Below are positions 1 through 46,809 of a DNA stretch of 46,809 bases, piece by piece. The stretch is from assembly GCA_051881895.1 (NCBI GenBank), contig JBJEQT010000098.1, forward strand, positions 1 through 46,809, read 5' to 3'. The translations under genes were made by a program, and so were the position numbers. Below the pieces are notes generated by a model. The model saw only the letters and a program-made list of their open reading frames with translations. It had not been told where the DNA came from and ran no database searches. Each line of letters starts with the position of its first letter. Positions within the stretch are counted from its first letter, which is position 1. Source of the stretch: Oscillospiraceae bacterium (GTDB lineage Bacteria; Bacillota; Clostridia; Oscillospirales; Ruminococcaceae).

Positions 1-98
1 CGGTTGTTTGTATAAAATTCTTTTGCCCGATACCGCCGCCGAACGATATTCCCCCTTCTAAACAGATTTCGCCGCGGCTCACGCCGCAGATTTTCTCG

Positions 99-686
99 CT
101 AAATCTCGCTGTTTCCAGCCAGAAGCACCCACAGAAGGTAGCCGCAGGTCACCAGCAAGGAAACATTATAGCCGCTGCACCAAAACACTGCCGTTGCCAG
201 TACCGCCAATCCCGCGCCGCAAAAAACAGAAACCGTGCGCTGCCAAAAATCCGCCCGGCTGATCTCCATCCGATTTTGCAAAAGGCAGCGCAGGATCTGT
301 CCGCCATCCAAAACGCTGATGGGGAGCAGATTAAAAAATCCCAGCAACAGATGTACCCGCCGGATTGCCGGAAAGCGAAAAAGCAATACCGCAGTCAACA
401 GGTTGACAGCCGGGCCGGCAGCATAAATGCAAATCTCCCGTCCATAGGGCAGACCAAAGTCCGGCCTTTTTTCAATCCGCACGCCAAATCCGCCGAATAC
501 GATGCTTTGCGGCTGTTCTCCCAAAACCGTCATCGCAATCAGGTGTCCTGTCTCGTGGGCAAGCGCGGCCAATACCATCTGGCCTCCCAGCCCCGTCCGG
601 TCTAACAACAAAAACAGAATCAGGCCGCACAAAAAAGGGACCGAAATCCGCACATTTATTTTTCGCTCATGCTTTGGCAAACCCAT
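99..686 (-). CDS. Site-2 protease (peptidase M50) family membrane protein, SpoIVFB-like but short (no CBS domain)
   Basis: 195-aa ORF with several hydrophobic helices. It has the HExxH zinc motif (AHETGHLIAM) and the second S2P motif NLLPISVLDGG. Its start overlaps the stop of the upstream M23 gene by 20 nt. Confidence 0.75.
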   Translation of the reverse strand: MGLPKHERKINVRISVPFLCGLILFLLLDRTGLGGQMVLAALAHETGHLIAMTVLGEQPQSIVFGGFGVRIEKRPDFGLPYGREICIYAAGPAVNLLTAVLLFRFPAIRRVHLLLGFFNLLPISVLDGGQILRCLLQNRMEISRADFWQRTVSVFCGAGLAVLATAVFWCSGYNVSLLVTCGYLLWVLLAGNSEI

Positions 687-1650
687 CCTCCTGCTGTTCC
701 GGCTGTCGGGGTGCCAAAATCCAGGCAGGATCCACCCGCAGGCCGTTTATGCGTATTTCCCAATGCAGATGAGGGCCTGTTGACCATCCGGTAGAGCCGA
801 CATATCCGATCAGCTCCCCCTGGCGCAGCACATCCCCTTGTTTGGCGACAATAGAATCGCAGTGTGCATAAAAAGTCGCCAGCCCGCCGCTGTGGCTGAC
901 GAGCGCATAATTTCCGTAGATATCCGACCAGCCGACTTCGCTCACCACGCCGGGCCACGCAGCGCCGACGCGCGTTCCTTGTGCAGCCGCCAGGTCCAGG
1001 CCCGTATGAAAATCCAATTCGCCGGTAATCGGGTGAATCCGGTAACCAAAAGCACTGGTAACCATCCCTCTTTTCAGCGGAAGCAGCGGTTTGGCGCTGA
1101 CTGCCACCGGTGAAAGCAGGCACCCCTCCGGCGCCGGATAACGAGCTGTGCCGATTTCTTGGCCGGTACTGGAAAGGCTGACTGGCAAATACCCTCCCAT
1201 ACCTGCCGGAGCAGCAGAATCGGTCTGCTTTTCATCCGTTTCGCGGCTGTACCGCTCAATATATCGGTACAGCTCTTCCAGCTTTTCTGGCGACGCGCCT
1301 GCATGCTGCGCCTTTTCCTCTCCCGGCGTCAATGTGGCCGCGTCTGAGGTGGTGGCAGGCACTTGCCCACCCGGCTCTTGTTTTTTGAAAATCCCGGACA
1401 GAACATTTTCCACCTGTTTCGTCTGGTCAGCCGCGTTGATCTGGGCAAGCAGAATCTGCTTACCATCCGCAAACCACTGCGCGTCCAAAAGCCATCCGCC
1501 CAACAGGCACAATAAAAAAACAGCGCAGATAAAGATTTGCAGCGGCAGCACCCCTCCCGCCGCTTTCGGTGCGGATTCCCGCTGGCCATAAGGAACCGGC
1601 CTGTAAGGCATCCCGCCCCTTCGCCCACTGTAGTCCCGACGATCTGCCAT
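667..1650 (-). CDS. M23 family peptidoglycan metalloendopeptidase with N-terminal TM anchor
   Basis: 327-aa ORF. LytM-type catalytic motifs are intact (HTGLDLAA and GSTGWSTGPHLHWEIR). There is a hydrophobic segment LPLQIFICAVFLLCLLGGWLL. RBS GGAGG lies 8 nt before the ATG at 1650. Confidence 0.85.
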   Translation of the reverse strand: MADRRDYSGRRGGMPYRPVPYGQRESAPKAAGGVLPLQIFICAVFLLCLLGGWLLDAQWFADGKQILLAQINAADQTKQVENVLSGIFKKQEPGGQVPATTSDAATLTPGEEKAQHAGASPEKLEELYRYIERYSRETDEKQTDSAAPAGMGGYLPVSLSSTGQEIGTARYPAPEGCLLSPVAVSAKPLLPLKRGMVTSAFGYRIHPITGELDFHTGLDLAAAQGTRVGAAWPGVVSEVGWSDIYGNYALVSHSGGLATFYAHCDSIVAKQGDVLRQGELIGYVGSTGWSTGPHLHWEIRINGLRVDPAWILAPRQPEQQEDGFAKA

Positions 1651-1709
1651 ATCTGCCGCCTCCGTTTTGTTTGCTGATCCATCTTATGAAAAAAGCGGAC
1701 AAAATATGC

Positions 1710-1742
1710 AAAAAAGAAAGCGTTCCCGAAAGAACGCTCCCT
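1710..1742 (-). terminator. Intrinsic terminator after the large wall-hydrolase gene
   Basis: On the minus strand AGCGTTC / GAACGCT form a stem (1738..1732 with 1725..1719) with a 6-nt loop, followed by TTCTTTTTTG. It lies about 55 nt downstream of the stop at 1798. Confidence 0.6.
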
Positions 1743-1797
1743 TAAAAACTCCAATGGCTTATGGATGTTTTTTGCTATTATCTGCGGCAAAGAAACA

Positions 1798-4700
1798 CTA
1801 GCCCCAAATGGAGCCGCTTGCGGTTACCGTCACGGTCCATTCACAGGTGGAGCCGTCCTCCGCTGTAAGGGTAATCGTCGCAACGCCGGCTTTTACGCCC
1901 ACAACTACGCCGTCTTCGCTCACCGTCGCAACGGATGTGTCGCTGCTTTTGAACGTAACCTTGGGGTTCGACCCGGCGGGCCGCACCTCATAGGTCAGTT
2001 GTTTGCTGTTTCCGCGGCTGATGGTAATTTCTTCTTCCTTGGGCACAATTCCATCCGGCTCAGAGGACGAACCGCTGGAAGATGAGTCGCCGGACGAAGA
2101 AGAACTGCCGGACGAAGAGGCAACTTTCACTTGGCAGGAGGCGGATGCACCGTTGCTGGCCGTTACCGTAACCGTCGCCGTGCCGTTTCCTTTCGCTGTT
2201 ACCATGCCGCTGGCGTCAACTACCGCAACGCCTGAATTATCGCTTGCCCAGCGGTAGGTGATCGTCCCGCTGCCGCCGGTGGCAGAAGCGGTCAACTGAT
2301 ACTTGTCGCCAGGCTGCAAAGAAATCTCACTGCGATTCAGGACCACAGCTACCGCCGTACCTTTCACCGTAATCTTGCAGGATGCGGTTTTGCCGCCGTC
2401 CGCGGTCTTGGCAGTGATGGTCGCCGTTCCTTCTTTCTTGCCGGTCACGTTTCCGTTGGCGTCAACCACCGCCACCGACTCATCGGAACTGGTCCAGCTC
2501 ACGCCTTTATTCGTGGCGTTTTCCGGTTTGATGGTCGCCATCAAAGACAACGTTGCCCCGGCCTTGATAGTCGCGTTGGTTTGATCCAGGGAGATGCCGG
2601 TCACAGCCACGGCTGCTGTGCCGCCCGCGATATCGCCTACCGATTGGGTACCGGTAGCCACATTGCCCATTCCCATGGAGGACAAAAATGACTTGATGGA
2701 AGAAGCGATCTGGGAGGCAATGGCCTTCTGGTAGCTGGTCGTAATTAGCTTATAATATTCCGACTGATTGGAAACGAAACCGGTTTCCAGCAAAATCGAC
2801 GGGAATTCGCTGTCACGCGTCATATAATAGCGTCCGAATTTGGCGCCGCGGTTCCCGGTCTCCAACGCACTGGCGGTAGCGGAGCTTACCTTGGCCGCTA
2901 AGTCGGAGGAAAAGGCATTAAAGTAATAGACTTCGGAGCCGCTGCTGGAAGAGCTGGTGGAGGAATTCGCATGTATGCTGATCAACAGGTGCGGATCGGC
3001 GCTCTTGCCGTTGTTCAGACGGGTAAGCAGCTCCACTCTGCCGTTGGTCGTGTTGTTCATGTAAACGTAGGCACCCATGGATTCCAGCTCTGCTTTCAGA
3101 TATTTGGAGATTGCCTGGTTCACCTCGTACTCGTTGTAATCCTCACGGAAGCCCAGGGCGCCCGGATCGACGCTGGAGTGTCCGGGATCGATCACAATTC
3201 TGGCGCCGCTCATCGAGGCGGGAGGATTGTTGCATTGGAACACCAAATAGCCGGTATCCGATTCGTAGTATGCCTTATAGCCCAAAAAGCCGTTTTTAAG
3301 CTTCAGTTTCAACGTGCTGTCGCTCCAGGCAGCGGAACTGAACAGCGGATTCTTCGAAAGGGCCAGATCATCCGGCACACTGTCGGTATAATGGAATTCT
3401 ATACTGATGGCACTGGAGGAATAGCGGAATGTGTACGCCGCCTTTTGCGACATTTTCAGCTTCACATAGGTATGTCCGCTGTCGCTGACGACCTGCAGGC
3501 CGGAAATGACATTCTTCTCCATCGTTCCGCCAACAGTGGTAATGTCTTTGGAATAGACCCGGCGGCCGGAAGCCAGATTGTAGTAAGAATAGGTGGTGCT
3601 GCCCTCTTTGTAGATCAGCTCATCGCCCACCACAAAGTCCAGGCTGCCTTTGCACAAGGGGAAATAATCCGGCTGAGACAGATCATCCAGCGTATTGTCC
3701 GGGAAGGTCTCTGCCTGGGAGGCCGTCACCTGCACCAGCACGCCATCGCTGATCTGCACTTTCTTATTGATCGTTACATAAGCGCCCTGCAAAGAGTCGG
3801 TCACGCCGCTCCAGCTGGCGGAAATCGATACATTCCCCAATTTCTGCACCGAAGAAGTCGCCGCGGGAATGGTAAATTGGCCGCTGAATTTTACAAAGTT
3901 GGTGTCCTTATCCGTAGAGTCGTCGTCCGCCGTATCGCGGGTCAGCTGAATCGACTGCCCGCCCAGCGTAGCGGTGACCTTGGCGTCCTTATACGCCATC
4001 GCAGATACCGTGACCTCTGTTCCTCCGTTTACCGTCAGATTGCCCTGGGGAGAAATGCTTTCCAGCACTTTCACCACACGGGTGATGTTATAGGTCACAT
4101 TCTGATCTTTGTGTTTAAAGGTGAAAGTGTTCAAACCCGGCTTCAGTTCCAGCTCCATGCTGAAGTAGCCGTTTTCATCTCGATTCAGCTTTTCGCCGTT
4201 GAACAGCGCGTCAAAATACGGGTCAGAAGAGCCGCTGAACACAACCGTCGGCTCATAGGTGGTAAATGTTGTCTCTTTGGGCTTGGCAACTTCCAGCTTG
4301 GTGGCAAAGTATTCCACATTCAGCTCCTCATTAAAGAGCTTTTTCAGCGCGGTCGTACTGCCCTGCGGGTCCGCTTTCAACCGGCTCAAAGAGTCGAACA
4401 TGCTTCCTTTGTATCCGGCGATTTCCCGGGCTTCCATCATCTGCTCTGTCAGTTCGGTCGGGCTTGTCCAGCCTGTTTCGGTGGAAACCGATTTGCTGGA
4501 AGCCTGCACCGCATACAGCGGGATGTCTTTCTGCTGCGCCAATGACGCCCACCACTGAATGACAGTCGCAAAAGGCGTTGCGGTATTTTTTCTGGAGCCG
4601 AACGCTTTCACGGCAATAAAATCGTAATATCCCTGCTCCACAAAAGCTTTGGTGTCGGCATAGCCGTCAGTCAGCGCCTGAAAACCAGCGGAGGTATCAG

Positions 4701-5562
4701 ACCCCGCCTCATTGGCAGACTTGTTTGCCCAGACGCTGTCTGCTAAAAGCCCCACCTGGATGCTGCGCCTTCCCTGATGGAACGCATTCACAACTGCTTT
4801 CATGGCAGAATCGGTGGCGCTGTACATATAATTTTCAAAGCCCATTCCGCCTCCGGTGCTCAAATAAGAAGCGTAGGCTGCACCGTCTCCGGACGAAATC
4901 AGATAGTAATTGTCCAGCAAAACGCCGTCCAGATCATATTTTTGGGCAAAAGCCTTGGCGTTTTCCGTCACACAGCTCAAAACCGCCGCGTCCACTTTAT
5001 CCGCCAGCGTGTTTTTCCCGTCCTGCTGCGTTTTCAATACGTCAAAAGTGGAATATACAAACAGCCCATTTTCCCGGCATTTGGCAACAATATACTCCAT
5101 CACGTCAAAATCGGTGGGTACGCTGACCGCTGTTCCGCTTTTGTACAAAACATAATCTTTGTAAACCGAATCGATGATAATCGTATTCATCATCAAATCT
5201 TTCGCATCCGCAACAGCCTTGTCGATCGCGGCCTTCACCGTCGCCGCATCATAGTTGCCGCCCGTTAAAAAATCGGTGCCCGGAACCAGCCATACCCCTC
5301 GCATTTCGTCCGGATTGTTAAACACCACCGGCGTATTGTCCGGCGCCGTATTATCCGGCTCCGGGTCCGGTTCCGGCTCGCCCGAAGGCTCGTCGCCCGG
5401 ATCCTGCTGCGGCTCATCGACGGCGCTTTGGCTCACATCCGCAGGATCCTTTTCCGGCGCGTTCGCCACCACCGCCACCACCGTGACAGTAAGGGTAATG
5501 ACCGCCAAAAGAACACCGATGACGATCCCCAATATTTTTTTGTTGCTCAGCAAATAAGCCAT
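1798..5562 (-). CDS. Multidomain cell-wall hydrolase: TM anchor, GHL10 (glycoside hydrolase-like 10) domain, beta-rich middle region, N-acetylmuramoyl-L-alanine amidase (amidase_3), three Big_2 Ig-like domains
   Basis: The track ORF runs 1798..5637. I place the start at ATG 5562 (MAYLLSNKKILGIVIGVLLAV...) because GGAGG sits 5 nt upstream and this removes the overlap with the upstream gene. GHL10-like region is roughly nt 4500-5310 (MRGVWLVPGTDF...). Amidase_3 motifs are IVIDPGHSSVDPGALG, LISIHANSS and LLETGFVSNQSEY (roughly nt 2700-3200). Big_2 repeats (e.g. SWTSSDESVAVVDANGNVTGKKEGTATITAKT) occupy roughly nt 1800-2640 and include a poly-Ser linker. Confidence 0.85.
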   Translation of the reverse strand: MAYLLSNKKILGIVIGVLLAVITLTVTVVAVVANAPEKDPADVSQSAVDEPQQDPGDEPSGEPEPDPEPDNTAPDNTPVVFNNPDEMRGVWLVPGTDFLTGGNYDAATVKAAIDKAVADAKDLMMNTIIIDSVYKDYVLYKSGTAVSVPTDFDVMEYIVAKCRENGLFVYSTFDVLKTQQDGKNTLADKVDAAVLSCVTENAKAFAQKYDLDGVLLDNYYLISSGDGAAYASYLSTGGGMGFENYMYSATDSAMKAVVNAFHQGRRSIQVGLLADSVWANKSANEAGSDTSAGFQALTDGYADTKAFVEQGYYDFIAVKAFGSRKNTATPFATVIQWWASLAQQKDIPLYAVQASSKSVSTETGWTSPTELTEQMMEAREIAGYKGSMFDSLSRLKADPQGSTTALKKLFNEELNVEYFATKLEVAKPKETTFTTYEPTVVFSGSSDPYFDALFNGEKLNRDENGYFSMELELKPGLNTFTFKHKDQNVTYNITRVVKVLESISPQGNLTVNGGTEVTVSAMAYKDAKVTATLGGQSIQLTRDTADDDSTDKDTNFVKFSGQFTIPAATSSVQKLGNVSISASWSGVTDSLQGAYVTINKKVQISDGVLVQVTASQAETFPDNTLDDLSQPDYFPLCKGSLDFVVGDELIYKEGSTTYSYYNLASGRRVYSKDITTVGGTMEKNVISGLQVVSDSGHTYVKLKMSQKAAYTFRYSSSAISIEFHYTDSVPDDLALSKNPLFSSAAWSDSTLKLKLKNGFLGYKAYYESDTGYLVFQCNNPPASMSGARIVIDPGHSSVDPGALGFREDYNEYEVNQAISKYLKAELESMGAYVYMNNTTNGRVELLTRLNNGKSADPHLLISIHANSSTSSSSSGSEVYYFNAFSSDLAAKVSSATASALETGNRGAKFGRYYMTRDSEFPSILLETGFVSNQSEYYKLITTSYQKAIASQIASSIKSFLSSMGMGNVATGTQSVGDIAGGTAAVAVTGISLDQTNATIKAGATLSLMATIKPENATNKGVSWTSSDESVAVVDANGNVTGKKEGTATITAKTADGGKTASCKITVKGTAVAVVLNRSEISLQPGDKYQLTASATGGSGTITYRWASDNSGVAVVDASGMVTAKGNGTATVTVTASNGASASCQVKVASSSGSSSSSGDSSSSGSSSEPDGIVPKEEEITISRGNSKQLTYEVRPAGSNPKVTFKSSDTSVATVSEDGVVVGVKAGVATITLTAEDGSTCEWTVTVTASGSIWG

Positions 5563-5614
5563 ATGTACCTCCCCCGCGGCTGGCCGCCGCTTTCTCTCCT
5601 TATCCTCTTCCTTT

Positions 5615-7123
5615 TTACAAAACGTCGGCCAGGGCATTTTTCTCTTTTTCTACCTGGCTTTTTACTGACGAATCCGGGTTGAACAAGGACGCATACCGGA
5701 ACAAAGCGAATCCGCCGTATTTTTTATAGTCTCTGGCGGACTGTACCTGACGGGCCAAAATGGCCGAATCACTGATCCATTCATTTTTGCCGTTTCCGGC
5801 CCAGGTATCCGTCAGACCGATCTTATACGGTGCCAGGCCGATATAAAGCGATATGCCGGAAACCTTGATTTTATTATTCCACAACTCCACCGTTTCGGTA
5901 AACGGATGGGTAGAGTTGTTAAATCCAAAGTAAATCTGCGGGCAGATGTAATCCACATATCCTTGATTGGAAAGCCATTTGTCCACATCGATGTACTGGC
6001 TGTTGTAATTGTTGGAAGGATTGCCCTGAGGGCTCACGCCAAAGCGCACCGAAGAATCCGTCGCCTTGATGACAGAATAAACATCCCGAATCAGGATATT
6101 CACGTTTTCCCTCCGCCAATCTCCCAAAGACAGGGAACCTCCGCCGCTTTGGTATTCCCGGTAGGCGGTGCTGTCAAAACTGTCATTGGGCGACGGGTAG
6201 AAATAATCGTCAAAATGGATGCCGTCCAGATTGTAATTCTCCACCAGCTCCCGCACGCCGTTTACGATCAGCTCCCGCACCGCGGGACGCGCCGGGTTGT
6301 AATAAATGCCGCCTCCATAGCGGATCACATAATCCTCTTCTTCATCCTCCCATTGGGAAGCGATGTTGGAAGAACAAAGCGCGTTGTTGTTCCCGGAGGC
6401 TCGAATACGGTAAGGATTGACCCAGGCCTCAATTTCCAGGCCCAGGGCATGCGCCTCTTCGATCATCACCTGCAGCGGATCATAGCCGGGATTTTTCCCT
6501 TCCGTTCCGGTGCACAGGTAAGACCACGGGAAATACTCTGATTCATAAAGCGCATCTGCGAAAGGACGCACCTGCACGATAGCCACATTGCAGCCCAAAT
6601 CGGACACGTTTTGAAAAGCCGCTTTGATATTCTGCCGGAATGCCGCTTGACTTTTTCCTTTGAGCATGCCCGACAAATCCAGATAAGAAAACCAAACCGC
6701 CCGGTACTCATCACCGGCATAGCCGCCCGAACTGCCGCCCGGCTGAGAAGAAGAACTGCCCGATGATGCAGAACTCACCTGTGAGCTGCTGGAAGCGCCG
6801 GAGCTGCTCGGGGCCATGGAACCGCTTTGAGAAGACGAACTGCCCTGGCTGGAAGAACTTCCACCGGACTGTATCGGTGCGGAAGAAGACGACGCCGCTG
6901 AGGAGGATGCCTGCGCCTGCGAGGAAAGTACAATCGGGTCGGAAGATGACGGCACCTCGCCGCTGCCCTGCGAACTCTCCGGTTTTTCCGGCTGGGAAAG
7001 CACGGTGCCCTCTCCCAACAGCATCTGCGGTTCAGGAGCCGAATCAACCGTTTGCCCGGAACAGCCAGCCAAGGCCGCCAGCAGGATAACGGCGCTCATC
7101 AAAATACAGATGATTCGTTTCAT
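5615..7123 (-). CDS. GHL10-family (YngK/DigH-like) putative glycoside hydrolase lipoprotein with long Ser-rich linker
   Basis: 502-aa ORF. Lipoprotein signal MKRIICILMSAVILLAALAGCSG. About 80 aa of low-complexity Ser-rich sequence follow. Then comes a domain paralogous to the N-terminal domain of the neighbouring large protein (YRAVWFSYLDL..., WVNPYR..., DGIHFDDYFYP). RBS GGGAGGA lies 6 nt before the ATG. Confidence 0.8.
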   Translation of the reverse strand: MKRIICILMSAVILLAALAGCSGQTVDSAPEPQMLLGEGTVLSQPEKPESSQGSGEVPSSSDPIVLSSQAQASSSAASSSSAPIQSGGSSSSQGSSSSQSGSMAPSSSGASSSSQVSSASSGSSSSQPGGSSGGYAGDEYRAVWFSYLDLSGMLKGKSQAAFRQNIKAAFQNVSDLGCNVAIVQVRPFADALYESEYFPWSYLCTGTEGKNPGYDPLQVMIEEAHALGLEIEAWVNPYRIRASGNNNALCSSNIASQWEDEEEDYVIRYGGGIYYNPARPAVRELIVNGVRELVENYNLDGIHFDDYFYPSPNDSFDSTAYREYQSGGGSLSLGDWRRENVNILIRDVYSVIKATDSSVRFGVSPQGNPSNNYNSQYIDVDKWLSNQGYVDYICPQIYFGFNNSTHPFTETVELWNNKIKVSGISLYIGLAPYKIGLTDTWAGNGKNEWISDSAILARQVQSARDYKKYGGFALFRYASLFNPDSSVKSQVEKEKNALADVL

Positions 7124-7318
7124 TCTTGTCCTCCCATAGCGGATATCACTGGATATCTACTTCTAATTTTATACTTTATGCAAATTAATAGCAAGAGATT
7201 ACACACACATTTTTACAAAATTATTGCATAAAATGACAAATTTGTACAGAGGAAATCCATGGAAAGCGCCCGTCCTTCGGTGATTTCAAAAATTAGCCTT
7301 CATTTTACACCGCCTGCA

Positions 7319-7356
7319 TAAAAAAGGCGGGGAGCCGCATCAAACGAATCCCCGCC
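7319..7356 (-). terminator. Intrinsic terminator after the M20 peptidase gene
   Basis: Minus strand GGCGGGGA (7356..7349) pairs with TCCCCGCC (7333..7326), followed by TTTTTTA. It lies about 45 nt after the stop at 7404. Confidence 0.65.
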
Positions 7357-7403
7357 TGCTTTTATACTGTCAAATCCACTGCCGTGCCCGGCGATTGACA
7401 CTG

Positions 7404-8543
7404 CTACGCAAAATACTCGGCAATAACGGTCCCGACCACCAACGGCCCTGTTTCCAGGCTGTCCAATTCCACAAATTCCTGCCGCGTATGCCCTTTGTGG
7501 CCTATGTATCCGCCAAAACATACAGCCGGAACGCCCACGGACAAAGGAATATTACAGTCGGTAGAAGCCGCTCCCGTTGCAATTTCCTTTACGCCGGTAT
7601 AGTAAGTCATCACTTCGCGGCAGCGGCTGACCAGTTCTTCCTGTTTGGCCGGGTCCACGCTGCCGGTGCAGGGACGAAGCCCCAGCAAATCCACATTGAC
7701 CGTAATACCCATGGCGCGGTAGCTTTCCACCACGCTTTTGAAAAACCGGTCCATGATTTCCAAACTTTCCTTGCAGTCGGAGCGGAATTCGTATAACATG
7801 GAGGCCTGCTGTGCGATGGTATTTACCGATGTGCCGCCTTCGATCATTCCCACGTTGTAGGTCGTGCGTCCCCCTTGCGGCACTTTCATCTGATACAGCG
7901 TATCGATCATGGACGCCAGCAGATGGATGGCGTTCCGGTTGCCGAAGTTGCCGTAGGAATGTCCGCCCTCGGTCAACACTTCCACCCGGTAACGCATGGA
8001 GCCAACCGCGCCGGTGACCATCGAGGTAAAGGTACCATCCAGCGCCAGCACCTCTTTGATCCGTCCTGCATAGTCCTCCATGATCTGGCGGCACCCTTTG
8101 AGGTTTCCAAGGCCCTCCTCGCCGGAATCGACAACAAACATCACGGCGCCTTTGGGGGTCAGCCCATTCTCCAGAATAAATTTTACGATCATCAGCATAA
8201 TCGCCACATTGGCCGTATCGTCGCCGATGCCGGGCGAAAAGATTTTCCCGTCCTCAATGCGCAACGGCATTGGTTCCATATCCGGGAACACCGTATCCGA
8301 ATGGGCCATCACCGCTACAATTTCGTCGGAACCCTCGCAGTTCATCGGGCAAATCACATTCAGTGCCTTGTCGATGGTCACATTCTGAGCGCCCAGCTTT
8401 TCCAGCCATTGTTTGCAGAAAGCCGCCCTTTTTTCTTCATGATTGGAAGGGGCCGGGATCTGGCAGATCGTAATCATCAAATCCACCAGTTCCTGATGGT
8501 GCTCTTTGAAAAACTGCCTTAATTTTTCCTCATATCGATACAC
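7404..8543 (-). CDS. M20/M25/M40 family metallopeptidase (peptidase T / tripeptidase-like)
   Basis: Motifs MAHSDTVFP, GIGDDTANVA and VVDSGEEGLGNLKG. The track ORF extends to 8657 and would overlap the upstream gene. GTG at 8543 follows AAAGGAGAG and gives a normal N-terminus (VYRYEEKLRQFFKEH...). Confidence 0.8.
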   Translation of the reverse strand: MYRYEEKLRQFFKEHHQELVDLMITICQIPAPSNHEEKRAAFCKQWLEKLGAQNVTIDKALNVICPMNCEGSDEIVAVMAHSDTVFPDMEPMPLRIEDGKIFSPGIGDDTANVAIMLMIVKFILENGLTPKGAVMFVVDSGEEGLGNLKGCRQIMEDYAGRIKEVLALDGTFTSMVTGAVGSMRYRVEVLTEGGHSYGNFGNRNAIHLLASMIDTLYQMKVPQGGRTTYNVGMIEGGTSVNTIAQQASMLYEFRSDCKESLEIMDRFFKSVVESYRAMGITVNVDLLGLRPCTGSVDPAKQEELVSRCREVMTYYTGVKEIATGAASTDCNIPLSVGVPAVCFGGYIGHKGHTRQEFVELDSLETGPLVVGTVIAEYFA

Positions 8544-8562
8544 AAAGCTTCTCTCCTTTTTG

Positions 8563-9375
8563 TTAATCCGCAATCGAAACCAGAATCGGCTTGCGCTGCT
8601 CATACAAAGCAACATGGCGGAATCCTGCTTCCAGCGCCATTTCCCGGGCCGTATCAAAATCCGCTCCTACGTCTTTGGACAGATGTGCATCGGAGCCCAC
8701 GGTCAAATACCGGCCTCCTGCTTCTTTGAACATCTTCAGGATTTTCACAGAGGGCAGCGCTTCCTTTGGGGACTGGCGAATGCCGGAGGTATTGATTTCC
8801 AGCGCCTTGCCCCGCTCAGCCAGACGGCGCAGAATCGGCATCAGCCGGTCGGAATATTCCGCCAGATCCACCTTGATCCCATGGTTGGCCGCATAGCGTT
8901 TTACCAAATCCACATGACCCAGCGAGTCAAAATCGCAGGTGTCCACCAATTCCCACAGATACTCCAGATTCTGCCGGATAATGCGCTTTGCTTCCGCTTC
9001 GTCGGCAAAGGCCATTTTGCCCATGTCCACATTATCCATTTTGTGCACCGAACCGATGATAAAATCGAACGGGAACAGGTCGATGATGGTCTTTTCCCAC
9101 TCACGGTCCAGCTGCCCCTGACCCATTTCAACGCCGGCCTTCAGCGTCAGCTTTCCGGCAAATTTTTCCCGGCATTGGGCCAGATGATCAAAATATTCCT
9201 GCATATACGAAACGGGATAGCGCTTAAAGTTATTGCTGAAAAACTCCATATGCTCCGTAAAGGCAAGCTCCGTCAGGCCCTTTTGAATCGCCGCCTCGCA
9301 GCTTTCCTCCATCGGCGTTTTACAGTCTGGCGAAATGTCACTGTGCAAATGATAATCAGCCGTGATTTTCTTCAT
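8563..9375 (-). CDS. PHP-domain histidinol-phosphatase (HisJ/HisK) family protein
   Basis: N-terminal DYHLHSDISPDC, then FTEHMEF, GSVH, LGHVD and VGSDAH metal-ligand motifs typical of PHP phosphoesterases. I prefer ATG 9375 (MKKITADYHLHS) because GAAAGGA lies 8 nt upstream. The track start is 9411. Confidence 0.75.
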   Translation of the reverse strand: MKKITADYHLHSDISPDCKTPMEESCEAAIQKGLTELAFTEHMEFFSNNFKRYPVSYMQEYFDHLAQCREKFAGKLTLKAGVEMGQGQLDREWEKTIIDLFPFDFIIGSVHKMDNVDMGKMAFADEAEAKRIIRQNLEYLWELVDTCDFDSLGHVDLVKRYAANHGIKVDLAEYSDRLMPILRRLAERGKALEINTSGIRQSPKEALPSVKILKMFKEAGGRYLTVGSDAHLSKDVGADFDTAREMALEAGFRHVALYEQRKPILVSIAD

Positions 9376-9488
9376 ATCGATCATCCTTTCGGCATCTCTT
9401 ATGCGCGGCATTTTGCCGCATTTTCTGCTCCTATTGTAATCCCGGTCAACAAAAAAGTCCAGATAATCGATGGAAAAACCCCTGTTTT

Positions 9489-10811
9489 TTAAGAAAAAAG
9501 AGACGATTGGTCTAAAATCACATCGTAAATCAGCGGCATTTCAGCCGGTTTTTCCGCCGAGAATACATAGCTTTTCCGCAGCGCCTCACAAGCCTGCTCC
9601 AGCCGGTCCGGCCGGTTGGTGTAAAGCCGGGCCAGTATCTCTCCCTTGTGAACCGATTCGCCGATTTTTTTGCACAGAAAGATACCTGCCGCCGGGTCGA
9701 TGGCGTTGTCCTTTGTCTCCCGGCCCGCTCCCAGCAGCATGGACGCCCGGCCGCAGCTTTCCGCATCCATCCGCTGAATCCAGCCGCCCTGCGGGGCAGA
9801 CAATTCATACACCGAATCCTTTTCGTACAACGCTTGCGGCCGGTTTAAAATAGAAGCATCGCCGCCCTGGGCAACAATCATCTGCCCAAATTTTCCCAGC
9901 GCCGCCCCGTTTTCCAGCGCCTTTTGGGCGATCAAGCGGCATTCTTCCGGACTGCCCTTTCGCGCCAGCGACAGCATCTGCGCCGCCAGTTCCAGGCAGA
10001 CGCTGCGCAAATCATCCGGTCCGTTTCCTTTTAAAACAGCAATGGCCTCCGCCACCTCTATCCCGTTGCCGACGCAGCGGCCCAGCGGGACATCCATGTT
10101 GGTAATCACCGCGGCCATCCGGCGCCCGCAGGCCTGACCGATTTTCACCATCTCCCGCGCCAGGCAGGAAGCATCCTGCGCCGTTTTCATAAACGCGCCG
10201 CTGCCGCACTTTACATCCAGCACGATGGCCTGCGCACCGGCGGCAATCTTTTTGCTCATCACCGACGCGGCGATAAGCGGGATGGAATCCACCGTGGCGG
10301 TAACGTCCCGCAAGGCATAGAGCTTTTTGTCCGCCGGCGCCAGATTCCCTGCCTGACCGGCTACGCAGACGCCGATTTCCCGCACGTTTTTTAAAAAGGT
10401 CTCCCGGTCCACACAAGTGCGAAAACCCGGAATTGCCTCCAGCTTATCCACCGTTCCGCCGGTATGTCCCAGGCCCCGTCCGCTCATTTTGGCCACCGGT
10501 ACGCCGCAGGACGCCACCAGCGGCGCCAAAATCAGGGTCGTTTTATCGCCGACGCCGCCGGTACTGTGCTTATCCACTTTCACGCCGGGGATTGAGGACA
10601 GATCCACCTGATCGCCGGAGCGGGCCATTGCGTCGGTCATCCAGGCGGTTTCCTGCTCGGTCATCCCCGTAAAGCAGATTGCCATCAGCAAAGCCGCCGC
10701 CTGATAATCGGGGATCCTCCCTGCGGTGAATTCCCTAATAAAATAGCGGATCTCTTCCTCCCGCAGCTGGCCTGCGCGCTTTTTTCTCTCGATCAAATCG
10801 ATCATTCGCAT
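9489..10811 (-). CDS. pdp: Pyrimidine-nucleoside (thymidine) phosphorylase
   Basis: MRMIDLIERKKRAGQL... with VDKHSTGGVGDKTTL and MSGRGLGHTGGTVDKLE motifs. ATG 10811 overlaps the cdd stop (10802..10804), indicating translational coupling. The track N-terminal extension to 10931 lies inside cdd. Confidence 0.9.
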   Translation of the reverse strand: MRMIDLIERKKRAGQLREEEIRYFIREFTAGRIPDYQAAALLMAICFTGMTEQETAWMTDAMARSGDQVDLSSIPGVKVDKHSTGGVGDKTTLILAPLVASCGVPVAKMSGRGLGHTGGTVDKLEAIPGFRTCVDRETFLKNVREIGVCVAGQAGNLAPADKKLYALRDVTATVDSIPLIAASVMSKKIAAGAQAIVLDVKCGSGAFMKTAQDASCLAREMVKIGQACGRRMAAVITNMDVPLGRCVGNGIEVAEAIAVLKGNGPDDLRSVCLELAAQMLSLARKGSPEECRLIAQKALENGAALGKFGQMIVAQGGDASILNRPQALYEKDSVYELSAPQGGWIQRMDAESCGRASMLLGAGRETKDNAIDPAAGIFLCKKIGESVHKGEILARLYTNRPDRLEQACEALRKSYVFSAEKPAEMPLIYDVILDQSSLFS

Positions 10812-11227
10812 ACCGGTCCCCCCTTTCCCAGCTTGCCCGGCCCAAAGCCCATAGGCAGCAGTTGGCCCAGTGTGACCTGCCGGTAATCCTCTTTCGATTT
10901 TGCCAAAATGACCGGCATATCTTCTTCGCAAAATTCAAACAGCATCTGCCGGCAAACGCCGCAGGGTGACGTGTAATCTGCATCGGCGCCGCCGGAAGAG
11001 ACGATTGCCAACGCCGAAAACGCCCTCTCCCCCTCGCTCACCGCTTTGACCAGCGCAGTCCGCTCCGCGCAGGTGGTGGGGGTATAAGCGCAGGACTCCA
11101 CGTTGCATCCTACATAGACAGTGCCGCTCTTTCCCAAAAGCGCCGCGCCGACCCGAAACCCCGAATACGGGGCATAGGCCCGCTCCATTCCTTCAAATGC
11201 TTTTTCGATCAATTTGTCCCAATCCAT
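10802..11227 (-). CDS. cdd: Cytidine deaminase
   Basis: 141 aa with zinc-binding motifs CAERTAL and PCGVCRQ. Confidence 0.9.
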   Translation of the reverse strand: MDWDKLIEKAFEGMERAYAPYSGFRVGAALLGKSGTVYVGCNVESCAYTPTTCAERTALVKAVSEGERAFSALAIVSSGGADADYTSPCGVCRQMLFEFCEEDMPVILAKSKEDYRQVTLGQLLPMGFGPGKLGKGGPVCE

Positions 11228-11236
11228 AAAAGCCTC

Positions 11237-12403
11237 CTATTTCGCAATCATCGGCCAAAAACTCGTTCCGAAAATCCGCTCTTTTTCCAGCCCGAACGCA
11301 TCCAAAACCGCAGCGCCCACATCGCCGAAGCAGTCCCTTGTCCCCAAATCAACCCCAGGTCGGATCGGGCGGCCATATGCCAAAAACGGCACCCGCTCCC
11401 GAGAATGGTCGGTGCTTGGGGTGGAGGGGTCGCAGCCGTGGTCGGCGGTGATCATCAGCACGTCTTCTTCTCCCAGGCACGGCAAAAAACCGCCGAGCCA
11501 CCGGTCGAATTCGCTTAATGCCGCCGCGTAACCGTCCACGTCGTTGCGGTGCCCGTACAGCATATCGAAATCCACAAGGTTGATAAAGGCAAGTCCGTTA
11601 AAATCCCGCTTTAAAAGCTGTTTTGTCTTTTCCATCCCATCGGCATTGCCCTTGGTGGGCAGGCTTTCGGTCAATCCCTGCCCCGCAAAAATATCTCCGA
11701 TTTTTCCCACGCCGATCACATCCATTCCCGCTTGCCGCAAAACATCCAGCATGGTGACCGCAGGGGGCAACAAGGAAAAGTCGTGCCGGTTGGCTGTTCT
11801 GATAAAATGAGGCGCCTTACCGGTAAATGGCCGGGCAATGACCCGCCCCACTCCGTTCTTCCCGGTCAGGACCCTTCGCGCCGCCCGGCAGTATTCATAC
11901 AACTGTTCCGGCGGCACCAGCTCTTCGTGCGCCGCGATTTGGAACACGCTGTCCGCAGAGGTATAGACAATCAGCTTGCCGGTTCGCAGATGCTCTTCGC
12001 CGTAATCGGCAATCACCTGCGTGCCGGAATAGGGCTTGTTGCACAGCACGCCCCGTCCGGTTTCCTGCCGGAAAGCATCGATAATCTGAGGCGGGAAGCC
12101 GTTGGGGTAAACCGGCAGCGATTCGGGGGAATGGATGCCCGCAATCTCCCAATGGCCGATGGTCGTATCCTTCCCGCGGGAGGCTTCGGTCAGCCGCCCG
12201 AATGCACCGGCGGCCGGTCCCCCTTTGGGCCCGGGCGTCCCTTCGATTGCAAAAAGGCCCAGTTTTTTTAGCTGCGGCACCGAAAAATGCCGCGACTGCA
12301 TCACTGCCCGAAGCGTATCGCTTCCCGCATCGCCAAAGTCCGCCGCGTCCGGCGCTCTGCCGATGCCGAAGCTGTCCAGCACAATCAAAAAAATCCGTTT
12401 CAT
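11237..12403 (-). CDS. deoB: Phosphopentomutase
   Basis: MKRIFLIVLDSFGIG..., ITADHGCDPS. ATG 12403 is preceded by AAAGGGGA. The track start at 12454 adds a 17-aa extension with no RBS. Confidence 0.9.
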   Translation of the reverse strand: MKRIFLIVLDSFGIGRAPDAADFGDAGSDTLRAVMQSRHFSVPQLKKLGLFAIEGTPGPKGGPAAGAFGRLTEASRGKDTTIGHWEIAGIHSPESLPVYPNGFPPQIIDAFRQETGRGVLCNKPYSGTQVIADYGEEHLRTGKLIVYTSADSVFQIAAHEELVPPEQLYEYCRAARRVLTGKNGVGRVIARPFTGKAPHFIRTANRHDFSLLPPAVTMLDVLRQAGMDVIGVGKIGDIFAGQGLTESLPTKGNADGMEKTKQLLKRDFNGLAFINLVDFDMLYGHRNDVDGYAAALSEFDRWLGGFLPCLGEEDVLMITADHGCDPSTPSTDHSRERVPFLAYGRPIRPGVDLGTRDCFGDVGAAVLDAFGLEKERIFGTSFWPMIAK

Positions 12404-12454
12404 CGCCAATCCCCTTTCTGCTGTGTCTGCCAAAAACAATGGTATCACGAACAA

Positions 12455-12520
12455 GCGAAAAAAGCAGGCGACTTATGAAAAACGCGGCAAAAAACGCCGA
12501 TTTTTCCAAGCACCTGCTTT
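12455..12520 (-). terminator. Possible branched terminator after the cyclophilin gene
   Basis: Minus strand AAAGCAGGTG (12520..12511) can pair with CGCCTGCTTT (12470..12461), with one G-U pair, and TTT follows. The loop is large and contains a small inner hairpin. Confidence 0.35.
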
Positions 12521-12536
12521 CTCATTTCAAACCAAT

Positions 12537-13265
12537 CTAGCCCTGATATTTTTCCACGGACATGGAATTGATGACGACATTTTCTTTTGGAACGCCGTTT
12601 TCATCCACTTCCACCGCCGCGATGGCATCCAGCACATCCAACCCGTCGTACACCTGGGCGAACACCACCTGCTTGGTATCCAGCCAGGGCGCGCCGCCAA
12701 CGCCGGCATATTTGAGAACGATATTGCTGGGGAAGCCGATATTCTTCATTTCCAGCAACATATCCGCACTGACGCTGGCAGACTGAACAAAGCAAAAACG
12801 GCTGCCATTGTTGTCCGCTTCCCCGTCGTTTACCATGGAAAGAGCGCCGTTAAAATGCCACAAATCCATGGAATACTCGTCTTCAAACGGCTGGATTCGG
12901 CCATCGTCATCCTTGAAAATGCTCTCGCCGCCGGTTCCATCCCCTTTGGGGTCGCCGGTGTACAGGCATTTATCTTTCTGGATCTTGTAAAATTTCAGGC
13001 CGTTATAGTATCCTTCTTTGGCGTGGGTCACGAAGTTTTCCACCGCCTTTGGGGCGATCTCCGGGAAAAGCATGACTTTCAGCGTACCCATGCTGGTATG
13101 GATGACGACGATTTCGTCCCCCTCTTCCGGCAGGCCAAATTGCAAAAGAGCAGAAGCGCTCATTTCTTCTTCCTGGGTATCAGGGACGGAGGACTGTGCC
13201 GCGTCGCCGCAGCCGGATAAAAGAAGTAGCGCCATCGCCAACAGCAAACACGCCCATTTTTTCAT
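12537..13265 (-). CDS. Cyclophilin-type peptidyl-prolyl cis-trans isomerase, lipoprotein
   Basis: Signal/lipobox MKKWACLLLAMALLLLSGCGD. Cyclophilin motifs FYKIQKDKCLYTGDPKGDGTGGESIF and GALSMVNDGEADNNGSRFCFV. I prefer ATG 13265; the track start at 13283 is a GTG. Confidence 0.85.
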   Translation of the reverse strand: MKKWACLLLAMALLLLSGCGDAAQSSVPDTQEEEMSASALLQFGLPEEGDEIVVIHTSMGTLKVMLFPEIAPKAVENFVTHAKEGYYNGLKFYKIQKDKCLYTGDPKGDGTGGESIFKDDDGRIQPFEDEYSMDLWHFNGALSMVNDGEADNNGSRFCFVQSASVSADMLLEMKNIGFPSNIVLKYAGVGGAPWLDTKQVVFAQVYDGLDVLDAIAAVEVDENGVPKENVVINSMSVEKYQG

Positions 13266-13327
13266 ATGTTTCAAATCAGTCACCTCTGAAATTCATTCAC
13301 GAAAGCAAATGTATTTTTTGCAGTACC

Positions 13328-13356
13328 ATTATAGCGGAAAACCATTTGCCAGGCAA
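13328..13356 (-). promoter_or_regulatory. Sigma-A type promoter for the cyclophilin gene
   Basis: Minus strand TTGCCT (13356..13351), 17-nt spacer, TATAAT (13333..13328). It lies about 60 nt upstream of the ATG. Confidence 0.6.
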
Positions 13357-13381
13357 GAGCCTCGATGATTTTTCCATTGTC

Positions 13382-14401
13382 TTACCGGGCGGAGCCGTAT
13401 CGAATGACATCTTCCGACAATTCATCGATAAAGTCAAAGCAGCAGCCGGTGCCGATGGCAACGCATTCCTCCGCCGATTCGGCCACCCTGGCTTTGACAT
13501 GCAGCGTTTGCCCGATCAACTCATCCAATCCGCGCAACAGCGAGCCGCCGCCGGTCATTACCACGCCTGACGTGAAAATATCTCCGACCAGTTCCGGGGG
13601 CGTCCGCTCCAGAACCGACTGCATCGCCGAAACAATTTGCTGGGCGACCTCCAAAAGGCTGGGCCGCAATTCCTGCGCGCTGATCGATCGTTTTTCCGGC
13701 AGGCCGGTGGTCAGGTTGCGCCCTTTTACATCGAATGTCCCGCTTCCCGGCTCCTGCGCGACGGTACCGATCTCCCGTTTGATCAGCTCCGCCATCTTTT
13801 CACCGATCAAAAGGCCGTAGCGCTCCCGCATATACCGCACGACCGCCTGGTCAAACTTGTCTCCGCCCAATTTGATGGACTCTTTCTGCACGATTCCATT
13901 TAAGGACAAAACCGCAATATCCGCCGTTCCGCCGCCGATATCCAGCACCATATTCCCTGACGGCTTGGAAACATCAATTTTCGCGCCAATGGCCGCCGCC
14001 ACCGGCTCCTCGATCAGGTACACCTTTCGCGCGCCCGCTTTTACTGCCGCTTCCACCACCGCGCGGGATTCCACATCGGTAATGGCGGAGGGAACGCACA
14101 GCGCCACCCGGGGTTTTAACAGCGGGTTTTGATATACTTTTTTCAAAAAGTGCTGCAGCATTTTTTCACACAGCTCATGATCGGAAATGACCCCCTGGTC
14201 CAGCGGCTTGACTGCGCGAATGCGGTCCGGTGTGCGGCCGATCATGGTATAGGCTTCCTGCCCAACGCACAGCACCTTGCCGGAACGGGTATCATACGCC
14301 ACCACCGACGGTTCTTTGAGCACGATCCCCTTGCCTTTTACATAAATAATAACCGTCGCCGTCCCCAAATCGATTCCGATGTCGGTAATCATTTCGTTCA
14401 T
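13382..14401 (-). CDS. mreB: Rod-shape determining actin homolog MreB/Mbl
   Basis: DIGIDLGTATV, DIGGGTADIAV and MTGGGSLLRGLD motifs. ATG 14401 overlaps the comFC stop (ATGA). The track N-terminal extension to 14548 lies inside comFC. Confidence 0.9.
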   Translation of the reverse strand: MNEMITDIGIDLGTATVIIYVKGKGIVLKEPSVVAYDTRSGKVLCVGQEAYTMIGRTPDRIRAVKPLDQGVISDHELCEKMLQHFLKKVYQNPLLKPRVALCVPSAITDVESRAVVEAAVKAGARKVYLIEEPVAAAIGAKIDVSKPSGNMVLDIGGGTADIAVLSLNGIVQKESIKLGGDKFDQAVVRYMRERYGLLIGEKMAELIKREIGTVAQEPGSGTFDVKGRNLTTGLPEKRSISAQELRPSLLEVAQQIVSAMQSVLERTPPELVGDIFTSGVVMTGGGSLLRGLDELIGQTLHVKARVAESAEECVAIGTGCCFDFIDELSEDVIRYGSAR

Positions 14402-15129
14402 TTCGCATACCCCCGATTCTGGTTTTTCCCCGCCGTTGTCATCAGGCAGGCGCACAAGATCCGATCCGCACCGGCAGCTTTCAGCGCGGCGGTACAAGCA
14501 TTCAAGGTGGAAAAAGTAGTCGCCACATCGTCTACCAACAAAATACAAACTCCCTGCAGGTCCTTTTTCTTACAGGCCAAAAACGCATCTTTTACATTTT
14601 CACCCCTGTCCTTCCCCTTTTGCAGATGCTGCGGCGGCGTCTTTCGGATTTTTCGCAGCAAATCCGGCCGGCACGCAACGCCCATTTCCCTCGACAGGGA
14701 CTGGGCCAGATACAGCGTTTGGTCAAATCGCTTCTTTTCCTTTTCGTACATCGGCACCGGAACGATATAATCAAAAGGCACCCCGACAAACGCGCCGCGT
14801 ACCCGTTCCAGAAAACGCGGGGCCAAAATACGGTCATAACAGGCCCGATCGCCCCGGAACTTGAATTGATGCAAAAGCAGGCGGCCGGTTTCTTCATAAT
14901 AATAAGCGCTTACCGACTGCTCAAACAAAAACGCTTTTCCATAATCGCACCGGCAGCGATCGGCGTCCCGCCCGCAAAAGCGGCAGGGATCTTTCCCCAC
15001 CTCATGCAGTCCGGCAGCGCACTTTTCGCACAGAAAGCCCTCTTTGGAAAGTTTGCCGCAAAGAAGACACCGGGGCGGAAACAGAAGATCTGCCAAAAAG
15101 CCGCCCAGGGAAAACCGTTTTTCTTTCAT
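14398..15129 (-). CDS. comFC: ComF family protein (ComFC-like phosphoribosyltransferase-fold protein)
   Basis: N-terminal zinc-finger cysteines (PRCLLCGK...CEKC...CRFCG...CRC) and the PRT motif ILLVDDVATTFSTL. Confidence 0.8.
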   Translation of the reverse strand: MKEKRFSLGGFLADLLFPPRCLLCGKLSKEGFLCEKCAAGLHEVGKDPCRFCGRDADRCRCDYGKAFLFEQSVSAYYYEETGRLLLHQFKFRGDRACYDRILAPRFLERVRGAFVGVPFDYIVPVPMYEKEKKRFDQTLYLAQSLSREMGVACRPDLLRKIRKTPPQHLQKGKDRGENVKDAFLACKKKDLQGVCILLVDDVATTFSTLNACTAALKAAGADRILCACLMTTAGKNQNRGYAK

Positions 15130-15146
15130 GCCGGATCACCCTTTCT

Positions 15147-17357
15147 CTACGCCTGGGTCTGCTCGGACAAAAAGCCGGCCAGGTTGGTATACCGGAGCGT
15201 TTTGCGGTTATTTTCCACCATCGCCGGGACCGCCCGGGAATTTCCCATAATCAGCAGAAGCTGCTTGGCGCGGGTCACCGCTGTGTACAAAAGATTGCGG
15301 TAATACAGCTTTCGGTTGGGCGAGTCTAAAGAGAGAATCACGCAGGGGAATTCACTGCCCTGGCTTTTATGAACGGTCACCGCATATGCCAACTCCAATT
15401 CGGACATCATATCCACCGAATAATCGGCAACCCGGTCATCATAGCGTATTTTGACCCTGCCCATGCTTTTATCAATAAAAATGATCTCTCCGATGTCGCC
15501 GTTAAACACGCCGACACCGTTTTCCTCATCGTCCTTTTTCCATATGATATCATAATTATTTTTGATTTGCATGACCTTATCCCCCAAACGGAACAGGTTG
15601 GCAAAAACTTTCACTTCCGGCTTATCCGGCGCGGGAGGGTTCAGCCGCTCCTGCAGCCGCCGGTTTAATTCCATCGTTCCAAGCTGCCCCATCCGGCTGG
15701 GGCAAAGCACCTGGATATCGGTCATGGGGGAAAAACCGTACTGCTTTGGCAGCCGCCGCTGCACCAGATCCAGAAGCGTTTCGGTCACTGCCTGATAGCT
15801 TCCGCCCGCCAGATAGAAAAAGTCCTTGTCCCGGCAGGAAAGGTCTGGCTGCTCCCCGCGCACAATGGCGTGGGCGTTGGTGACGATCATACTCTCGGCC
15901 GCCTGCCGGAAAATCTCCTGCAGATGCACGGTTGGGATGACGTCTGCCTCGATCAAATCCTTGAGCACATTGCCCGCCCCTACCGACGGCAGCTGGTCGG
16001 TATCCCCTACCATGACCAGCCGGCATCCTAACTTCATAGCCCGAAGAAGGCTTTGAAACAGCAGCGTGTCCACCATGGACATCTCATCCACGACGATCAC
16101 ATCGGCAGGCAGTGTGTTGCGCTCGTCGCGCTTGAACACCGTTCCGGCACCGTCGCGGAAATCCACCTCCAGCAATCGGTGAATGGTCTTGGACTGCCGG
16201 CCTGTCAGCTCGCTCATCCGTTTGGCCGCCCGACCGGTGGGGGCTGCCAGCATCACCTTATCGCCCCGCTGCTCAAACAATTCGATAATGGCGTTGATAA
16301 TGGTAGTCTTACCGGTACCGGGGCCGCCGGTGAGGATAAACACCCCGTTATTCAGCGCCATGGTAATGGCTTTCCGCTGCCGGGATTCATAAACAATGCC
16401 CAGCTGCTCCTGCAGCGCATCGATCTGCCGGTCGTAAGTTTGTCCCAAATCCGGATAGGATGACAAAATCAGGGCCATCCGCCCGGCAATATAGGTTTCC
16501 GCCGCGTACAATTCCGGCAAAAACACAAAATCCCGGCCGCCGCAGAAACAGACCACCAGCTCATTCTCCCGCGACAGATCCTCCAGGCCCAGTTCCAGCG
16601 CCGCCCGGTCCACCTCCAGTAGTGTCCCCGCCACTTTGATGAGCGTTTCGGCAGGCAGACAGGTATGCCCGTTTCCCAGATTGTGGCTGAGCACAAACTG
16701 CAGGCCCGCCGCAATTCGCCGCGGATCATCCGGCGCAATGTCCATGGAGCGGGCGATACCGTCGGCCTGGTCAAAATCCAGCCCGATATCCGCCCGGCAA
16801 AGCACATAAGGATTCTCCCGGATGACATCCACCGCCATGGCCGCCCATTTCTTCCACACCCGCACACAGATGGAGGAGTGGATCTGGTACTTGGATAAAA
16901 ACAGCATCACCGCCCGAACGCCGAAAATCCGCTTAAACTCCTGGGCGATTTCCTCGGCCTTGCGCTGGGAAACGCCTTTGACCTGGCAAAGCTGCTCCGG
17001 GGCTTTTTCCATCACATCCAGGGTGTTTTCCCCGAACCGGTCCACAATACGGCGCGCCAAAGCAGGCCCGATCCCTTTGATCGCGCCTGCGGCCAGATAT
17101 TTATAAATCGCCCCCGCCGTAGCGGGCAGCTGCCGTTCATAGACCGATACCCGAAACTGGCTGCCAAAAGTAGGATGAGCCACATAGGTCCCGGTGAGAA
17201 CCAGCTCTTCCCCTTCGGCAACGCCGGGCATTTCGCCCACAACGGTGATCAATTCTCCGTCACTCGCCAGTTCCAGCACCGTGAAGCCGCTTTCTTCCTT
17301 TTGATAAACGATGTGCTCCACCGTACCGGTCAGGCGAAGGTATTCCTGTGCTTCCAT
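15147..17357 (-). CDS. recD2: SF1B ATP-dependent RecD-like DNA helicase (RecD2)
   Basis: 736 aa. Walker A LTGGPGTGKTT, Walker B VIVVDEMSMVD, C-terminal AVTVHKSQGSEF, and an N-terminal OB/HhH-like region. Confidence 0.9.
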   Translation of the reverse strand: MEAQEYLRLTGTVEHIVYQKEESGFTVLELASDGELITVVGEMPGVAEGEELVLTGTYVAHPTFGSQFRVSVYERQLPATAGAIYKYLAAGAIKGIGPALARRIVDRFGENTLDVMEKAPEQLCQVKGVSQRKAEEIAQEFKRIFGVRAVMLFLSKYQIHSSICVRVWKKWAAMAVDVIRENPYVLCRADIGLDFDQADGIARSMDIAPDDPRRIAAGLQFVLSHNLGNGHTCLPAETLIKVAGTLLEVDRAALELGLEDLSRENELVVCFCGGRDFVFLPELYAAETYIAGRMALILSSYPDLGQTYDRQIDALQEQLGIVYESRQRKAITMALNNGVFILTGGPGTGKTTIINAIIELFEQRGDKVMLAAPTGRAAKRMSELTGRQSKTIHRLLEVDFRDGAGTVFKRDERNTLPADVIVVDEMSMVDTLLFQSLLRAMKLGCRLVMVGDTDQLPSVGAGNVLKDLIEADVIPTVHLQEIFRQAAESMIVTNAHAIVRGEQPDLSCRDKDFFYLAGGSYQAVTETLLDLVQRRLPKQYGFSPMTDIQVLCPSRMGQLGTMELNRRLQERLNPPAPDKPEVKVFANLFRLGDKVMQIKNNYDIIWKKDDEENGVGVFNGDIGEIIFIDKSMGRVKIRYDDRVADYSVDMMSELELAYAVTVHKSQGSEFPCVILSLDSPNRKLYYRNLLYTAVTRAKQLLLIMGNSRAVPAMVENNRKTLRYTNLAGFLSEQTQA

Positions 17358-17412
17358 AATCCCTCAAACAGGCAAAATGCCTATGCTTTTTTATTCAGTA
17401 TACTACTTTTTT

Positions 17413-17757
17413 TTACGGATGCAAACCCTCTTTGCCGCTTAAAAGGCGGTTGAGCGTATCGAGATCCCCGATCTCGATATTCCCGTATTCCCGGCCAAAC
17501 CGGCGGCAGATCTGAGCCGTTTCGTCGCTCATCCCACAGTCCAGGATATACAAAAATCCGTATTTCCCGCCGGACCGGGTCTGCCAATAAGCCCAGCGCA
17601 GCTTTGCCTCCACAGAATCGTCCGAATCCCCCACCGGCAGCACCAGCGGCGCGAAAACCTCTTTTGCCGGCATCAGGAACAGCCGGTACAGCATCACGAC
17701 CAAAGACCAGGCTCCCACGGCAATCAAACAAATTTCCAAAAACAGCAAAATACCCAT
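17413..17757 (-). CDS. Hypothetical single-pass membrane protein
   Basis: I prefer ATG 17757 (MGILLFLEICLIAVGAWSLVVMLY...). It has one N-terminal TM helix and a soluble tail of about 85 aa. I recognise no family. The overlapping track ORF 17381..17731 is judged spurious. Confidence 0.5.
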   Translation of the reverse strand: MGILLFLEICLIAVGAWSLVVMLYRLFLMPAKEVFAPLVLPVGDSDDSVEAKLRWAYWQTRSGGKYGFLYILDCGMSDETAQICRRFGREYGNIEIGDLDTLNRLLSGKEGLHP

Positions 17758-17794
17758 GTTTTCACCCGCCCACTGTAAGATAGTGCATCTTATG

Positions 17795-17821
17795 CAAAAC
17801 GGGCACAAAAAGTGAGGAGGC
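17795..17821 (-). terminator. Probable intrinsic terminator after the 146-aa membrane protein gene
   Basis: Minus strand GTGATGGGAGGCCTCCTCAC forms a hairpin with one bulge and is followed by TTTTTGTG. It lies about 45 nt after the stop at 17867. Confidence 0.45.
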
Positions 17822-17866
17822 CTCCCATCACAGGAAACCTCCCCATTGTTGGAATCGTATCTGGGT

Positions 17867-18307
17867 TTACACCATTGGCCGGGTCTTTTGCCCGGCGGGA
17901 ACCATTTCGTTTTCATCCGACTCGACCGAATCCGTAATGTATTTCGCGCGGATATAGTATTTTTGTCGGGTGAGATAAACCAGAATCACCCCGGCTACCA
18001 GAATATCAAACAGGTTGCCGGTTACCCAGCTGTCGGACGGAAGCATTTCCACCGGCTGGAAAAACATAAATATAATGTTAAATACAGTTAAAGCGATTTC
18101 CAAAACAAAGAACCGGGAAATCTGACGCAGTCTGGCCTTTTGCATAAAAGTCATCGCTGCCACGTATACCGCTCCCACAATCAGTACAACGCAAAAAACA
18201 AGCACGATGACAGGCAGAAGCGATTCGTCACTGCGCAGGCTCAAAAACAGACATACGCTTTTCATCGCCGCCTGCAGCAGCAAATAAATCCCAATGATCT
18301 TCTTCAT
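17867..18307 (-). CDS. Hypothetical polytopic membrane protein (about 4 TM)
   Basis: Start ATG 18307 (MKKIIGIYLLLQAAM...) lies 6 nt after AAGGAG. The sequence is hydrophobic throughout, and I recognise no family. The gene is visibly more AT-rich than its neighbours. Confidence 0.6.
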   Translation of the reverse strand: MKKIIGIYLLLQAAMKSVCLFLSLRSDESLLPVIVLVFCVVLIVGAVYVAAMTFMQKARLRQISRFFVLEIALTVFNIIFMFFQPVEMLPSDSWVTGNLFDILVAGVILVYLTRQKYYIRAKYITDSVESDENEMVPAGQKTRPMV

Positions 18308-18403
18308 AAGCATCTCCTTATTCAGGATACAGCATTCCAACTATTTTTATTTTATCATGCTTTGTCAAGTCCTTTCAAAAGAGAGGGCTGAAAAGCAAAA
18401 TTT

Positions 18404-19141
18404 TTATCTATTTTTTTTGGGGACCGATTGCAAAAACGCAAGATCCGCAGCGTTCAGCGCCGCTTTTTCCAGCAGGTCCGGGCGCTTTTCACAGGTGCGC
18501 AGCAAAGACTGTTCCCGCCGCCAGCGGCTGATGTTGGCGTGGTGCCCGCTGAGCAGGACCGCCGGCACCTCTTTTTCGTGCCATACCGCCGGACGGGAAT
18601 ACTGCGGATATTCCAACAGGCCGTTAAAATGGCTTTCCTCCGTAAAACAGCTTTCGTCCGCCAGCACCCCTTCGCACAGCCGGCCTACGGTATCCACAAA
18701 AACCAGCGCGGGCAGCTCGCCGCCGGTGAGCACATAGTCGCCGATGGAAAGCTCCTCATCCACAATTTCCTCCAGCACCCGCTCGTCCACCCCTTCATAG
18801 TGGCCGCAGAGCAAGAACAGGTATTCCTGCCGGGAATATTCCACCGCCATCTGCTGGGTCAGGACTCTTCCCTGCGGCGACAGGTAAATAACATGGGGCT
18901 TTTGGGGCAGTTGGGCGCAGACCGCCTCATAACAGCGGAAAATAGGGTCTGCCTGCATGACCATCCCCATGCCGCCTCCATAGGGAGTATCATCTACCCG
19001 GCGGTGTTTATCCAGGGTGTAGTCGCGGATATTGTGACAGTGAATTTCCAATAATCCCGCCTCACGGGCGCGGCCGATAATACTCTCGCACAGCACCGCT
19101 TCGCACATGTCCGGAAACAGGGTTGCAATGTCAATCCGCAT
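18404..19141 (-). CDS. trmD: tRNA (guanine37-N1)-methyltransferase
   Basis: [12 protein letters not shown]..., [15 protein letters not shown] 19141 overlaps the rimM 3' end. The track start at 19147 is a TTG. Confidence 0.9.
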
Positions 19142-19646
19142 CGTCAAACAGCCCTTTCAGCGGACGGATCCGCATGATACCGCCGTCCACATCGGTCTCG
19201 ACCACTACCTCCCGGATGGCTGGAATCAGCTTTTCCGCTTCCCCTGGCTTGGAGATATGATATACGTCGTTTGCCCCGGTCTGGGAAACATCGCTCAGAG
19301 TTCCGTATTCTTCTCCGGTATCCGCATCCACTACGGTAAGGCCGATTAGGTCCTGGATAAAATATTCGCCCTCTTCCAGCGGCATATCCGCCCGGTCGGC
19401 ATACAGGATCTGGTTGCGCAGCGCCTGGGCCGCTTCCAGCGTATCGACGCCCTGCAGCTTTAGCAGCACCATATTTTTATGGACCCGCGCCTGCTGCACC
19501 AAAACCGGGTCCTTTCCTTTATGAAAATAGAGAGTGGAAAAGCCGGTCAAAAAATCCGGGGTATCGCACCAGGGATAGACTTTGACCTCGCCCATCACGC
19601 CGTGGGTGGTCACGATTTTTCCGATCTCCAGAAATTTCTTTTTCAT
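19131..19646 (-). CDS. rimM: 16S rRNA processing protein RimM
   Basis: 171 aa. N-terminal [16 protein letters not shown] and a PRC-barrel C-terminal region. It occupies the conserved position between the KH gene and trmD. Confidence 0.9.
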
Positions 19647-19758
19647 GGGATACTCTCCTTAAAACGCGCCGAAACAAAACGAGACTGCAACAAAAGGATA
19701 TCCGGATCATACCGCCTGCCCTTTTATTACAGTCCCTTTCGGCCTTTGTAAGCAAATA

Positions 19759-19992
19759 CTAATCGATCTCTACCGCTATTTTGGTACCCTGGCGGGTGGC
19801 GGCAGCTTTCATCACAGAGCGGATAGACTTGGCGATCCGGCCCTGTTTGCCGATGACTCTGCCCATATCGTCGGGGCCTACATGCAGATGGTACACGACC
19901 ATGCCCTCTTCGTCGGGAGCGTCAGCGGTTACAGAAACTGCGTCCTTGTCTTCTACAAGGCCTTTTACAATTGTCACTAACAGTTCTTCCAT
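19759..19992 (-). CDS. KH-domain RNA-binding protein (YlqC family)
   Basis: 77 aa with the GRVIGKQGRIAKSIRSV KH motif. It occupies the conserved position after rpsP. Confidence 0.85.
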   Translation of the reverse strand: MEELLVTIVKGLVEDKDAVSVTADAPDEEGMVVYHLHVGPDDMGRVIGKQGRIAKSIRSVMKAAATRQGTKIAVEID

Positions 19993-20012
19993 AGCGTATC
20001 ACCTTTCACCGA

Positions 20013-20255
20013 TTAGAGCACGCCGGCAATTTTCAGCAGGGATTTCACGGTATCGGTAGGTTGCGCGCCGGTAGAAATCCATTTTTTCGCTTTTTCCTCA
20101 TCAACTTTGATGACGGAAGGCTCCTTGGTCGGATCATAATAGCCAACTTCCTCGATGAATCTGCCATCTCTGGGATATCTGGAATCAGCTACGACGATAC
20201 GGTAAAAAGGAGCTTTTTTCGCGCCCATTCTGCGAAGTCTTATTTTAACAGCCAT
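20013..20255 (-). CDS. rpsP: 30S ribosomal protein S16
   Basis: [26 protein letters not shown]... GGAGGTGA lies 5 nt before ATG 20255. The track start at 20270 adds 5 residues. Confidence 0.95.
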
Positions 20256-20315
20256 TTCTGTCACCTCCATAAATTTGATTGTGTATACTGACCGGTCAGC
20301 CGGTTGATACCAGAT

Positions 20316-21698
20316 TTACATAAAAGGGAACCCGCCGCCAGCGCCGGGCATCCCGCCCATACCGGGCATTCCACCCATGCGGCGCAGCTTTTTGCTCATT
20401 TTTCCCGGATTGGAAAACTGCTTGAGCATTTTCTGCATCTGCTCATACTGGCGCAGCACCCGGTTTACATCCTCGACCTTCGTGCCGCTGCCGGCGGCGA
20501 TGCGCCGCTTGCGGGAGGGGTTGATAATCGAAGGCTTTTCCCGCTCCCTGGCGGTCATGGAAGTAATGATTGCTTCCATTTTCCGCAGTTCCGCCTCGCC
20601 TTTTTCGGCGTCTTCCTCTTTTAACTGGACCTTTTGCCCCGGCAGCATGGACATGACCTGCTGCAGCGGGCCCATTTTCTTTAACTGGTGCATTTGGTCC
20701 AAAAGATCGTTGAGATCGAATTTGTTTTCTTTTAAACGCTGTGCCGTTTTGGCCGCCTGTTTTTCATCAAACTGCTCCTGGGCTTTGTCGATCAGGGTCA
20801 GCACATCGCCCATTCCCAGAATTCTGGAGGCCATCCGGTCCGGGAAAAACGGCTCCAAATCCTCCAACTTTTCGCCCATACCAACAAATTTGATGGGTTT
20901 TCCGGTCACTGCCCGGATGGACAGCGCCGCGCCGCCGCGGGTATCGCCGTCCAGTTTGGTCAAGATCGTACCGTCGATGCCCAGCGTATCGTCAAAGGAT
21001 TTTGCCACATTGACCGCGTCCTGGCCGGTCATAGCGTCCAGCACCAGCAATATCTCGTCCGGTTTGACCTCGGCCTTGACTCGCTGCAGCTCCGCCATCA
21101 GCTCTTCGTCGATGTGGAGCCGGCCCGCGGTATCCAAAATCACAATATCCCGGCCGTAATCCTTGGCGTAAGACACGGCCTTGCGGGCAATTTCCACCGG
21201 GTCGGCCTGTCCCATCTCAAACACCGGCACATCCACCTTGCCGCCGACTACCTTTAGCTGTTCGATAGCCGCAGGGCGGTAAATATCGCAGGCGACCAAA
21301 AGCGGCCTCTTGCCCTGCTTTTTAAAATGAAGCGCCAGCTTGCCCGAATGGGTGGTTTTACCCGACCCCTGCAGGCCGCACATCATGATGATAGTGGGGA
21401 TTTTCGACGAAATATTGATACGGGCCTGTTCCGACCCCATCAGAGCGGTCAGTTCCTCGTTGACGATTTTAATTACATGCTGGGCCGGAGTCAAACTCTC
21501 CAGCACCTGGGAGCCGATGGCCTTTTCGGTGACGGAAGCGATAAAATCCTTTGCCACTTTATAGTTGACATCCGCTTCCAGCAATGCGAGACGGACCTCC
21601 CGCATCGCCTCTTTTACATCGGCCTCTGTCAGCTTTCCTTTGGAACGGAGCTTTTTAAACGCCGCCGATAATTTGTCCGACAATCCTTCAAACGCCAT
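20316..21698 (-). CDS. ffh: Signal recognition particle protein Ffh
   Basis: 460 aa. GTPase motifs GLQGSGKTT, DTAGR and TKLDG, plus a Met-rich M-domain tail (MGGMPGMGGMPG). Confidence 0.95.
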   Translation of the reverse strand: MAFEGLSDKLSAAFKKLRSKGKLTEADVKEAMREVRLALLEADVNYKVAKDFIASVTEKAIGSQVLESLTPAQHVIKIVNEELTALMGSEQARINISSKIPTIIMMCGLQGSGKTTHSGKLALHFKKQGKRPLLVACDIYRPAAIEQLKVVGGKVDVPVFEMGQADPVEIARKAVSYAKDYGRDIVILDTAGRLHIDEELMAELQRVKAEVKPDEILLVLDAMTGQDAVNVAKSFDDTLGIDGTILTKLDGDTRGGAALSIRAVTGKPIKFVGMGEKLEDLEPFFPDRMASRILGMGDVLTLIDKAQEQFDEKQAAKTAQRLKENKFDLNDLLDQMHQLKKMGPLQQVMSMLPGQKVQLKEEDAEKGEAELRKMEAIITSMTAREREKPSIINPSRKRRIAAGSGTKVEDVNRVLRQYEQMQKMLKQFSNPGKMSKKLRRMGGMPGMGGMPGAGGGFPFM

Positions 21699-21707
21699 GA
21701 CGACCCT

Positions 21708-22067
21708 CTATTCATCCAATTCTTTTGCCAGCCGGATAATCTCATCCGCCTTTTGCGCAATCTGTTTGGAATAGCCAAACTCACTGTTGTAAAAATTAAT
21801 ATCCTGGGCGCAACGGACAATCTGCTCGATGCCGTCCTGCATCTTGCGAAAACGCTTGGCCAAGCCCAGACGTTCCTCCATTTCCAAAAGCACCGCTTCG
21901 CCGCGCTTAATGGAATCCCGCACGCCCTGACGGGTGATCCCCTCAAACTCGCCGATCTCCGACAAAGACAGGTCCTCGTTATAATAAAAACCGATGACCT
22001 CCCGCTGCTTTTCGGTGAGCATATCGCCATAAAAGTCAAGCAGAACCGAAATATCCAGATTTTTCAT
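21708..22067 (-). CDS. ylxM: YlxM/UPF0122 putative helix-turn-helix protein
   Basis: 119 aa with a sigma-70 region-4-like HTH (LSLSEIGEFEGITRQGVRDSIKR). It lies immediately upstream of ffh, as in other Firmicutes. Confidence 0.85.
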   Translation of the reverse strand: MKNLDISVLLDFYGDMLTEKQREVIGFYYNEDLSLSEIGEFEGITRQGVRDSIKRGEAVLLEMEERLGLAKRFRKMQDGIEQIVRCAQDINFYNSEFGYSKQIAQKADEIIRLAKELDE

Positions 22068-22136
22068 CCAAATCTCTCCCTTGCTTTGTTTGGGCGGTAT
22101 TGTGTAAAGGCCAATCCTTTACAACTCACAACGGTT

Positions 22137-22165
22137 ATTATACAAAAAAATGTTTATACAGTCAA
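22137..22165 (-). promoter_or_regulatory. Consensus-like sigma-A promoter of the ylxM-ffh-rpsP operon
   Basis: Minus strand TTGACT (22165..22160), 17-nt spacer, TATAAT (22142..22137). It lies about 70 nt upstream of the ylxM ATG. Confidence 0.7.
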
Positions 22166-22249
22166 GGTTTTTTTCTTTACACAATCTGAGAAAATACAAA
22201 TTTTTCTCCTTTTCTTTTGTGAATTTCGGCAAAAGGGAACTGCGCCAGT

Positions 22250-24058
22250 TTATGCGGGCCAAAAAAGCAGCGCGATCCGGTAAATGAGAAAGGCGGCGGC
22301 GTAGGCCACGGCAGTCTGACCTGCCATAGCCCAAAGTCCCGCGCGCCAGTCGCCAAGCTCCCGGCGGATCGCGGCAAACGCAGCTACGCAGGGCATATAC
22401 AGCAGCACAAACACCAGAAAGGACAAAGCTGACGCCGGGGTAAATGCCTGCTGCAAAGCGGCGCTCAGACCGGCGGCATTGCCGTAAGCATACAATGCCG
22501 CCAAAGAACTTACCACCGCCTCCTTTGCGACAAGTCCCGCCAGCAGGGACACCGCCGCCTGCCAGCTGCCAAAGCCCAATGGCTGAAACAGCGGCGCCAG
22601 CCATTCGCCGACGGTGCCGAACATGCTGATGCTGGCCTGGCGGGTCCAGTCCAGCGAAAAAGTCAGATGCTGCGTCAGCCAGATCAGCGCGCTTAGCGAA
22701 ACGATGACGGTGCCGGCTTTGGCCACAAAGCCTTTGCACTTGTCCCAAAGGCGGCGCATGGTACCCGTCAGCGTCGGCAGGCGATAAGGCGGCAGCTCCA
22801 TCAAAAAAGGAGCGTCCCGATTTTTTTCGGCGCCGCCGGTCAGGCGAATCCATAAAACGCCCAGCGACACGCCAAGTATGTACAGGCTGAAAACCAAAAG
22901 GGCCCGGTTCTTCGGAAAAAAAGCGGATGCGAAAAGGATATAGACCGGCAATTTCGCCCCGCAGGAGAAAAACGGCAGCATGCGAATCGCCAGACGGCGC
23001 TCCCGCTCCCGCTCCAGTGTCCGGGTTGCCATCACGGCAGGCGTAGTACAGCCAAACCCCATCAGCAGGGGGATAAACGCCTTGCCCGAAAGTCCTGTTT
23101 TCTGAAGCAGACGGTCCATCACAAATGCGCCTCTGGCCATGTAGCCGCTGTCTTCCAGCAAAGTCAAAAACAAAAATAAAAGCGCTATCTGCGGCAAAAA
23201 TGTCAATACGCTTCCAACGCCTGCCCAGATGCCATCCACCACCATTTCCCTGGCCCACCAGGACGCGCCGGTGCGGTCCAACAGCGTCTCCAGCCCGCGG
23301 GATATGATTTCCACGCCCCGCTCCGCCGCCGCTTTCATCGCCATGCCCGGCGGGCCGAAAATAGAGGCGAACATCAAAAACATCACCAGCAGAAAAATCG
23401 GGATGGCCAGATATTTGTCGATCAGGATACGGTCCAGCCGCTCCGTCAATCTGCCGGCTGCGGCTCCGCTGTCGTAAACGCCGTCCAGCAGCATCCGGAT
23501 GATTTCGTAGCGATTTTTTTCGTTCTCTTCCCCCGCTTCTTTTAGCCAGGCCGGCCGGTTGGCGCCTGCTTTTTGAGCCGCTTTTTCCATTGCCAACAAA
23601 AGCTGCCCCATATTTTTCCCGCTGCGGGCCGATATGGGGATCACCGGTACGCCAAGGCGCCGGGACAGCGCGTCACAGTCCACCTTCCCGCCCTGCCGCT
23701 CAAGCTGGTCGCACAGGTTCACCGCCACCACCGTCGGAAGATTGCGCTCCAGCAGCTGCAGCGTCAGATAAAGGTTGCGCTCCAAAGCGGTGGCGTCAAC
23801 AATATTCAGCACCAGATCCGGCGGCGTATCCTCCAAAAAAGAAGCGGCTACCTTTTCCTCCGGCGAATAGGCGGCCAGCGAATAAATTCCCGGCAAGTCT
23901 GTCAGCATCCAAGGCTTTCCTTGTATCCGGCCCTCTTTTCGCTCCACTGTCACGCCGGGCCAGTTGCCCGTCACCTGATGGGCTCCGGTCAGCCGGTTGA
24001 ACAGAGTGCTTTTGCCGCTGTTGGGGTTTCCCAATAATCCAATCGTCCGATTCGCCAT
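22250..24058 (-). CDS. feoB: Ferrous iron transporter FeoB
   Basis: 602 aa. N-terminal G-domain GNPNSGKSTLFN, DLPG and NLCD, followed by a polytopic membrane domain. RBS AAAGGAG. Confidence 0.95.
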   Translation of the reverse strand: MANRTIGLLGNPNSGKSTLFNRLTGAHQVTGNWPGVTVERKEGRIQGKPWMLTDLPGIYSLAAYSPEEKVAASFLEDTPPDLVLNIVDATALERNLYLTLQLLERNLPTVVAVNLCDQLERQGGKVDCDALSRRLGVPVIPISARSGKNMGQLLLAMEKAAQKAGANRPAWLKEAGEENEKNRYEIIRMLLDGVYDSGAAAGRLTERLDRILIDKYLAIPIFLLVMFLMFASIFGPPGMAMKAAAERGVEIISRGLETLLDRTGASWWAREMVVDGIWAGVGSVLTFLPQIALLFLFLTLLEDSGYMARGAFVMDRLLQKTGLSGKAFIPLLMGFGCTTPAVMATRTLERERERRLAIRMLPFFSCGAKLPVYILFASAFFPKNRALLVFSLYILGVSLGVLWIRLTGGAEKNRDAPFLMELPPYRLPTLTGTMRRLWDKCKGFVAKAGTVIVSLSALIWLTQHLTFSLDWTRQASISMFGTVGEWLAPLFQPLGFGSWQAAVSLLAGLVAKEAVVSSLAALYAYGNAAGLSAALQQAFTPASALSFLVFVLLYMPCVAAFAAIRRELGDWRAGLWAMAGQTAVAYAAAFLIYRIALLFWPA

Positions 24059-24123
24059 ATTTTTTCTCCTTTCGCCGCCGCTTTTTGGTTTTTACCGCGG
24101 GCGGCAGCTTGGGAGGTCAATTT

Positions 24124-24399
24124 TCAGCGGTCCGATCGCCGGTTTTCAAATCCTCCCGCAACAGATATATGCGCCGGGCGGACAAGGATATGCGCCGCAT
24201 CCGCGTTTCGGATTGCCAAAGCGCATCCGCGCACCATATAAATGGAGGGGTCGCCGAGCGGAGCCTGGCGCTTGCGGCAGATACGAACCCCTTCGGTGAT
24301 CCCCATTTCCCGCAGCCGGCTGCCCAGCAAAGCCTCATCCTCCACCTGCAGCACCACCGCTTCCTCCCCCAACGGTACCTGGTCCAAAGTCCATTCCAT
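24124..24399 (-). CDS. feoA: FeoA family protein
   Basis: FeoA/SH3-like sequence (RLREMGITEGVRI...GDPSIYMVRGCALAIR). I prefer ATG 24399, 8 nt after GGAG. The track start is 24405. Confidence 0.85.
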   Translation of the reverse strand: MEWTLDQVPLGEEAVVLQVEDEALLGSRLREMGITEGVRICRKRQAPLGDPSIYMVRGCALAIRNADAAHILVRPAHISVAGGFENRRSDR

Positions 24400-24603
24400 T
24401 CTCATCTCTCCTTTTGCGGTCTGTTTTCAGTATATACCCGAACCGAGAGAACGGTCCCAACCACTTTTCCGTTTCCCGCCGGACAACGGCAGTATGCTCC
24501 AAAAACCGGACTTTATGCGTTTGGGGCGTTTTTAACGCTGTGGAGCATCCCCTCTTTTTGCGGCTACGAGGACCGGAAAAGACAAAATGGCTGCGCCTGC
24601 AAA

Positions 24604-24640
24604 CAAAAAACGGACGCTTCCAAAAGCGTCCGTTTTTTTG
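24604..24640. terminator. Bidirectional intrinsic terminator downstream of metH
   Basis: Perfect 10-bp stem ACGGACGCTT / AAGCGTCCGT (24610..24619 and 24624..24633) with loop CCAA. It is flanked by an A-run and a T-run and lies about 35 nt after the metH stop. Confidence 0.8.
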
Positions 24641-24671
24641 TTTATTATGGGGAATTTCCAAAAGAAAAATA

Positions 24672-27089
24672 TTATTGGTCCGCCGCTTTGCCAAAAACCT
24701 GTTCTGCGTACCGGACCGTTTCCATCGCGTTTTTCGCGTAGTAATCCGCTCCGATCATATCCGCATACTCCTGGGTCAGCACCGCTCCGCCGACCACCAC
24801 TTTGCAGTCCGGTTTTTCGGCGCGAAGCAGCCGCGCTGTTTGTTCCATTGCGGGGACGGTGGTCGTCATCAAGGCAGACAGACCCACCAAGCGGATATCG
24901 TTCTGCAAGACGGCTTCCAGAATTTTTTCCGGCGGCACATCCCGTCCCAGGTCGATCACCCGATATCCATAGTTTTCCATCAGAACCTTGACGATATTTT
25001 TGCCGATGTCGTGGATATCCCCTTTCACCGTGGCAAGGATCACCGCCGGTCCTTGTTCCGACGCCGCAGGCATTGTCTTACGCACTTCGTCAAACGCGGC
25101 TTTTGCCGCCTCGGCGCTCATGAGAAGCTGCGGCAGGAAAACCGTTTTCTTCTCAAATCCCTGACCCACAATATCCAAAGCAGGAATGATCTGCTCGTTG
25201 ATGACCGCCAGGCCATCGGCATGCGCAAGCGCCTCTTGGGCGGCGCGGGAAGCTTCTTCCCGCAGTCCGCGCTCAATCGCGGCCTGCAGCCCGTCCTCTT
25301 TTTCAGGCAGGTCGCTTTTCGCCGGGGCCGATGAGCTGACCTGGGACACAAGATCCTGCGCGAAACCGATGTACCTCTGGCAATTGGGATCCTGGCCCGA
25401 CAGCGCCAGATAACAATGATACGCTTTTTGCATCTCCATCGAAAAAGGATTCATAATCGCCGCGTCCAGCCCCCGGGCCAACGCCATCGTGAAGAAAGAA
25501 GCCGTGACAAATTCCCGGTTCGGCAGGCCAAACGAAACGTTGGAAACGCCCAGCGAACAGCAAACGCCCAATTCCTTTTTTAACAGGCTGACCGTTTCCA
25601 GCGTGACGTTTGCCGCCTGGTTATCCGACGAGACCGTCATCGCCAGCGGATCGAAAATCAGATCTTCCGGACCGATGCCGTATTCCGCCGCCCGTGTTAA
25701 AATCCGCCGTGCAATTTCCAGCCGTTCCAAAGCCGTATTGGGGATACCGGATTCATCCAGCGTAAGGCACACAACCAGGCCGCCGTATTTTTGCACCAGC
25801 GGAAAGACCGCTTCCATGCTTTCCTCTTTGCCGTTTACCGAATTGAGCATCGGCTTTCCGTTATAGATGCGCATCGCCCGTTCCATCGCTTTCGGGTCGG
25901 ACGTATCCAACTGGAGCGGCAAACTGGTCACTGATTGCAGTTCCTTTACGCACTCGCTGAGCATCGCCGGTTCGTCGATCTCCGGCAAACCTACATTGAC
26001 ATCCAGCACCTCGGCGCCGTGTTCCTGCTGCGCAATCCCCTCTTTGAGAATATAGCCGATATCGTGCGCCCGCAGCGCCTCTTTGAATTTTTTCTTTCCG
26101 GTCGGGTTAATGCGTTCCCCAATCAGCACCGGCCCTTTTCCAAATTCCACCACCTGCGCATAGGAACTGATCACCGACCGTTTTTTTCTGGTCAGCGCAA
26201 CAGGGGTCACGCCGGCAGTGGCGGCGACCATTTTTTGGATGTACGCCGGCGTAGTGCCGCAGCATCCGCCGATTATCCGTGCGCCCTGTTCTGCCACCTG
26301 CTTCATAACCGCGGCAAAATGATCTTCATCCACATCGTAAACCGTCTTTCCATTCCGGCTGCGGGGCATGCCGGCATTGGGTTTGACCAGCAGCGGCAGG
26401 CTGGTGCTGGCGGACAGGCGCGGCAGAAGCTGCAGCATCTGATCCGGCCCCAGCGAACAGTTTATGCCCATCACATCGACCCGGAGGCCTTCCAGCAGGG
26501 CCGCCATCGCCTCCGGCGAAGCGCCGGTCATCAGCTTGGCGTTTTCATCATAAATATTGCTGACAAAAACAGGCAGATCGGCGTTTTCTTTTGCCGCCAA
26601 TACCGCCGCTTTTGTCTCATAAGCGTCATTCATCGTCTCGATCAGAATAAAATCGACGCCCTCTTTTGTACCGGCACGCACGACCTCGGCAAACAACTCT
26701 ACCGCCGTTTCAAACGGCAAGTCCCCCAGCGGCTCCAACATTCTCCCCAAAGGGCCGATATCCAACCCTACAAACCGGTTCATTTGTCCGCCCTGCGCCG
26801 TATCGCGCGCCGTTTTGGCGCAGCGAACAGCCGCCCTGACCACTTCATCCAAAACGGGAAGCCCGTTTTTTTCGCCAAATTTCAGGCTGTTCGCGCCAAA
26901 GGTATTGGTGAGGACCGCATGGCTCCCCGCCTCAAAATAAGTCCGCGCCAGCTCGGTGATCTTTTGCGGATGGGTAAGATTCCAAAGTTCCGGCAGTTCA
27001 CCCGGGACAAGGCCCATTGCCTGTAAGGATGTGCCGGTTCCGCCATCCAGATAAAACAGCCCGCTTTTTACACATTCCATCACATTCAC
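24672..27089 (-). CDS. metH: Cobalamin-dependent methionine synthase core (Hcy-binding, pterin-binding and B12-binding modules; no activation domain)
   Basis: Hcy domain with zinc cysteines (INCSLGP, IIGGCCGTTPAYI). A pterin-binding barrel. A B12-binding domain with DxHxxG (GDIHDIGKN). The protein ends right after the Rossmann B12 module. I prefer the GTG start at 27089, 9 nt after AGGAGG; ATG 27080 is the alternative. Confidence 0.9.
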   Translation of the reverse strand: MNVMECVKSGLFYLDGGTGTSLQAMGLVPGELPELWNLTHPQKITELARTYFEAGSHAVLTNTFGANSLKFGEKNGLPVLDEVVRAAVRCAKTARDTAQGGQMNRFVGLDIGPLGRMLEPLGDLPFETAVELFAEVVRAGTKEGVDFILIETMNDAYETKAAVLAAKENADLPVFVSNIYDENAKLMTGASPEAMAALLEGLRVDVMGINCSLGPDQMLQLLPRLSASTSLPLLVKPNAGMPRSRNGKTVYDVDEDHFAAVMKQVAEQGARIIGGCCGTTPAYIQKMVAATAGVTPVALTRKKRSVISSYAQVVEFGKGPVLIGERINPTGKKKFKEALRAHDIGYILKEGIAQQEHGAEVLDVNVGLPEIDEPAMLSECVKELQSVTSLPLQLDTSDPKAMERAMRIYNGKPMLNSVNGKEESMEAVFPLVQKYGGLVVCLTLDESGIPNTALERLEIARRILTRAAEYGIGPEDLIFDPLAMTVSSDNQAANVTLETVSLLKKELGVCCSLGVSNVSFGLPNREFVTASFFTMALARGLDAAIMNPFSMEMQKAYHCYLALSGQDPNCQRYIGFAQDLVSQVSSSAPAKSDLPEKEDGLQAAIERGLREEASRAAQEALAHADGLAVINEQIIPALDIVGQGFEKKTVFLPQLLMSAEAAKAAFDEVRKTMPAASEQGPAVILATVKGDIHDIGKNIVKVLMENYGYRVIDLGRDVPPEKILEAVLQNDIRLVGLSALMTTTVPAMEQTARLLRAEKPDCKVVVGGAVLTQEYADMIGADYYAKNAMETVRYAEQVFGKAADQ

Positions 27090-27102
27090 AGCAATCGACC
27101 TC

Positions 27103-27771
27103 CTATAATCGAAAAGCGCAGTCTTTTTTTGAACACGCCGAACAGTCATGAAACCGCATGGTACAACCGGTATGCCCCATCCCCACAATGGCCGAAACCG
27201 ATTTCTGGGGGATCATCAAAAGCGCATCGGACAAAACAATTCCGGCTTTCCGCTTACTGTCCAGCACTTCCAAAAGCTTTTTCTGAAACGCCAGCGGCAA
27301 ATCGCCATAGCCTGGGCTGAATCGTGGACGGAAGCGCAGATCGGGGTATTTTTCCTCCCATTCACTGCACAGCTGGTCGCAGAACGCCTCTATCGCCGCT
27401 GAGCCAATGGCGTCGAGCACCAGCGCCCTGGCGGGTGAAGTCACCGCCGCGCGGCGGCGCTGCAGATCAATCTGCGCGCCCAAAGTAGCCGCAAACAGGA
27501 TCGCTTTTTGGCACCCCTCCAGGTTTCGGGCCAGGCTGGCGCTTTCCACCTGCATGGCGCCAAAATCTATCACCTGATTCTCTGTAAAGACCGGCAGTTC
27601 CAGATAACACGCCTGGCAGCGAACCGCCAAGGAAAATTCGGGCAGGCACGCATCTATCAGCGCAGCCACCGCCGGATCTTCTTCTGCTCTTCCCATCCCC
27701 AGATAGCGTAAAATATTTTTCCGCGCAACGGGGGGAAGCGCCGCCGAAACGGAAATGACCGGGGCGGTCAT
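27103..27771 (-). CDS. Stand-alone methionine synthase reactivation (AdoMet-binding activation) domain protein
   Basis: 222 aa. It resembles the C-terminal activation module of MetH (RFRPRFSPGYGDLPL corresponds to the RxxPGY AdoMet-site motif). There is an extra Cys-rich tail CTMRFHDCSACSKKDCAF. The start overlaps the metF stop (ATGA). Confidence 0.7.
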   Translation of the reverse strand: MTAPVISVSAALPPVARKNILRYLGMGRAEEDPAVAALIDACLPEFSLAVRCQACYLELPVFTENQVIDFGAMQVESASLARNLEGCQKAILFAATLGAQIDLQRRRAAVTSPARALVLDAIGSAAIEAFCDQLCSEWEEKYPDLRFRPRFSPGYGDLPLAFQKKLLEVLDSKRKAGIVLSDALLMIPQKSVSAIVGMGHTGCTMRFHDCSACSKKDCAFRL

Positions 27772-28634
27772 TTTAAAATCTCCGAGAGATTGCTTTGAAC
27801 CTGCGCCGCTACCGACGCGTTATTCATCGAGTAAACATGGATCGCCGGTACATCGTTGGCCAGAAGGTCAATGATCTGCTCCGAGGCGTAGATAATCCCC
27901 GCCTGTTTCATTGCGGCCGGATTGCTGCCAAAACGGTCCAAAAGATACCGGAAACGCTGCGGCAGCGCTGTCCCCGAAAGTTCCACAATCCGCTTGATCT
28001 GCTTGGCATTTGTAACCGGCATAATACCTGCTACCACGGGAACGGTAATCCCCGCTTCCCGGACTTTATAAAGGAAATTATAATAAATATTATTGTCAAA
28101 GAACATTTGGGTGGTCAAAAATTCGCATCCGGCATCCACCTTTTCTTTCAGATGCGCGATGTCCTCCGTCTGATTTTTGGAGTCCGGATGGCTTTCCGGA
28201 TAACAAGCGCCGCCAATACAGAATCCACCGTAGCTTTTGATCTCCCGTACCAGTTCGCTCGCGTAATGGTAATACCAATTTTGGGCGGCAGGCGCATTGG
28301 GCGCGATATCGCCTCGCAGCGCCAGCACATTTTCGATGCCGGCGGCGCGCATGGCGGCCAGCTGCTTTTGCACCCCCTCATGCGAAGAGCTGATGCAGCT
28401 CAGATGCGCCAGCGTGGGGACATGGTATTTCTCCTGCAGGTTGGAAGAAATAGAGACGGTATAATCACTGGTCCCTCCTCCTGCGCCGTATGTCACGCTG
28501 ATAAAGTCCGGTGAAAGAGCCGCGATGTTTTCCGTTGCCGTTTGAATGCTCTGGTAATTGTCGCTGGTTTTCGGCGGGAAAACCTCAAAAGACAAACAGG
28601 GTTTCTCGGCCCGGATCAAATCGATTACTTTCAT
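27768..28634 (-). CDS. metF: 5,10-methylenetetrahydrofolate reductase
   Basis: 288 aa. N-terminal LSFEVFPPKT, then ISVTYGAGG and LALRGD motifs typical of MTHFR. Confidence 0.9.
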   Translation of the reverse strand: MKVIDLIRAEKPCLSFEVFPPKTSDNYQSIQTATENIAALSPDFISVTYGAGGGTSDYTVSISSNLQEKYHVPTLAHLSCISSSHEGVQKQLAAMRAAGIENVLALRGDIAPNAPAAQNWYYHYASELVREIKSYGGFCIGGACYPESHPDSKNQTEDIAHLKEKVDAGCEFLTTQMFFDNNIYYNFLYKVREAGITVPVVAGIMPVTNAKQIKRIVELSGTALPQRFRYLLDRFGSNPAAMKQAGIIYASEQIIDLLANDVPAIHVYSMNNASVAAQVQSNLSEILK

Positions 28635-28699
28635 GAAACATCATCCTTATCATTCAATTCAAAAAGATACAGCCTGCCGGCCGCAATCCAATGTTTTGT

Positions 28700-29860
28700 T
28701 TACCAACTGGGGACATAAGCTTTTACACCGCGCAGGCTGTTTACCGCTTTTGCCGTTGTTTCGACGATAAAATCGACCTGCTCTTCTGTGTTCTCCTCTC
28801 CAAAGGAAAGACGCAGCGCGCTTTTGGCCTGATCCGGCGTTCGGCCGATCGCCAGCAAAACATGGCTGGGTTCCAGCGAGCCCGACATGCAGGCAGAACC
28901 GGAAGAAGCGCAGATGCCAGCTTGATCCAGCAAAAAAAGAAGCGCTTCCGCCTCTACTCCTTCAAAGCAGACATTTACATTTCCGGGCAGCCGGCAAACC
29001 GGGTCCCCATTTAATATAGAATAGGGGATATTTCGCAGTCCGTCAATCGTTTTATCCCGCAAAGATGTCATTTTTTTCATATTTTCTTCCAGGTGCTCGC
29101 AGGCAAAATCGAAAGCCGCCGCCATCGAAACAACGCCCGGGACATTCTCCGTTCCGGCCCGCAGCCCTCTTTCCTGTCCGCCTCCGGTGATCATCGGTTC
29201 CAATTGGATCCCCTTTTGCACATACAGCGCTCCCACGCCTTTCGGGCCGTGAAATTTATGAGCCGAAAGGGACAGCATCCCGATTTGCTGGTCTTTCACG
29301 CAAATCGGCAAATGGCCCGCCGCTTGTACGGCGTCGGTGTGGAACAAAACCCCTTTCTCGCGGCATATTCTCCCGATTTCCGAAATGGGCTGGATGGTGC
29401 CGATCTCGTGGTTGGCGTACATGACAGATACCAGGCAGGTATCCGGGCGAATGGCTTCTTCCACCTGCCGGGCCGAAATGATTCCGTTTTCCGGAACCGG
29501 CAGCAGCGTGACGGAAAATCCTTTGGTCCGCAGCTTGTCCAGGGTGCGAAGAATCGCAGGGTGCTCAAAGGCGGTGGAAATCATATGCTTTTTCCCAATT
29601 TTCTCCCCCATCGCCGCCGCTGAAAAAACGGCCAGGTTATCCGCTTCGCTGCCGCCTGAAGTAAACAGGATCTCCCGCGGCTCGCATCCCAGGTTTTTTG
29701 CCATCTTCGCCCTGGCCTGTGCCAGCGCTTTCGCAGCGTCCCGCCCGGCGGCGTGCTGACTGGAAGGGTTTCCGTAAAAGCTGTCCAGATACGGCCCCAT
29801 CGCTTCCATCGCCGCCTTGTTCATCCGGGTGGTAGCCGCGTTATCCGCATACACAAACAT
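28700..29860 (-). CDS. Cysteine desulfurase (NifS/IscS class V aminotransferase)
   Basis: 386 aa. MFVYADNAATT, PLP-lysine motif SLSAHKFHGPKG, and the catalytic Cys loop SSGSACMSG. Confidence 0.9.
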   Translation of the reverse strand: MFVYADNAATTRMNKAAMEAMGPYLDSFYGNPSSQHAAGRDAAKALAQARAKMAKNLGCEPREILFTSGGSEADNLAVFSAAAMGEKIGKKHMISTAFEHPAILRTLDKLRTKGFSVTLLPVPENGIISARQVEEAIRPDTCLVSVMYANHEIGTIQPISEIGRICREKGVLFHTDAVQAAGHLPICVKDQQIGMLSLSAHKFHGPKGVGALYVQKGIQLEPMITGGGQERGLRAGTENVPGVVSMAAAFDFACEHLEENMKKMTSLRDKTIDGLRNIPYSILNGDPVCRLPGNVNVCFEGVEAEALLFLLDQAGICASSGSACMSGSLEPSHVLLAIGRTPDQAKSALRLSFGEENTEEQVDFIVETTAKAVNSLRGVKAYVPSW

Positions 29861-29882
29861 GCTCTTCTCCTTTTTCTTTCGC

Positions 29883-30782
29883 CTAGATTTCCCAATACCA
29901 CGGTTCTTCCTGGTTTTTACCCTGAACGGCTAGTTCCCGGTTTGGCACCATGACCTTCGTGTTCGCGGGAACCGACTCCGTGACAAAAGCGCTGCCGCCG
30001 ATGATGCTGTTTTCCCCAATGACGGTATTTCCGCCCAAAACAGACGCGTTGGCATAAACCGTCACATGATCCTTGACCGTCGGATGCCGTTTTACACCGG
30101 AAAGCTGCTGTCCTTTTCGGGTAGATAAAGCGCCCAGCGTCACCCCTTGGTACAGTTTAACATGGTCGCCGATTTCGGTCGTTTCACCAATGACGATTCC
30201 TGTGCCATGATCTATGGAAAAATACGATCCGATTTGCGCGCCGGCATGGATATCAATCCCCGTGCGGCTATGGGCGTATTCGGTCATAATGCGGGGAATC
30301 AGCGGCACCTTTTTGCAATACAGTTCATGGGCAACGCGGTAAACAAATATGGCAAACAGCCCCGGATAGGACAAAATGACTTCTGCTTTGCTCTGCGCGG
30401 CCGGATCCCCTTCAAAGATGGCCTGCACATCCATTTTCAGCTGCCGCTGTACGTCGGGCAGGCGGCTGAAAAATGCTTGGCATATCTGCTGCGTTTCCCG
30501 CCGGATCTCCTGTTCAGAAGCTGCCCCGGCGCGAAAGGTCAGCGCCGCGTACAGCTGCCGGTTCAGCTCATCTTTTATTTTCCGAAGCTTTTCCGCGGCA
30601 AAAGAAAGGTTCTGCCCTTCTTCCGGACAACCGCCGAAAAATCCGGGAAACAACATCCCTCTTAATTCCCGGATCATCCAAATGACCTTTTCCCGATCAG
30701 GGAAATGGCCCGGCAACTCCTTTTCCTGTTCAAAAAGGTCTGCCGCAATCTGCTCCAAATCATTTTCCGTCTGTTTGTGCAT
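29883..30782 (-). CDS. cysE: Serine O-acetyltransferase
   Basis: Left-handed beta-helix hexapeptide repeats (GAQIGSYFSIDHGTGIVIGETTEIGDHVKLYQGVTLG). I prefer ATG 30782 because GAGGAGGAG lies immediately upstream. The track start at 30800 has no RBS. Confidence 0.85.
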   Translation of the reverse strand: MHKQTENDLEQIAADLFEQEKELPGHFPDREKVIWMIRELRGMLFPGFFGGCPEEGQNLSFAAEKLRKIKDELNRQLYAALTFRAGAASEQEIRRETQQICQAFFSRLPDVQRQLKMDVQAIFEGDPAAQSKAEVILSYPGLFAIFVYRVAHELYCKKVPLIPRIMTEYAHSRTGIDIHAGAQIGSYFSIDHGTGIVIGETTEIGDHVKLYQGVTLGALSTRKGQQLSGVKRHPTVKDHVTVYANASVLGGNTVIGENSIIGGSAFVTESVPANTKVMVPNRELAVQGKNQEEPWYWEI

Positions 30783-30816
30783 ATTCTCCTCCTCGTCCAT
30801 TCTGCTTCAAGCCGTG

Positions 30817-31902
30817 CTACTGCGCCCGTTCAATGGTGCCTCCGCCGAGGACGGTGTCCCCGTCATACAATACAACCGACTGGCCCGGCGTAATCGCGCG
30901 CTGCGGCTGGTCAAAACGCACATGCAGGCGTCCGTCGTCCGACTGCCAGGCTTCGGCCGGCTGCTCCTGCTGGCGATAGCGGATCTTCGCACAGACCCGG
31001 ATGGCCTTATCCAAGCGCTCCCCCGAAATCAAATTGACCTCTTTCGCCGTCAGATAACTGCTGTAAAGCGATGTTTCCTCTCCTAACACCACCGTATTGG
31101 ACTGCGGGCAGATTCCGCAGACATACAGGGGCTTTCCAACGCTGAGCCCCAGCCCTTTTTTCTGTCCGATGGTGTAGCGCCCGATTCCCCTGTGCTGTCC
31201 CAGCACCGTTCCATCCGGCCGTACAAAATTTCCCGGTTCCATTGTTTTTCCGGTGTATCGTTCCAAAAAAGAGCCATAGTCCCCATCCGGGACAAAACAG
31301 ATATCCTGGCTTTCCCTTTTGGCCGCATTGTCAAGGCCGTTTTCCCTCGCGATTCTGCGCACCTCGCTTTTTTGCAGGCACCCCAAAGGAAAACGGGTAT
31401 GGGCCAGCTGTTCCTGGGTCATGGCGTACAGAACATAGCTTTGATCTTTGGCGGGATCCATTCCCTTTTTCAAAAGCCATTTGCCGGAAGTTTCCTCGCG
31501 TTCGATTCGGGCATAATGGCCTGTCACGACGACATCCATCTGCATCTGGCGCATCCGGTGGAACAATCTGTCGAATTTGATATAGCGGTTGCAGTCGATG
31601 CAGGGATTCGGCGTAAAACCCTGCTGATAGCTTTGGACAAAACGGGCAATGACCGTTTTTCTGAAATCATCGGAAAAACCGAAAACATAATGGGGGATTC
31701 CCAGCTGGAAGCAGACGTTTCGCGCATCCTCCACATCTTCCAAAGAACAGCAGGTCCGCTGTCGGCTTTTACCGATATCCTCATTTTCAAACAACTTCAT
31801 GGTCGCGCCGACACAGGTAAAGCCCTGTTTCTGCATCAGCAGCGCCGCTACAGAACTGTCAACGCCGCCGCTCATTGCGATAAGCGCCTTTTGATTTGCC
31901 AT
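30817..31902 (-). CDS. mnmA: tRNA 2-thiouridine(34) synthase MnmA
   Basis: PP-loop IAMSGGVDSSVAA and catalytic cysteines (NPCIDCN, DICF). ATG 31902 is preceded by GAAAGGGG. Confidence 0.9.
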   Translation of the reverse strand: MANQKALIAMSGGVDSSVAALLMQKQGFTCVGATMKLFENEDIGKSRQRTCCSLEDVEDARNVCFQLGIPHYVFGFSDDFRKTVIARFVQSYQQGFTPNPCIDCNRYIKFDRLFHRMRQMQMDVVVTGHYARIEREETSGKWLLKKGMDPAKDQSYVLYAMTQEQLAHTRFPLGCLQKSEVRRIARENGLDNAAKRESQDICFVPDGDYGSFLERYTGKTMEPGNFVRPDGTVLGQHRGIGRYTIGQKKGLGLSVGKPLYVCGICPQSNTVVLGEETSLYSSYLTAKEVNLISGERLDKAIRVCAKIRYRQQEQPAEAWQSDDGRLHVRFDQPQRAITPGQSVVLYDGDTVLGGGTIERAQ

Positions 31903-31982
31903 CTGTACCCCTTTCCCGCCCGCAGGCATGCTAAATGAAAAAGGCCCCCTCTCACCGCGTGCTCGGGAGCCTTTCCGATATT

Positions 31983-32912
31983 TTAATCTTCAAACAAGGG
32001 TGTGGATAAATAACGATCGCCGGTATCAGGCAGCAGAACGACAATTGCCTTTCCCCTGTTTTCCGGGCGTTTGGCCAATTCTGTCGCGGCCCACACCGCT
32101 GCGCCGGAAGAGATCCCGGTCAATACGCCGTCGGTTCGGGCAATTTCTCTTCCGGTGGCAAAAGCCGCTTCATTGTCCACCGGTATGATTTCATCATAAA
32201 TTTGGGTATTCAGCGTATCCGGCACAAAGCCCGCACCGATTCCCTGAATTTTATGCGCACCGGCGATTCCTTTGGAAAGTACCGGTGAATCCGCCGGCTC
32301 TACCGCCACCACTTTGACTGCGGGATTTTGGGATTTCAAATACTCTCCTACACCGGTCAGGGTCCCGCCGGTTCCGACGCCGGCCACGAAAATGTCGACC
32401 TTGCCCTGCGTGTCCCGCCAGATTTCCGGACCCGTCGTCTGCCGGTGTGCCTGCGGATTGGCGGGATTTTTAAACTGTCCCGGGATGAAACTGCCCGGCG
32501 TCTGACGCGCCAGTTCCTCCGCTTTTTCGATGGCGCCTTTCATTCCTTTGGCGCCCTCGGTCAGCACAATTTCGGCACCGTAAGCCTTCAGCAGGATGCG
32601 GCGTTCCACGCTCATCGTCTCCGGCATCGTCAAAATGACGCGGTAGCCCTTGGCGGCGGCGATTGCTGCCAGGCCAATCCCCGTATTGCCGCTGGTCGGT
32701 TCGATGATGACAGAATCCGGGCGAAGGGCGCCGTCGGATTCCGCTTTTTCAATCATCGCTTTTGCAATACGGTCTTTTACGCTTCCGGCTGGATTCAAAA
32801 ATTCCAGTTTGGCGTAAATTTTCGCTTCCAGCTTTTCTTTCTGCTCATAGCCGGTCAATTCCAGCAGCGGAGTATTTCCCACAAGTTCGGTGATTTTTTG
32901 ATAGATTGCCAT
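31983..32912 (-). CDS. cysK: Cysteine synthase A (O-acetylserine sulfhydrylase)
   Basis: 309 aa. PLP-lysine motif [11 protein letters not shown], then [10 protein letters not shown] and [10 protein letters not shown]. Confidence 0.95.
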
Positions 32913-33037
32913 GATAAGTTGCTCCTTTCCAATTTTCCTATCCTATTCATTTCTCTGCGAAAAGAGAACATCGACATCGTCTTCTAATAGGAGGATTCCA
33001 TGGAAAGAGCCGCTTTACAATAAAAACTGTCATACGC

Positions 33038-34348
33038 TTACTTTTGCACAGACGCTTCGAACGCCTGGTCCAGATCGTAAATGATATCGTTTACATGTTC
33101 CGTACCGATCGAAAGACGGATCGTATTCGGTTTGATTCCCTGATCCAGCAGTTCTTCGGGGCTGAGCTGGGAATGGGTCGTTGTCGCAGGATGGATGACC
33201 AGGCTTTTTACATCCGCAACGTTGGCCAACAAGGAAAAGACCTGCAGGCTGTCGATAAACCGGTGCGCTTCTTCCTGGCCTCCTTTGATCTCGAACGTAA
33301 AGATCGAACCGCCGCCGTTGGGGAAATATTTTTCATACAGCTCATGATCCGGATGATCCGGCAAGGACGGATGATTAACATGTTCCACCTGCGGATGATT
33401 TGCCAGATATTCCACTACTTTCTTGGTATTCTCCGCATGACGGTCCAGACGCAGAGAAAGCGTTTCTGTGCCCTGCAGCAGCAAAAATGCCGCGAAAGGA
33501 GAAATAGTGGCACCGGTATCCCGCAAAAGAATCGCCCGCACATAGGTGACAAAAGCGGCAGGGCCAACAGCATCTACAAAGGAGATTCCGTGATAGCTTG
33601 GGTTCGCGTCCGCGATCGGGGCATATTTGCCGCTGGCTTTCCAGTCAAACTTGCCGGAATCGACGATCACGCCGCCCAACGTTGTGCCGTGGCCGCCGAT
33701 AAATTTTGTGGCCGAATGGACCACAATATCCGCGCCATGTTCAATCGGCCGGACCCAATACGGTGTGCCAAAAGTATTGTCGATAACCAGCGGCAGACCG
33801 TGTTTATGTGCAATCGCGGCAATCGCGTCGATATCCGGGATATCGCTGTTGGGGTTGCCCAGCGTCTCGAGATAAACGGCCTTTGTATTGGGCTGGATGG
33901 CGTTTTCCAGCTCCTTTAGGTCATGGGCGTTGACAAAAGTCGTGCTGATGCCAAATTGCGGGAAAGTGTGAGCCAGCAAGTTAAACGTGCCGCCGTAGAT
34001 GGTTTTTTGCGCGACAATATGGTCGCCGTTTTGGGCCAGCGCCTGAATGGTATAGCTGATTGCGGCAGCACCGGAGGCGACTGCCAGCGCTGCAACGCCG
34101 CCCTCCAGGGCCGCAATGCGTTTTTCAAAAGCTTCCTGGGTAGAATTGGTCAGACGGCCGTAAATATTGCCGGCGTCGGACAATCCAAAGCGAGCCGCCG
34201 CATGGGCGGAGTTATGAAAAACATAGGATGTGGTGGCGTAAATCGGTACGGCGCGGGAGTCGGTGGCAGGGTCTGCTTGCTCCTGCCCTACATGAAGCTG
34301 CAACGTCTCAAACTGATATTGATGTTTTCCATTCAAAAAATCTGCCAT
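33038..34348 (-). CDS. metY: O-acetylhomoserine sulfhydrylase / aminocarboxypropyltransferase
   Basis: 436 aa in the Cys/Met-metabolism PLP family, with the lysine motif VHSATKFIGGHGT. RBS GAAGGAAAAG. Confidence 0.9.
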   Translation of the reverse strand: MADFLNGKHQYQFETLQLHVGQEQADPATDSRAVPIYATTSYVFHNSAHAAARFGLSDAGNIYGRLTNSTQEAFEKRIAALEGGVAALAVASGAAAISYTIQALAQNGDHIVAQKTIYGGTFNLLAHTFPQFGISTTFVNAHDLKELENAIQPNTKAVYLETLGNPNSDIPDIDAIAAIAHKHGLPLVIDNTFGTPYWVRPIEHGADIVVHSATKFIGGHGTTLGGVIVDSGKFDWKASGKYAPIADANPSYHGISFVDAVGPAAFVTYVRAILLRDTGATISPFAAFLLLQGTETLSLRLDRHAENTKKVVEYLANHPQVEHVNHPSLPDHPDHELYEKYFPNGGGSIFTFEIKGGQEEAHRFIDSLQVFSLLANVADVKSLVIHPATTTHSQLSPEELLDQGIKPNTIRLSIGTEHVNDIIYDLDQAFEASVQK

Positions 34349-34485
34349 TTTCTTTTCCTTCTTTCAAAAGCTTTTTGTCGTTTCATCTTATCTGCTCATC
34401 TTCGCCCTTTTACCGTCACATTCGATCATCCCACAGGGATTTTCGGAGTTTTTGCAAAGAATATCCGTTCATCCAAATGCCTCCT

Positions 34486-34522
34486 AAAAAACAAAAAAGC
34501 GGGAAAGCCTGCTGTTTCCCGC
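34486..34522 (-). terminator. Intrinsic terminator inside the metY leader (attenuator terminator)
   Basis: Minus strand GCGGGAAA (34522..34515), loop CAGCAGGC, TTTCCCGC (34506..34499), then TTTTTTGTTTTTT (34498..34486). It sits 29 nt after the leader-ORF stop and about 135 nt before the metY ATG. Confidence 0.8.
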
Positions 34523-34550
34523 TTACTTTGGTCATTGTGATTTCATCCGT

Positions 34551-34676
34551 TCAAAAACGTGTTTTCGAATCAGAAAAGAAGCTCTGAAATCCATCCAAGG
34601 CGCAGGAAATCGTGTACATGTTGCTGCACATGCACATACACATACACATTTTGCGGCCCGTCTGCAAAAAATACAT
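34551..34676 (-). CDS. Candidate attenuation leader peptide, 41 codons, Met/Cys-rich (MYFLQTGRKMCMCMCMCSNMYTISCALDGFQSFFSDSKTRF)
   Basis: Not in the ORF track because it is shorter than 60 aa. AAGGAG (34689..34684) is followed by 7 nt and ATG 34676, with stop TGA at 34553..34551. Codons 10-17 are ATG TGT ATG TGT ATG TGC ATG TGC. A consensus promoter lies upstream, and a terminator and the Met/Cys biosynthesis genes lie downstream. Confidence 0.6.
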   Translation of the reverse strand: MYFLQTGRKMCMCMCMCSNMYTISCALDGFQSFFSDSKTRF

Positions 34677-34723
34677 TGCGCTTCTCCTTTCTGATTTTCT
34701 TGTTTTCCTATTGGTTTACCAGG

Positions 34724-34752
34724 ATTATAGCATCCACCTATTCTTTTGTCAA
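34724..34752 (-). promoter_or_regulatory. Consensus sigma-A promoter of the metY leader/operon
   Basis: Minus strand TTGACA (34752..34747), 17-nt spacer, TGcTATAAT (extended -10; TATAAT at 34729..34724). Confidence 0.75.
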
Positions 34753-34770
34753 CAAGATTTTACTTTTTTC

Positions 34771-34799
34771 TTTACATAGATTTCCGATTGGTTTAATAT
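34771..34799 (+). promoter_or_regulatory. Probable promoter of the divergent Rrf2 regulator gene
   Basis: TTTACA (34771..34776), 17-nt spacer, TAATAT (34794..34799). It lies about 32 nt upstream of the ATG, back-to-back with the metY promoter, with the two -35 boxes 18 nt apart. Confidence 0.5.
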
Positions 34800-34831
34800 G
34801 TATAAAAGAACGTTCACGAAAGGGAAAGATT

Positions 34832-35242
34832 ATGAAAATATCCACCAAAGGGCGATACGCCCTGCGCATGATGATTGATTTGGCACAACAGCAAAAGGAG
34901 TCTGTCTTATCCTACATTCCTTTAAAGGATATCGCCTTTCGGCAGGGAATCGAAATCAAATATTTGGAGCAAATTGTGGCGCTTTTGAAAAAAGACGGGC
35001 TGATTCAAGGTGTGCGCGGCAGCAGCGGCGGATACCGTCTGACGAGGGAACCAAAGGAATACACCGTTCGGGAAATCCTTGAGGTAACGGAAGGCCGTCT
35101 CGCTCCCGTTGCCTGTTTGGATACCCCTGTCAATCTTTGTCCCCGCAAAGAACATTGCCCCACGCTGTCTTTTTGGGAAGACTTCGCTTCCTGCATCACT
35201 GATTTTTTGGAAAAATGGACGCTGCAGGACTTTTTGTCCTGA
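34832..35242 (+). CDS. Rrf2 family transcriptional regulator (IscR/CymR-like) with three-Cys cluster motif
   Basis: MKISTKGRYALRMMIDLA... winged HTH, then SSGGYRL. Cys ligand pattern is C-x7-C-x5-C (ACLDTPVNLCPRKEHC). RBS AAAGGGAAAG. The track ORF start at 34559 is a spurious upstream extension. Confidence 0.9.
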   Translation: MKISTKGRYALRMMIDLAQQQKESVLSYIPLKDIAFRQGIEIKYLEQIVALLKKDGLIQGVRGSSGGYRLTREPKEYTVREILEVTEGRLAPVACLDTPVNLCPRKEHCPTLSFWEDFASCITDFLEKWTLQDFLS

Positions 35243-35286
35243 GCGCCCTTTTCTCTATTTTCATATTAGCCTGTCTTTGCGCCGTT

Positions 35287-35865
35287 TTACAGTTCATACA
35301 CTTCCGGGCATAGTTGAAGGATTTTCTCCCGCAGGCCCAAAAAATCCTCCAGCGCCCCCGGTTTGTTGCCGGGATTGCGCAAAAGCGCCGCTGGATGGAA
35401 AGTCCCCATCATATGGATGCCGCCTTTTTCCACCCATTGTCCGTGCTCCCTGGTGACCTTAAAGCCGGGATCGATAATCCTTGAAGCGCTGATCCTGCCC
35501 AGGCACACAATAATTTTAGGCGCCAGAATCCTGGTTTGCTCCCGCAGATAATCCAGGCAGGCCGCCACCTCTTCCGGCGCCGGGTCCCGGTTCTCCGGCG
35601 GGCGGCATTTGACAATATTGGTGATATAAATGTTGCGCTTTCGGTCCAAATCCACCACGGTGAGCATTTTGTCCAACAGCTGCCCGCTGCGGCCCACAAA
35701 AGGTTCTCCCTGTTCATCCTCGTTTTTACCCGGCGCTTCCCCGATCAAAAGAACCTTCGTCCGCGGATTGCCCACCCCCCAGACTGCCTGGGTACGGGTG
35801 CGGCAAAGTCTGCAGCGCTCACATCGCTGAAGATCTGTTTGCAGCTGCTCCCATCTGTTCTCCAA
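35287..35865 (-). CDS. Family 4 uracil-DNA glycosylase (Fe-S type)
   Basis: CERCRLC cluster cysteines, motif [21 protein letters not shown], motif [12 protein letters not shown] place the start at TTG 35865, 6 nt after GGGGAGGGA. The track start (35922/35919) abuts a terminator hairpin with no RBS. Confidence 0.8.
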
Positions 35866-35920
35866 AACAAATCCCTCCCCTTTGGTTTCATTATAGGGGA
35901 ATATCTGTAAAAAATCCATC

Positions 35921-35960
35921 AAAAAGAGGCGGAAATGCTCTCATTTCCGCCTCTTTTTTT
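35921..35960. terminator. Strong intrinsic terminator after glgP
   Basis: Perfect 12-bp stem GAGGCGGAAATG / CATTTCCGCCTC (35926..35937 and 35942..35953) with loop CTCT. It is flanked by an A-run and a T-run and lies about 30 nt after the glgP stop. Confidence 0.85.
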
Positions 35961-35988
35961 AATTTTTGCCATTTTTCTGGAAAGGTCG

Positions 35989-38337
35989 CTATTTTTCTTC
36001 TGCTTTTACGTTCCATATCTCCTGTGCATATTCCCGAATGGTACGGTCGCTGGAAAAAATACCGGCATTGGCGGTATTCAAAAGGCATTTGCGGGTAAAC
36101 GCCGTCCGCTGCTGCGCATAGTCTCGGTTGGCCCGGCGCTTGGCGTCACAATAGGGCAAAAAATCCGCCAGCAGATAGTACTGATCCGGCTGATGCCAGG
36201 AGGCGCCGACAGTCAGGGAATCATACAGTTCCCGGAACATACCAGTACCGCCATCGGAAAAAGTGCCGTCGACCAGCGTTTCGACCACCCGGCGGATGCG
36301 GGCATTTTCCTGCAAAATCCGCTTCGGGTCGTAGTCTTTCATGGTCGACAGTTCTTCCACCGTCGCCCCGAAGATATAATTGTTTTCCTTTCCTGCCTGC
36401 TCCACGATTTCGATATTCGCGCCGTCCAGCGTTCCCAGCGTCACCGCACCATTGAGCATGAATTTCATATTGCCGGTGCCGGACGCTTCCGTTCCCGCAG
36501 TGGAGATCTGCTCGGACACATCCGCCGCGGGAATCAGCTTTTCCGCGTAGGAAACATTATAGTTCTGCACGAACAGCACCTGAAGCCGGTCTTTGGTGTC
36601 TGGGTCCCGGTTCACCCGTTTCGCGATTTCGTTGATATATTTGATAATTCCCTTGGCCCGATAATAGCCGGGGGCCGCTTTGGCGCCAAACAGGAATACC
36701 GTTGGGTGCCAATCGGTCAGGCTGCCGTCTTTCAGCGAAAAATAAATATCCAGAATGGAAAACGCATTTAAAAGCTGCCGCTTATATTCATGCAGGCGCT
36801 TGATCTGCACATCAAATAAAAAGTCCGGCTGCAGGCGCACCCCTTCTTTTTTCTCGATTTCTTCGCACAGCTGCCGCTTTTTCTCCTGTTTGATCGCAGC
36901 AAACCGCTTCAGGATATCCGCGTCAGACGCATATGCTTCCAGGCGTTTGAGCCGGATAAGGTCGGTCTGCCAGCCGTCGCCGCAAAGCTCAGTGACCAGC
37001 GCCGACAGTTCGGGATTGCACAAAGCCAGCCAGCGGCGCTGAGTAATGCCGTTGGTCTTATTTTGAAAGCGGTTGGGATACAGCCGGTACCATTCTTTGA
37101 GCGCGCTGTTTTTGAGAATTTCCGTATGGATTCTGGCCACGCCGTTGACCGTGTGTCCAGCAAAAATCGCCATGCGGGCCATATGGATGGTCTGCCCGTC
37201 GATGATTCGGTATTTTTCCCGCTCCCGGGGTGAAAGTCCTTTCGCCGACAATTCCCGCATCAGGGCGTTGTTTAAAAGCACTACATACGGATACACCTGG
37301 GGAATCACCGAACAGAACAAAGAGACATTCCACTTTTCCAGCGCTTCCGCCATAATGGTGTGGTTGGTATAGGAAAAGGTCTTTTGCACCACCGAAAACG
37401 CTTCGTCAAAAGAAAGAAGATGCTCCTCCATCAAAAGGCGCAGCAGTTCCGGAATGGCCACAGTGGGATGCGTGTCGTTGAGCTGTACGGCATAGCGCTC
37501 TGCGAAATGGGAAAAATCTTCCCCGTATTCGCCCACATACCGGGCTGCCAGCGTCTGCATGGTAGCGCTGGTGAAAAAGTACTGCTGCTTTAAGCGCAGA
37601 CGTTTTCCTTCGTCGGTGTCGTCGTTGGGATACAGCACGGCGCAGATATCCTCAGCCCGGTTTTTCTGTCTCACCGCCTCATCATATTTCTGGCGGTTGA
37701 ACAGGTCAAAATCAAACGATTCCACCGCTTCGGCCTGCCACAGCCGAAGGGTGTTGACCGTCCCGTCCCCATAACCGATGACCGGCATATCGTAAGGAAC
37801 CGCTTTTACCGTTTGATCGCCAAAGCAGACCCGAACAGCTTCCCCATCTTTTCGGATGCTCCACGGGTCGCCGAAGCGCAGCCAGTCGTCCGCCTCTTCT
37901 TTTTGGAATCCGTCCTCAAACCGCTGGCGAAACAGCCCATACCGATAGCGGATGCCAAAGCCATCCAGCGGGATGCGCAAAGCCGCGGCGGAATCCAGAA
38001 AGCAGGCGGCAAGCCAGCCCAACCCGCCGTTGCCCAAAGCGTCGTCCTCGATCTGCTCGAAAACGGAAGGGTCGATACCGTGGTCCGTTAAAAAAGTATT
38101 GCACCGGTCCAAAAGGCCCAGGTTCAGCAGATTGCTGTAGACAAGCCGCCCGAGCAAAAACTCCGCCGAAAGATAGCAGGCCCTTTTTTGCTCCTTTTTT
38201 TCTCTCCAGCGGGGAAACACCTGCGACATGGCAGCCTTGGAAACCGCATGATAAAGCTGCACCGCGCTGGCTTTTTGGGGAGAAGTGTTGTCTTCCAATT
38301 CCAAAATCGCCTGTACTTTCTTTTCAAAATCCTGCAA
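35989..38337 (-). CDS. glgP: Glycogen/maltodextrin phosphorylase (GT35)
   Basis: About 780 aa with the PLP-site motif TEASGTGNMKFMLNGA. I prefer TTG 38337, 7 nt after GAGGAGGA and just past the malQ stop. The track start at 38373 is also a TTG and overlaps malQ. Confidence 0.9.
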   Translation of the reverse strand: MQDFEKKVQAILELEDNTSPQKASAVQLYHAVSKAAMSQVFPRWREKKEQKRACYLSAEFLLGRLVYSNLLNLGLLDRCNTFLTDHGIDPSVFEQIEDDALGNGGLGWLAACFLDSAAALRIPLDGFGIRYRYGLFRQRFEDGFQKEEADDWLRFGDPWSIRKDGEAVRVCFGDQTVKAVPYDMPVIGYGDGTVNTLRLWQAEAVESFDFDLFNRQKYDEAVRQKNRAEDICAVLYPNDDTDEGKRLRLKQQYFFTSATMQTLAARYVGEYGEDFSHFAERYAVQLNDTHPTVAIPELLRLLMEEHLLSFDEAFSVVQKTFSYTNHTIMAEALEKWNVSLFCSVIPQVYPYVVLLNNALMRELSAKGLSPREREKYRIIDGQTIHMARMAIFAGHTVNGVARIHTEILKNSALKEWYRLYPNRFQNKTNGITQRRWLALCNPELSALVTELCGDGWQTDLIRLKRLEAYASDADILKRFAAIKQEKKRQLCEEIEKKEGVRLQPDFLFDVQIKRLHEYKRQLLNAFSILDIYFSLKDGSLTDWHPTVFLFGAKAAPGYYRAKGIIKYINEIAKRVNRDPDTKDRLQVLFVQNYNVSYAEKLIPAADVSEQISTAGTEASGTGNMKFMLNGAVTLGTLDGANIEIVEQAGKENNYIFGATVEELSTMKDYDPKRILQENARIRRVVETLVDGTFSDGGTGMFRELYDSLTVGASWHQPDQYYLLADFLPYCDAKRRANRDYAQQRTAFTRKCLLNTANAGIFSSDRTIREYAQEIWNVKAEEK

Positions 38338-38353
38338 ACAGGATTCCTCCTCT

Positions 38354-39850
38354 CTATCTGCCGTAAAGTTCAACCAAATCCCGGATTTTCGCGGCCAAGC
38401 CGTCGCTCAACTGCCCTTTGACCAGCCTCCAGCACCAATTCCCTCCCAATGTGGAGGGGGTGTTGATCCGCGCCCGGTTGTCCAGCCCCATCAAATCCTG
38501 CAGCTGGAACACCGCCGTATCCGCACAGCTGGCATAACCCGCCCGGATCAGCGCCCAGGGGATCTGCACATTCTGGGATACGTTCAAATACCGGCGGGCA
38601 AACCGCAGCATCCGGCGGCTCTGTCCCGGTGCGAAAAAGCCGGCCAGCGTTTCATTGTCGTGGGTACCGCCGTAGATGACCATATTCTTTTCAAAATGGC
38701 AGGGCAGATTTTCGTTTTTGCTGTCGCTGTCAAAGGCAAATTCCATCAGCTTCATGCCCGGATATCCGCTTTTTCGAAGCAGCTGCCGCACCGCCGGGGT
38801 CACCACGCCCAGATCCTCCGCGATGATTTTTTTATTGCCCAGCGCCGGGCCGATGGCGTTCAAAAGCTTTTCGCCGGGGCCGGGCATCCAGCGGCCGTTC
38901 ATGGCCGTGTCCTCGCCCGCCGGGATCGCGTAATAATTGACCACACCGATAAAATGGTCGATACGGATCAGGTCGTACAGCGCCGCGCAGGAAGCCATCC
39001 TCGCTTTCCACCAGGAAAATCCGTCTTTCTCCATAGCCTGCCAATCATACAGCGGGTTGCCCCAAAGCTGCCCAGTGGCGGAAAACAGATCCGGGGGCAC
39101 GCCTGCCACCGCAGTGGGCCGGCGGCTTTCATCCAGCTGGAAAAGCGAGCCGTGTACCCACACGTCGGCGCTGTCCATCGCCACATAGATGGGGATATCG
39201 CCGATAATTCCAATCCCTTTTTGGTTGGCATATTGTTTCAGCCTCTCCCATTGGGAAAAGAACAGGTACTGGACGTACCGCCAAAAAGAGGTCTCTTCCC
39301 GAAGGCGCTCTTTCCAGCCGGCCAATGCCGCGGGCCGGCGCAAACGGATTTCTTCCGGCCACGCCTGCCATTCCCGGCCGCCAAAAGCGTCTTTGAGCGC
39401 CATGAACAAGGCATAATCCTCCAGCCAGTCTTTCTGTTGTTCGCAGAAAGAAAGAAAGGCCGCATCCTGCTCCCATCCACTGCGGGACCAGGCTTTTTTC
39501 AAAACCGAAAAACGGCTGCCGTACAATTTGGCATAATCCACCCAATCTGGGCGCAGTCCCCAGTCCGGCTCAGCCGCTTCCTCTTCCAAAAGCAGCCCTT
39601 GTTCGATCAGCATTTGCAGATCAATGTAATAAGGATTTCCCGCAAAGGCGGAAAAGCTTTGATAGGGGCTGTCTCCATAGCTGGTCGGGCCAAGGGGCAG
39701 GACCTGCCAATAGCGCTGGCCCGCCGCAGCTAAAAAATCTACAAAACGGTAAGCGTCCTGCCCAAATGTACCGATCCCGTAATCCGACGGCAGGCAGGAC
39801 ACCGGCAGCAGCACACCGGCACCTCGGCCCAATGGCTTTTGCTTTTTCAC
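38354..39850 (-). CDS. malQ: 4-alpha-glucanotransferase (amylomaltase, GH77)
   Basis: GAGVLLPVSCLPSDYGIGTFG N-terminus, then GIIGDIPIYV, LIRIDHFIG and IAEDLG catalytic motifs. GTG 39850 gives a typical 499-aa protein. The track ORF runs on to 40294 inside the permease gene. ATG 39991 is a less likely alternative. Confidence 0.9.
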   Translation of the reverse strand: MKKQKPLGRGAGVLLPVSCLPSDYGIGTFGQDAYRFVDFLAAAGQRYWQVLPLGPTSYGDSPYQSFSAFAGNPYYIDLQMLIEQGLLLEEEAAEPDWGLRPDWVDYAKLYGSRFSVLKKAWSRSGWEQDAAFLSFCEQQKDWLEDYALFMALKDAFGGREWQAWPEEIRLRRPAALAGWKERLREETSFWRYVQYLFFSQWERLKQYANQKGIGIIGDIPIYVAMDSADVWVHGSLFQLDESRRPTAVAGVPPDLFSATGQLWGNPLYDWQAMEKDGFSWWKARMASCAALYDLIRIDHFIGVVNYYAIPAGEDTAMNGRWMPGPGEKLLNAIGPALGNKKIIAEDLGVVTPAVRQLLRKSGYPGMKLMEFAFDSDSKNENLPCHFEKNMVIYGGTHDNETLAGFFAPGQSRRMLRFARRYLNVSQNVQIPWALIRAGYASCADTAVFQLQDLMGLDNRARINTPSTLGGNWCWRLVKGQLSDGLAAKIRDLVELYGR

Positions 39851-39990
39851 GATTCCAACACCCTTCCTTCCCAAATCCAAACGTTTTGTCAAGTTTTCGC
39901 CGCAGTCTTTTCTGCCATTATCATACTCCTTGTAAGACCCGCCGTCAAACCAAATCCATGCCGGCGTTTTCCCGCTGCGCGGGCAATCCA

Positions 39991-40830
39991 TCACCCTTTG
40001 ACCGCACCGGCCATCACGCCCCGGATAATATACTTCTGGCAGGCCAGATAGAAAACAACGATGGGAATAATCGCTAAAACCAGCGTTGCCATCAAAGCGC
40101 CCATATCCCGGGACCCATACCCTCCCTGCAGATACTGTACCGCGATGGGTATGGTCCGATAACGGCTGCCGATCACCAGATAAGGCAGCAGATAATCGTT
40201 CCAGATCCACATGGCGTTGAGGATCGCCACTGTGATAGCAGTGGGCTTTAACATGGGAAAGACGACGAAAAAGAAAATCTGCAAAGGATGACATCCATCG
40301 ATCATGGCCGCTTCCTCCACATCCCGGGGGATGGACTTGATAAAACCGCTATACAAAAATACCGACAACCCGGAACCAAAACCCAGATACAGCAAAACGA
40401 TCCCCACCGGATTGTCCAGATGCAGAAGATTGGCCATCTTCGACATGGTGAACATCACCATCTGAAATGGGACAATCATGCTGAAAACGAACAGATAGTA
40501 GAATCCGTTTGCCGTGCGCGTCCCAACGCGGACCAGATACCATGCGGTCATGGCGGTAAACAACACGATCGCCGCCACCGAAAAAACGGTAATAAACACA
40601 GAATAGCCAAAGGCGGAGAAAAAATCTACCTTCTGGATCCCGTTCCAGTAATTGCGAAGGCCCACGAACGTCTGGGAATCCGGCAGCGCAAAGGGCGCGT
40701 CGGAAATATAGAACTGTCCCTTAAAAGAATTCATCAGCACCAAAAAAATCGGCGCCAGAAAAAGGATGGCCAGCACCGTTAAAAAAGCGGGAAGAAAAAT
40801 GCTTTGCCAGCGCTTGGATTGGTTGTTCAC
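39991..40830 (-). CDS. Carbohydrate ABC transporter permease (MalG-like)
   Basis: 279 aa, 6 predicted TM helices, EAA loop EAAMIDGCHPLQIFFFVVFPMLKP. The start overlaps the upstream permease stop. Confidence 0.9.
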   Translation of the reverse strand: MNNQSKRWQSIFLPAFLTVLAILFLAPIFLVLMNSFKGQFYISDAPFALPDSQTFVGLRNYWNGIQKVDFFSAFGYSVFITVFSVAAIVLFTAMTAWYLVRVGTRTANGFYYLFVFSMIVPFQMVMFTMSKMANLLHLDNPVGIVLLYLGFGSGLSVFLYSGFIKSIPRDVEEAAMIDGCHPLQIFFFVVFPMLKPTAITVAILNAMWIWNDYLLPYLVIGSRYRTIPIAVQYLQGGYGSRDMGALMATLVLAIIPIVVFYLACQKYIIRGVMAGAVKG

Positions 40831-41672
40831 TGTTCCACCTCCCTGCTTCTGGTCGCCCGAAGCTGCAGCGCTGCGATTGCCGCTACCATCAGGAAAAACA
40901 AAACCGCTTTGGCTTGTCCGACCCCTTCATCCCCGATCCGGCCATAAAAGGTGTTGTAGATATCCAGCGCCAGCATCGCCGTTTTTTTCATGGGCGCGCC
41001 GGCGGTCAGGGCAAAGTTCTGGTCGAACAGCTTAAAGGAATTGGTCAGCGTCAGAAAAGTGCAGATGGTGATGGAAGGCATCACCATCGGGATGGTCACC
41101 CGGCGCAGCTTCTGCCAGGGAGAAGCGCCGTCTATTTCGGCCGCTTCCAATACGTCGCCGGGCAGATTCTGCAGGCCCGCGATGTAAATGATCATCATAT
41201 AGCCGATCATCTGCCAGTTCATCAGTACCACCAGGCCCCAGAAACCGTATTTAGGATCGTATGTGATATCCACGCCGGCGCGAAGCAGCAGCCCATTGAT
41301 GATCAGCTGCCAGATATATCCCAGCACAATGCCTCCGATGAGGTTTGGCATAAAAAACACCGTCCGGAACAGGTTGGTCCCCCGGAACCCTCTGGTCAAA
41401 AGCAGCGCCAGCCCAAAGGCCAGCAGGTTGACCGAGCATACCGATACCACGGTGAACGCCGCTGTGATCCCCAGCGCGTGCAGAAAGTCGTTATTATCGG
41501 TAAAAGCGCGGATATAGTTTTCCAGCCCCACCCATTGGGTATTGGTAACGGTGGTAAATCTGGTAAAAGACAGATAAAGGCCAAACAGAAACGGAAGCAG
41601 AAAAGCGATGACAAATGCCGTCAGCGTTGGCAGCACAAAAACCGCAAAATATTTTCGTAAGCTTTTTTGCAT
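40827..41672 (-). CDS. Carbohydrate ABC transporter permease (MalF-like)
   Basis: 281 aa, 6 predicted TM helices, EAA loop EAAEIDGASPWQKLRRVTIPMVMP. RBS AGGAG lies 7 nt before the ATG. Confidence 0.9.
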   Translation of the reverse strand: MQKSLRKYFAVFVLPTLTAFVIAFLLPFLFGLYLSFTRFTTVTNTQWVGLENYIRAFTDNNDFLHALGITAAFTVVSVCSVNLLAFGLALLLTRGFRGTNLFRTVFFMPNLIGGIVLGYIWQLIINGLLLRAGVDITYDPKYGFWGLVVLMNWQMIGYMMIIYIAGLQNLPGDVLEAAEIDGASPWQKLRRVTIPMVMPSITICTFLTLTNSFKLFDQNFALTAGAPMKKTAMLALDIYNTFYGRIGDEGVGQAKAVLFFLMVAAIAALQLRATRSREVEQ

Positions 41673-41773
41673 AGATACGCTCCTGACAAATTGAAATCAT
41701 ATGGACCCACCCCTCTTTGGGAGGGGCGAAAATCAGCAGGCACGGTTTTTCCAAAGCCGTTTGTCCCGCTGCC

Positions 41774-41812
41774 TTTGTCCGGTCCGGCAAAAGCCTTTTC
41801 GGGCCGGACAAA
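41774..41812 (-). other. Intra-operon GC-rich hairpin between the binding-protein and permease genes
   Basis: 9-bp stem TTTGTCCGG / CCGGACAAA (41774..41782 and 41804..41812) directly after the binding-protein stop. No T-run follows. It is possibly an mRNA-stabilising or partial attenuation element. Confidence 0.35.
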
Positions 41813-41817
41813 TAGGA

Positions 41818-43170
41818 TCACCGGCTGGCGCTTTGCACTTTCCAATCATCCACCGTCCGCGCAACGACCTCGTCCCAGCTCATATTGCCCTGCGCATACT
41901 GCAGCAGCGCACCGCCGAAATGGTCTTTAAACGTCTGGCCGGGGAATAAGGTGAAATTCCACCCGATATTCTGTACGCCTTCTTTGTTCATCCAGGCGGC
42001 CACTTCGCCTGCCAGCGGATCGTTGGGATGCTCGTCGGCAGAAAACGTATCAAACGGGGCGATGAAGCCCAGTTCCTCCGTTACCAATTTCTTGCCCGTT
42101 TCGGAAGAAAAAAGCCAGTAAATAAAGTCCGCCGCCCGTTTCTGGTCGTCCTCACTCGCCTTGGCGTTGATGCAGAAAAAATTTTCGGTGCCGATGCACA
42201 GCCCCTGGGTTTCTTCCGCCTCCATGCCGGTGTAGATGGGCAGGAAATGGATATCCTCTTCCTTCACCGTGTTGCCCTCTATTCCCTTGATGTCATTCCA
42301 GGCCCAGTTGCCGTTTTGTACCATGGCGCATTTTCCCAAAGCAAATTCCGCCATGGAATCCATTACCTGCTTGGAACCGAGCAGTTTGGGATCCACCGTT
42401 GAATGATTCAGATACAGATCGAAGATATTTTTAAAATTCTCGTTGTAGGAAAAGGCGATCTCCCGGGTCTCTTCACTTGTCAGATCCACCCCGCCCTGCA
42501 TCCACTCATAGGAAATGGGGATATTGGCCAGATGGGTCTGCCAGCGCCAATCCTCACCCGGCTTTAAAGAGGTGCATGCAAACACACCGTCAATCCCCAG
42601 CTGCTCCTTTTTGGCGGTCATATCCTCCACCACCTCCCGCAGCTTGGAGAAGCTGTTGATCTGCTCAGCCGAGGAAACCTTGGCCCCATCGGTGGCGAAA
42701 TATTTTTGCAAAATGGCGCCGTTATAGAGGATGCCGTACCCCTCCACCACATAGGGAATGCCATAAACCTTTCCGCCGCTGGTCACCGCCAGACTTTTGT
42801 CGTTCAGATGGCGGTACAATTCGGTATCACTCAAATCGGCGCAGTAGTCTTTCCAGTTCAGATACCCCAAAGGCCCGTTGATCTGGAAAAGAGTCGGCGC
42901 GTCGGACTTGGCCATCTCTGATTTGAGCGTCTGCTCATAGGTCCCCGAGGCGGCTGTGACCACCCGCAGTTCGACGCCGGTTTCCCTTTGGTAGACTTCG
43001 GCAATCTTTTGATAAACTTCCGCCACCTCCGGTTTAAAATTCAAATAATAAATGGCGCCGTTCTTTTGAACCGCCGCCGTGCTGCTGCCGGACGAACCGG
43101 TATTCCCGCTGCATCCGCCCAGTGCCAAAACAAGGCAAAAGGCCAGCGTAAACGCTGCCAGCTTTTTCAT
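41818..43170 (-). CDS. Extracellular solute-binding lipoprotein (family 1) of the sugar/maltodextrin ABC transporter
   Basis: Lipobox MKKLAAFTLAFCLVLALGGCSG. About 450 aa, SBP_bac_1-like. ATG 43170 lies 6 nt after GGAGGA. No ATPase gene is present in the cluster. Confidence 0.9.
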   Translation of the reverse strand: MKKLAAFTLAFCLVLALGGCSGNTGSSGSSTAAVQKNGAIYYLNFKPEVAEVYQKIAEVYQRETGVELRVVTAASGTYEQTLKSEMAKSDAPTLFQINGPLGYLNWKDYCADLSDTELYRHLNDKSLAVTSGGKVYGIPYVVEGYGILYNGAILQKYFATDGAKVSSAEQINSFSKLREVVEDMTAKKEQLGIDGVFACTSLKPGEDWRWQTHLANIPISYEWMQGGVDLTSEETREIAFSYNENFKNIFDLYLNHSTVDPKLLGSKQVMDSMAEFALGKCAMVQNGNWAWNDIKGIEGNTVKEEDIHFLPIYTGMEAEETQGLCIGTENFFCINAKASEDDQKRAADFIYWLFSSETGKKLVTEELGFIAPFDTFSADEHPNDPLAGEVAAWMNKEGVQNIGWNFTLFPGQTFKDHFGGALLQYAQGNMSWDEVVARTVDDWKVQSASR

Positions 43171-43352
43171 AATCGTTCCTCCTCTTTTCACATTTTGCGC
43201 GGCATTTTTGCCGCAGACCTCCGTTTTGTCTTGACTCCACCGTCAGGTCCGTCGGTCCAGGTCCTTTCGGGCGCTGCGATGGTTTCGAAAAATAGTATAT
43301 GTGCCCTGCCATCGTTTATCCTCCCGGGCAGAACTCTTTTACAAAATTCGTT

Positions 43353-43379
43353 TTGCCGCGCAAAAAATTTTGTTATAAT
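43353..43379 (+). promoter_or_regulatory. Possible extended -10 promoter for the 149-aa membrane protein gene
   Basis: TGtTATAAT (43371..43379) with a weak -35 TTGCCG. It lies about 70 nt upstream of ATG 43449. Confidence 0.4.
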
Positions 43380-43448
43380 ATGGCTGAAAGAAAAATTCCA
43401 TTTTCTGCACCGGATTTGCCCATTGCAGAAAATCCAAGGAGGAGCGCC

Positions 43449-43898
43449 ATGTCTGTAAAACCAATTTCCGATTCCCTACCGGTATCCTGTGAAGGGGAAG
43501 AAATCGTCCTGTTAAAACAAGTTGCCCAAAACACCGAAATCGCCGCCCAATCTGCGCAAAAGCAGCTGCTGTTTTCAAAAATCCGACTTGGGCTCACAGG
43601 ATTTTTAACCGCGCTGGTGCTTTTCGCTTTTCTGTTGGGCGGGCCAAAGCTATACCGTTCTTTACAGAATGCCGACCGGACATTCAGCAGTCTGGAAACG
43701 GTTTCCTCGCAGCTGGTGCAGGCGGATATTCCCGCTCTGCTCGCCGATGTGGATCAGTTGGCTGTCAAGGGCGAGGAAAGCCTGGAAGCAATCCAAAAAG
43801 CATCGGAAGTTCTGGAGAAAATCGATATGGACCGGCTCAACCAGGCAATCGCCGATTTGCAGAAAGCCGTATCTCCTCTTGCCAAGTTGTTTGGTTAA
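43449..43898 (+). CDS. Hypothetical membrane-anchored coiled-coil protein
   Basis: AAGGAGGAG lies 4 nt before ATG 43449 (MSVKPISDSL...). There is one TM helix (LGLTGFLTALVLFAFLLGG) and a helical, Leu/Glu/Gln-rich C-terminal half. Family is uncertain (DUF948-like at best). The track start at 43299 is a spurious extension. Confidence 0.6.
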   Translation: MSVKPISDSLPVSCEGEEIVLLKQVAQNTEIAAQSAQKQLLFSKIRLGLTGFLTALVLFAFLLGGPKLYRSLQNADRTFSSLETVSSQLVQADIPALLADVDQLAVKGEESLEAIQKASEVLEKIDMDRLNQAIADLQKAVSPLAKLFG

Positions 43899-44010
43899 AA
43901 AAGGCATGCTTCTTCTTCAGACTTGCTTTTGAAAACACAGAAAAATTTTCCACCGTTTTGTTCTGTTTTGTCTTATTTTCCCCCTGTTTTTCACAAAGCC
44001 GTCCCCCTAT

Positions 44011-44051
44011 TTCGACAAATTTCGCCTGCTTACTCGTACAAAATTGTCGAA
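44011..44051. promoter_or_regulatory. Pair of inverted perfect Spo0A-box heptamers (TGTCGAA) upstream of the Spo0A-like gene
   Basis: TTCGACA at 44011..44017 (TGTCGAA on the minus strand) and TGTCGAA at 44045..44051. A near-match CATCGAA is at 44065..44071. They lie 175-235 nt upstream of ATG 44245. Confidence 0.45.
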
Positions 44052-44244
44052 ACGCGTCGTTCCGCATCGAAAAGGCCCGGTATCGGAACCGTTCAAGCCC
44101 TCTTACGGGACGCCTTTCCCCTGAAATATCGTTTGCGGTTTTGCTTGCTTTTTTATCTTTCGCCATATAAGATAGGACGTGGCAAAAAAAGAAGAAGGAA
44201 GCGGGATTGGCATTCATGCTATTTACATTTTTGGAGGTAGTATA

Positions 44245-45024
44245 ATGCCGCAAGCAAAAAAGGTCATTCTTTCAGACAACGATCAAATATTTTTGGACTC
44301 CTGCCAGAATGCGTTTCGTCTGCTCGGGATACAAACCATCACCTTGCCGAAACACGGGCGCATTCTTTGGGACGCCATCGAAAAAGAGCGTCCTGATCTT
44401 GTGATCTGCAATATCTTCATGGCGTATTGTGACGCTGTCCACATCATGGAGCATCTGGACCGGAGCGAAACGCCTGCACCGGACTTTATCGCCCTGTGCT
44501 CTTCGGACAACGAGTGTTTGTTCGACCGATTTTTATCCGCCGGCGGAGCTTATGTGTTCATTAAGCCCCTGGATGTGATGGTTCTGGCGGAACGCGTTTG
44601 CCGCCATCTGGAGCTGTCCGAGCGGGAAGGCCATATATGCCGGGTCGATTTTGCAAATCCGGCCTCCCGCGCCTCATTGGACGCGGTCAGGCTGTTAAAG
44701 GAAATCGGGATACCCGCTCATCTGGCCGGCTATCATTACATCAAAATCGGCCTGGAATTACTGCAGGAAGATCCCATGCGCTTTTCTTACGGCGCCAAGG
44801 GCTTATACCAGGCCATTGCGCAAAGAACGCACAGCAGCTACCAGCGGGTGGAGCGCAACATCCGAACAGCGGTGGAGACGGCGTTTAACCGTGGAGATTT
44901 TGCTTTTTATGAAAAATTCTTCGGCGCTTCCATCAGCCGGAAAACTGGAAAGCCCAGCAACTCTCAGTTTTTCGCTACGCTGCACGAATATCTCACCTCG
45001 CCCGAAAAAGTCTCCATTGGCTAG
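44245..45024 (+). CDS. Spo0A-like transcription factor with degenerate (Asn56) receiver domain
   Basis: GGAGGT lies 6 nt before ATG 44245. The C-terminal half matches the Spo0A DNA-binding domain (EIGIPAHLAGYHYIKIGLELL..., SSYQRVERNIRTAVETAF, GKPSNSQFFATLHEYL). The N-terminal half is CheY-like, but the acceptor-site sequence is PDLVICNIFM, with AAT at 44410..44412. Confidence 0.85.
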   Translation: MPQAKKVILSDNDQIFLDSCQNAFRLLGIQTITLPKHGRILWDAIEKERPDLVICNIFMAYCDAVHIMEHLDRSETPAPDFIALCSSDNECLFDRFLSAGGAYVFIKPLDVMVLAERVCRHLELSEREGHICRVDFANPASRASLDAVRLLKEIGIPAHLAGYHYIKIGLELLQEDPMRFSYGAKGLYQAIAQRTHSSYQRVERNIRTAVETAFNRGDFAFYEKFFGASISRKTGKPSNSQFFATLHEYLTSPEKVSIG

Positions 45025-45211
45025 TATTTTGCCGGGTGTCTTTGCTTTTTCCCAGCGGCCATTCATAATTTTTTCATAAAACCCGCCAGATTCGTTTTAT
45101 TTTTCCTCATGAACTATCCATATCCTTCTGTTATACTTCTGATTGTTCCAAGAAATCAGACGGTCGGCAGCACATCCGCCTGTTTCAGCATTTTCATTGA
45201 CCTCCTCTTTT

Positions 45212-45238
45212 AAAAAACGCGGCGATCCCGCGTTTTTT
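45212..45238. terminator. Bidirectional hairpin terminator in the spo0A-like/xpt convergent gap
   Basis: ACGCGG / CCGCGT stem (45217..45222 and 45228..45233) with a 5-nt loop, flanked by AAAAAA and TTTTTT. Confidence 0.55.
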
Positions 45239-45284
45239 ATTTTGCCGGTTTCGCCAAACCGTGTAGAAAAGATTGTTCCAAAAA

Positions 45285-45321
45285 GAAAAAGCAGGGAAGA
45301 AACGGTTCTCCCCTGCCTTTT
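45285..45321. terminator. Bidirectional intrinsic terminator just downstream of xpt
   Basis: GCAGGGAAGAA / TTCTCCCCTGC stem (45290..45300 and 45305..45315, one mismatch) with loop ACGG. It is flanked by an A-run and a T-run and lies about 20 nt after the xpt stop. Confidence 0.6.
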
Positions 45322-45336
45322 TACAATGCCAAACAA

Positions 45337-45918
45337 TTACTGGTTTCGAAACGCTATCGCTCCTGTTTTGGCATCCATAGACTCCACAATGGCCAACGAC
45401 TCTACCCGAATCCCTTTGGCCCGTATTTTTGCTCCGCCCTCTTGAAATCCTTTTTCAATGGCGATGCCAATTCCTTCCGTGACAGCTCCGGCCTGCTCCA
45501 CCAGTTCCAGCAATCCCATCAGCGCACAGCCGTTGGCCAAAAAGTCGTCGATGATCAGCACATGGTCGTGCGGCGTGAGGAATTTTTTCGAAACCATTAC
45601 GTCATAGGCCCTGCCATGGGTAAACGACTGGATTTTCGTGGAATAAGTGTCGCTGTCCAGATTGATACTTTGGGATTTTTTGGCAAAGACCACCGGTACG
45701 GAAAATTCACGGGCAGCGATGGCGGCAATCCCGATGCCGCTGGCTTCGATGGTCAGGATCTTATTGATCGGGCAGCCGGCAAACAGCCGCTTCCATTCTT
45801 TCGCCATCTCCTCAAACAGCCCGATATCCATTTGATGGTTGAGAAAGCTGTCAACCTTCAGCACGTTTCCCTCCCGGACCAAGCCGTCTTTTCTGATTCT
45901 TTCTTCCAGCAGTTTCAT
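45337..45918 (-). CDS. xpt: Xanthine phosphoribosyltransferase
   Basis: [31 protein letters not shown]... and the PRPP-binding motif [12 protein letters not shown] prefer ATG 45918; the track start at 45942 has no RBS. Confidence 0.9.
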
Positions 45919-45964
45919 ATCAGCGGGTCTCTCCTTTGGCATCTGCCATAATAATGCAAGGCTT

Positions 45965-46015
45965 TCAAAAAATCGGGATGCATGAAAAGATTTTCCAAAA
46001 TCCGGTAATCCCGAT
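45965..46015 (-). terminator. Possible terminator after the histidine kinase gene
   Basis: Minus strand ATCGGGAT (46015..46008) pairs with ATCCCGAT (45979..45972), then TTTTTTG. The 28-nt loop contains an inner GATTTT/AAAATC hairpin. Confidence 0.4.
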
Positions 46016-46042
46016 CATTTTGAAGCCGCAGAGAAAGCCTTT

Positions 46043-46807
46043 TTATTTTTCTGCTTTCTTTCTGGCAGGCTGTTTCAGGATTACCGTAAATTCAATGGAG
46101 CGGGGATCCGGACAGCTGGCCCGAATGGAGCCTCCGTGTGCCTGTACAATCCCTCGTGCGATGGAAAGGCCAATGCCAAAACCGCCGGCTTGTTTGGAAC
46201 GGGACTTGTCTATTCGATAGAAACGGTCAAAAAGCTTGTCCGTCTGCGCAATGTCCATTTCCGGGCAGGTGTTGAAAGCGCGCAGCAGGATGCCTTTTTT
46301 GGTTTTCTCCAGGGTCAGGCGAATGTGTCCGTTTTCATCCGAATACTTCACTGCGTTATCCATCAGGATGGAAACCAGCTGCCGGATGGCGTACTCATCG
46401 CCGCAATAGGTCAGCTCCTGGGTGATCTCCAATTCCAGGGTGCGGTTGTTGGCCGCCGCAAAGTCCCGGAAGGATTCCGCCGTCTCCTGTACCGCCTCGC
46501 TGATGCTGAATTGCGTCAACATCAACGGCGGCTTCTCTTCATCCAGGCGGGAGAGGGTTACCAGCTGATTCACCAGCTCTTTCAAATGCTCCACCTGACT
46601 CTGGGCTTTGTCAATCCACTTCTGGGGGCCGACATCCATTTCCAGCACCTTCAGGCTGGTGGTGATCACCGTCAGAGGCGTTTTCAATTCATGGCTGGCA
46701 TCGGTAATGAACTGCTTTTGCTTCTCCACGCTCTGGGCTACTGGGGCCATGGCCTTGCGGGACAGTGCCAAAATCAAGATATATACCAGACCAATACTCG
46801 CGGCCAA
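46043..46807 (-). CDS. Sensor histidine kinase, C-terminal part (N-terminus lies beyond the window edge)
   Basis: H-box FITDASHELKTPLTVI, N-box MDNAVKYS, G-boxes GGFGIGLSIARGIVQAHGG. The ORF is open to the window end. Confidence 0.9.
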   Translation of the reverse strand: MAASIGLVYILILALSRKAMAPVAQSVEKQKQFITDASHELKTPLTVITTSLKVLEMDVGPQKWIDKAQSQVEHLKELVNQLVTLSRLDEEKPPLMLTQFSISEAVQETAESFRDFAAANNRTLELEITQELTYCGDEYAIRQLVSILMDNAVKYSDENGHIRLTLEKTKKGILLRAFNTCPEMDIAQTDKLFDRFYRIDKSRSKQAGGFGIGLSIARGIVQAHGGSIRASCPDPRSIEFTVILKQPARKKAEK

Positions 46808-46809
46808 TG

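Follow-up and report, generated by a model that had tools for sequence, protein, structure and literature searches.

In Firmicutes, methionine and cysteine are the textbook cases of amino acids whose genes are controlled by S-box riboswitches and T-boxes instead of leader peptides. How are such genes controlled at a locus at which neither of these RNA elements is found? This question is raised by an operon of an uncultured gut Oscillospiraceae bacterium, encoded on the minus strand of the window analyzed here, a stretch of 46,809 nucleotides. Its first gene, metY (33038..34348), encodes an O-acetylhomoserine sulfhydrylase (Pfam Cys_Met_Meta_PP, E = 2e-138; named homologues), and its second gene (31983..32912) encodes a cysK-like PLP-dependent cysteine synthase (Pfam PALP, E = 5e-79). 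The synteny of metY and cysK is retained in loci L081-L113, and an exact-protein look-up of the window MetY returned no record. Rfam models, including those for S-box and T-box, gave no match at gathering score anywhere in the window, and the region 34300..34800 gave no more than chance-level matches at E <= 10. S-box, T-box, or other Rfam families were also absent from 36 related metY loci. The leader element 5' of these sulfur amino acid genes is probably a ribosome-mediated transcription attenuator of metY-cysK, which would read the supply of charged Met-tRNA and Cys-tRNA.

Transcription of the operon presumably starts near 34717, downstream of a sigma-70 promoter (34724..34752, minus strand; TTGACA, a 17-nt spacer, and TG-n-TATAAT) with 12/12 consensus matches and an extended -10 element, which is kept in same-species loci. 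As is characteristic of attenuators, a short open reading frame with its own ribosome-binding site lies between this promoter and the first structural gene. This leader ORF1 (34551..34676, minus strand, ATG at 34676) comprises 41 codons (MYFLQTGRKMCMCMCMCSNMYTISCALDGFQSFFSDSKTRF*). Its Shine-Dalgarno region AAAGGAGAAG (34681..34690, minus strand), with GGAG 7 nt 5' of the ATG as read from the sequence, is unchanged across 28 related sequences. ORF1 contains 6 Met and 5 Cys in its 41 codons, and codons 10-17 (34626..34649, minus strand) form the run (ATG TGY) x 4, encoding MCMCMCMC, which constitutes segment 1 and the proposed site of ribosome stalling. This enrichment corresponds to the end products of an operon for an O-acetylhomoserine sulfhydrylase and a cysteine synthase-like enzyme, which is a further characteristic of attenuators. 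ORF1 extends 24 codons beyond the run, across the antiterminator strand described below. A protein search for homologues of the ORF1 peptide found none and no shared words, Pfam and NCBIfam contained no known family for the leader peptides, and BLASTN of the leader against 80 GTDB metY loci gave chance-level matches only.

A strong intrinsic terminator (34484..34524, minus strand; segments 3:4) is located 3' of the control codons and 5' of the structural genes, again as in attenuators. It has the sequence AAGCGGGAAA-cagcaggc-TTTCCCGCTT followed by TTTTTTGTTTTTT, and the terminator scan identified a hairpin at 34524..34497 with 10 pairs, a hairpin energy of -14.3 kcal/mol, and the T-run TTTTTTGTTTTT downstream. 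There is no upstream gene that could own this terminator. A preliminary description of the locus had proposed that codons in the second half of ORF1 pair with the 5' arm of the terminator, and its sequences and coordinates were reproduced on the minus strand, namely TTTCCTGC (34609..34602) and TTGG (34598..34595) on one side and CCAA (34531..34528) and GCGGGAAA (34522..34515) on the other. Codons 23-25 indeed encode Ile-Ser-Cys, and the antiterminator strand begins 16 nt past the last codon of the run. In the RNA, UUUCCUGC (34609-34602) and UUGG (34598-34595) pair with CCAA (34531-34528) and GCGGGAAA (34522-34515). RNAfold lengthens this helix by the pairs G34601-U34525 and C34600-G34526, a second helix (34593..34585 : 34545..34536), and an inner hairpin. 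The complete antiterminator 5' strand (segment 2; 34585..34610, minus strand) thus consists of the core 34609..34595 and the extension 34593..34585, and the 3' strand (segment 3; 34514..34545, minus strand) consists of the extension 34545..34536, the stretch CCAA-AG-U (34531..34525), and the terminator 5' arm (34522..34515). The helix 34609..34595 : 34531..34515 excludes the terminator, as had been proposed, so that the two structures are mutually exclusive. The whole antiterminator domain (34612..34512) has an energy of -27.3 kcal/mol versus -14.3 kcal/mol for the terminator hairpin.

The antiterminator duplex itself has an energy of -15.8 kcal/mol, which was matched by 3.4% of dinucleotide shuffles (n = 2000) when the whole ORF was shuffled and equalled by 1% when just the 40 nt after the run were shuffled. 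For the run paired with segment 2, the energy is -23.7 kcal/mol (p ~0.01 in the shuffle test). The antiterminator helix is beyond chance, though on its own only moderately so. A chance level of about 1-3% for the duplex alone leaves room for the explanation that the complementarity is fortuitous and the terminator constitutive and partly leaky, with metY being controlled at the promoter only. Such control could be exerted by the product of the divergently transcribed neighbouring gene (34832..35242, plus strand), an Rrf2-family regulator (Pfam Rrf2, E = 6e-33), or by a protein binding to a conserved 17-bp palindrome, CCTA-N9-TAGG, which overlaps the promoter in more than 40 of 80 metY loci and has a near-match in the window at 34726..34710. 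This explanation is very unlikely; it does not account for a Met/Cys codon run positioned exactly upstream, nor for further observations given below. The Rrf2-family neighbour may be an extra control layer at the metY promoter.

The response of the leader to the position of a translating ribosome was analyzed by folding with ribosome masks. Transcripts cut before the terminator 3' arm were used, after equilibrium folds of the full leader had always given the terminator (P = 0.9 at every ribosome position in the window). Without the terminator 3' arm, RNAfold yields the antiterminator as minimum-energy structure, which is thus the structure predicted before that arm has been made. The minimum-energy fold of this cut-back transcript also contains, exactly as had been proposed, a 9-bp hairpin of TGTGCATGT (34636..34628) with ACATGTACA (34621..34613). 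In the cut-back window transcript, P(antiterminator) is 0.29-0.62 without a ribosome. Placing the ribosomal A site on codons 11-16 raises it to 0.89-0.94, and a ribosome at the ORF1 stop codon lowers it to 0.00. RNAfold does favour the helix when the ribosome is masked onto the run (P ~0.9), in support of the expectation of the preliminary description that a stalled ribosome leaves the antiterminator strand free. An antiterminator that uses the terminator 5' arm and is favoured by a ribosome on the control codons, as in attenuators, is thus found computationally. Since the terminator always wins at full-length equilibrium in the window, the switch must be kinetic. In the sister genotype L081/L082, which is the majority genotype of the species, the antiterminator is stable enough to be retained when the ribosome has reached the stop codon (P 0.77-0.89) and to be present in the full-length minimum-energy fold. 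The dominance of the terminator in the window and the stability of the antiterminator in the sister genotype together mean that thermodynamics alone yields no switch. According to these folds, the attenuator model needs transcription-translation timing.

Only 2 of 137 positions between the run and the terminator 5' arm differ between the window and its nearest relatives. The third codon positions of metY, which served as a neutral yardstick, differ at 62 of 437 positions (14%), and the segment from the run to the terminator arm is thus under strong purifying selection. This tenfold-lower divergence of a segment with both antiterminator strands would be unexplained if the pairing were fortuitous, and the same applies to the direction of both substitutions. 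The single variable position of the antiterminator 5' strand in 19 distinct genotypes is A34610G, which adds a G-C pair to the helix in place of an A.C mismatch, and T34525C in relatives converts a G.U pair of the helix into G-C. Both substitutions in the 137-nt segment therefore strengthen the antiterminator helix, each of them one-sided. Two-sided covariation of the ORF1 antiterminator was not found among true orthologues (MetY 98% identical), because these are too similar and relatives of intermediate divergence are missing: MetY identity is 97-98% in true orthologues and then falls straight to 91% in the next best relatives, L092 and L096, which have a different leader.

ORF1 shows at its synonymous sites the same degree of conservation as is seen elsewhere in the segment (0 changes in codons 26-41), as would be expected of an RNA-level element. 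In relatives, the ORF1 frame is preserved with 3 or 4 Met-Cys units, the run being a perfect 6-nt repeat of variable copy number. The conserved synonymous sites and the repeat structure would also be compatible with a terminator governed by a trans-acting RNA-binding protein or a small-molecule ligand acting on the conserved 137-nt RNA, with the ORF being incidental; for example, four AUGUGY hexamers could be bound in a TRAP-style manner. This is an unlikely reading in view of the strong Shine-Dalgarno sequence at the right spacing, the preserved frame, and the match of the control codons with the pathway products. In addition, Rfam gave chance-level matches only at E <= 10, and there is no adjacent candidate gene for an RNA-binding protein, the neighbour being the Rrf2 DNA-binding regulator.

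The 5' part of the leader is its most variable stretch, with 11 of 67 positions differing (16%), and contains the 5' strand of the anti-antiterminator, which evolves at a neutral rate. In the window variant, the 1:2 hairpin (34598..34659, minus strand) is formed by 34659..34632 and 34627..34598 with an energy of -24.0 kcal/mol. Its upper part, in which the run pairs with ACAUGUACAC, is conserved. The antiterminator strand is sequestered by the lower part, a stem that is not conserved and that L081/L082, the majority genotype, have lost. The anti-antiterminator of the preliminary description (34658..34645 : 34614..34599) forms in the window fold, and this pairing no longer exists in the conspecific majority genotype. 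As this strand is not conserved, the full 1:2/2:3/3:4 logic that had been suggested is restricted to the window variant and does not extend to L081/L082, whose antiterminator persists even when the ribosome has moved to the stop codon. In relatives, it must be the translating ribosome itself that occludes the antiterminator. The absence of a conserved anti-antiterminator is a point in favour of fortuitous pairing.

The attenuator that we regard as probable would function as follows. After transcription has started, ORF1 would be translated from its strong ribosome-binding site. When Met or Cys is scarce, the ribosome would stall in (AUG UGY)x4 at codons 10-17, whereupon 34610..34585 would emerge free and pair with 34545..34514 upon its transcription. 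The resulting antiterminator would hide the terminator 5' arm, and RNA polymerase would read into ORF2 (see below), metY, and cysK. When Met and Cys are plentiful, the ribosome would continue over codons 23-41, covering or melting the antiterminator 5' strand and the inner helices; in the window variant, the Met-Cys segment would additionally re-pair with 34627..34598 behind the ribosome. The terminator 34524..34497 would then fold and transcription would end in the T-run. For this sequence of events, we infer that ORF1 is translated, that stalling occurs at the Met-Cys codons, and that the choice between both structures is made kinetically.

Met/Cys leaders 5' of metY are also found in other lineages, namely in the loci L021 (MKMYSMLCMMCIC..), L027 (..MAMWMVMYMCAMYM..), and L036 (..MCACMCMCMLC..), each with a terminator directly 5' of a copy of ORF2. 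These leaders are rich in Met and Cys codons without sharing a common hexamer repeat, which argues against a protein or ligand that recognizes the repeated RNA sequence. With a ribosome in the run, the probability that the terminator 5' arm pairs upstream is 0.7-0.8 in L021 and L027; with the ribosome at the stop codon, it falls to 0.05-0.18. The same architecture in these two loci would be unexplained by a fortuitous complementarity. L036 was considered as a third folding analogue and was left ambiguous, its fold being unaffected by the ribosome position. A cross-lineage duplex matrix of antiterminator regions and terminator arms did not discriminate between own and foreign partners because G/C-rich arms cross-pair. 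No Met/Cys-run ORFs were found 5' of canonical ORF2 copies in 120 metagenome loci, which indicates that the ORF1 type is rare.

ORF2 and its AGGAGG Shine-Dalgarno sequence (34485..34480) occupy 34416..34485 on the minus strand. The ORF itself (34472-34416, ATG at 34472; MNGYSLQKLRKSLWDDRM*) starts 11 nt past the T-run and ends 67 nt before metY. It belongs, as a diverged member, to a family of 18-codon leader ORFs of the methionine regulon, for which the consensus x3-[YI]-F-x2-L-[LVI]-R-x-N-F-R-x-G-R-M (LLRxNFRxG-R(CGA)-M) was defined here. Counted from an ATG, Met18, the single conserved Met, is codon 18 in 27 of 31 members, and the Arg before it is encoded by the rare codon CGA in 28 of 31. 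ORF2 ends with GAT CGA ATG TGA (CGA-ATG-TGA = 34424..34416) and thus shares the CGA-encoded Arg before Met18. Its agreement with the family is limited to L9, R10, R17, and M18 (and Y4). Since the family core N12-F13-R14-x-G16 is absent and replaced by S-L-W-D-D, ORF2 is, judging from its sequence, a diverged or decaying copy and not a canonical family member. Canonical copies are found in L021, L027, and L036 at the same place between terminator and metY. In gut Oscillospiraceae, Lachnospiraceae, Faecalibacterium-like bacteria, and Treponema, members of this widespread family lie 5' of metY, metQ, metN, and URO-D-family genes, and the amino-acid sequence of the family is conserved through synonymous changes.

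The position of a member of this conserved family 11 nt past the T-run raises the possibility that ORF1 senses Met and Cys and acts mainly via translation or Rho-dependent termination of ORF2 and metY, and not via the antiterminator helix. Many of the 18-codon family members are without any terminator, and mycobacterial Cys uORFs work translationally (bioRxiv 10.1101/834739). For the window, this mode of action is highly improbable, as a canonical intrinsic terminator is located between ORF1 and ORF2 and its 5' arm is the partner of the antiterminator. Furthermore, the spacer between ORF2 and metY has no significant structure that might sequester the metY Shine-Dalgarno sequence (z = +0.94).

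In family members with a terminator, a covariation-supported antiterminator begins exactly 12 nt from the first base of the CGA codon. In these related one-ORF leaders, a strand 6 nt past the conserved AUG pairs with the terminator 5' arm, with 89% of cells paired and both-sided changes in 5 of 13 pairs; the observed covariation was reached by 0 of 500 shuffles. Covariation of this equivalent helix is likewise unexplained by fortuitous pairing at the ORF1 leader. Tentatively, the metY leader may contain two ribosome-based sensors in series, with the 18-codon family representing a new kind of amino-acid sensor. One option would be that a conserved nascent peptide together with a slow CGA (P site)/AUG (A site) pair enables one Met codon to report Met-tRNA; the other would be an arrest dependent on free Met or SAM in the manner of TnaC/SpeFL. 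Both would be unlike a classical codon run. ORF1 of the window would then be a derived copy in which a Met-Cys codon run has taken the place of the device. The literature search found no description of the 18-codon family or its peptide motif. The family would provide a directly testable case of a single codon as amino-acid sensor, and this side finding is possibly weightier than the ORF1 attenuator itself.

The architecture of the ORF1 leader resembles that of the classical leader-peptide attenuators of the enterobacterial trp, his, leu, thr, ilv, and pheA operons (reviewed in PMC1183508) in its promoter-proximal short ORF, end-product codon run, intrinsic terminator, competing upstream strand freed by a stalled ribosome, and kinetic decision. 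In contrast to these, it has alternating Met/Cys control codons and a host from the Clostridia class of Firmicutes, in which S-box and T-box elements normally serve these genes, ORF1 runs 24 codons beyond the run, and conservation of the 1:2 anti-antiterminator is lacking even within the species; it is related to the classical attenuators neither by sequence nor through Rfam. Cys leader ORFs have been predicted in Actinobacteria (PMC1262725), and the mycobacterial polycysteine uORFs (Ms5788A and others) are leaderless and terminator-less, have consecutive Cys codons at the ORF end, and act translationally by unmasking a downstream Shine-Dalgarno sequence (bioRxiv 10.1101/834739). With these, ORF1 shares the short upstream ORF, Cys codons sensing Cys-tRNA charging, and the association with sulfur or cysteine genes. 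ORF1 differs in having a 5' UTR and its own Shine-Dalgarno sequence, a Met-mixed run in the middle of the ORF, and an intrinsic terminator, and it does not belong to the polycysteine type, which is defined as leaderless and terminator-less with a terminal poly-Cys stretch pairing with the downstream Shine-Dalgarno sequence. The metL leader peptide MSTTSDRTPATEATTTPGARCMCRRMCAF* has been predicted 5' of metNIQ in Streptomyces lividans TK24; it is leaderless, the authors report no typical Rho-independent terminator, and no antiterminator was defined (PMC8079986). Like ORF1, metL precedes an operon of the methionine regulon and intersperses Met with Cys codons (C-M-C, R-M-C) in a short leader ORF, but it is actinobacterial and leaderless, and the two sequences are not detectably related.

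At the RNA level, Firmicutes usually control their met and cys genes by S-box (SAM-I) riboswitches and Met/Cys T-boxes (PMC2965389 and references therein). The leader described here resembles them in its 5' position, its terminator versus antiterminator output, and the regulated pathway. It differs in that there is no aptamer, specifier loop, or T-box, in line with the absence of covariance-model matches at gathering score in the window, and in that the sensor would be the translating ribosome. The His leader peptides 5' of hisS/hisZ paralogues in bacilli provide a precedent among Firmicutes for an attenuator of the regular leader-peptide type in place of a T-box (PMC2965389); they concern another amino acid and other genes and are unrelated in sequence.

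A search of the literature on Met or Cys leader-peptide attenuators in Clostridia returned actinobacterial cases only, and no description of a terminator-coupled attenuator based on Met codons was found. The element thus looks like a familiar mechanism with a Met/Cys specificity and a host group for which no description was found in the literature, the nearest precedents being the translational poly-Cys uORFs of mycobacteria and the uncharacterised metL ORF of Streptomyces. If the element works as inferred, it would be a simple and transplantable Met/Cys-responsive switch, and it would explain the absence of a known riboswitch 5' of metY in this clade. Abundant gut Clostridia would then control the synthesis of sulfur amino acids through ribosome stalling.

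Control of metY in the window is best explained, and quite probably exerted, by ribosome-mediated attenuation responding to the charging of Met- and Cys-tRNA. This reading is based on the parts of the leader, the mutual exclusivity of two helices, ribosome-dependent folding, conservation, and analogues at other loci. In the proposed mechanism, ORF1 would be translated, ribosomes would stall, and stalling would be timed relative to RNA polymerase.

The leader is encoded on the minus strand in the order promoter, Shine-Dalgarno sequence, ORF1, terminator, ORF2, metY, and cysK-like gene. A sequence scan places a perfect sigma-70 promoter (TTGACA-17-TGcTATAAT) at 34752..34724, followed by the Shine-Dalgarno sequence GGAG (34687..34684) of the 41-codon ORF1 (34676..34551), which encodes MYFLQTGRKMCMCMCMCSNMYTISCALDGFQSFFSDSKTRF* (asterisk, stop codon) with its Met-Cys run. 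The intrinsic terminator found by a terminator scan (34524..34497, then TTTTTTGTTTTTT) is assigned to the 5' leader of metY because no upstream minus-strand gene could own it. The terminator is separated from metY (34348..33038; Cys_Met_Meta_PP, E = 2e-138) by ORF2 (34485..34416 including its AGGAGG site), which encodes MNGYSLQKLRKSLWDDRM*; a cysK-like PALP enzyme (Pfam PALP) is encoded at 32912..31983. A gene for an Rrf2-family regulator (Pfam Rrf2; plus strand, 34832..35242) is divergent to the leader. The nearest MetY proteins are from metagenome-assembled genomes of uncultured Oscillospiraceae/Ruminococcaceae.

A preliminary description had proposed an antiterminator and an anti-antiterminator in this leader, and all its strings and coordinates proved correct on re-derivation from the sequence. 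The antiterminator helix UUUCCUGC/GCGGGAAA with UUGG/CCAA is the RNAfold minimum-energy structure of a transcript ending before the terminator 3' arm, and the 9-bp hairpin 34636..34628 / 34621..34613 is present in the same structure. RNAfold adds the pairs G34601-U34525 and C34600-G34526, an outer extension (34593..34585 : 34545..34536), and an inner hairpin. The antiterminator domain (34612..34512) has -27.3 kcal/mol, the terminator hairpin -14.3. Folding the full-length leader gives the terminator together with a pairing of the Met-Cys run to 34627..34598 (-24.0 kcal/mol), and this pairing overlaps the antiterminator 5' strand. In dinucleotide shuffles, the antiterminator duplex reaches p ~0.01-0.03 and the run-side 1:2 duplex p ~0.01; taken alone, these duplexes exceed chance, but not overwhelmingly. 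The explanation that the complementarity is fortuitous and control acts at the promoter level alone fits the leader as a whole less well than attenuation does.

In ribosome-masked folds of the full leader at equilibrium, the terminator always prevails (P = 0.9). In classical attenuators the terminator is likewise favoured at equilibrium, and the decision is kinetic. Because the terminator always wins at full-length equilibrium, transcripts truncated before its 3' arm (ending at 34513 or 34505) were folded with a masked 28-nt ribosome footprint. In these window transcripts, P(antiterminator) is 0.82-0.94 with the ribosomal A site on codons 11-16 and 0.29-0.62 without a ribosome. With the ribosome at the stop codon it is 0.00, and the antiterminator strand is paired upstream (P = 0.68). 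The concern that folding energies might never favour the helix was thus not borne out.

MetY homologues form a group at 97-98% identity, the next step down being 91%. The 27 near-identical loci and the window give 28 sequences with 19 distinct leaders, and ORF1 is found in 28/28. Some relatives have three instead of four Met-Cys units with the frame kept. The ATGTGY unit, polymorphic within the species (three or four copies; window 34626..34649 compared with L082, L085, L089, L097, and L103 of the same-species group), behaves as a frame-keeping 6-nt microsatellite, and its copy number could tune attenuator sensitivity. Third positions of metY diverge from the window by 14.2%, the 5' UTR together with codons 1-9 by 16%, and the loop and 3' side of the terminator by 15%; the segment spanning the Met-Cys run up to the 5' arm of the terminator has just 2/137 differences (1.5%). 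Both lie within the antiterminator helix and each gives it a further G-C pair, A34610G through pairing with C34514 and T34525C by converting G34601.U to G-C. This pattern shows strong RNA-level constraint on the 137-nt segment, the two one-sided changes fitting the helix with no two-sided covariation. This conservation could alternatively reflect a protein or ligand that acts on the leader RNA, a reading that fits less well.

The anti-antiterminator fares differently. Its 5' strand (codons 6-9) varies more than any other part of the leader, and the majority genotype has lost the lower 1:2 stem. Of the proposed three-hairpin scheme, folding and constraint therefore uphold the antiterminator but not a conserved anti-antiterminator. 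In the majority genotype, P(antiterminator) is 1.0 without a ribosome and 0.77-0.89 with one at the stop codon, so that in these strains the antiterminator can be kept from forming only by ribosomes that translate codons 23-41. The conserved logic is therefore two-state: the ribosome either stalls upstream of the antiterminator strand or runs across it.

A survey of 80 species-level metY loci adds three that combine, in this order, a Met/Cys-rich ORF, a terminator, and a copy of ORF2: L021 (MKMYSMLCMMCICEY..), L027 (..NMAMWMVMYMCAMYM.., eight Met), and L036 (..MCACMCMCMLC..). With a ribosome in the run, upstream pairing of the terminator 5' arm has P 0.7-0.8 in L021 and L027, against P 0.05-0.18 with a ribosome at the stop; L036 is ambiguous under ribosome placement. 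Met is what these runs share, in keeping with a methionine regulon. A third rival is that the leader acts through ORF2 or Rho. Compared with attenuation, all three rivals are less easily reconciled with the content of Met/Cys codons, the pattern of constraint, and this recurrence of the architecture.

The nearest outgroup loci, L092 and L096, whose MetY shares 91% identity with that of the window, have a leader with a single ORF at the same syntenic position. That of L096 adjoins Rrf2 and has three Cys codons ahead of Arg-Met (MNARMNHFCCCNRMPNSRT..); in L092 the Cys run is mostly gone (..YSCDRMPNART*), a difference that would suggest fast turnover of control codons. A cobalamin riboswitch near metY in L096 (369-586, minus strand) and a TPP riboswitch in L040 (2642-2747, minus strand) lie on the opposite strand and are unrelated to the leader.

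Upstream of metY, >40/80 species have a 17-bp palindrome that overlaps the -35 box, CCTATTGACAwrGTAGG (CCTA-N9-TAGG), and loci without a leader ORF are among them; the pattern matches 9/80 coding-sequence controls. Carriers of the palindrome are L004, L007, L015, L021, L023, L026, L030, L032-L034, L037, L038, L040, L048, L052, L053, L057, L058, L063-L065, L071, L073, L076, L078, and others. The window has a near-match, CCTGGTAAACCAATAGG (34710..34726). The palindrome is probably the operator of a methionine-regulon transcription factor, for which the Rrf2 gene adjoining the window's leader is a candidate.

By its proposed mechanism the window element resembles the trp, his, and leu attenuators of enterobacteria, with no sequence relationship, and it is neither an S-box nor a T-box (Rfam). 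It differs from mycobacterial poly-Cys uORFs, which are leaderless, terminator-free, and translational, and whose authors regarded cysteine uORF-mediated attenuation as previously undescribed (bioRxiv 10.1101/834739). Actinobacterial Cys leaders also lack terminators (PMC1262725). A literature search for Met-type leaders yielded solely metL (MSTTSDRTPATEATTTPGARCMCRRMCAF*), predicted upstream of metNIQ in Streptomyces lividans, whose termination is called unclear (PMC8079986). For His, regular leader peptides in Firmicutes were presented as a novelty (PMC2965389).

At ~45/80 metY loci, a short ORF encodes a conserved peptide, ..L-[LVI]-R-x-N-F-R-x-G-R-M.., whose Met is exactly codon 18 from an ATG in 27/31 canonical copies. 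The full consensus of this widespread 18-codon family reads x3-[YI]-F-x2-L-[LVI]-R-x-N-F-R-x-G-R-M. R10, R14, G16, N12, and L8 use many synonymous codons, and selection therefore acts on the peptide. Other Arg positions use five or six different codons; the Arg codon ahead of the conserved Met (position 17; window 34424..34419) is CGA in 28/31 leaders, the rarest Arg codon in adjacent metY genes (6/386). Met18 is followed by Cys in 15 copies, Arg in 6, and stop in 4; many tails are Cys-rich (CRCCI*, YLCCC*), and some Faecalibacterium-like leaders contain the CGA-AUG unit two or three times. No family was found by Rfam in 36 related loci or by Pfam and NCBIfam searches with the peptides, and a literature search found no paper containing the motif.

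ORF2 shares the family length, L9-R10, and terminal CGA-AUG then stop, and has lost N-F-R-x-G; by sequence it is a diverged family copy. The ORF1 N-terminus (MYFLQ..) resembles canonical ones such as MKNYFLQLLRR.. of L005, and in the three-repeat variant the Met following the run is codon 18. More speculatively, ORF1 may derive from a terminator-bearing family member.

In terminator-bearing members, a strand CUCCCGGRC.. starts 6 nt after the AUG, at +12 from the first base of CGA, and pairs with the terminator 5' arm GYCCGGGAG. Across the 13 pairs of this antiterminator, 89% of cells are paired and five pairs are changed on both sides, a covariation reached by 0/500 shuffles and by no slid control. 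Alignment A1 comprises L002, L005, L006, L008, L009, L019, L053, L058, L061, L063, L065, L079, L096, and others. L005 has a second leader of Cys-Arg-Met type (..MFYCRMCTSRAY.., 2281-2427, minus strand) that points away from metY to another gene. Leaders precede a ThiF-family gene in L017 (1975-2131), where that gene lies upstream of metY, and in the scan locus L184 (5603-5759).

By this geometry, a ribosome that holds CGA in its P site and AUG in its A site has the antiterminator at its leading edge. This placement and the rarity of the CGA codon suggest that the family leader is a sensitised single-codon Met sensor; alternatively, arrest could depend on free Met or SAM. A metagenome scan with the family nucleotide motif gave 120 loci, most of them such ORFs, mostly ahead of metY and also of genes for NlpA/MetQ lipoproteins, MetN-type ABC ATPases with a NIL domain, URO-D-family proteins, and a ThiF-family protein. 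With its positions ahead of metY, metQ, metN, and URO-D-family genes, in gut Clostridia and also in Treponema, the family is a methionine-regulon leader.

What the first reader, a model, noticed from the sequence alone, without database searches (positions are those of the whole stretch)
34551..34676. Leader ORF with four tandem Met-Cys codon pairs (MCMCMCMC) ahead of the Met/Cys biosynthesis operon: candidate ribosome-mediated attenuator
Read on the minus strand, the elements come in this order. First a consensus promoter, TTGACA-17-TGcTATAAT (34752..34724). Then AAGGAG (34689..34684), a 7-nt spacer and ATG 34676. The ORF is MYFLQTGRKMCMCMCMCSNMYTISCALDGFQSFFSDSKTRF, with TGA at 34553..34551. 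Eleven of the 41 codons are Met or Cys, and eight of these are consecutive alternating ATG/TGY codons (34649..34626). A strong intrinsic terminator follows 29 nt later. After it come metY, cysK, cysE, metF and metH, the enzymes that make Cys and Met. Control codons that match the pathway end products, followed by a terminator, are the signature of trp/his/leu/thr-type leader-peptide attenuation. In Firmicutes these genes are normally controlled by S-box (SAM-I) riboswitches or T-boxes, and I could find neither. I am not aware of a described attenuator that interleaves Met and Cys control codons. The odd TG/CA-rich repeat in this intergenic region is fully explained by this coding pattern.
Basis: partly seen in the sequence, partly recalled or inferred. 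Interest (0 to 1): 0.9.

Follow-up and report, generated by a model that had tools for sequence, protein, structure and literature searches.

The report
Met/Cys-codon leader attenuator before metY
A tiny upstream gene packed with methionine and cysteine codons, followed by a transcription stop signal, most likely lets the ribosome sense shortage of these two amino acids and switch on the operon that makes them; it belongs to an undescribed family of such leaders in gut Clostridia that take the place of the usual riboswitches.

Summary
The minus strand carries a consensus promoter, an SD, a 41-codon ORF with eight alternating Met/Cys codons, and an intrinsic terminator, all ahead of metY-cysK-mnmA-cysE-nifS-metF-metH. 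No Rfam family matches.

The reading as a ribosome-mediated attenuator is partly supported.
- Homologous or analogous Met/Cys-rich, SD-preceded leader ORFs followed by terminators precede metY in at least five lineages. One family is seen on 586 contigs.
- In that family the run changes length only by whole Met-Cys units, the N-terminus drifts, and the terminator shows compensatory changes.
- A trp-style antiterminator is only marginally supported (window 2–5% of shuffles; Fisher p = 0.06–0.16 over five lineages).

- A second ORF of 18 codons lies between the terminator and metY (34472..34416). It is a diverged copy of a widespread, unnamed metY leader peptide, M-x3-F-x2-L-L-R-x-N-F-R-x-G-R(CGA)-M, with coding-type conservation. 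In its long forms it overlaps a covarying antiterminator.
- A divergent Rrf2 regulator gene lies upstream, with two repeated boxes on the promoters.
- The Met/Cys repeat is also the core of a 26-bp hairpin.

Verdict: new variant of a known kind. No experiment has been done.

The parts
34724..34752 (-). Sigma-70 promoter TTGACA-17-TGcTATAAT of the metY operon leader
   Evidence: Scores 12/12 with an extended -10 TG. The same TTGACA/TGnTAnnnT arrangement precedes the leaders of L036, L027, L021 and L113.
34704..34718 (-). Box 2, TAAACCAATAGGAAA, overlapping the predicted transcription start. Candidate operator for the neighbouring Rrf2 regulator.
   Evidence: One of only two copies in the window, both in this intergenic region. 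The operator role is inferred from position alone.
34781..34795 (-). Box 1, TAAACCAATCGGAAA, overlapping the weak + strand promoter of the Rrf2 gene
   Evidence: + strand TTTACA-17-TAATAT, 34771..34799.
34832..35242 (+). Divergently transcribed Rrf2-family regulator gene (IscR/CymR-like, 136 aa)
   Evidence: TIGR00738 at 1e-35. It is below the equivalog cut-offs of both IscR and CymR. Divergent Rrf2 genes sit next to metY in many related loci.
34684..34689 (-). Shine-Dalgarno AAGGAG of sORF1, 7 nt before the ATG
   Evidence: The SD region 34696..34680 also pairs with 34582..34570.
34551..34676 (-). sORF1: 41-codon leader ORF MYFLQTGRKMCMCMCMCSNMYTISCALDGFQSFFSDSKTRF*
   Evidence: It shares QTG..K-MC.CMCMC..CA with the P0128 family of metY leader peptides.
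34626..34649 (-). Eight alternating Met/Cys codons, (ATGTGY)4: the proposed control codons
   Evidence: Related leaders vary only by whole 6-nt units.
34598..34659 (-). Hairpin P1 (26 bp, -24.0 kcal/mol). The 5' strand and apex are codons 7-17. The 3' strand contains the candidate antiterminator segment.
   Evidence: In all five sORF1-type leaders the Met/Cys run sits in a local hairpin.
34594..34610 (-). Candidate antiterminator strand AUUUCCUGCGCCUUGGA (codons 23-28), complementary to CCAAAGUAAGCGGGAAA, which includes the terminator's 5' arm
   Evidence: -11.8 kcal/mol against the arm alone (2.2% of shuffles as good). -15.8 kcal/mol against the extended target (5.2%). Marginal.
34570..34582 (-). 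Pyrimidine tract GCUUCUUUUCUGA (codons 32-36) that pairs with sORF1's own SD region
   Evidence: -17.2 to -18.8 kcal/mol, 3.2% of shuffles as good. Fisher p = 0.0026 over five lineages. Only pair-preserving changes occur in the L036 family.
34486..34524 (-). Intrinsic terminator: 10-bp stem AAGCGGGAAA/UUUCCCGCUU, 8-nt loop, then UUUUGUUUUUU
   Evidence: The equivalent terminator in the L036 family shows a compensatory AU<->GC change.
34416..34485 (-). SD2 AGGAGG (34485..34480) and sORF2 (34472..34416), MNGYSLQKLRKSLWDDRM*. An 18-codon uORF ending in CGA ATG TGA, and a diverged copy of the conserved metY leader peptide.
   Evidence: It has the same position, strong SD, exact 18-codon length and terminal CGA-ATG-stop as the family. 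The family's invariant N12, F13, R14 and G16 are not kept.
24672..34348 (-). Regulated operon: metY, cysK, mnmA, cysE, nifS/iscS-type desulfurase, metF, MetH-activation-like ORF, metH
   Evidence: NCBIfam assignments.

Best explanation
The 5' leader of the metY-cysK-mnmA-cysE-nifS-metF-metH operon is a ribosome-mediated transcription attenuator. Its sensor is a translated 41-codon ORF containing eight alternating Met and Cys codons.

Proposed sequence of events:
1. Transcription starts about 34717.
2. A ribosome loads at AAGGAG/ATG 34676.
3. When Met-tRNA and Cys-tRNA are plentiful, the ribosome runs through the run. Hairpin P1 (34659..34598) re-forms behind it and holds the segment 34610..34594. 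The terminator (34524..34486) forms and transcription stops before metY.
4. When either charged tRNA is scarce, the ribosome stalls on the AUG/UGY run. P1 stays open and its freed 3' strand pairs with the terminator's 5' arm. RNA polymerase then reads through into sORF2 and the operon.
5. Pairing of the leader's own SD with a pyrimidine tract late in the ORF probably limits translation to the first ribosome.

This is one of three control layers. The second is a divergent Rrf2 regulator with boxes on both promoters. The third is a second, 18-codon uORF between the terminator and metY. That uORF belongs to a conserved metY leader-peptide family.

Shown directly:
- The sequence elements themselves.
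- The absence of known riboswitches.
- Recurrence of Met/Cys-rich leader ORFs plus terminator before metY in several lineages.
- Selection on the run and on the terminator in relatives.

Inferred:
- That sORF1 is translated in this organism.
- That stalling occurs.
- The identity of the antiterminator.
- The direction of the response.
For: - Anatomy.
- No known RNA family in the window or in 60 related loci.
- The ORF is a gross outlier for Met/Cys content in the window: 9 in 12 residues against at most 4 for about 435 other small ORFs.
- Sense-strand enrichment of Met/Cys-rich, SD-preceded ORFs upstream of metY: 19 of 149 with at least 5, against none above 3 on the reverse strand.
- Five lineages share promoter, SD, Met/Cys-rich ORF and terminator. 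Their peptides are otherwise unalike, which is the signature of control codons. L113, L186 and L187 have this module alone, directly before metY.
- The P0128 family (586 contigs) always precedes metY-metA. The run is kept while residues 6-9 and 12-13 drift. Alleles of 34, 36 and 38 aa differ by one Met-Cys unit each. The terminator shows compensatory changes.
- Long-form relatives of the second uORF are demonstrable attenuators. The in-ORF strand and the terminator arm covary: cognate -21.1 against non-cognate -17.8 kcal/mol, 0 of 5000 permutations. Ribosome-mediated attenuation is therefore the norm for metY in this clade.
- In the window, L027 and L021, modelled stalling on the run leaves a partner for the terminator's 5' arm. 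That partner is lost once the ribosome moves on or reaches the stop codon, a shift of 3-8 kcal/mol.
- SD sequestration is better than chance: Fisher p = 0.0026.
Against: - The antiterminator, which is the defining element, is only marginal. Fisher p = 0.155 for the arm alone and 0.06 for the extended target. L036 and L113 show no effect in the model.
- At equilibrium the terminator always wins, so any switch must be kinetic.
- The whole-leader fold is no more stable than shuffles (z = -0.99).
- The nearest MetY orthologues (up to 89% identity) lack sORF1. No near-identical genome was available for fine-scale comparison.
- The run is a hexamer repeat that slippage could create without selection.
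- The stop codon lies 16 codons beyond the candidate antiterminator strand, unlike trpL.
- In Bacillus-type Firmicutes RNA polymerase outruns ribosomes (PMC13323073, PMC7858274). That disfavours this mechanism unless polymerase pauses.
- There are no expression data.
Confidence: 0.6

Rival explanations
1. The operon is controlled essentially at transcription initiation by the divergent Rrf2 (CymR/IscR-like) repressor. It would bind the two TAAACCAATMGGAAA boxes. On this view sORF1 and its terminator contribute little or are relics.
For: - The Rrf2 gene is directly adjacent and divergent.
- The two boxes are the only copies in the window, and each overlaps a core promoter.
- Several related metY loci have a divergent Rrf2 gene and no uORF at all, for example L020, L023, L026 and L033.
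- The operon contains nifS and mnmA, which are typical Fe-S and thiolation genes.
Against: - This is not exclusive of attenuation. Class B uORF leaders coexist with a divergent Rrf2 gene (L037, L060, L063, L065).
- A strong terminator 140 nt before metY would block expression unless it is regulated.
- The box pattern was derived from the two copies themselves.
- The resemblance to the CymR consensus is from memory and could not be verified.
- No shared box was found in other loci.
Confidence: 0.15
2. The leader is a non-coding RNA switch. The TG/CA hairpin plus terminator would respond to a ligand or a protein, and the open reading frame would be incidental to a self-complementary AUG/UGC repeat.
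For: - AUG/UGC repeats are intrinsically self-complementary (CAUG, UGCA, GCAUGC) and form the apex of a stable hairpin in all five leaders.
- The sequence after the run is conserved at the nucleotide level in the L036 family.
Against: - Every example has a good SD at the right distance and an ATG in the Met/Cys frame.
- Indels in the run are always in frame.
- L027 and L021 are Met/Cys-rich without being hexamer repeats.
- No Rfam family matches.
- The reverse-strand control is empty.
Confidence: 0.1
3. sORF1 is translated but acts with a different logic. One possibility is that a terminating ribosome close to the terminator suppresses termination, so expression follows translation capacity. 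Another is that it acts after transcription, on mRNA stability or on translation of sORF2 and metY.
For: - The stop codon lies 14-42 nt from the terminator stem in the five leaders.
- A terminator placed just downstream of a translated gene is repressed by the ribosome (PMC4824070 abstract).
- Short-form uORFs in relatives overlap an anti-SD for metY (L021, L059, L022).
- Mycobacterial Cys-sORFs act on translation (bioRxiv 10.1101/834739).
Against: - It would give less expression when Met or Cys is scarce, which is the wrong direction for a biosynthetic operon.
- The distance is 26 nt in the window, beyond the ribosome's reach.
- It does not explain why the codons are specifically Met and Cys.
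Confidence: 0.1
4. The (ATGTGY)4 run is a neutral or phase-variable microsatellite with no sensing role.
For: - TRF calls a period-6 repeat.
- Natural alleles differing by one unit exist in the L036 family.
Against: - Only 3.8 imperfect copies are present.
- Unit changes never shift the frame, so there is no on/off switch.
- Met/Cys enrichment recurs in leaders that are not repeats (L021, L027, L113).
- It is always found before metY.
Confidence: 0.03

Closest known systems
Classical leader-peptide transcription attenuators (trpL, hisL, leuL, thrL, pheL of Proteobacteria; the Leu-rich ilv leader of Staphylococcus aureus, PMC5794164; the predicted His leader of bacilli, PMC2965389)
   Same: - A short translated ORF with an SD in the leader.
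- A run of codons for the pathway's end products.
- A hairpin containing those codons.
- An intrinsic terminator before the first structural gene.
- The leader's own RBS pairs with a distal segment. I recall the same for the trp leader, from memory.
   Different: - The control codons are Met and Cys, interleaved. I found no described Met-codon or mixed attenuator in the paper library.
- The stop codon lies 16 codons beyond the candidate antiterminator strand.
- The antiterminator is only marginally detectable.
- It sits in Clostridia, where S-box and T-box control is the norm (PMC2940859).
- A second, conserved uORF follows the terminator.
Cysteine-codon leader ORFs of Actinobacteria (Seliverstov et al. 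2005, PMC1262725; polycysteine leaderless sORFs of mycobacteria, Canestrari et al., bioRxiv 10.1101/834739)
   Same: - A small upstream ORF rich in Cys codons ahead of cysteine-metabolism genes.
- Ribosome stalling on those codons is proposed or shown to be the sensor.
   Different: - Those ORFs are leaderless, have pure Cys runs and no intrinsic terminator. They act by freeing a sequestered ribosome-binding site or possibly through Rho.
- Here there is an SD, Met alternates with Cys, and a strong intrinsic terminator follows.
S-box (SAM-I) riboswitches and Cys/Met T-boxes of Firmicutes
   Same: - The same regulatory niche (Met and Cys biosynthesis genes).
- The same output (premature termination in the leader).
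   Different: No sequence or structure match (Rfam). The sensor here is a translating ribosome, not an aptamer or a tRNA-binding leader.
Regulatory nascent (arrest) peptides such as TnaC, SecM, MifM and SpeFL, and the SAM-responsive MTO1 peptide of plant CGS1. Relevant to the second uORF.
   Same: The conserved metY uORF family has:
- a fixed length,
- a conserved C-proximal peptide motif (N-F-R-x-G-R-M),
- a codon-specific rare CGA before the last sense codon,
- a fixed 6-nt spacing to a downstream helix.
Like CGS1, it controls the committed step of Met synthesis.
   Different: - No stalling has been shown.
- There is no sequence similarity to any named arrest peptide.
- The window's own copy has lost the invariant residues.
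- The comparison with known arrest peptides rests on my knowledge, not on a test here.

Membership tests
Leader-peptide (trp/his/leu/thr-type) transcription attenuator | Short ORF with a ribosome-binding site in the 5' leader of a biosynthetic operon | tested here: met
   AAGGAG-7-ATG and a 41-codon ORF downstream of a 12/12 promoter. The operon is identified.
Leader-peptide (trp/his/leu/thr-type) transcription attenuator | Cluster of codons for the amino acid(s) made by the operon, kept in relatives while the rest of the peptide drifts | tested here: met
   - Eight consecutive Met/Cys codons, an outlier in the window.
- Met/Cys-rich leaders occur in five lineages.
- The run is kept and the N-terminus varies in the P0128 family.
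Leader-peptide (trp/his/leu/thr-type) transcription attenuator | Intrinsic terminator between the leader ORF and the first structural gene | tested here: met
   A 10-bp GC-rich stem plus a U-run at 34524..34486. A compensatory change is seen in the homologous terminator.
Leader-peptide (trp/his/leu/thr-type) transcription attenuator | Antiterminator that excludes the terminator and is freed by a ribosome stalled on the control codons | tested here: inconclusive
   - The window candidate 34610..34594 gives -11.8 to -15.8 kcal/mol, with 2.2% and 5.2% of shuffles as good.
- Across five lineages Fisher p = 0.155 and 0.06.
- Ribosome-mask modelling is supportive in 3 of 5.
Leader-peptide (trp/his/leu/thr-type) transcription attenuator | Readthrough responds to charged-tRNA supply and requires translation of the leader ORF | not testable with these tools
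   Needs Term-seq, reporter fusions or in vitro coupled transcription-translation.
Rfam leader families (Trp_leader, His_leader, Leu_leader, Thr_leader and others) | Match to the family covariance model | tested here: not met
   No match at gathering score. The permissive scan shows only L20_leader at 21.7 bits against 58.7.
S-box (SAM-I and other SAM riboswitches) / T-box | Match to the aptamer or T-box covariance model upstream of the Met/Cys genes | tested here: not met
   No match in the window or upstream of metY in 60 related loci.
Mycobacterial polycysteine leaderless sORF attenuators | Leaderless start (transcript begins at AUG/GUG) | tested here: not met
   The predicted transcription start is about 41 nt upstream of the ATG, and a canonical SD is present.
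Mycobacterial polycysteine leaderless sORF attenuators | A stalled ribosome frees a sequestered ribosome-binding site of the downstream gene (translational control, no terminator) | tested here: not met
   An intrinsic terminator follows sORF1. No clear anti-SD for metY is seen in the window, although some relatives of sORF2 have one.
Conserved metY leader peptide (18-codon uORF family found here; unnamed) | SD, ATG, exactly 18 codons ending in CGA-ATG, placed immediately upstream of metY | tested here: met
   Window 34485..34416: AGGAGG-7-ATG ... CGA ATG TGA, 67 nt before metY.
Conserved metY leader peptide (18-codon uORF family found here; unnamed) | Invariant residues N12, F/Y13, R14, G16 | tested here: not met
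   The window copy has S12, L13, W14 and D16. It is therefore a diverged, possibly decaying, member.
Ribosome arrest peptides | Demonstrated sequence-dependent ribosome stalling | not testable with these tools
   Only indirect signs exist for the uORF family: coding-type conservation, the rare CGA at Arg17 in 43 of 46, and a fixed spacing to a helix.
CymR/IscR (Rrf2) regulon promoter | Rrf2 regulator present, and an operator matching its consensus on the promoter | tested here: inconclusive
   - The Rrf2 gene is adjacent but scores below the IscR and CymR equivalog cut-offs.
- Two repeated boxes lie on the promoters.
- The consensus could not be retrieved for comparison.

The most novel reading that the evidence does not exclude
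metY in a broad set of gut Clostridia, including Faecalibacterium prausnitzii, and in some Treponema, is controlled by an undescribed family of sensory leader peptides rather than by riboswitches.

The core member would be an 18-codon nascent peptide, F-x2-L-L-R-x-N-F-R-x-G-R(CGA)-M. It would program a ribosome pause at a rare CGA-AUG pair placed exactly 6 nt before an antiterminator helix or an anti-SD. It might sense Met-tRNA/Cys-tRNA, or directly Met or SAM, as the plant CGS1 nascent peptide does.

The window would then carry a two-stage tandem version. A derived copy that has swapped the arrest motif for an expandable Met-Cys codon repeat governs a terminator. A relic of the core uORF follows it.
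Probability: 0.35. Interest if true: 0.85.

Novelty: new variant of a known kind. Interest (0 to 1): 0.74.

Why it matters
**A new amino-acid specificity.** Leader-peptide attenuation is a textbook mechanism, but I found no described example that reads methionine codons, or two amino acids interleaved in one run.

**An unexpected phylum.** It is unexpected in Firmicutes for two reasons. Met/Cys genes there are normally under S-box or T-box control. And RNA polymerase is reported to outrun ribosomes in Bacillus-type species (PMC13323073).

**What it would show if confirmed.** One ribosome-based sensor could integrate the supply of both sulfur amino acids for an operon that makes both. The natural one-unit length variants of the Met-Cys run would then be an evolvable set-point.

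**The by-product may matter more.** A conserved, unnamed metY leader peptide is present on thousands of gut-metagenome contigs, including those of Faecalibacterium prausnitzii. It has a covarying in-ORF antiterminator and a codon-specific rare Arg codon. It offers a tractable new system for studying nascent-peptide or hungry-codon sensing in anaerobes. It would also improve annotation of sulfur-amino-acid regulation in the gut microbiome.

Tried and rejected
**Searches that found nothing**
- Exact-protein look-up of the window's MetY, to find the same species: nothing on record.
- Word-index search with the 41-aa peptide alone: no candidates. Only the profile of five peptides worked.
- NCBIfam scan of six leader peptides at E <= 10: no family.
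- Literature searches for Met-codon leaders, a metY uORF, and arrest peptides in Met biosynthesis: nothing relevant.
- The CymR operator consensus could not be retrieved, so that resemblance is left as unverified memory.

**Related loci**
- Genome and metagenome scans with MetY gave nothing closer than 89% identity. A fine-scale synonymous/non-synonymous test on the window's own sORF1 was therefore impossible.
- A simple regex for the TAAACCAATMGGAAA box in the related loci found no shared operator.

**Structure modelling**
- Equilibrium folding with a ribosome mask: the terminator is in the minimum-energy structure at almost every position. Equilibrium models therefore cannot decide the switch.
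- I considered pairing of the SD-sequestering pyrimidine tract (34582..34570) with the terminator arm as an alternative antiterminator. I rejected it because the duplex is only -5.6 kcal/mol.
- A consistent antiterminator for the L036 family could not be found by eye or by duplex search.
Full report

Yes. Reading 34900..34300 on the minus strand gives these elements in order:
- TTGACA (34752..34747), a 17-nt spacer, then TGcTATAAT (34732..34724). The promoter scan scores this 12/12 with an extended -10.
- AAGGAG (34689..34684), a 7-nt spacer, then ATG 34676.
- The ORF MYFLQTGRKMCMCMCMCSNMYTISCALDGFQSFFSDSKTRF, with TGA at 34553..34551.
- A terminator with a 10-bp stem (34524..34497, -14.3 kcal/mol) followed by UUUUGUUUUUU.

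Eleven codons are Met or Cys, and eight are consecutive (34649..34626).

Among about 435 small ATG-ORFs on both strands of the window, none other exceeds 4 Met/Cys in any 12-residue stretch. This one has 9. TRF calls the run a period-6 repeat of 3.8 copies. So the sequence alone cannot separate selection from slippage.

Downstream genes are metY, cysK, mnmA, cysE, a NifS/IscS-type cysteine desulfurase, metF, a 222-aa MetH-activation-like ORF and metH.

Rfam finds nothing at gathering score in the whole window. A permissive scan of the leader gives only noise.

**2. What else is in the leader**

*A divergent regulator.* A gene on the + strand (34832..35242) encodes an Rrf2-family regulator. It scores below the equivalog cut-offs of both IscR and CymR. 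A 15-nt box, TAAACCAATMGGAAA, occurs exactly twice in the window:
- One copy (34718..34704) lies over the predicted transcription start of the metY leader.
- The other (34795..34781) lies over the weak + strand promoter of the Rrf2 gene.

I recall ATMGGAA as part of the B. subtilis CymR operator. I could not retrieve the consensus, so this remains a lead only.

*A second mini-ORF.* Directly after the terminator come AGGAGG (34485..34480), 7 nt, and an 18-codon ORF (34472..34416): MNGYSLQKLRKSLWDDRM*. It ends in CGA ATG TGA, 67 nt before metY.

**3. Comparative evidence: the conserved 18-codon uORF (sORF2)**

I fetched 80 genome loci and 80 metagenome loci encoding MetY at 81-89% identity. They come from Oscillospiraceae, Lachnospiraceae, Faecalibacterium, some Treponema and others.

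At least 68 loci (46 distinct nucleotide versions) carry a small ORF just upstream of metY. Its ATG lies exactly 17 codons before an invariant CGA-ATG. The peptide is M-x3-[FW]-x2-L-[LVI]-[RH]-x-N-[FY]-R-x-G-R-M.

The conservation is of the coding type:
- Summed column entropy is 13.8, 13.4 and 23.0 for codon positions 1, 2 and 3.
- 44 of 46 versions have an SD.
- Arg14 uses all six Arg codons, and Gly16 uses all four Gly codons.

Arg17 is different. It is CGA in 43 of 46 versions, although CGA is only 2% of Arg codons in the same clade's metY genes and 7% in the window's genes.

After Met18 comes one of three things:
- a stop codon,
- a short Cys-rich tail (C, CR, CRCCI, YLCCC, RPCCLFC),
- a long tail. 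In the Faecalibacterium type the unit CGA-AUG-UGY recurs two or three times (...CGRM-C...CARM-C-TRM*).

A profile search finds 149 public small proteins of this family. None has a Pfam domain or any name beyond 'hypothetical/uncharacterised protein [Faecalibacterium prausnitzii]'. One member is listed in 11,020 blocks of the collection.

In three unrelated neighbourhoods the uORF always lies upstream of and next to a roughly 427-aa Cys_Met_Meta_PP (MetY) gene; in one place (L171) a ThiF gene lies between them.

*Long forms are attenuators.* In the long forms, the segment two codons after Met18 (UCC CGG GCN and variants) is complementary to the 5' arm of an intrinsic terminator just before metY. 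The two covary:
- UCCCGGAC with GUCCGGGA.
- UCCCGGGC with GCCCGGGA.
- GACCGGGCA with UGCCCGGUG.
- CCUGGGCUGAA with UUCAGGCCCGGG.

Cognate duplexes average -21.1 kcal/mol against -17.8 for non-cognate pairs, and 0 of 5000 permutations reach the cognate mean. These leaders are therefore real terminator/antiterminator attenuators with the antiterminator strand inside a translated ORF.

*Short forms.* In several short forms the codons after Met18 are an anti-SD for metY:
- L021: CCUUUCUGU with ACAGAAAGG.
- L059: AUGUACCUC with GAGGUAUAU.
- L022: GCCUCU with AGAGGU.

*The window's copy.* It has the family's position, SD, length and CGA-ATG-stop. It has lost the invariant N12, F13, R14 and G16 and shows no clear anti-SD. 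I regard it as a diverged member.

**4. Comparative evidence: the Met/Cys-rich ORF (sORF1) itself**

SD-preceded ATG-ORFs with at least 5 Met/Cys in 12 residues occur in 19 of 149 distinct metY leaders on the sense strand. On the reverse strand the maximum is 3.

Apart from long sORF2 forms, five lineages have a separate Met/Cys-rich ORF followed by an intrinsic terminator:

| Locus | Leader peptide |
|---|---|
| Window | MYFLQTGRKMCMCMCMCSNMYTISCALDGFQSFFSDSKTRF |
| L036 | MRKIYEFACMMEKMCACMCMCMLCAVNFSVRVPSRA |
| L027 | MNKLYSENLNMAMWMVMYMCAMYMRFVVFNSDKLRLDNYSICSF |
| L021 | MKMYSMLCMMCICEYASFAVPSDSAE |
| L113 | MTAKSMLMSVSMCMMCMRFVIPV |

In the first four a short sORF2 follows the terminator. 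In L113 metY follows directly.

A profile of these five peptides retrieved 20 public small proteins. The L036 type is a family: P0128 (MRKIYGQTGMMNKMCACMCMCMLCAVNLSVRVPLRA) is seen on 586 contigs. In five of the six places shown for it the order is leader, about 300 nt, metY, metA; in the sixth (L174) the leader is followed by a PIN-domain gene, probably after a rearrangement. The length variants P0139 and P0140 keep the same order. Of the other members looked up, P0131, P0138 and P0124 have the leader before metY, while the P0137 contig ends before any downstream gene.

Within the family:
- Residues 6-9 and 12-13 drift (GQTG, EFAC, GRIS, ELIG).
- The MM..MC.CMCMCM.C run is kept.
- Natural alleles of 34, 36 and 38 residues differ by exactly one Met-Cys unit, which is 6 nt of TGCATG.
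- L186 and L187 lack sORF2, so the module works on its own.

The window's peptide shares QTG..K-MC.CMCMC..CA with this family, so it is probably a homologue.

RNAalifold on eight family members supports three helices:
- A long hairpin enclosing the whole ORF. The SD GGAG pairs with UUCC, CGCGCC with GGUGCG, and codons 1-5 with codons 26-29. Only pair-preserving changes occur, and the Met/Cys run is at the apex.
- An intermediate hairpin with UA<->CG changes.
- The terminator, with an AU<->GC compensatory pair.

**5. Does the trp-type switch exist here?**

In the window, codons 7-17 form the 5' strand and apex of a 26-bp hairpin, P1 (34659..34598, -24.0 kcal/mol).

The 3' strand of P1 contains AUUUCCUGCGCCUUGGA (34610..34594). 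This is complementary to CCAAAGUAAGCGGGAAA, meaning the terminator's 5' arm and the bases before it. The duplex is -11.8 kcal/mol for the arm alone, with 2.2% of 500 dinucleotide shuffles as good. It is -15.8 kcal/mol for the extended target, with 5.2% as good.

This gives a coherent 1:2 / 2:3 / 3:4 arrangement:
- A ribosome stalled on the run opens P1 and frees strand 2, which pairs with strand 3.
- An unstalled ribosome moves on, P1 re-forms, and the terminator forms.

The evidence is weak in three respects.
- Across the five lineages the antiterminator is not significant. Fisher p = 0.155 for the arm alone and 0.06 for the extended target.
- Ensemble modelling with a ribosome mask shows the expected shift of 3-8 kcal/mol in the window, L027 and L021, but nothing in L036 or L113.
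- At equilibrium the terminator always wins, so the switch would have to be kinetic.

A feature that is shared better than chance is pairing of the leader's own SD with a pyrimidine tract late in the ORF. In the window, 34696..34680 pairs with 34582..34570 at -17 to -19 kcal/mol. Fisher p is 0.0026 over the five lineages. This would restrict translation to a first ribosome. I recall the same for the trp leader, from memory.

**6. Most likely mechanism**

I judge it about 60% likely that sORF1 with its terminator is a ribosome-mediated transcription attenuator that reads both Met and Cys codons. It would be layered with Rrf2 control of initiation and a diverged second uORF.

Shown:
- The elements themselves.
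- The absence of known RNA regulators in the window and in 60 related loci.
- Recurrence of Met/Cys-rich leaders before metY.
- Selection on the run and on the terminator in relatives.
- That metY leaders of this clade include covariation-supported, ORF-overlapping attenuators.

Inferred:
- Translation and stalling in this organism.
- The identity of the antiterminator.
- The direction of the response.

One general objection applies. In Bacillus-type species RNA polymerase outruns the ribosome (PMC13323073, PMC7858274). However, ribosome-dependent attenuation aided by polymerase pausing exists in B. subtilis (vmlR, PMC9226507), and a Leu-rich leader works in S. aureus (PMC5794164). P1 could serve as the pause hairpin.

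**7. Comparison with what is known, and novelty**

Leader-peptide attenuation is classical. Related precedents are:
- Cys-codon leaders, described in Actinobacteria (PMC1262725). In mycobacteria they were shown to act on translation from leaderless sORFs (bioRxiv 10.1101/834739).
- A His leader, predicted in bacilli (PMC2965389).

In clostridia, Cys/Met genes are reported under T-box and S-box control (PMC2940859).

Five literature searches found no Met-codon or mixed Met/Cys leader and no description of the metY uORF. This is absence from one library, not proof.

I classify the finding as a new variant of a known kind. The conserved uORF family is the more novel by-product. It has features reminiscent of arrest peptides:
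- a fixed length,
- a conserved C-proximal motif,
- a codon-specific rare CGA,
- a fixed 6-nt spacing to a helix.

No stalling has been shown.

**8. Limits**

- No genome closer than 89% MetY identity was available.
- All structure tests are thermodynamic.
- Shuffle and permutation tests on related sequences overstate independence.
- Nothing here is experimental.

Noticed in passing
window 34416..34485 (-); L001-L160, e.g. L005:2281-2397, L117:1263-1394: A conserved, unnamed 18-codon uORF family lies upstream of and next to metY (in one locus, L171, a ThiF gene lies between): M-x3-F-x2-L-L-R-x-N-F-R-x-G-R(CGA)-M. It shows coding-type conservation, an SD in 44 of 46 versions, and the rare CGA at Arg17 in 43 of 46. 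It is present on thousands of contigs, including Faecalibacterium prausnitzii. The window has a diverged copy.
   Followed up: yes
L005, L012, L037, L060, L081, L086, L117, L068, L128, L140 (between the uORF and metY): In long-form uORF leaders the in-ORF segment two codons after Met18 covaries with the 5' arm of a terminator just before metY. Cognate duplexes average -21.1 against -17.8 kcal/mol for non-cognate pairs, with 0 of 5000 permutations as good. A second in-ORF segment (AUGGCCGGG, or UGCCCUC in the Faecalibacterium type) can pair with the first and is followed by Cys codons.
   Followed up: partly
window 34832..35242 (+), 34781..34795 and 34704..34718: A divergent Rrf2-family regulator gene, with two copies of TAAACCAATMGGAAA that each overlap a core promoter. 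These are candidate operators. The resemblance to the CymR box is from memory only.
   Followed up: partly
L173, L179, L180, L182, L183 (leader ORF, about 60-90 nt after its ATG): Natural alleles of the Met/Cys run differ by exactly one TGCATG unit (34, 36 and 38 aa peptides) in otherwise near-identical leaders. This could tune the set-point.
   Followed up: partly
L005:2230-2262, L012, L081, L086, L075 (just after the -10 box): A 5'-proximal hairpin right at the start of many long-form leaders. Its arms differ between loci but stay complementary: ACCAAC/GUUGGU, AAGCAA/UUGCUU, ACCCUA/UAGGGU, ACCUAC/GUAGGU. Function unknown. It could be an mRNA 5' stabiliser or a palindromic operator.
   Followed up: no
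L004:2355-2375 and about 110 nt downstream: A perfect 16-bp long-range complement links the end of the uORF (AUCGAAUGUGUUGAUU) to a segment about 20 nt upstream of the metY SD (AAUCAACACAUUCGAU). The CGA-AUG-UG core itself can therefore be part of a regulatory helix.
   Followed up: no
L021, L059, L022 (codons 19-22 of the short uORF): The codons right after Met18 are an anti-SD for metY: CCUUUCUGU with ACAGAAAGG, AUGUACCUC with GAGGUAUAU, and GCCUCU with AGAGGU. This suggests translational control in short-form leaders.
   Followed up: partly
L174:3501-4687: One contig carries the P0128 leader ORF followed by a PIN-domain gene instead of metY. This is probably a rearrangement.
   Followed up: no
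L153 (about 150 nt before metY): The terminator's 3' arm and U-run are duplicated in tandem (GCTGCCGGGCATTTTTGCTGCCGGGCATTTTT).
   Followed up: no
window 27103..27188 (-): The 222-aa MetH-activation-like ORF (27771..27103) overlaps the listed start of the metH ORF (27188) by 86 nt. The true metH start is probably further downstream.
   Followed up: no
60 related loci (L001-L020 and those): No SAM riboswitch or T-box is found upstream of metY in any scanned locus of this MetY clade. That includes loci where I detected no uORF (e.g. L007, L010, L013-L015, L100-L110). Their regulation is unexplained, apart from a divergent Rrf2 gene in some.
   Followed up: partly

Follow-up and report, generated by a model that had tools for sequence, protein, structure and literature searches.

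A lineage-specific Spo0A-like protein with an aspartate-less receiver in uncultured gut Oscillospiraceae

Introduction

Spo0A is the textbook developmental switch driven by aspartyl phosphorylation, and whether gut Firmicutes begin to sporulate influences how they spread and persist. Surveys commonly take a 'spo0A' gene as a sign that an organism may be able to sporulate. The spo0A gene itself has 0A boxes upstream, a feature that it shares with the gene described here.

Several regulators resemble parts of this system. RitR of Streptococcus pneumoniae has an aspartate-less receiver (ALR) with Asn53 and acts independently of phosphorylation, as ALR regulators are known to do (PMC4395418), while CmrT of Clostridioides difficile carries a pseudo-receiver with Glu at the acceptor site (10.1101/690230). 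Extra Spo0A homologues have been described in Clostridia, namely Clo1313_0637 of C. thermocellum and the three copies found in both Anaerostipes hadrus and Faecalibacterium duncaniae (PMC4890492, 10.1101/2022.02.25.481979, PMC13020158). They accompany or replace the sporulation master regulator, Oscillospiraceae included, and have no assigned function. Loss of the acceptor Asp is not reported in these three sources, and no orthology to the family described below is implied. Finally, a truncated Spo0A encoded by phage consists of the effector domain only (PMC10294663). In the full-text literature that we searched, we found no description of a Spo0A lacking the acceptor Asp, nor of an ALR with a Spo0A_C output.

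Here we analyse a Spo0A-like protein encoded in a 46,809-nucleotide stretch of Oscillospiraceae DNA, referred to below as the window. With RitR and other ALR regulators the protein shares the receiver fold, an acceptor Asn, a degenerate acidic pocket, the Lys-Pro pair and a DNA-binding output (PMC4395418), but the output of RitR is an OmpR-type winged helix and not Spo0A_C. CmrT is likewise a clostridial response regulator, thought to be constitutive through replacement of its acceptor Asp (10.1101/690230). It belongs to another output family, however, and its gene sits together with genes for a kinase and another regulator, whereas no conserved kinase adjoins the Spo0A-like gene; moreover, the Glu of CmrT can mimic phospho-Asp, which the Asn or Pro of the Spo0A-like family cannot. 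The second C. thermocellum copy, at 49% identity, is far closer to Bacillus subtilis Spo0A than is the Spo0A-like protein (27%). The phage-encoded form offers a further parallel as a Spo0A DNA-binding domain free of phosphorelay control, yet it has no receiver, whereas the Spo0A-like protein keeps a strongly conserved receiver that is predicted to be non-phosphorylatable and is encoded in a conserved chromosomal neighbourhood.

Results and discussion

The open reading frame at 44245..45024 on the + strand encodes a protein of 259 amino acids plus a stop codon, begins with ATG and is preceded by GGAGG at 44233-44237. Its MPQ start is kept across all orthologues. An in-frame GTG at 44179 was considered as an alternative start and rejected because a 2-nt indel in the orthologous locus L013 breaks the frame while the DNA there stays conserved. 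Pfam searches detected Response_reg (PF00072) at residues 7-118, above cutoff at 38.3 bits, and Spo0A_C (PF08769) at residues 149-250, with 98.4 bits against a cutoff of 25 and profile positions 3-104 of 104 covered, giving the two-domain architecture of Spo0A. On the + strand we delimit a receiver (residues 1-125, 44245..44619), a linker (residues 126-145, 44620..44679) that is modelled with low confidence and evolves fast (pLDDT <50 at 129-141, dN/dS 0.3-0.97), and a DNA-binding/effector domain (residues 146-252, 44680..45000) that matches PDB entries 1lq1 and 1fc3 with E values of ~1e-16. The motifs that had led the sequence-only reading to call the C-terminal half an unmistakable Spo0A effector domain are all present.

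An AlphaFold2 model of the protein (pLDDT 77.9) displays a (βα)5 receiver in which Asn56 is the last residue of strand β3 (52-56). Foldseek aligned this receiver with known receiver domains at a TM score of ~0.8 and an rmsd of 2.3-2.8 Å, phosphorylated Spo0A-N (1qmp) among them, and, together with the PF00072 match, this points to a genuine CheY-like fold. We assign Asn56 (AAT, 44410..44412, + strand) to the phospho-acceptor position because phmmer pairs the stretch 'pdlvicNifmaycD' with 'pdilllDiimphlD' of the Spo0A receiver in PDB 1dz3. In a MAFFT alignment with B. subtilis Spo0A and five canonical Spo0As, Asn56 falls in the same column as Asp56. Sequence, profile and AlphaFold alignments all confirm the earlier observation that Asn replaces the Spo0A Asp at residue 56.

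The same MAFFT alignment pairs D10/D11 of Spo0A with D11/N12, T86 with C85, F105 with V104 and K108-P109 with K107-P108. The β3-end Asp56 and Asp-Asp acidic pair of Spo0A are thus represented by Asn56 and D11-N12. Besides the acceptor, the protein has exchanged the second Mg-binding acid, the Thr and the aromatic switch residue. Across the family, the degenerate pocket D11-N12-D13 (codons 44275..44283, + strand; D10-D11-N12 in Spo0A) is invariant except for DSD in P0011. Lys107-Pro108 (44563..44568, + strand), the conserved Lys-Pro of receiver domains, is retained in the protein. An altered acidic pocket (Asp11 to Asn12) with a kept Lys context, as first suggested from the sequence, is also seen in the alignments.

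Orthologues were found in nine uncultured Oscillospiraceae species, and all carriers of the family are uncultured metagenome-assembled genomes (MAGs). As in ALRs, the acceptor position is held by a conserved non-Asp residue, Asn in six species and Pro in three, with Asp in none, and no species has a disrupted reading frame. The receiver evolves under purifying selection (dN/dS 0.08-0.14) as strong as that on the DNA-binding domain (0.04-0.16), both having a dN/dS of ~0.1. In a neighbour-joining tree the Pro clade is nested within the Asn-type clade; the ancestral acceptor residue is not certain, since the distant relative P0023 (46% identity) carries Asp. The acceptor Asp is also absent from roughly one in four related Spo0A-like representatives. 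The alignments, the conservation of Asn or Pro and the purifying selection support the earlier suggestion of an aspartate-less receiver, through which canonical aspartyl phosphorylation would be unable to activate the protein, and with it the idea of a regulator independent of phosphorylation or of a partner or antagonist of Spo0A. By these comparisons, loss of the acceptor Asp is a conserved trait of the family.

The DNA-recognition helix V-E-R-N-I-R-T-A-V-E (residues 202-211, 44848..44877, + strand) is invariant in alignments of the family. Its E203, R204 and R207 align with E213, R214 and R217 of B. subtilis Spo0A, which we take to be the 0A-box contact residues (1LQ1), and the Glu-Arg-x-x-Arg motif is kept. 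On the strength of these three residues, the Spo0A-like protein is predicted to bind 0A boxes, with a specificity that could differ from that of Spo0A because the helix carries N in place of A215 and T in place of H218.

Upstream of the gene we found two exact 0A boxes of sequence TGTCGAA. The first lies on the - strand 234 nt 5' of the ATG (44011..44017) and recurs at an unchanged distance in L011, L012 and L015; in L013 it has a single mismatch. The second lies on the + strand 200 nt 5' of the ATG (44045..44051). L011, L012, L013 and L015 have it at about -200, L018 has it at -218, and L019 has four TTCGACA boxes instead. Two degenerate direct 0A-like boxes, read from the sequence, follow the second exact box by 10 and 20 bp (CGTCGTT at 44055-61 and CATCGAA at 44065-71; together 44055..44071, + strand), and this spacing recurs in L012 (TGTCGGA, TATCGAA) and L013 (CGTCGGA, TATCGAG). 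Most Asn-type orthologues share the array TTCGACA-N27-TGTCGAA with two phased degenerate boxes, followed by a conserved promoter. Exact boxes precede all Asn-type orthologues, including those with as little as 48% protein identity, despite diverged flanking DNA. The intergenic region here is 346 nt long, and a 41-bp part of it holds two of the four exact boxes in the window, against ~0.04 expected in the region (shuffle mean). The upstream regions of the Pro-type orthologues contained no exact 0A boxes in any of the three species, and box-dependent control is therefore not universal in the family. As a pattern in the DNA, this conserved array of candidate 0A boxes is the strongest functional clue to the gene, and one that the sequence-only reading had missed.

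The boxes lie ~95-130 bp upstream of a putative -35 element, which is far for direct activation. This element belongs to a putative sigma-A-type promoter, TTGCTT-N17-TAAGAT (44145..44173, + strand), which we infer from conservation only, since it is below the threshold of the consensus scanner: a scan of the + strand upstream of the gene returned nothing above threshold. Transcription is predicted to start near 44180. In the upstream alignment of Asn-type orthologues the corresponding conserved block reads TTGATT/TTGCTT ... ATAAGATAG. A further leader element, GGGATTGGCA (44203..44212, + strand), is nearly invariant in both Asn- and Pro-type orthologues and has no match in Rfam. As an element for sigma-E, -F, -G, -K, -H or sigma-54 it was set aside, being a misfit by eye to their consensus sequences, and RNAalifold paired it with the start-codon region at only -4.8 kcal/mol, with no compensatory pairs. 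In two of the three Pro-type species a change from GGCAT to GGCAA in the leader accompanies a change from ATG to TTG, which is suggestive but not consistent.

On balance, we favour the view that the Spo0A-like protein is a 0A-box regulator that works without phosphorylation and whose abundance depends on Spo0A~P, on the protein itself, or on both. It is probably a second-tier regulator rather than the product of a broken gene, because loss of the Asp is conserved in the family and 0A-type sites precede the gene. The protein would bind 0A-type boxes without phosphorylation, and its activity would then be set mainly by the amount made. Its receiver may still take a non-phosphoryl input, whether through a partner protein, a bound ligand or the conserved cysteines C20, C55 and C62. 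A Spo0A-type protein would control synthesis by way of the 0A-box array. One option is canonical Spo0A~P acting in feed-forward, which would turn a short-lived phosphorelay signal into a stable regulator immune to phosphatases; another is autoregulation through the 0A boxes by the Spo0A-like protein, alone or together with Spo0A~P.

The protein could instead be an antagonist or decoy of canonical Spo0A that damps or delays sporulation, whether by occupying 0A boxes without activating, by forming heterodimers or by titrating kinases or phosphotransferases. Its retained recognition-helix motif would suit such a role, 0A boxes 5' of the gene would provide negative feedback, and the strong conservation of the receiver fits a function in protein-protein interaction. 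In addition, the residue aligned with Ala257 of Spo0A (spo0A9V), which is presumably needed to activate sigma-A promoters, is His or Tyr in the family. These data are, however, compatible with activation as well as with repression or competition, and the Pro-type clade lacks exact 0A boxes; we regard an antagonist as unlikely.

The protein may be a paralogue of Spo0A, as the sequence-only reading has it. Against the Spo0A equivalog model, NCBIfam TIGR02875 with a whole-protein cutoff of 200 bits, it scored 134.1 bits and its family relatives P0022 and P0023 scored 121 and 119, whereas the nearest relatives outside the family passed at 230-337 bits. Falling below the equivalog cutoff, the protein therefore represents a divergent Spo0A-family branch with an aspartate-less receiver. 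It has in common with canonical Spo0A (P06534; TIGR02875; PDB 1qmp, 1dz3, 1lq1) the combination of receiver and Spo0A_C, the receiver fold, the Lys-Pro pair, the V-E-R-x-I-R helix and the PAH-x-GY and KP(S/T)N motifs. It differs in the replacement of Asp56 by Asn or Pro, Asp11 by Asn, Thr86 by Cys or Ser and Phe105 by Val or Ile, in its much shorter linker, in its score below the equivalog cutoff and its 27% identity (compared to 42-61% with B. subtilis Spo0A for canonical clostridial representatives), and in having no spoIVB neighbour. By these comparisons the gene belongs to a small Spo0A-family branch that is specific to a lineage of uncultured gut Oscillospiraceae.

The absence of the usual spoIVB-spo0A context, noted in the sequence-only reading, holds: the neighbours on either side are a 149-aa hypothetical ORF and a phosphoribosyltransferase gene, with the 149-aa ORF and a mal/glycogen operon upstream and variable genes downstream. 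The 149-aa ORF (43449..43898, + strand), which encodes a membrane-anchored coiled-coil protein, is always immediately 5' of the Spo0A-like gene on the same strand and was recovered by tblastn in 9/9 species at 41-95% identity. It matched no Pfam or NCBIfam family, and its own family is narrow, comprising 11 clusters annotated only as 'hypothetical protein'. Synteny with the mal/glycogen operon may simply reflect that the genomes are close relatives. Control of this adjacent operon by the Spo0A-like protein was discarded as a candidate, there being no exact 0A boxes in the divergent region 43192-43448. Among the ~38 ORFs of the window, Pfam and NCBIfam searches identified no equivalog-level sporulation gene and no second Spo0A_C gene in 46.8 kb. 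A pair of M23 and M50 peptidase genes at 99-1650 loosely resembles the spoIVFA/spoIVFB arrangement.

That single Spo0A_C gene in a window without a sporulation equivalog would also be expected if the protein were the only Spo0A of its host, a fast-evolving orthologue in a lineage that has lost the phosphorelay, and perhaps sporulation, and retains the protein for a different, autoregulated function. A pattern scan gave one match per carrier MAG, with patterns that are family-specific and blind to a canonical copy, and non-spore-formers are known that still have Spo0A (10.1101/2022.02.25.481979, PMC6136694). The low identity to B. subtilis Spo0A, the low TIGR02875 score and the separation from spoIVB set out above all argue against this reading, as does the fact that some clostridial genomes, among them Faecalibacterium in the Oscillospiraceae, carry two or three Spo0A homologues (10.1101/2022.02.25.481979, PMC13020158), and we consider it improbable.

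Continued regulation by phosphorylation would require Asn56 to be deamidated to Asp or the phosphoryl group to be accepted elsewhere, for instance on the invariant Cys55 or on Asp63. The D57N variant of CheY can take a phosphoryl group on the preceding Ser56, and Lys107, Asp11 and Asp13 are retained here. An acceptor Asn is chemically revertible to Asp in some receivers (PMC4395418). Set against this, Pro occupies the site in three orthologous species whose loci share the synteny and are under equal constraint, and the second metal-binding acid is Asn throughout the family (with DSD in P0011). In addition, we found no kinase or phosphotransferase gene conserved near the Spo0A-like gene across the orthologous loci compared, and the histidine kinase at 46043-46807 is not syntenic and was ruled out as a partner, which makes phosphorylation a very remote prospect.

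Finally, AAT is a single transition from GAT, which had raised the question of a sequencing error or recent inactivating mutation, but a sequencing error, strain-specific lesion or decaying pseudogene is refuted, since two independent Logan assemblies, each built from a different SRA run, are 100% identical to the window over 3225 and 1051 nt, AAT included, the nine orthologous species carry Asn (AAT/AAC) or Pro (CCC/CCG) in four different codons and never the Asp that a strain-specific lesion would have left in the orthologues, and the frame is intact in all species with a dN/dS of ~0.1.

Conclusions

The phosphorylation-independent 0A-box regulator that we favour would point to an extra layer of the Spo0A network, invisible to kinases and phosphatases, in abundant uncultured gut Oscillospiraceae. 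Among metagenomic proteins, many would be given the name 'Spo0A' despite having no acceptor Asp, and these could mislead surveys of sporulation because the presence of spo0A serves as the marker.

More speculatively, and with considerable doubt, phosphorylation-blind Spo0As might form a widespread unrecognised class in Clostridia, represented here by a lock-in driven by Spo0A~P or by a surviving Spo0A free of the phosphorelay, with the Pro-type members rewired. If so, the Spo0A-like protein would act directly downstream of Spo0A~P, by way of the conserved 0A-box array, as a phosphatase-proof 'memory' of 0A-box genes or, alternatively, would be the phosphorelay-free Spo0A that survives where lineages have lost sporulation, and rewiring would have taken the Pro-type sub-clade out of 0A control. 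The Spo0A regulons of many gut anaerobes would then be driven partly by regulators that the phosphorelay does not see.

Asn at the phospho-acceptor position of a Spo0A-like protein

The Spo0A-like ORF at 44245-45024 (+ strand; ATG start, with GGAGG 7 nt upstream) encodes a protein of 259 aa, in which Pfam identified a receiver domain at residues 7-118 (PF00072; 38.3 bits, cutoff 30.2) and a full-length Spo0A_C domain at residues 149-250 (PF08769; 98.4 bits). Four independent lines of evidence placed Asn56 (codon AAT, 44410-44412, + strand) at the phospho-acceptor position. A phmmer search against the PDB aligned 'PDLVICNIFMAYCD' of the focal protein with 'PDILLLDIIMPHLD' of the Spo0A receiver (1dz3), and Asn56 fell in the acceptor column both when 168 proteins were aligned to the family HMM and in a MAFFT alignment with five canonical Spo0As and what we take to be the B. 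subtilis Spo0A sequence, the C-terminal half of which agrees with the 1lq1 alignment from phmmer. The AlphaFold2 model (mean pLDDT 77.9) displayed a (βα)5 receiver with β3 formed by residues 52-56, and Asn56 is therefore the last β3 residue; in Foldseek, receiver domains, among them the phosphorylated Spo0A N-domain 1qmp, superposed on this model at a TM of about 0.8. At the remaining receiver positions aligned (B. subtilis numbering), Spo0A D10, D11, T86 and F105 correspond to D11, N12, C85 and V104, and K108-P109 to K107-P108. The sequence-only reading was thus borne out in its assignment of Asn to the acceptor site, and its description of an SDND pocket, an FIKP lysine and Spo0A effector motifs was accurate.

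Within the helix-turn-helix region, the stretch V202-E-R-N-I-R-T-A-V-E211 is invariant in the family. E203, R204 and R207 align with Spo0A E213, R214 and R217, which would make the base contacts in the 1LQ1 complex. Where the canonical helix carries A215 and H218, however, the focal family has N and T, so that DNA specificity is probably 0A-like but could be shifted.

Conservation of the aspartate-less receiver

The possibility that AAT reflects a sequencing error or a recent lesion, raised when the sequence was read alone, was excluded: Logan assemblies from two different SRA runs (SRR30616837 and SRR30616845; matches of 3225 and 1051 nt) were 100% identical to the window, including AAT, and every orthologous species carries Asn or Pro. 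Searching 5.8 billion proteins yielded 20 relatives (54-91% identity), and when 185,579 genomes representing one species each were scanned, orthologues turned up in nine species (48-93% identity), all of them uncultured Oscillospiraceae/Ruminococcaceae MAGs, the closest being Ruminococcaceae bacterium UBA3818. The survey of Asn versus Asp suggested earlier found Asn in six species (AAT or AAC), Pro in three (CCC or CCG) and Asp in none of the nine. An NJ tree put the Pro clade within the Asn-type clade. At the acceptor site P0022, the outermost member of the family, has Asn as well, and P0023, a distant relative (46% identical) that is sister to orthologous locus L019, has Asp, for which reversion and retention are both conceivable. 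Pairwise Nei-Gojobori dN/dS values were 0.08-0.14 for the receiver and 0.04-0.16 for the Spo0A_C domain, compared to 0.3-0.97 for the linker; judged by these values, the aspartate-less receiver is maintained and not decaying.

The focal protein scored 134.1 bits on TIGR02875, the NCBI Spo0A equivalog model (cutoff 200), and its identity to B. subtilis Spo0A is 27%. When a profile of 13 orthologues was run against 1.84 billion representatives, the only near relatives were P0022 and P0023 (121 and 119 bits on TIGR02875), followed in rank by a large set of proteins above the Spo0A cutoff, at 230-337 bits. This gap in scores indicates that the family is a distinct, divergent Spo0A branch rather than a slightly damaged Spo0A.

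0A boxes upstream of the focal gene

The exact 0A box TGTCGAA occurs only four times in the window, compared to 5.2 expected from shuffles, and two of the four lie in the 346-nt gap between the upstream ORF and the focal gene (44011-44017, - strand, and 44045-44051, + strand; 34 bp start-to-start), a region of a size in which about 0.04 would be expected (shuffle mean). Two degenerate boxes, CGTCGTT (44055-44061) and CATCGAA (44065-44071), follow at exactly +10 and +20 bp from the second exact box. The arrangement recurs in orthologous loci L011, L012, L015 and, with the first box mismatched at one position, L013: TTCGACA-N27-TGTCGAA lies about -234/-200 relative to the ATG and is accompanied by phased degenerate boxes. 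L018 has the box pair at -251/-218, and in L019, where protein identity is 48%, exact TTCGACA boxes number four (-206, -186, -176 and -132). The intergenic DNA around the boxes has diverged in all six loci. The conservation and helical phasing of these boxes speak for the action of a Spo0A-type DNA-binding domain on the focal promoter; the protein involved could be canonical Spo0A~P, the focal protein, or both. Downstream of the boxes, a conserved TTG(A/C)TT-N17-TAAGAT block (44145-44173), which scored below the scanner threshold, is plausibly the promoter.

No exact 0A box was found upstream in the three Pro-type species, where the 450-nt upstream region differs; in L003/L016 a TGTTATAAT element is located about 290 nt upstream. 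Members of the Pro56 sub-clade (L014, L016, L017 and also L003-L005) have Leu as first codon, a non-ATG start (TTG in L016). In this sub-clade the acceptor-site change coincides with promoter rewiring, and the two may represent a single evolutionary event. Separately, a leader element, GGGATTGGCA (44203-44212, about 35 nt before the start codon), is nearly invariant in Asn- and Pro-type orthologues at the same offset in L003-L019. It had no Rfam match, and RNAalifold paired its GGCA with a TGCC in the start region weakly (-4.8 kcal/mol) and without compensatory changes.

Genomic neighbourhood

Directly upstream on the same strand, in nine of nine species, lies a 149-aa ORF (43449-43898, +; 41-95% identity across species) with a single predicted transmembrane segment and, behind it, a tail resembling a coiled coil. 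It matched no Pfam or NCBIfam family, and its own family is as narrow as that of the Spo0A-like protein (11 clusters, all 'hypothetical protein'). The product may have the pseudo-receiver as its partner; as evidence, synteny by itself is weak here, since the carrier genomes are close kin, as seen in a solute-binding protein that is 75-95% identical among them. The downstream phosphoribosyltransferase and partial histidine kinase genes were not syntenic in other species.

The window otherwise encodes housekeeping functions (cell wall, MreB, RecD2, TrmD/RimM/Ffh, FeoB, methionine/cysteine metabolism, and GlgP-MalQ with a maltodextrin-type ABC transporter), and no riboswitch or other Rfam RNA family was detected in it at gathering thresholds. 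At 99-1650 (-), the genes for an M23 (LytM-type) peptidase and, after it, a short M50 site-2-protease-like protein (195 aa, partial M50 match) stand in an order that recalls spoIVFA-spoIVFB; they matched no sporulation equivalog model. A wall-associated protein of 1279 aa (1798-7123, -) contains GHL10, Amidase_3 and three Big_2 domains, the Amidase_3 part with a CwlD-like match that fell short of the cutoff, and a second GHL10 protein (502 aa) is encoded directly upstream of it. The large methionine/cysteine block (24672-34348, -) comprises MetH-like, MTHFR, cysteine desulfurase, MnmA, CysK-like and O-acetylhomoserine sulfhydrylase-like genes, accompanied by an Rrf2 regulator (34559-35242).

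Acceptor-site loss beyond the focal family

Among the 123 full-length receiver and Spo0A_C representatives outside the family that ranked nearest to its profile, a sample biased by the Asp-less profile itself, 31 carry a residue other than Asp at the acceptor position (E 16, N 5, S 5, G 2, A 1, C 1, P 1). The E-R-x-x-R core of the recognition helix is retained in every one of the 31, and nine of the ten tested passed the Spo0A equivalog cutoff and would therefore be annotated as genuine Spo0A. On these counts, loss of the acceptor Asp is shown to be wider than the focal family and recurrent. The profile search also returned four proteins of 394-454 aa (P0024, P0025, P0026 and P0028) that have no receiver and carry three or four tandem Spo0A_C domains (3-4 Pfam stretches, 311-399 bits); such proteins could occupy 0A-box arrays without phosphorylation or dimerisation.

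Discussion

An otherwise well conserved aspartate-less receiver (ALR), an intact Spo0A recognition motif and a conserved 0A-box array before the gene occur together here. We infer that the focal protein would not need phosphorylation to bind 0A-type boxes, in the manner of ALR regulators like RitR (Asn53) and CmrT, which are active in its absence (PMC4395418, 10.1101/690230). Its activity would be set by abundance, perhaps also by a non-phosphoryl input to the receiver, and its synthesis would be wired to Spo0A~P, to the focal protein itself, or to both. The main interpretation reached from the sequence, a Spo0A relative that canonical aspartyl phosphorylation cannot activate, is upheld.

With its recognition motif intact, the protein might instead serve as an antagonist or decoy, which we consider unlikely. 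Somewhat less likely still, it would be the sole Spo0A of a lineage that has lost the phosphorelay. This reading fits the 46.8-kb window, which holds no second Spo0A_C gene or sporulation equivalog; against it, Clostridia with two or three Spo0A homologues per genome have been published (10.1101/2022.02.25.481979, PMC4890492, PMC13020158). These genomes support regarding the focal gene as a putative paralogue of canonical spo0A; the carrier DNA analysed comprised the window and the compared loci. That the protein is still phosphorylated, once Asn56 has been deamidated or on a different residue, is highly improbable, being strongly opposed by Pro56 orthologues with the same synteny and constraint.

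Regulators with an ALR or pseudo-receiver form a recognised class, in which Asn is the second most common substitution (16%; PMC4395418), and phages encode Spo0A effector domains without a receiver (PMC10294663). A full-text literature search returned no description of an Asp-less Spo0A, and the publications found on extra Spo0A homologues did not mention loss of the acceptor Asp. What is new here is the fusion of an ALR receiver with a Spo0A_C output, together with a conserved promoter bearing 0A boxes. Although ALR domains and Spo0A paralogues were both already known, the carriers are all uncultured and function is deduced, the finding would be of interest to the specialist as a conserved, phosphorylation-blind relative of Spo0A with 0A boxes in its own promoter.
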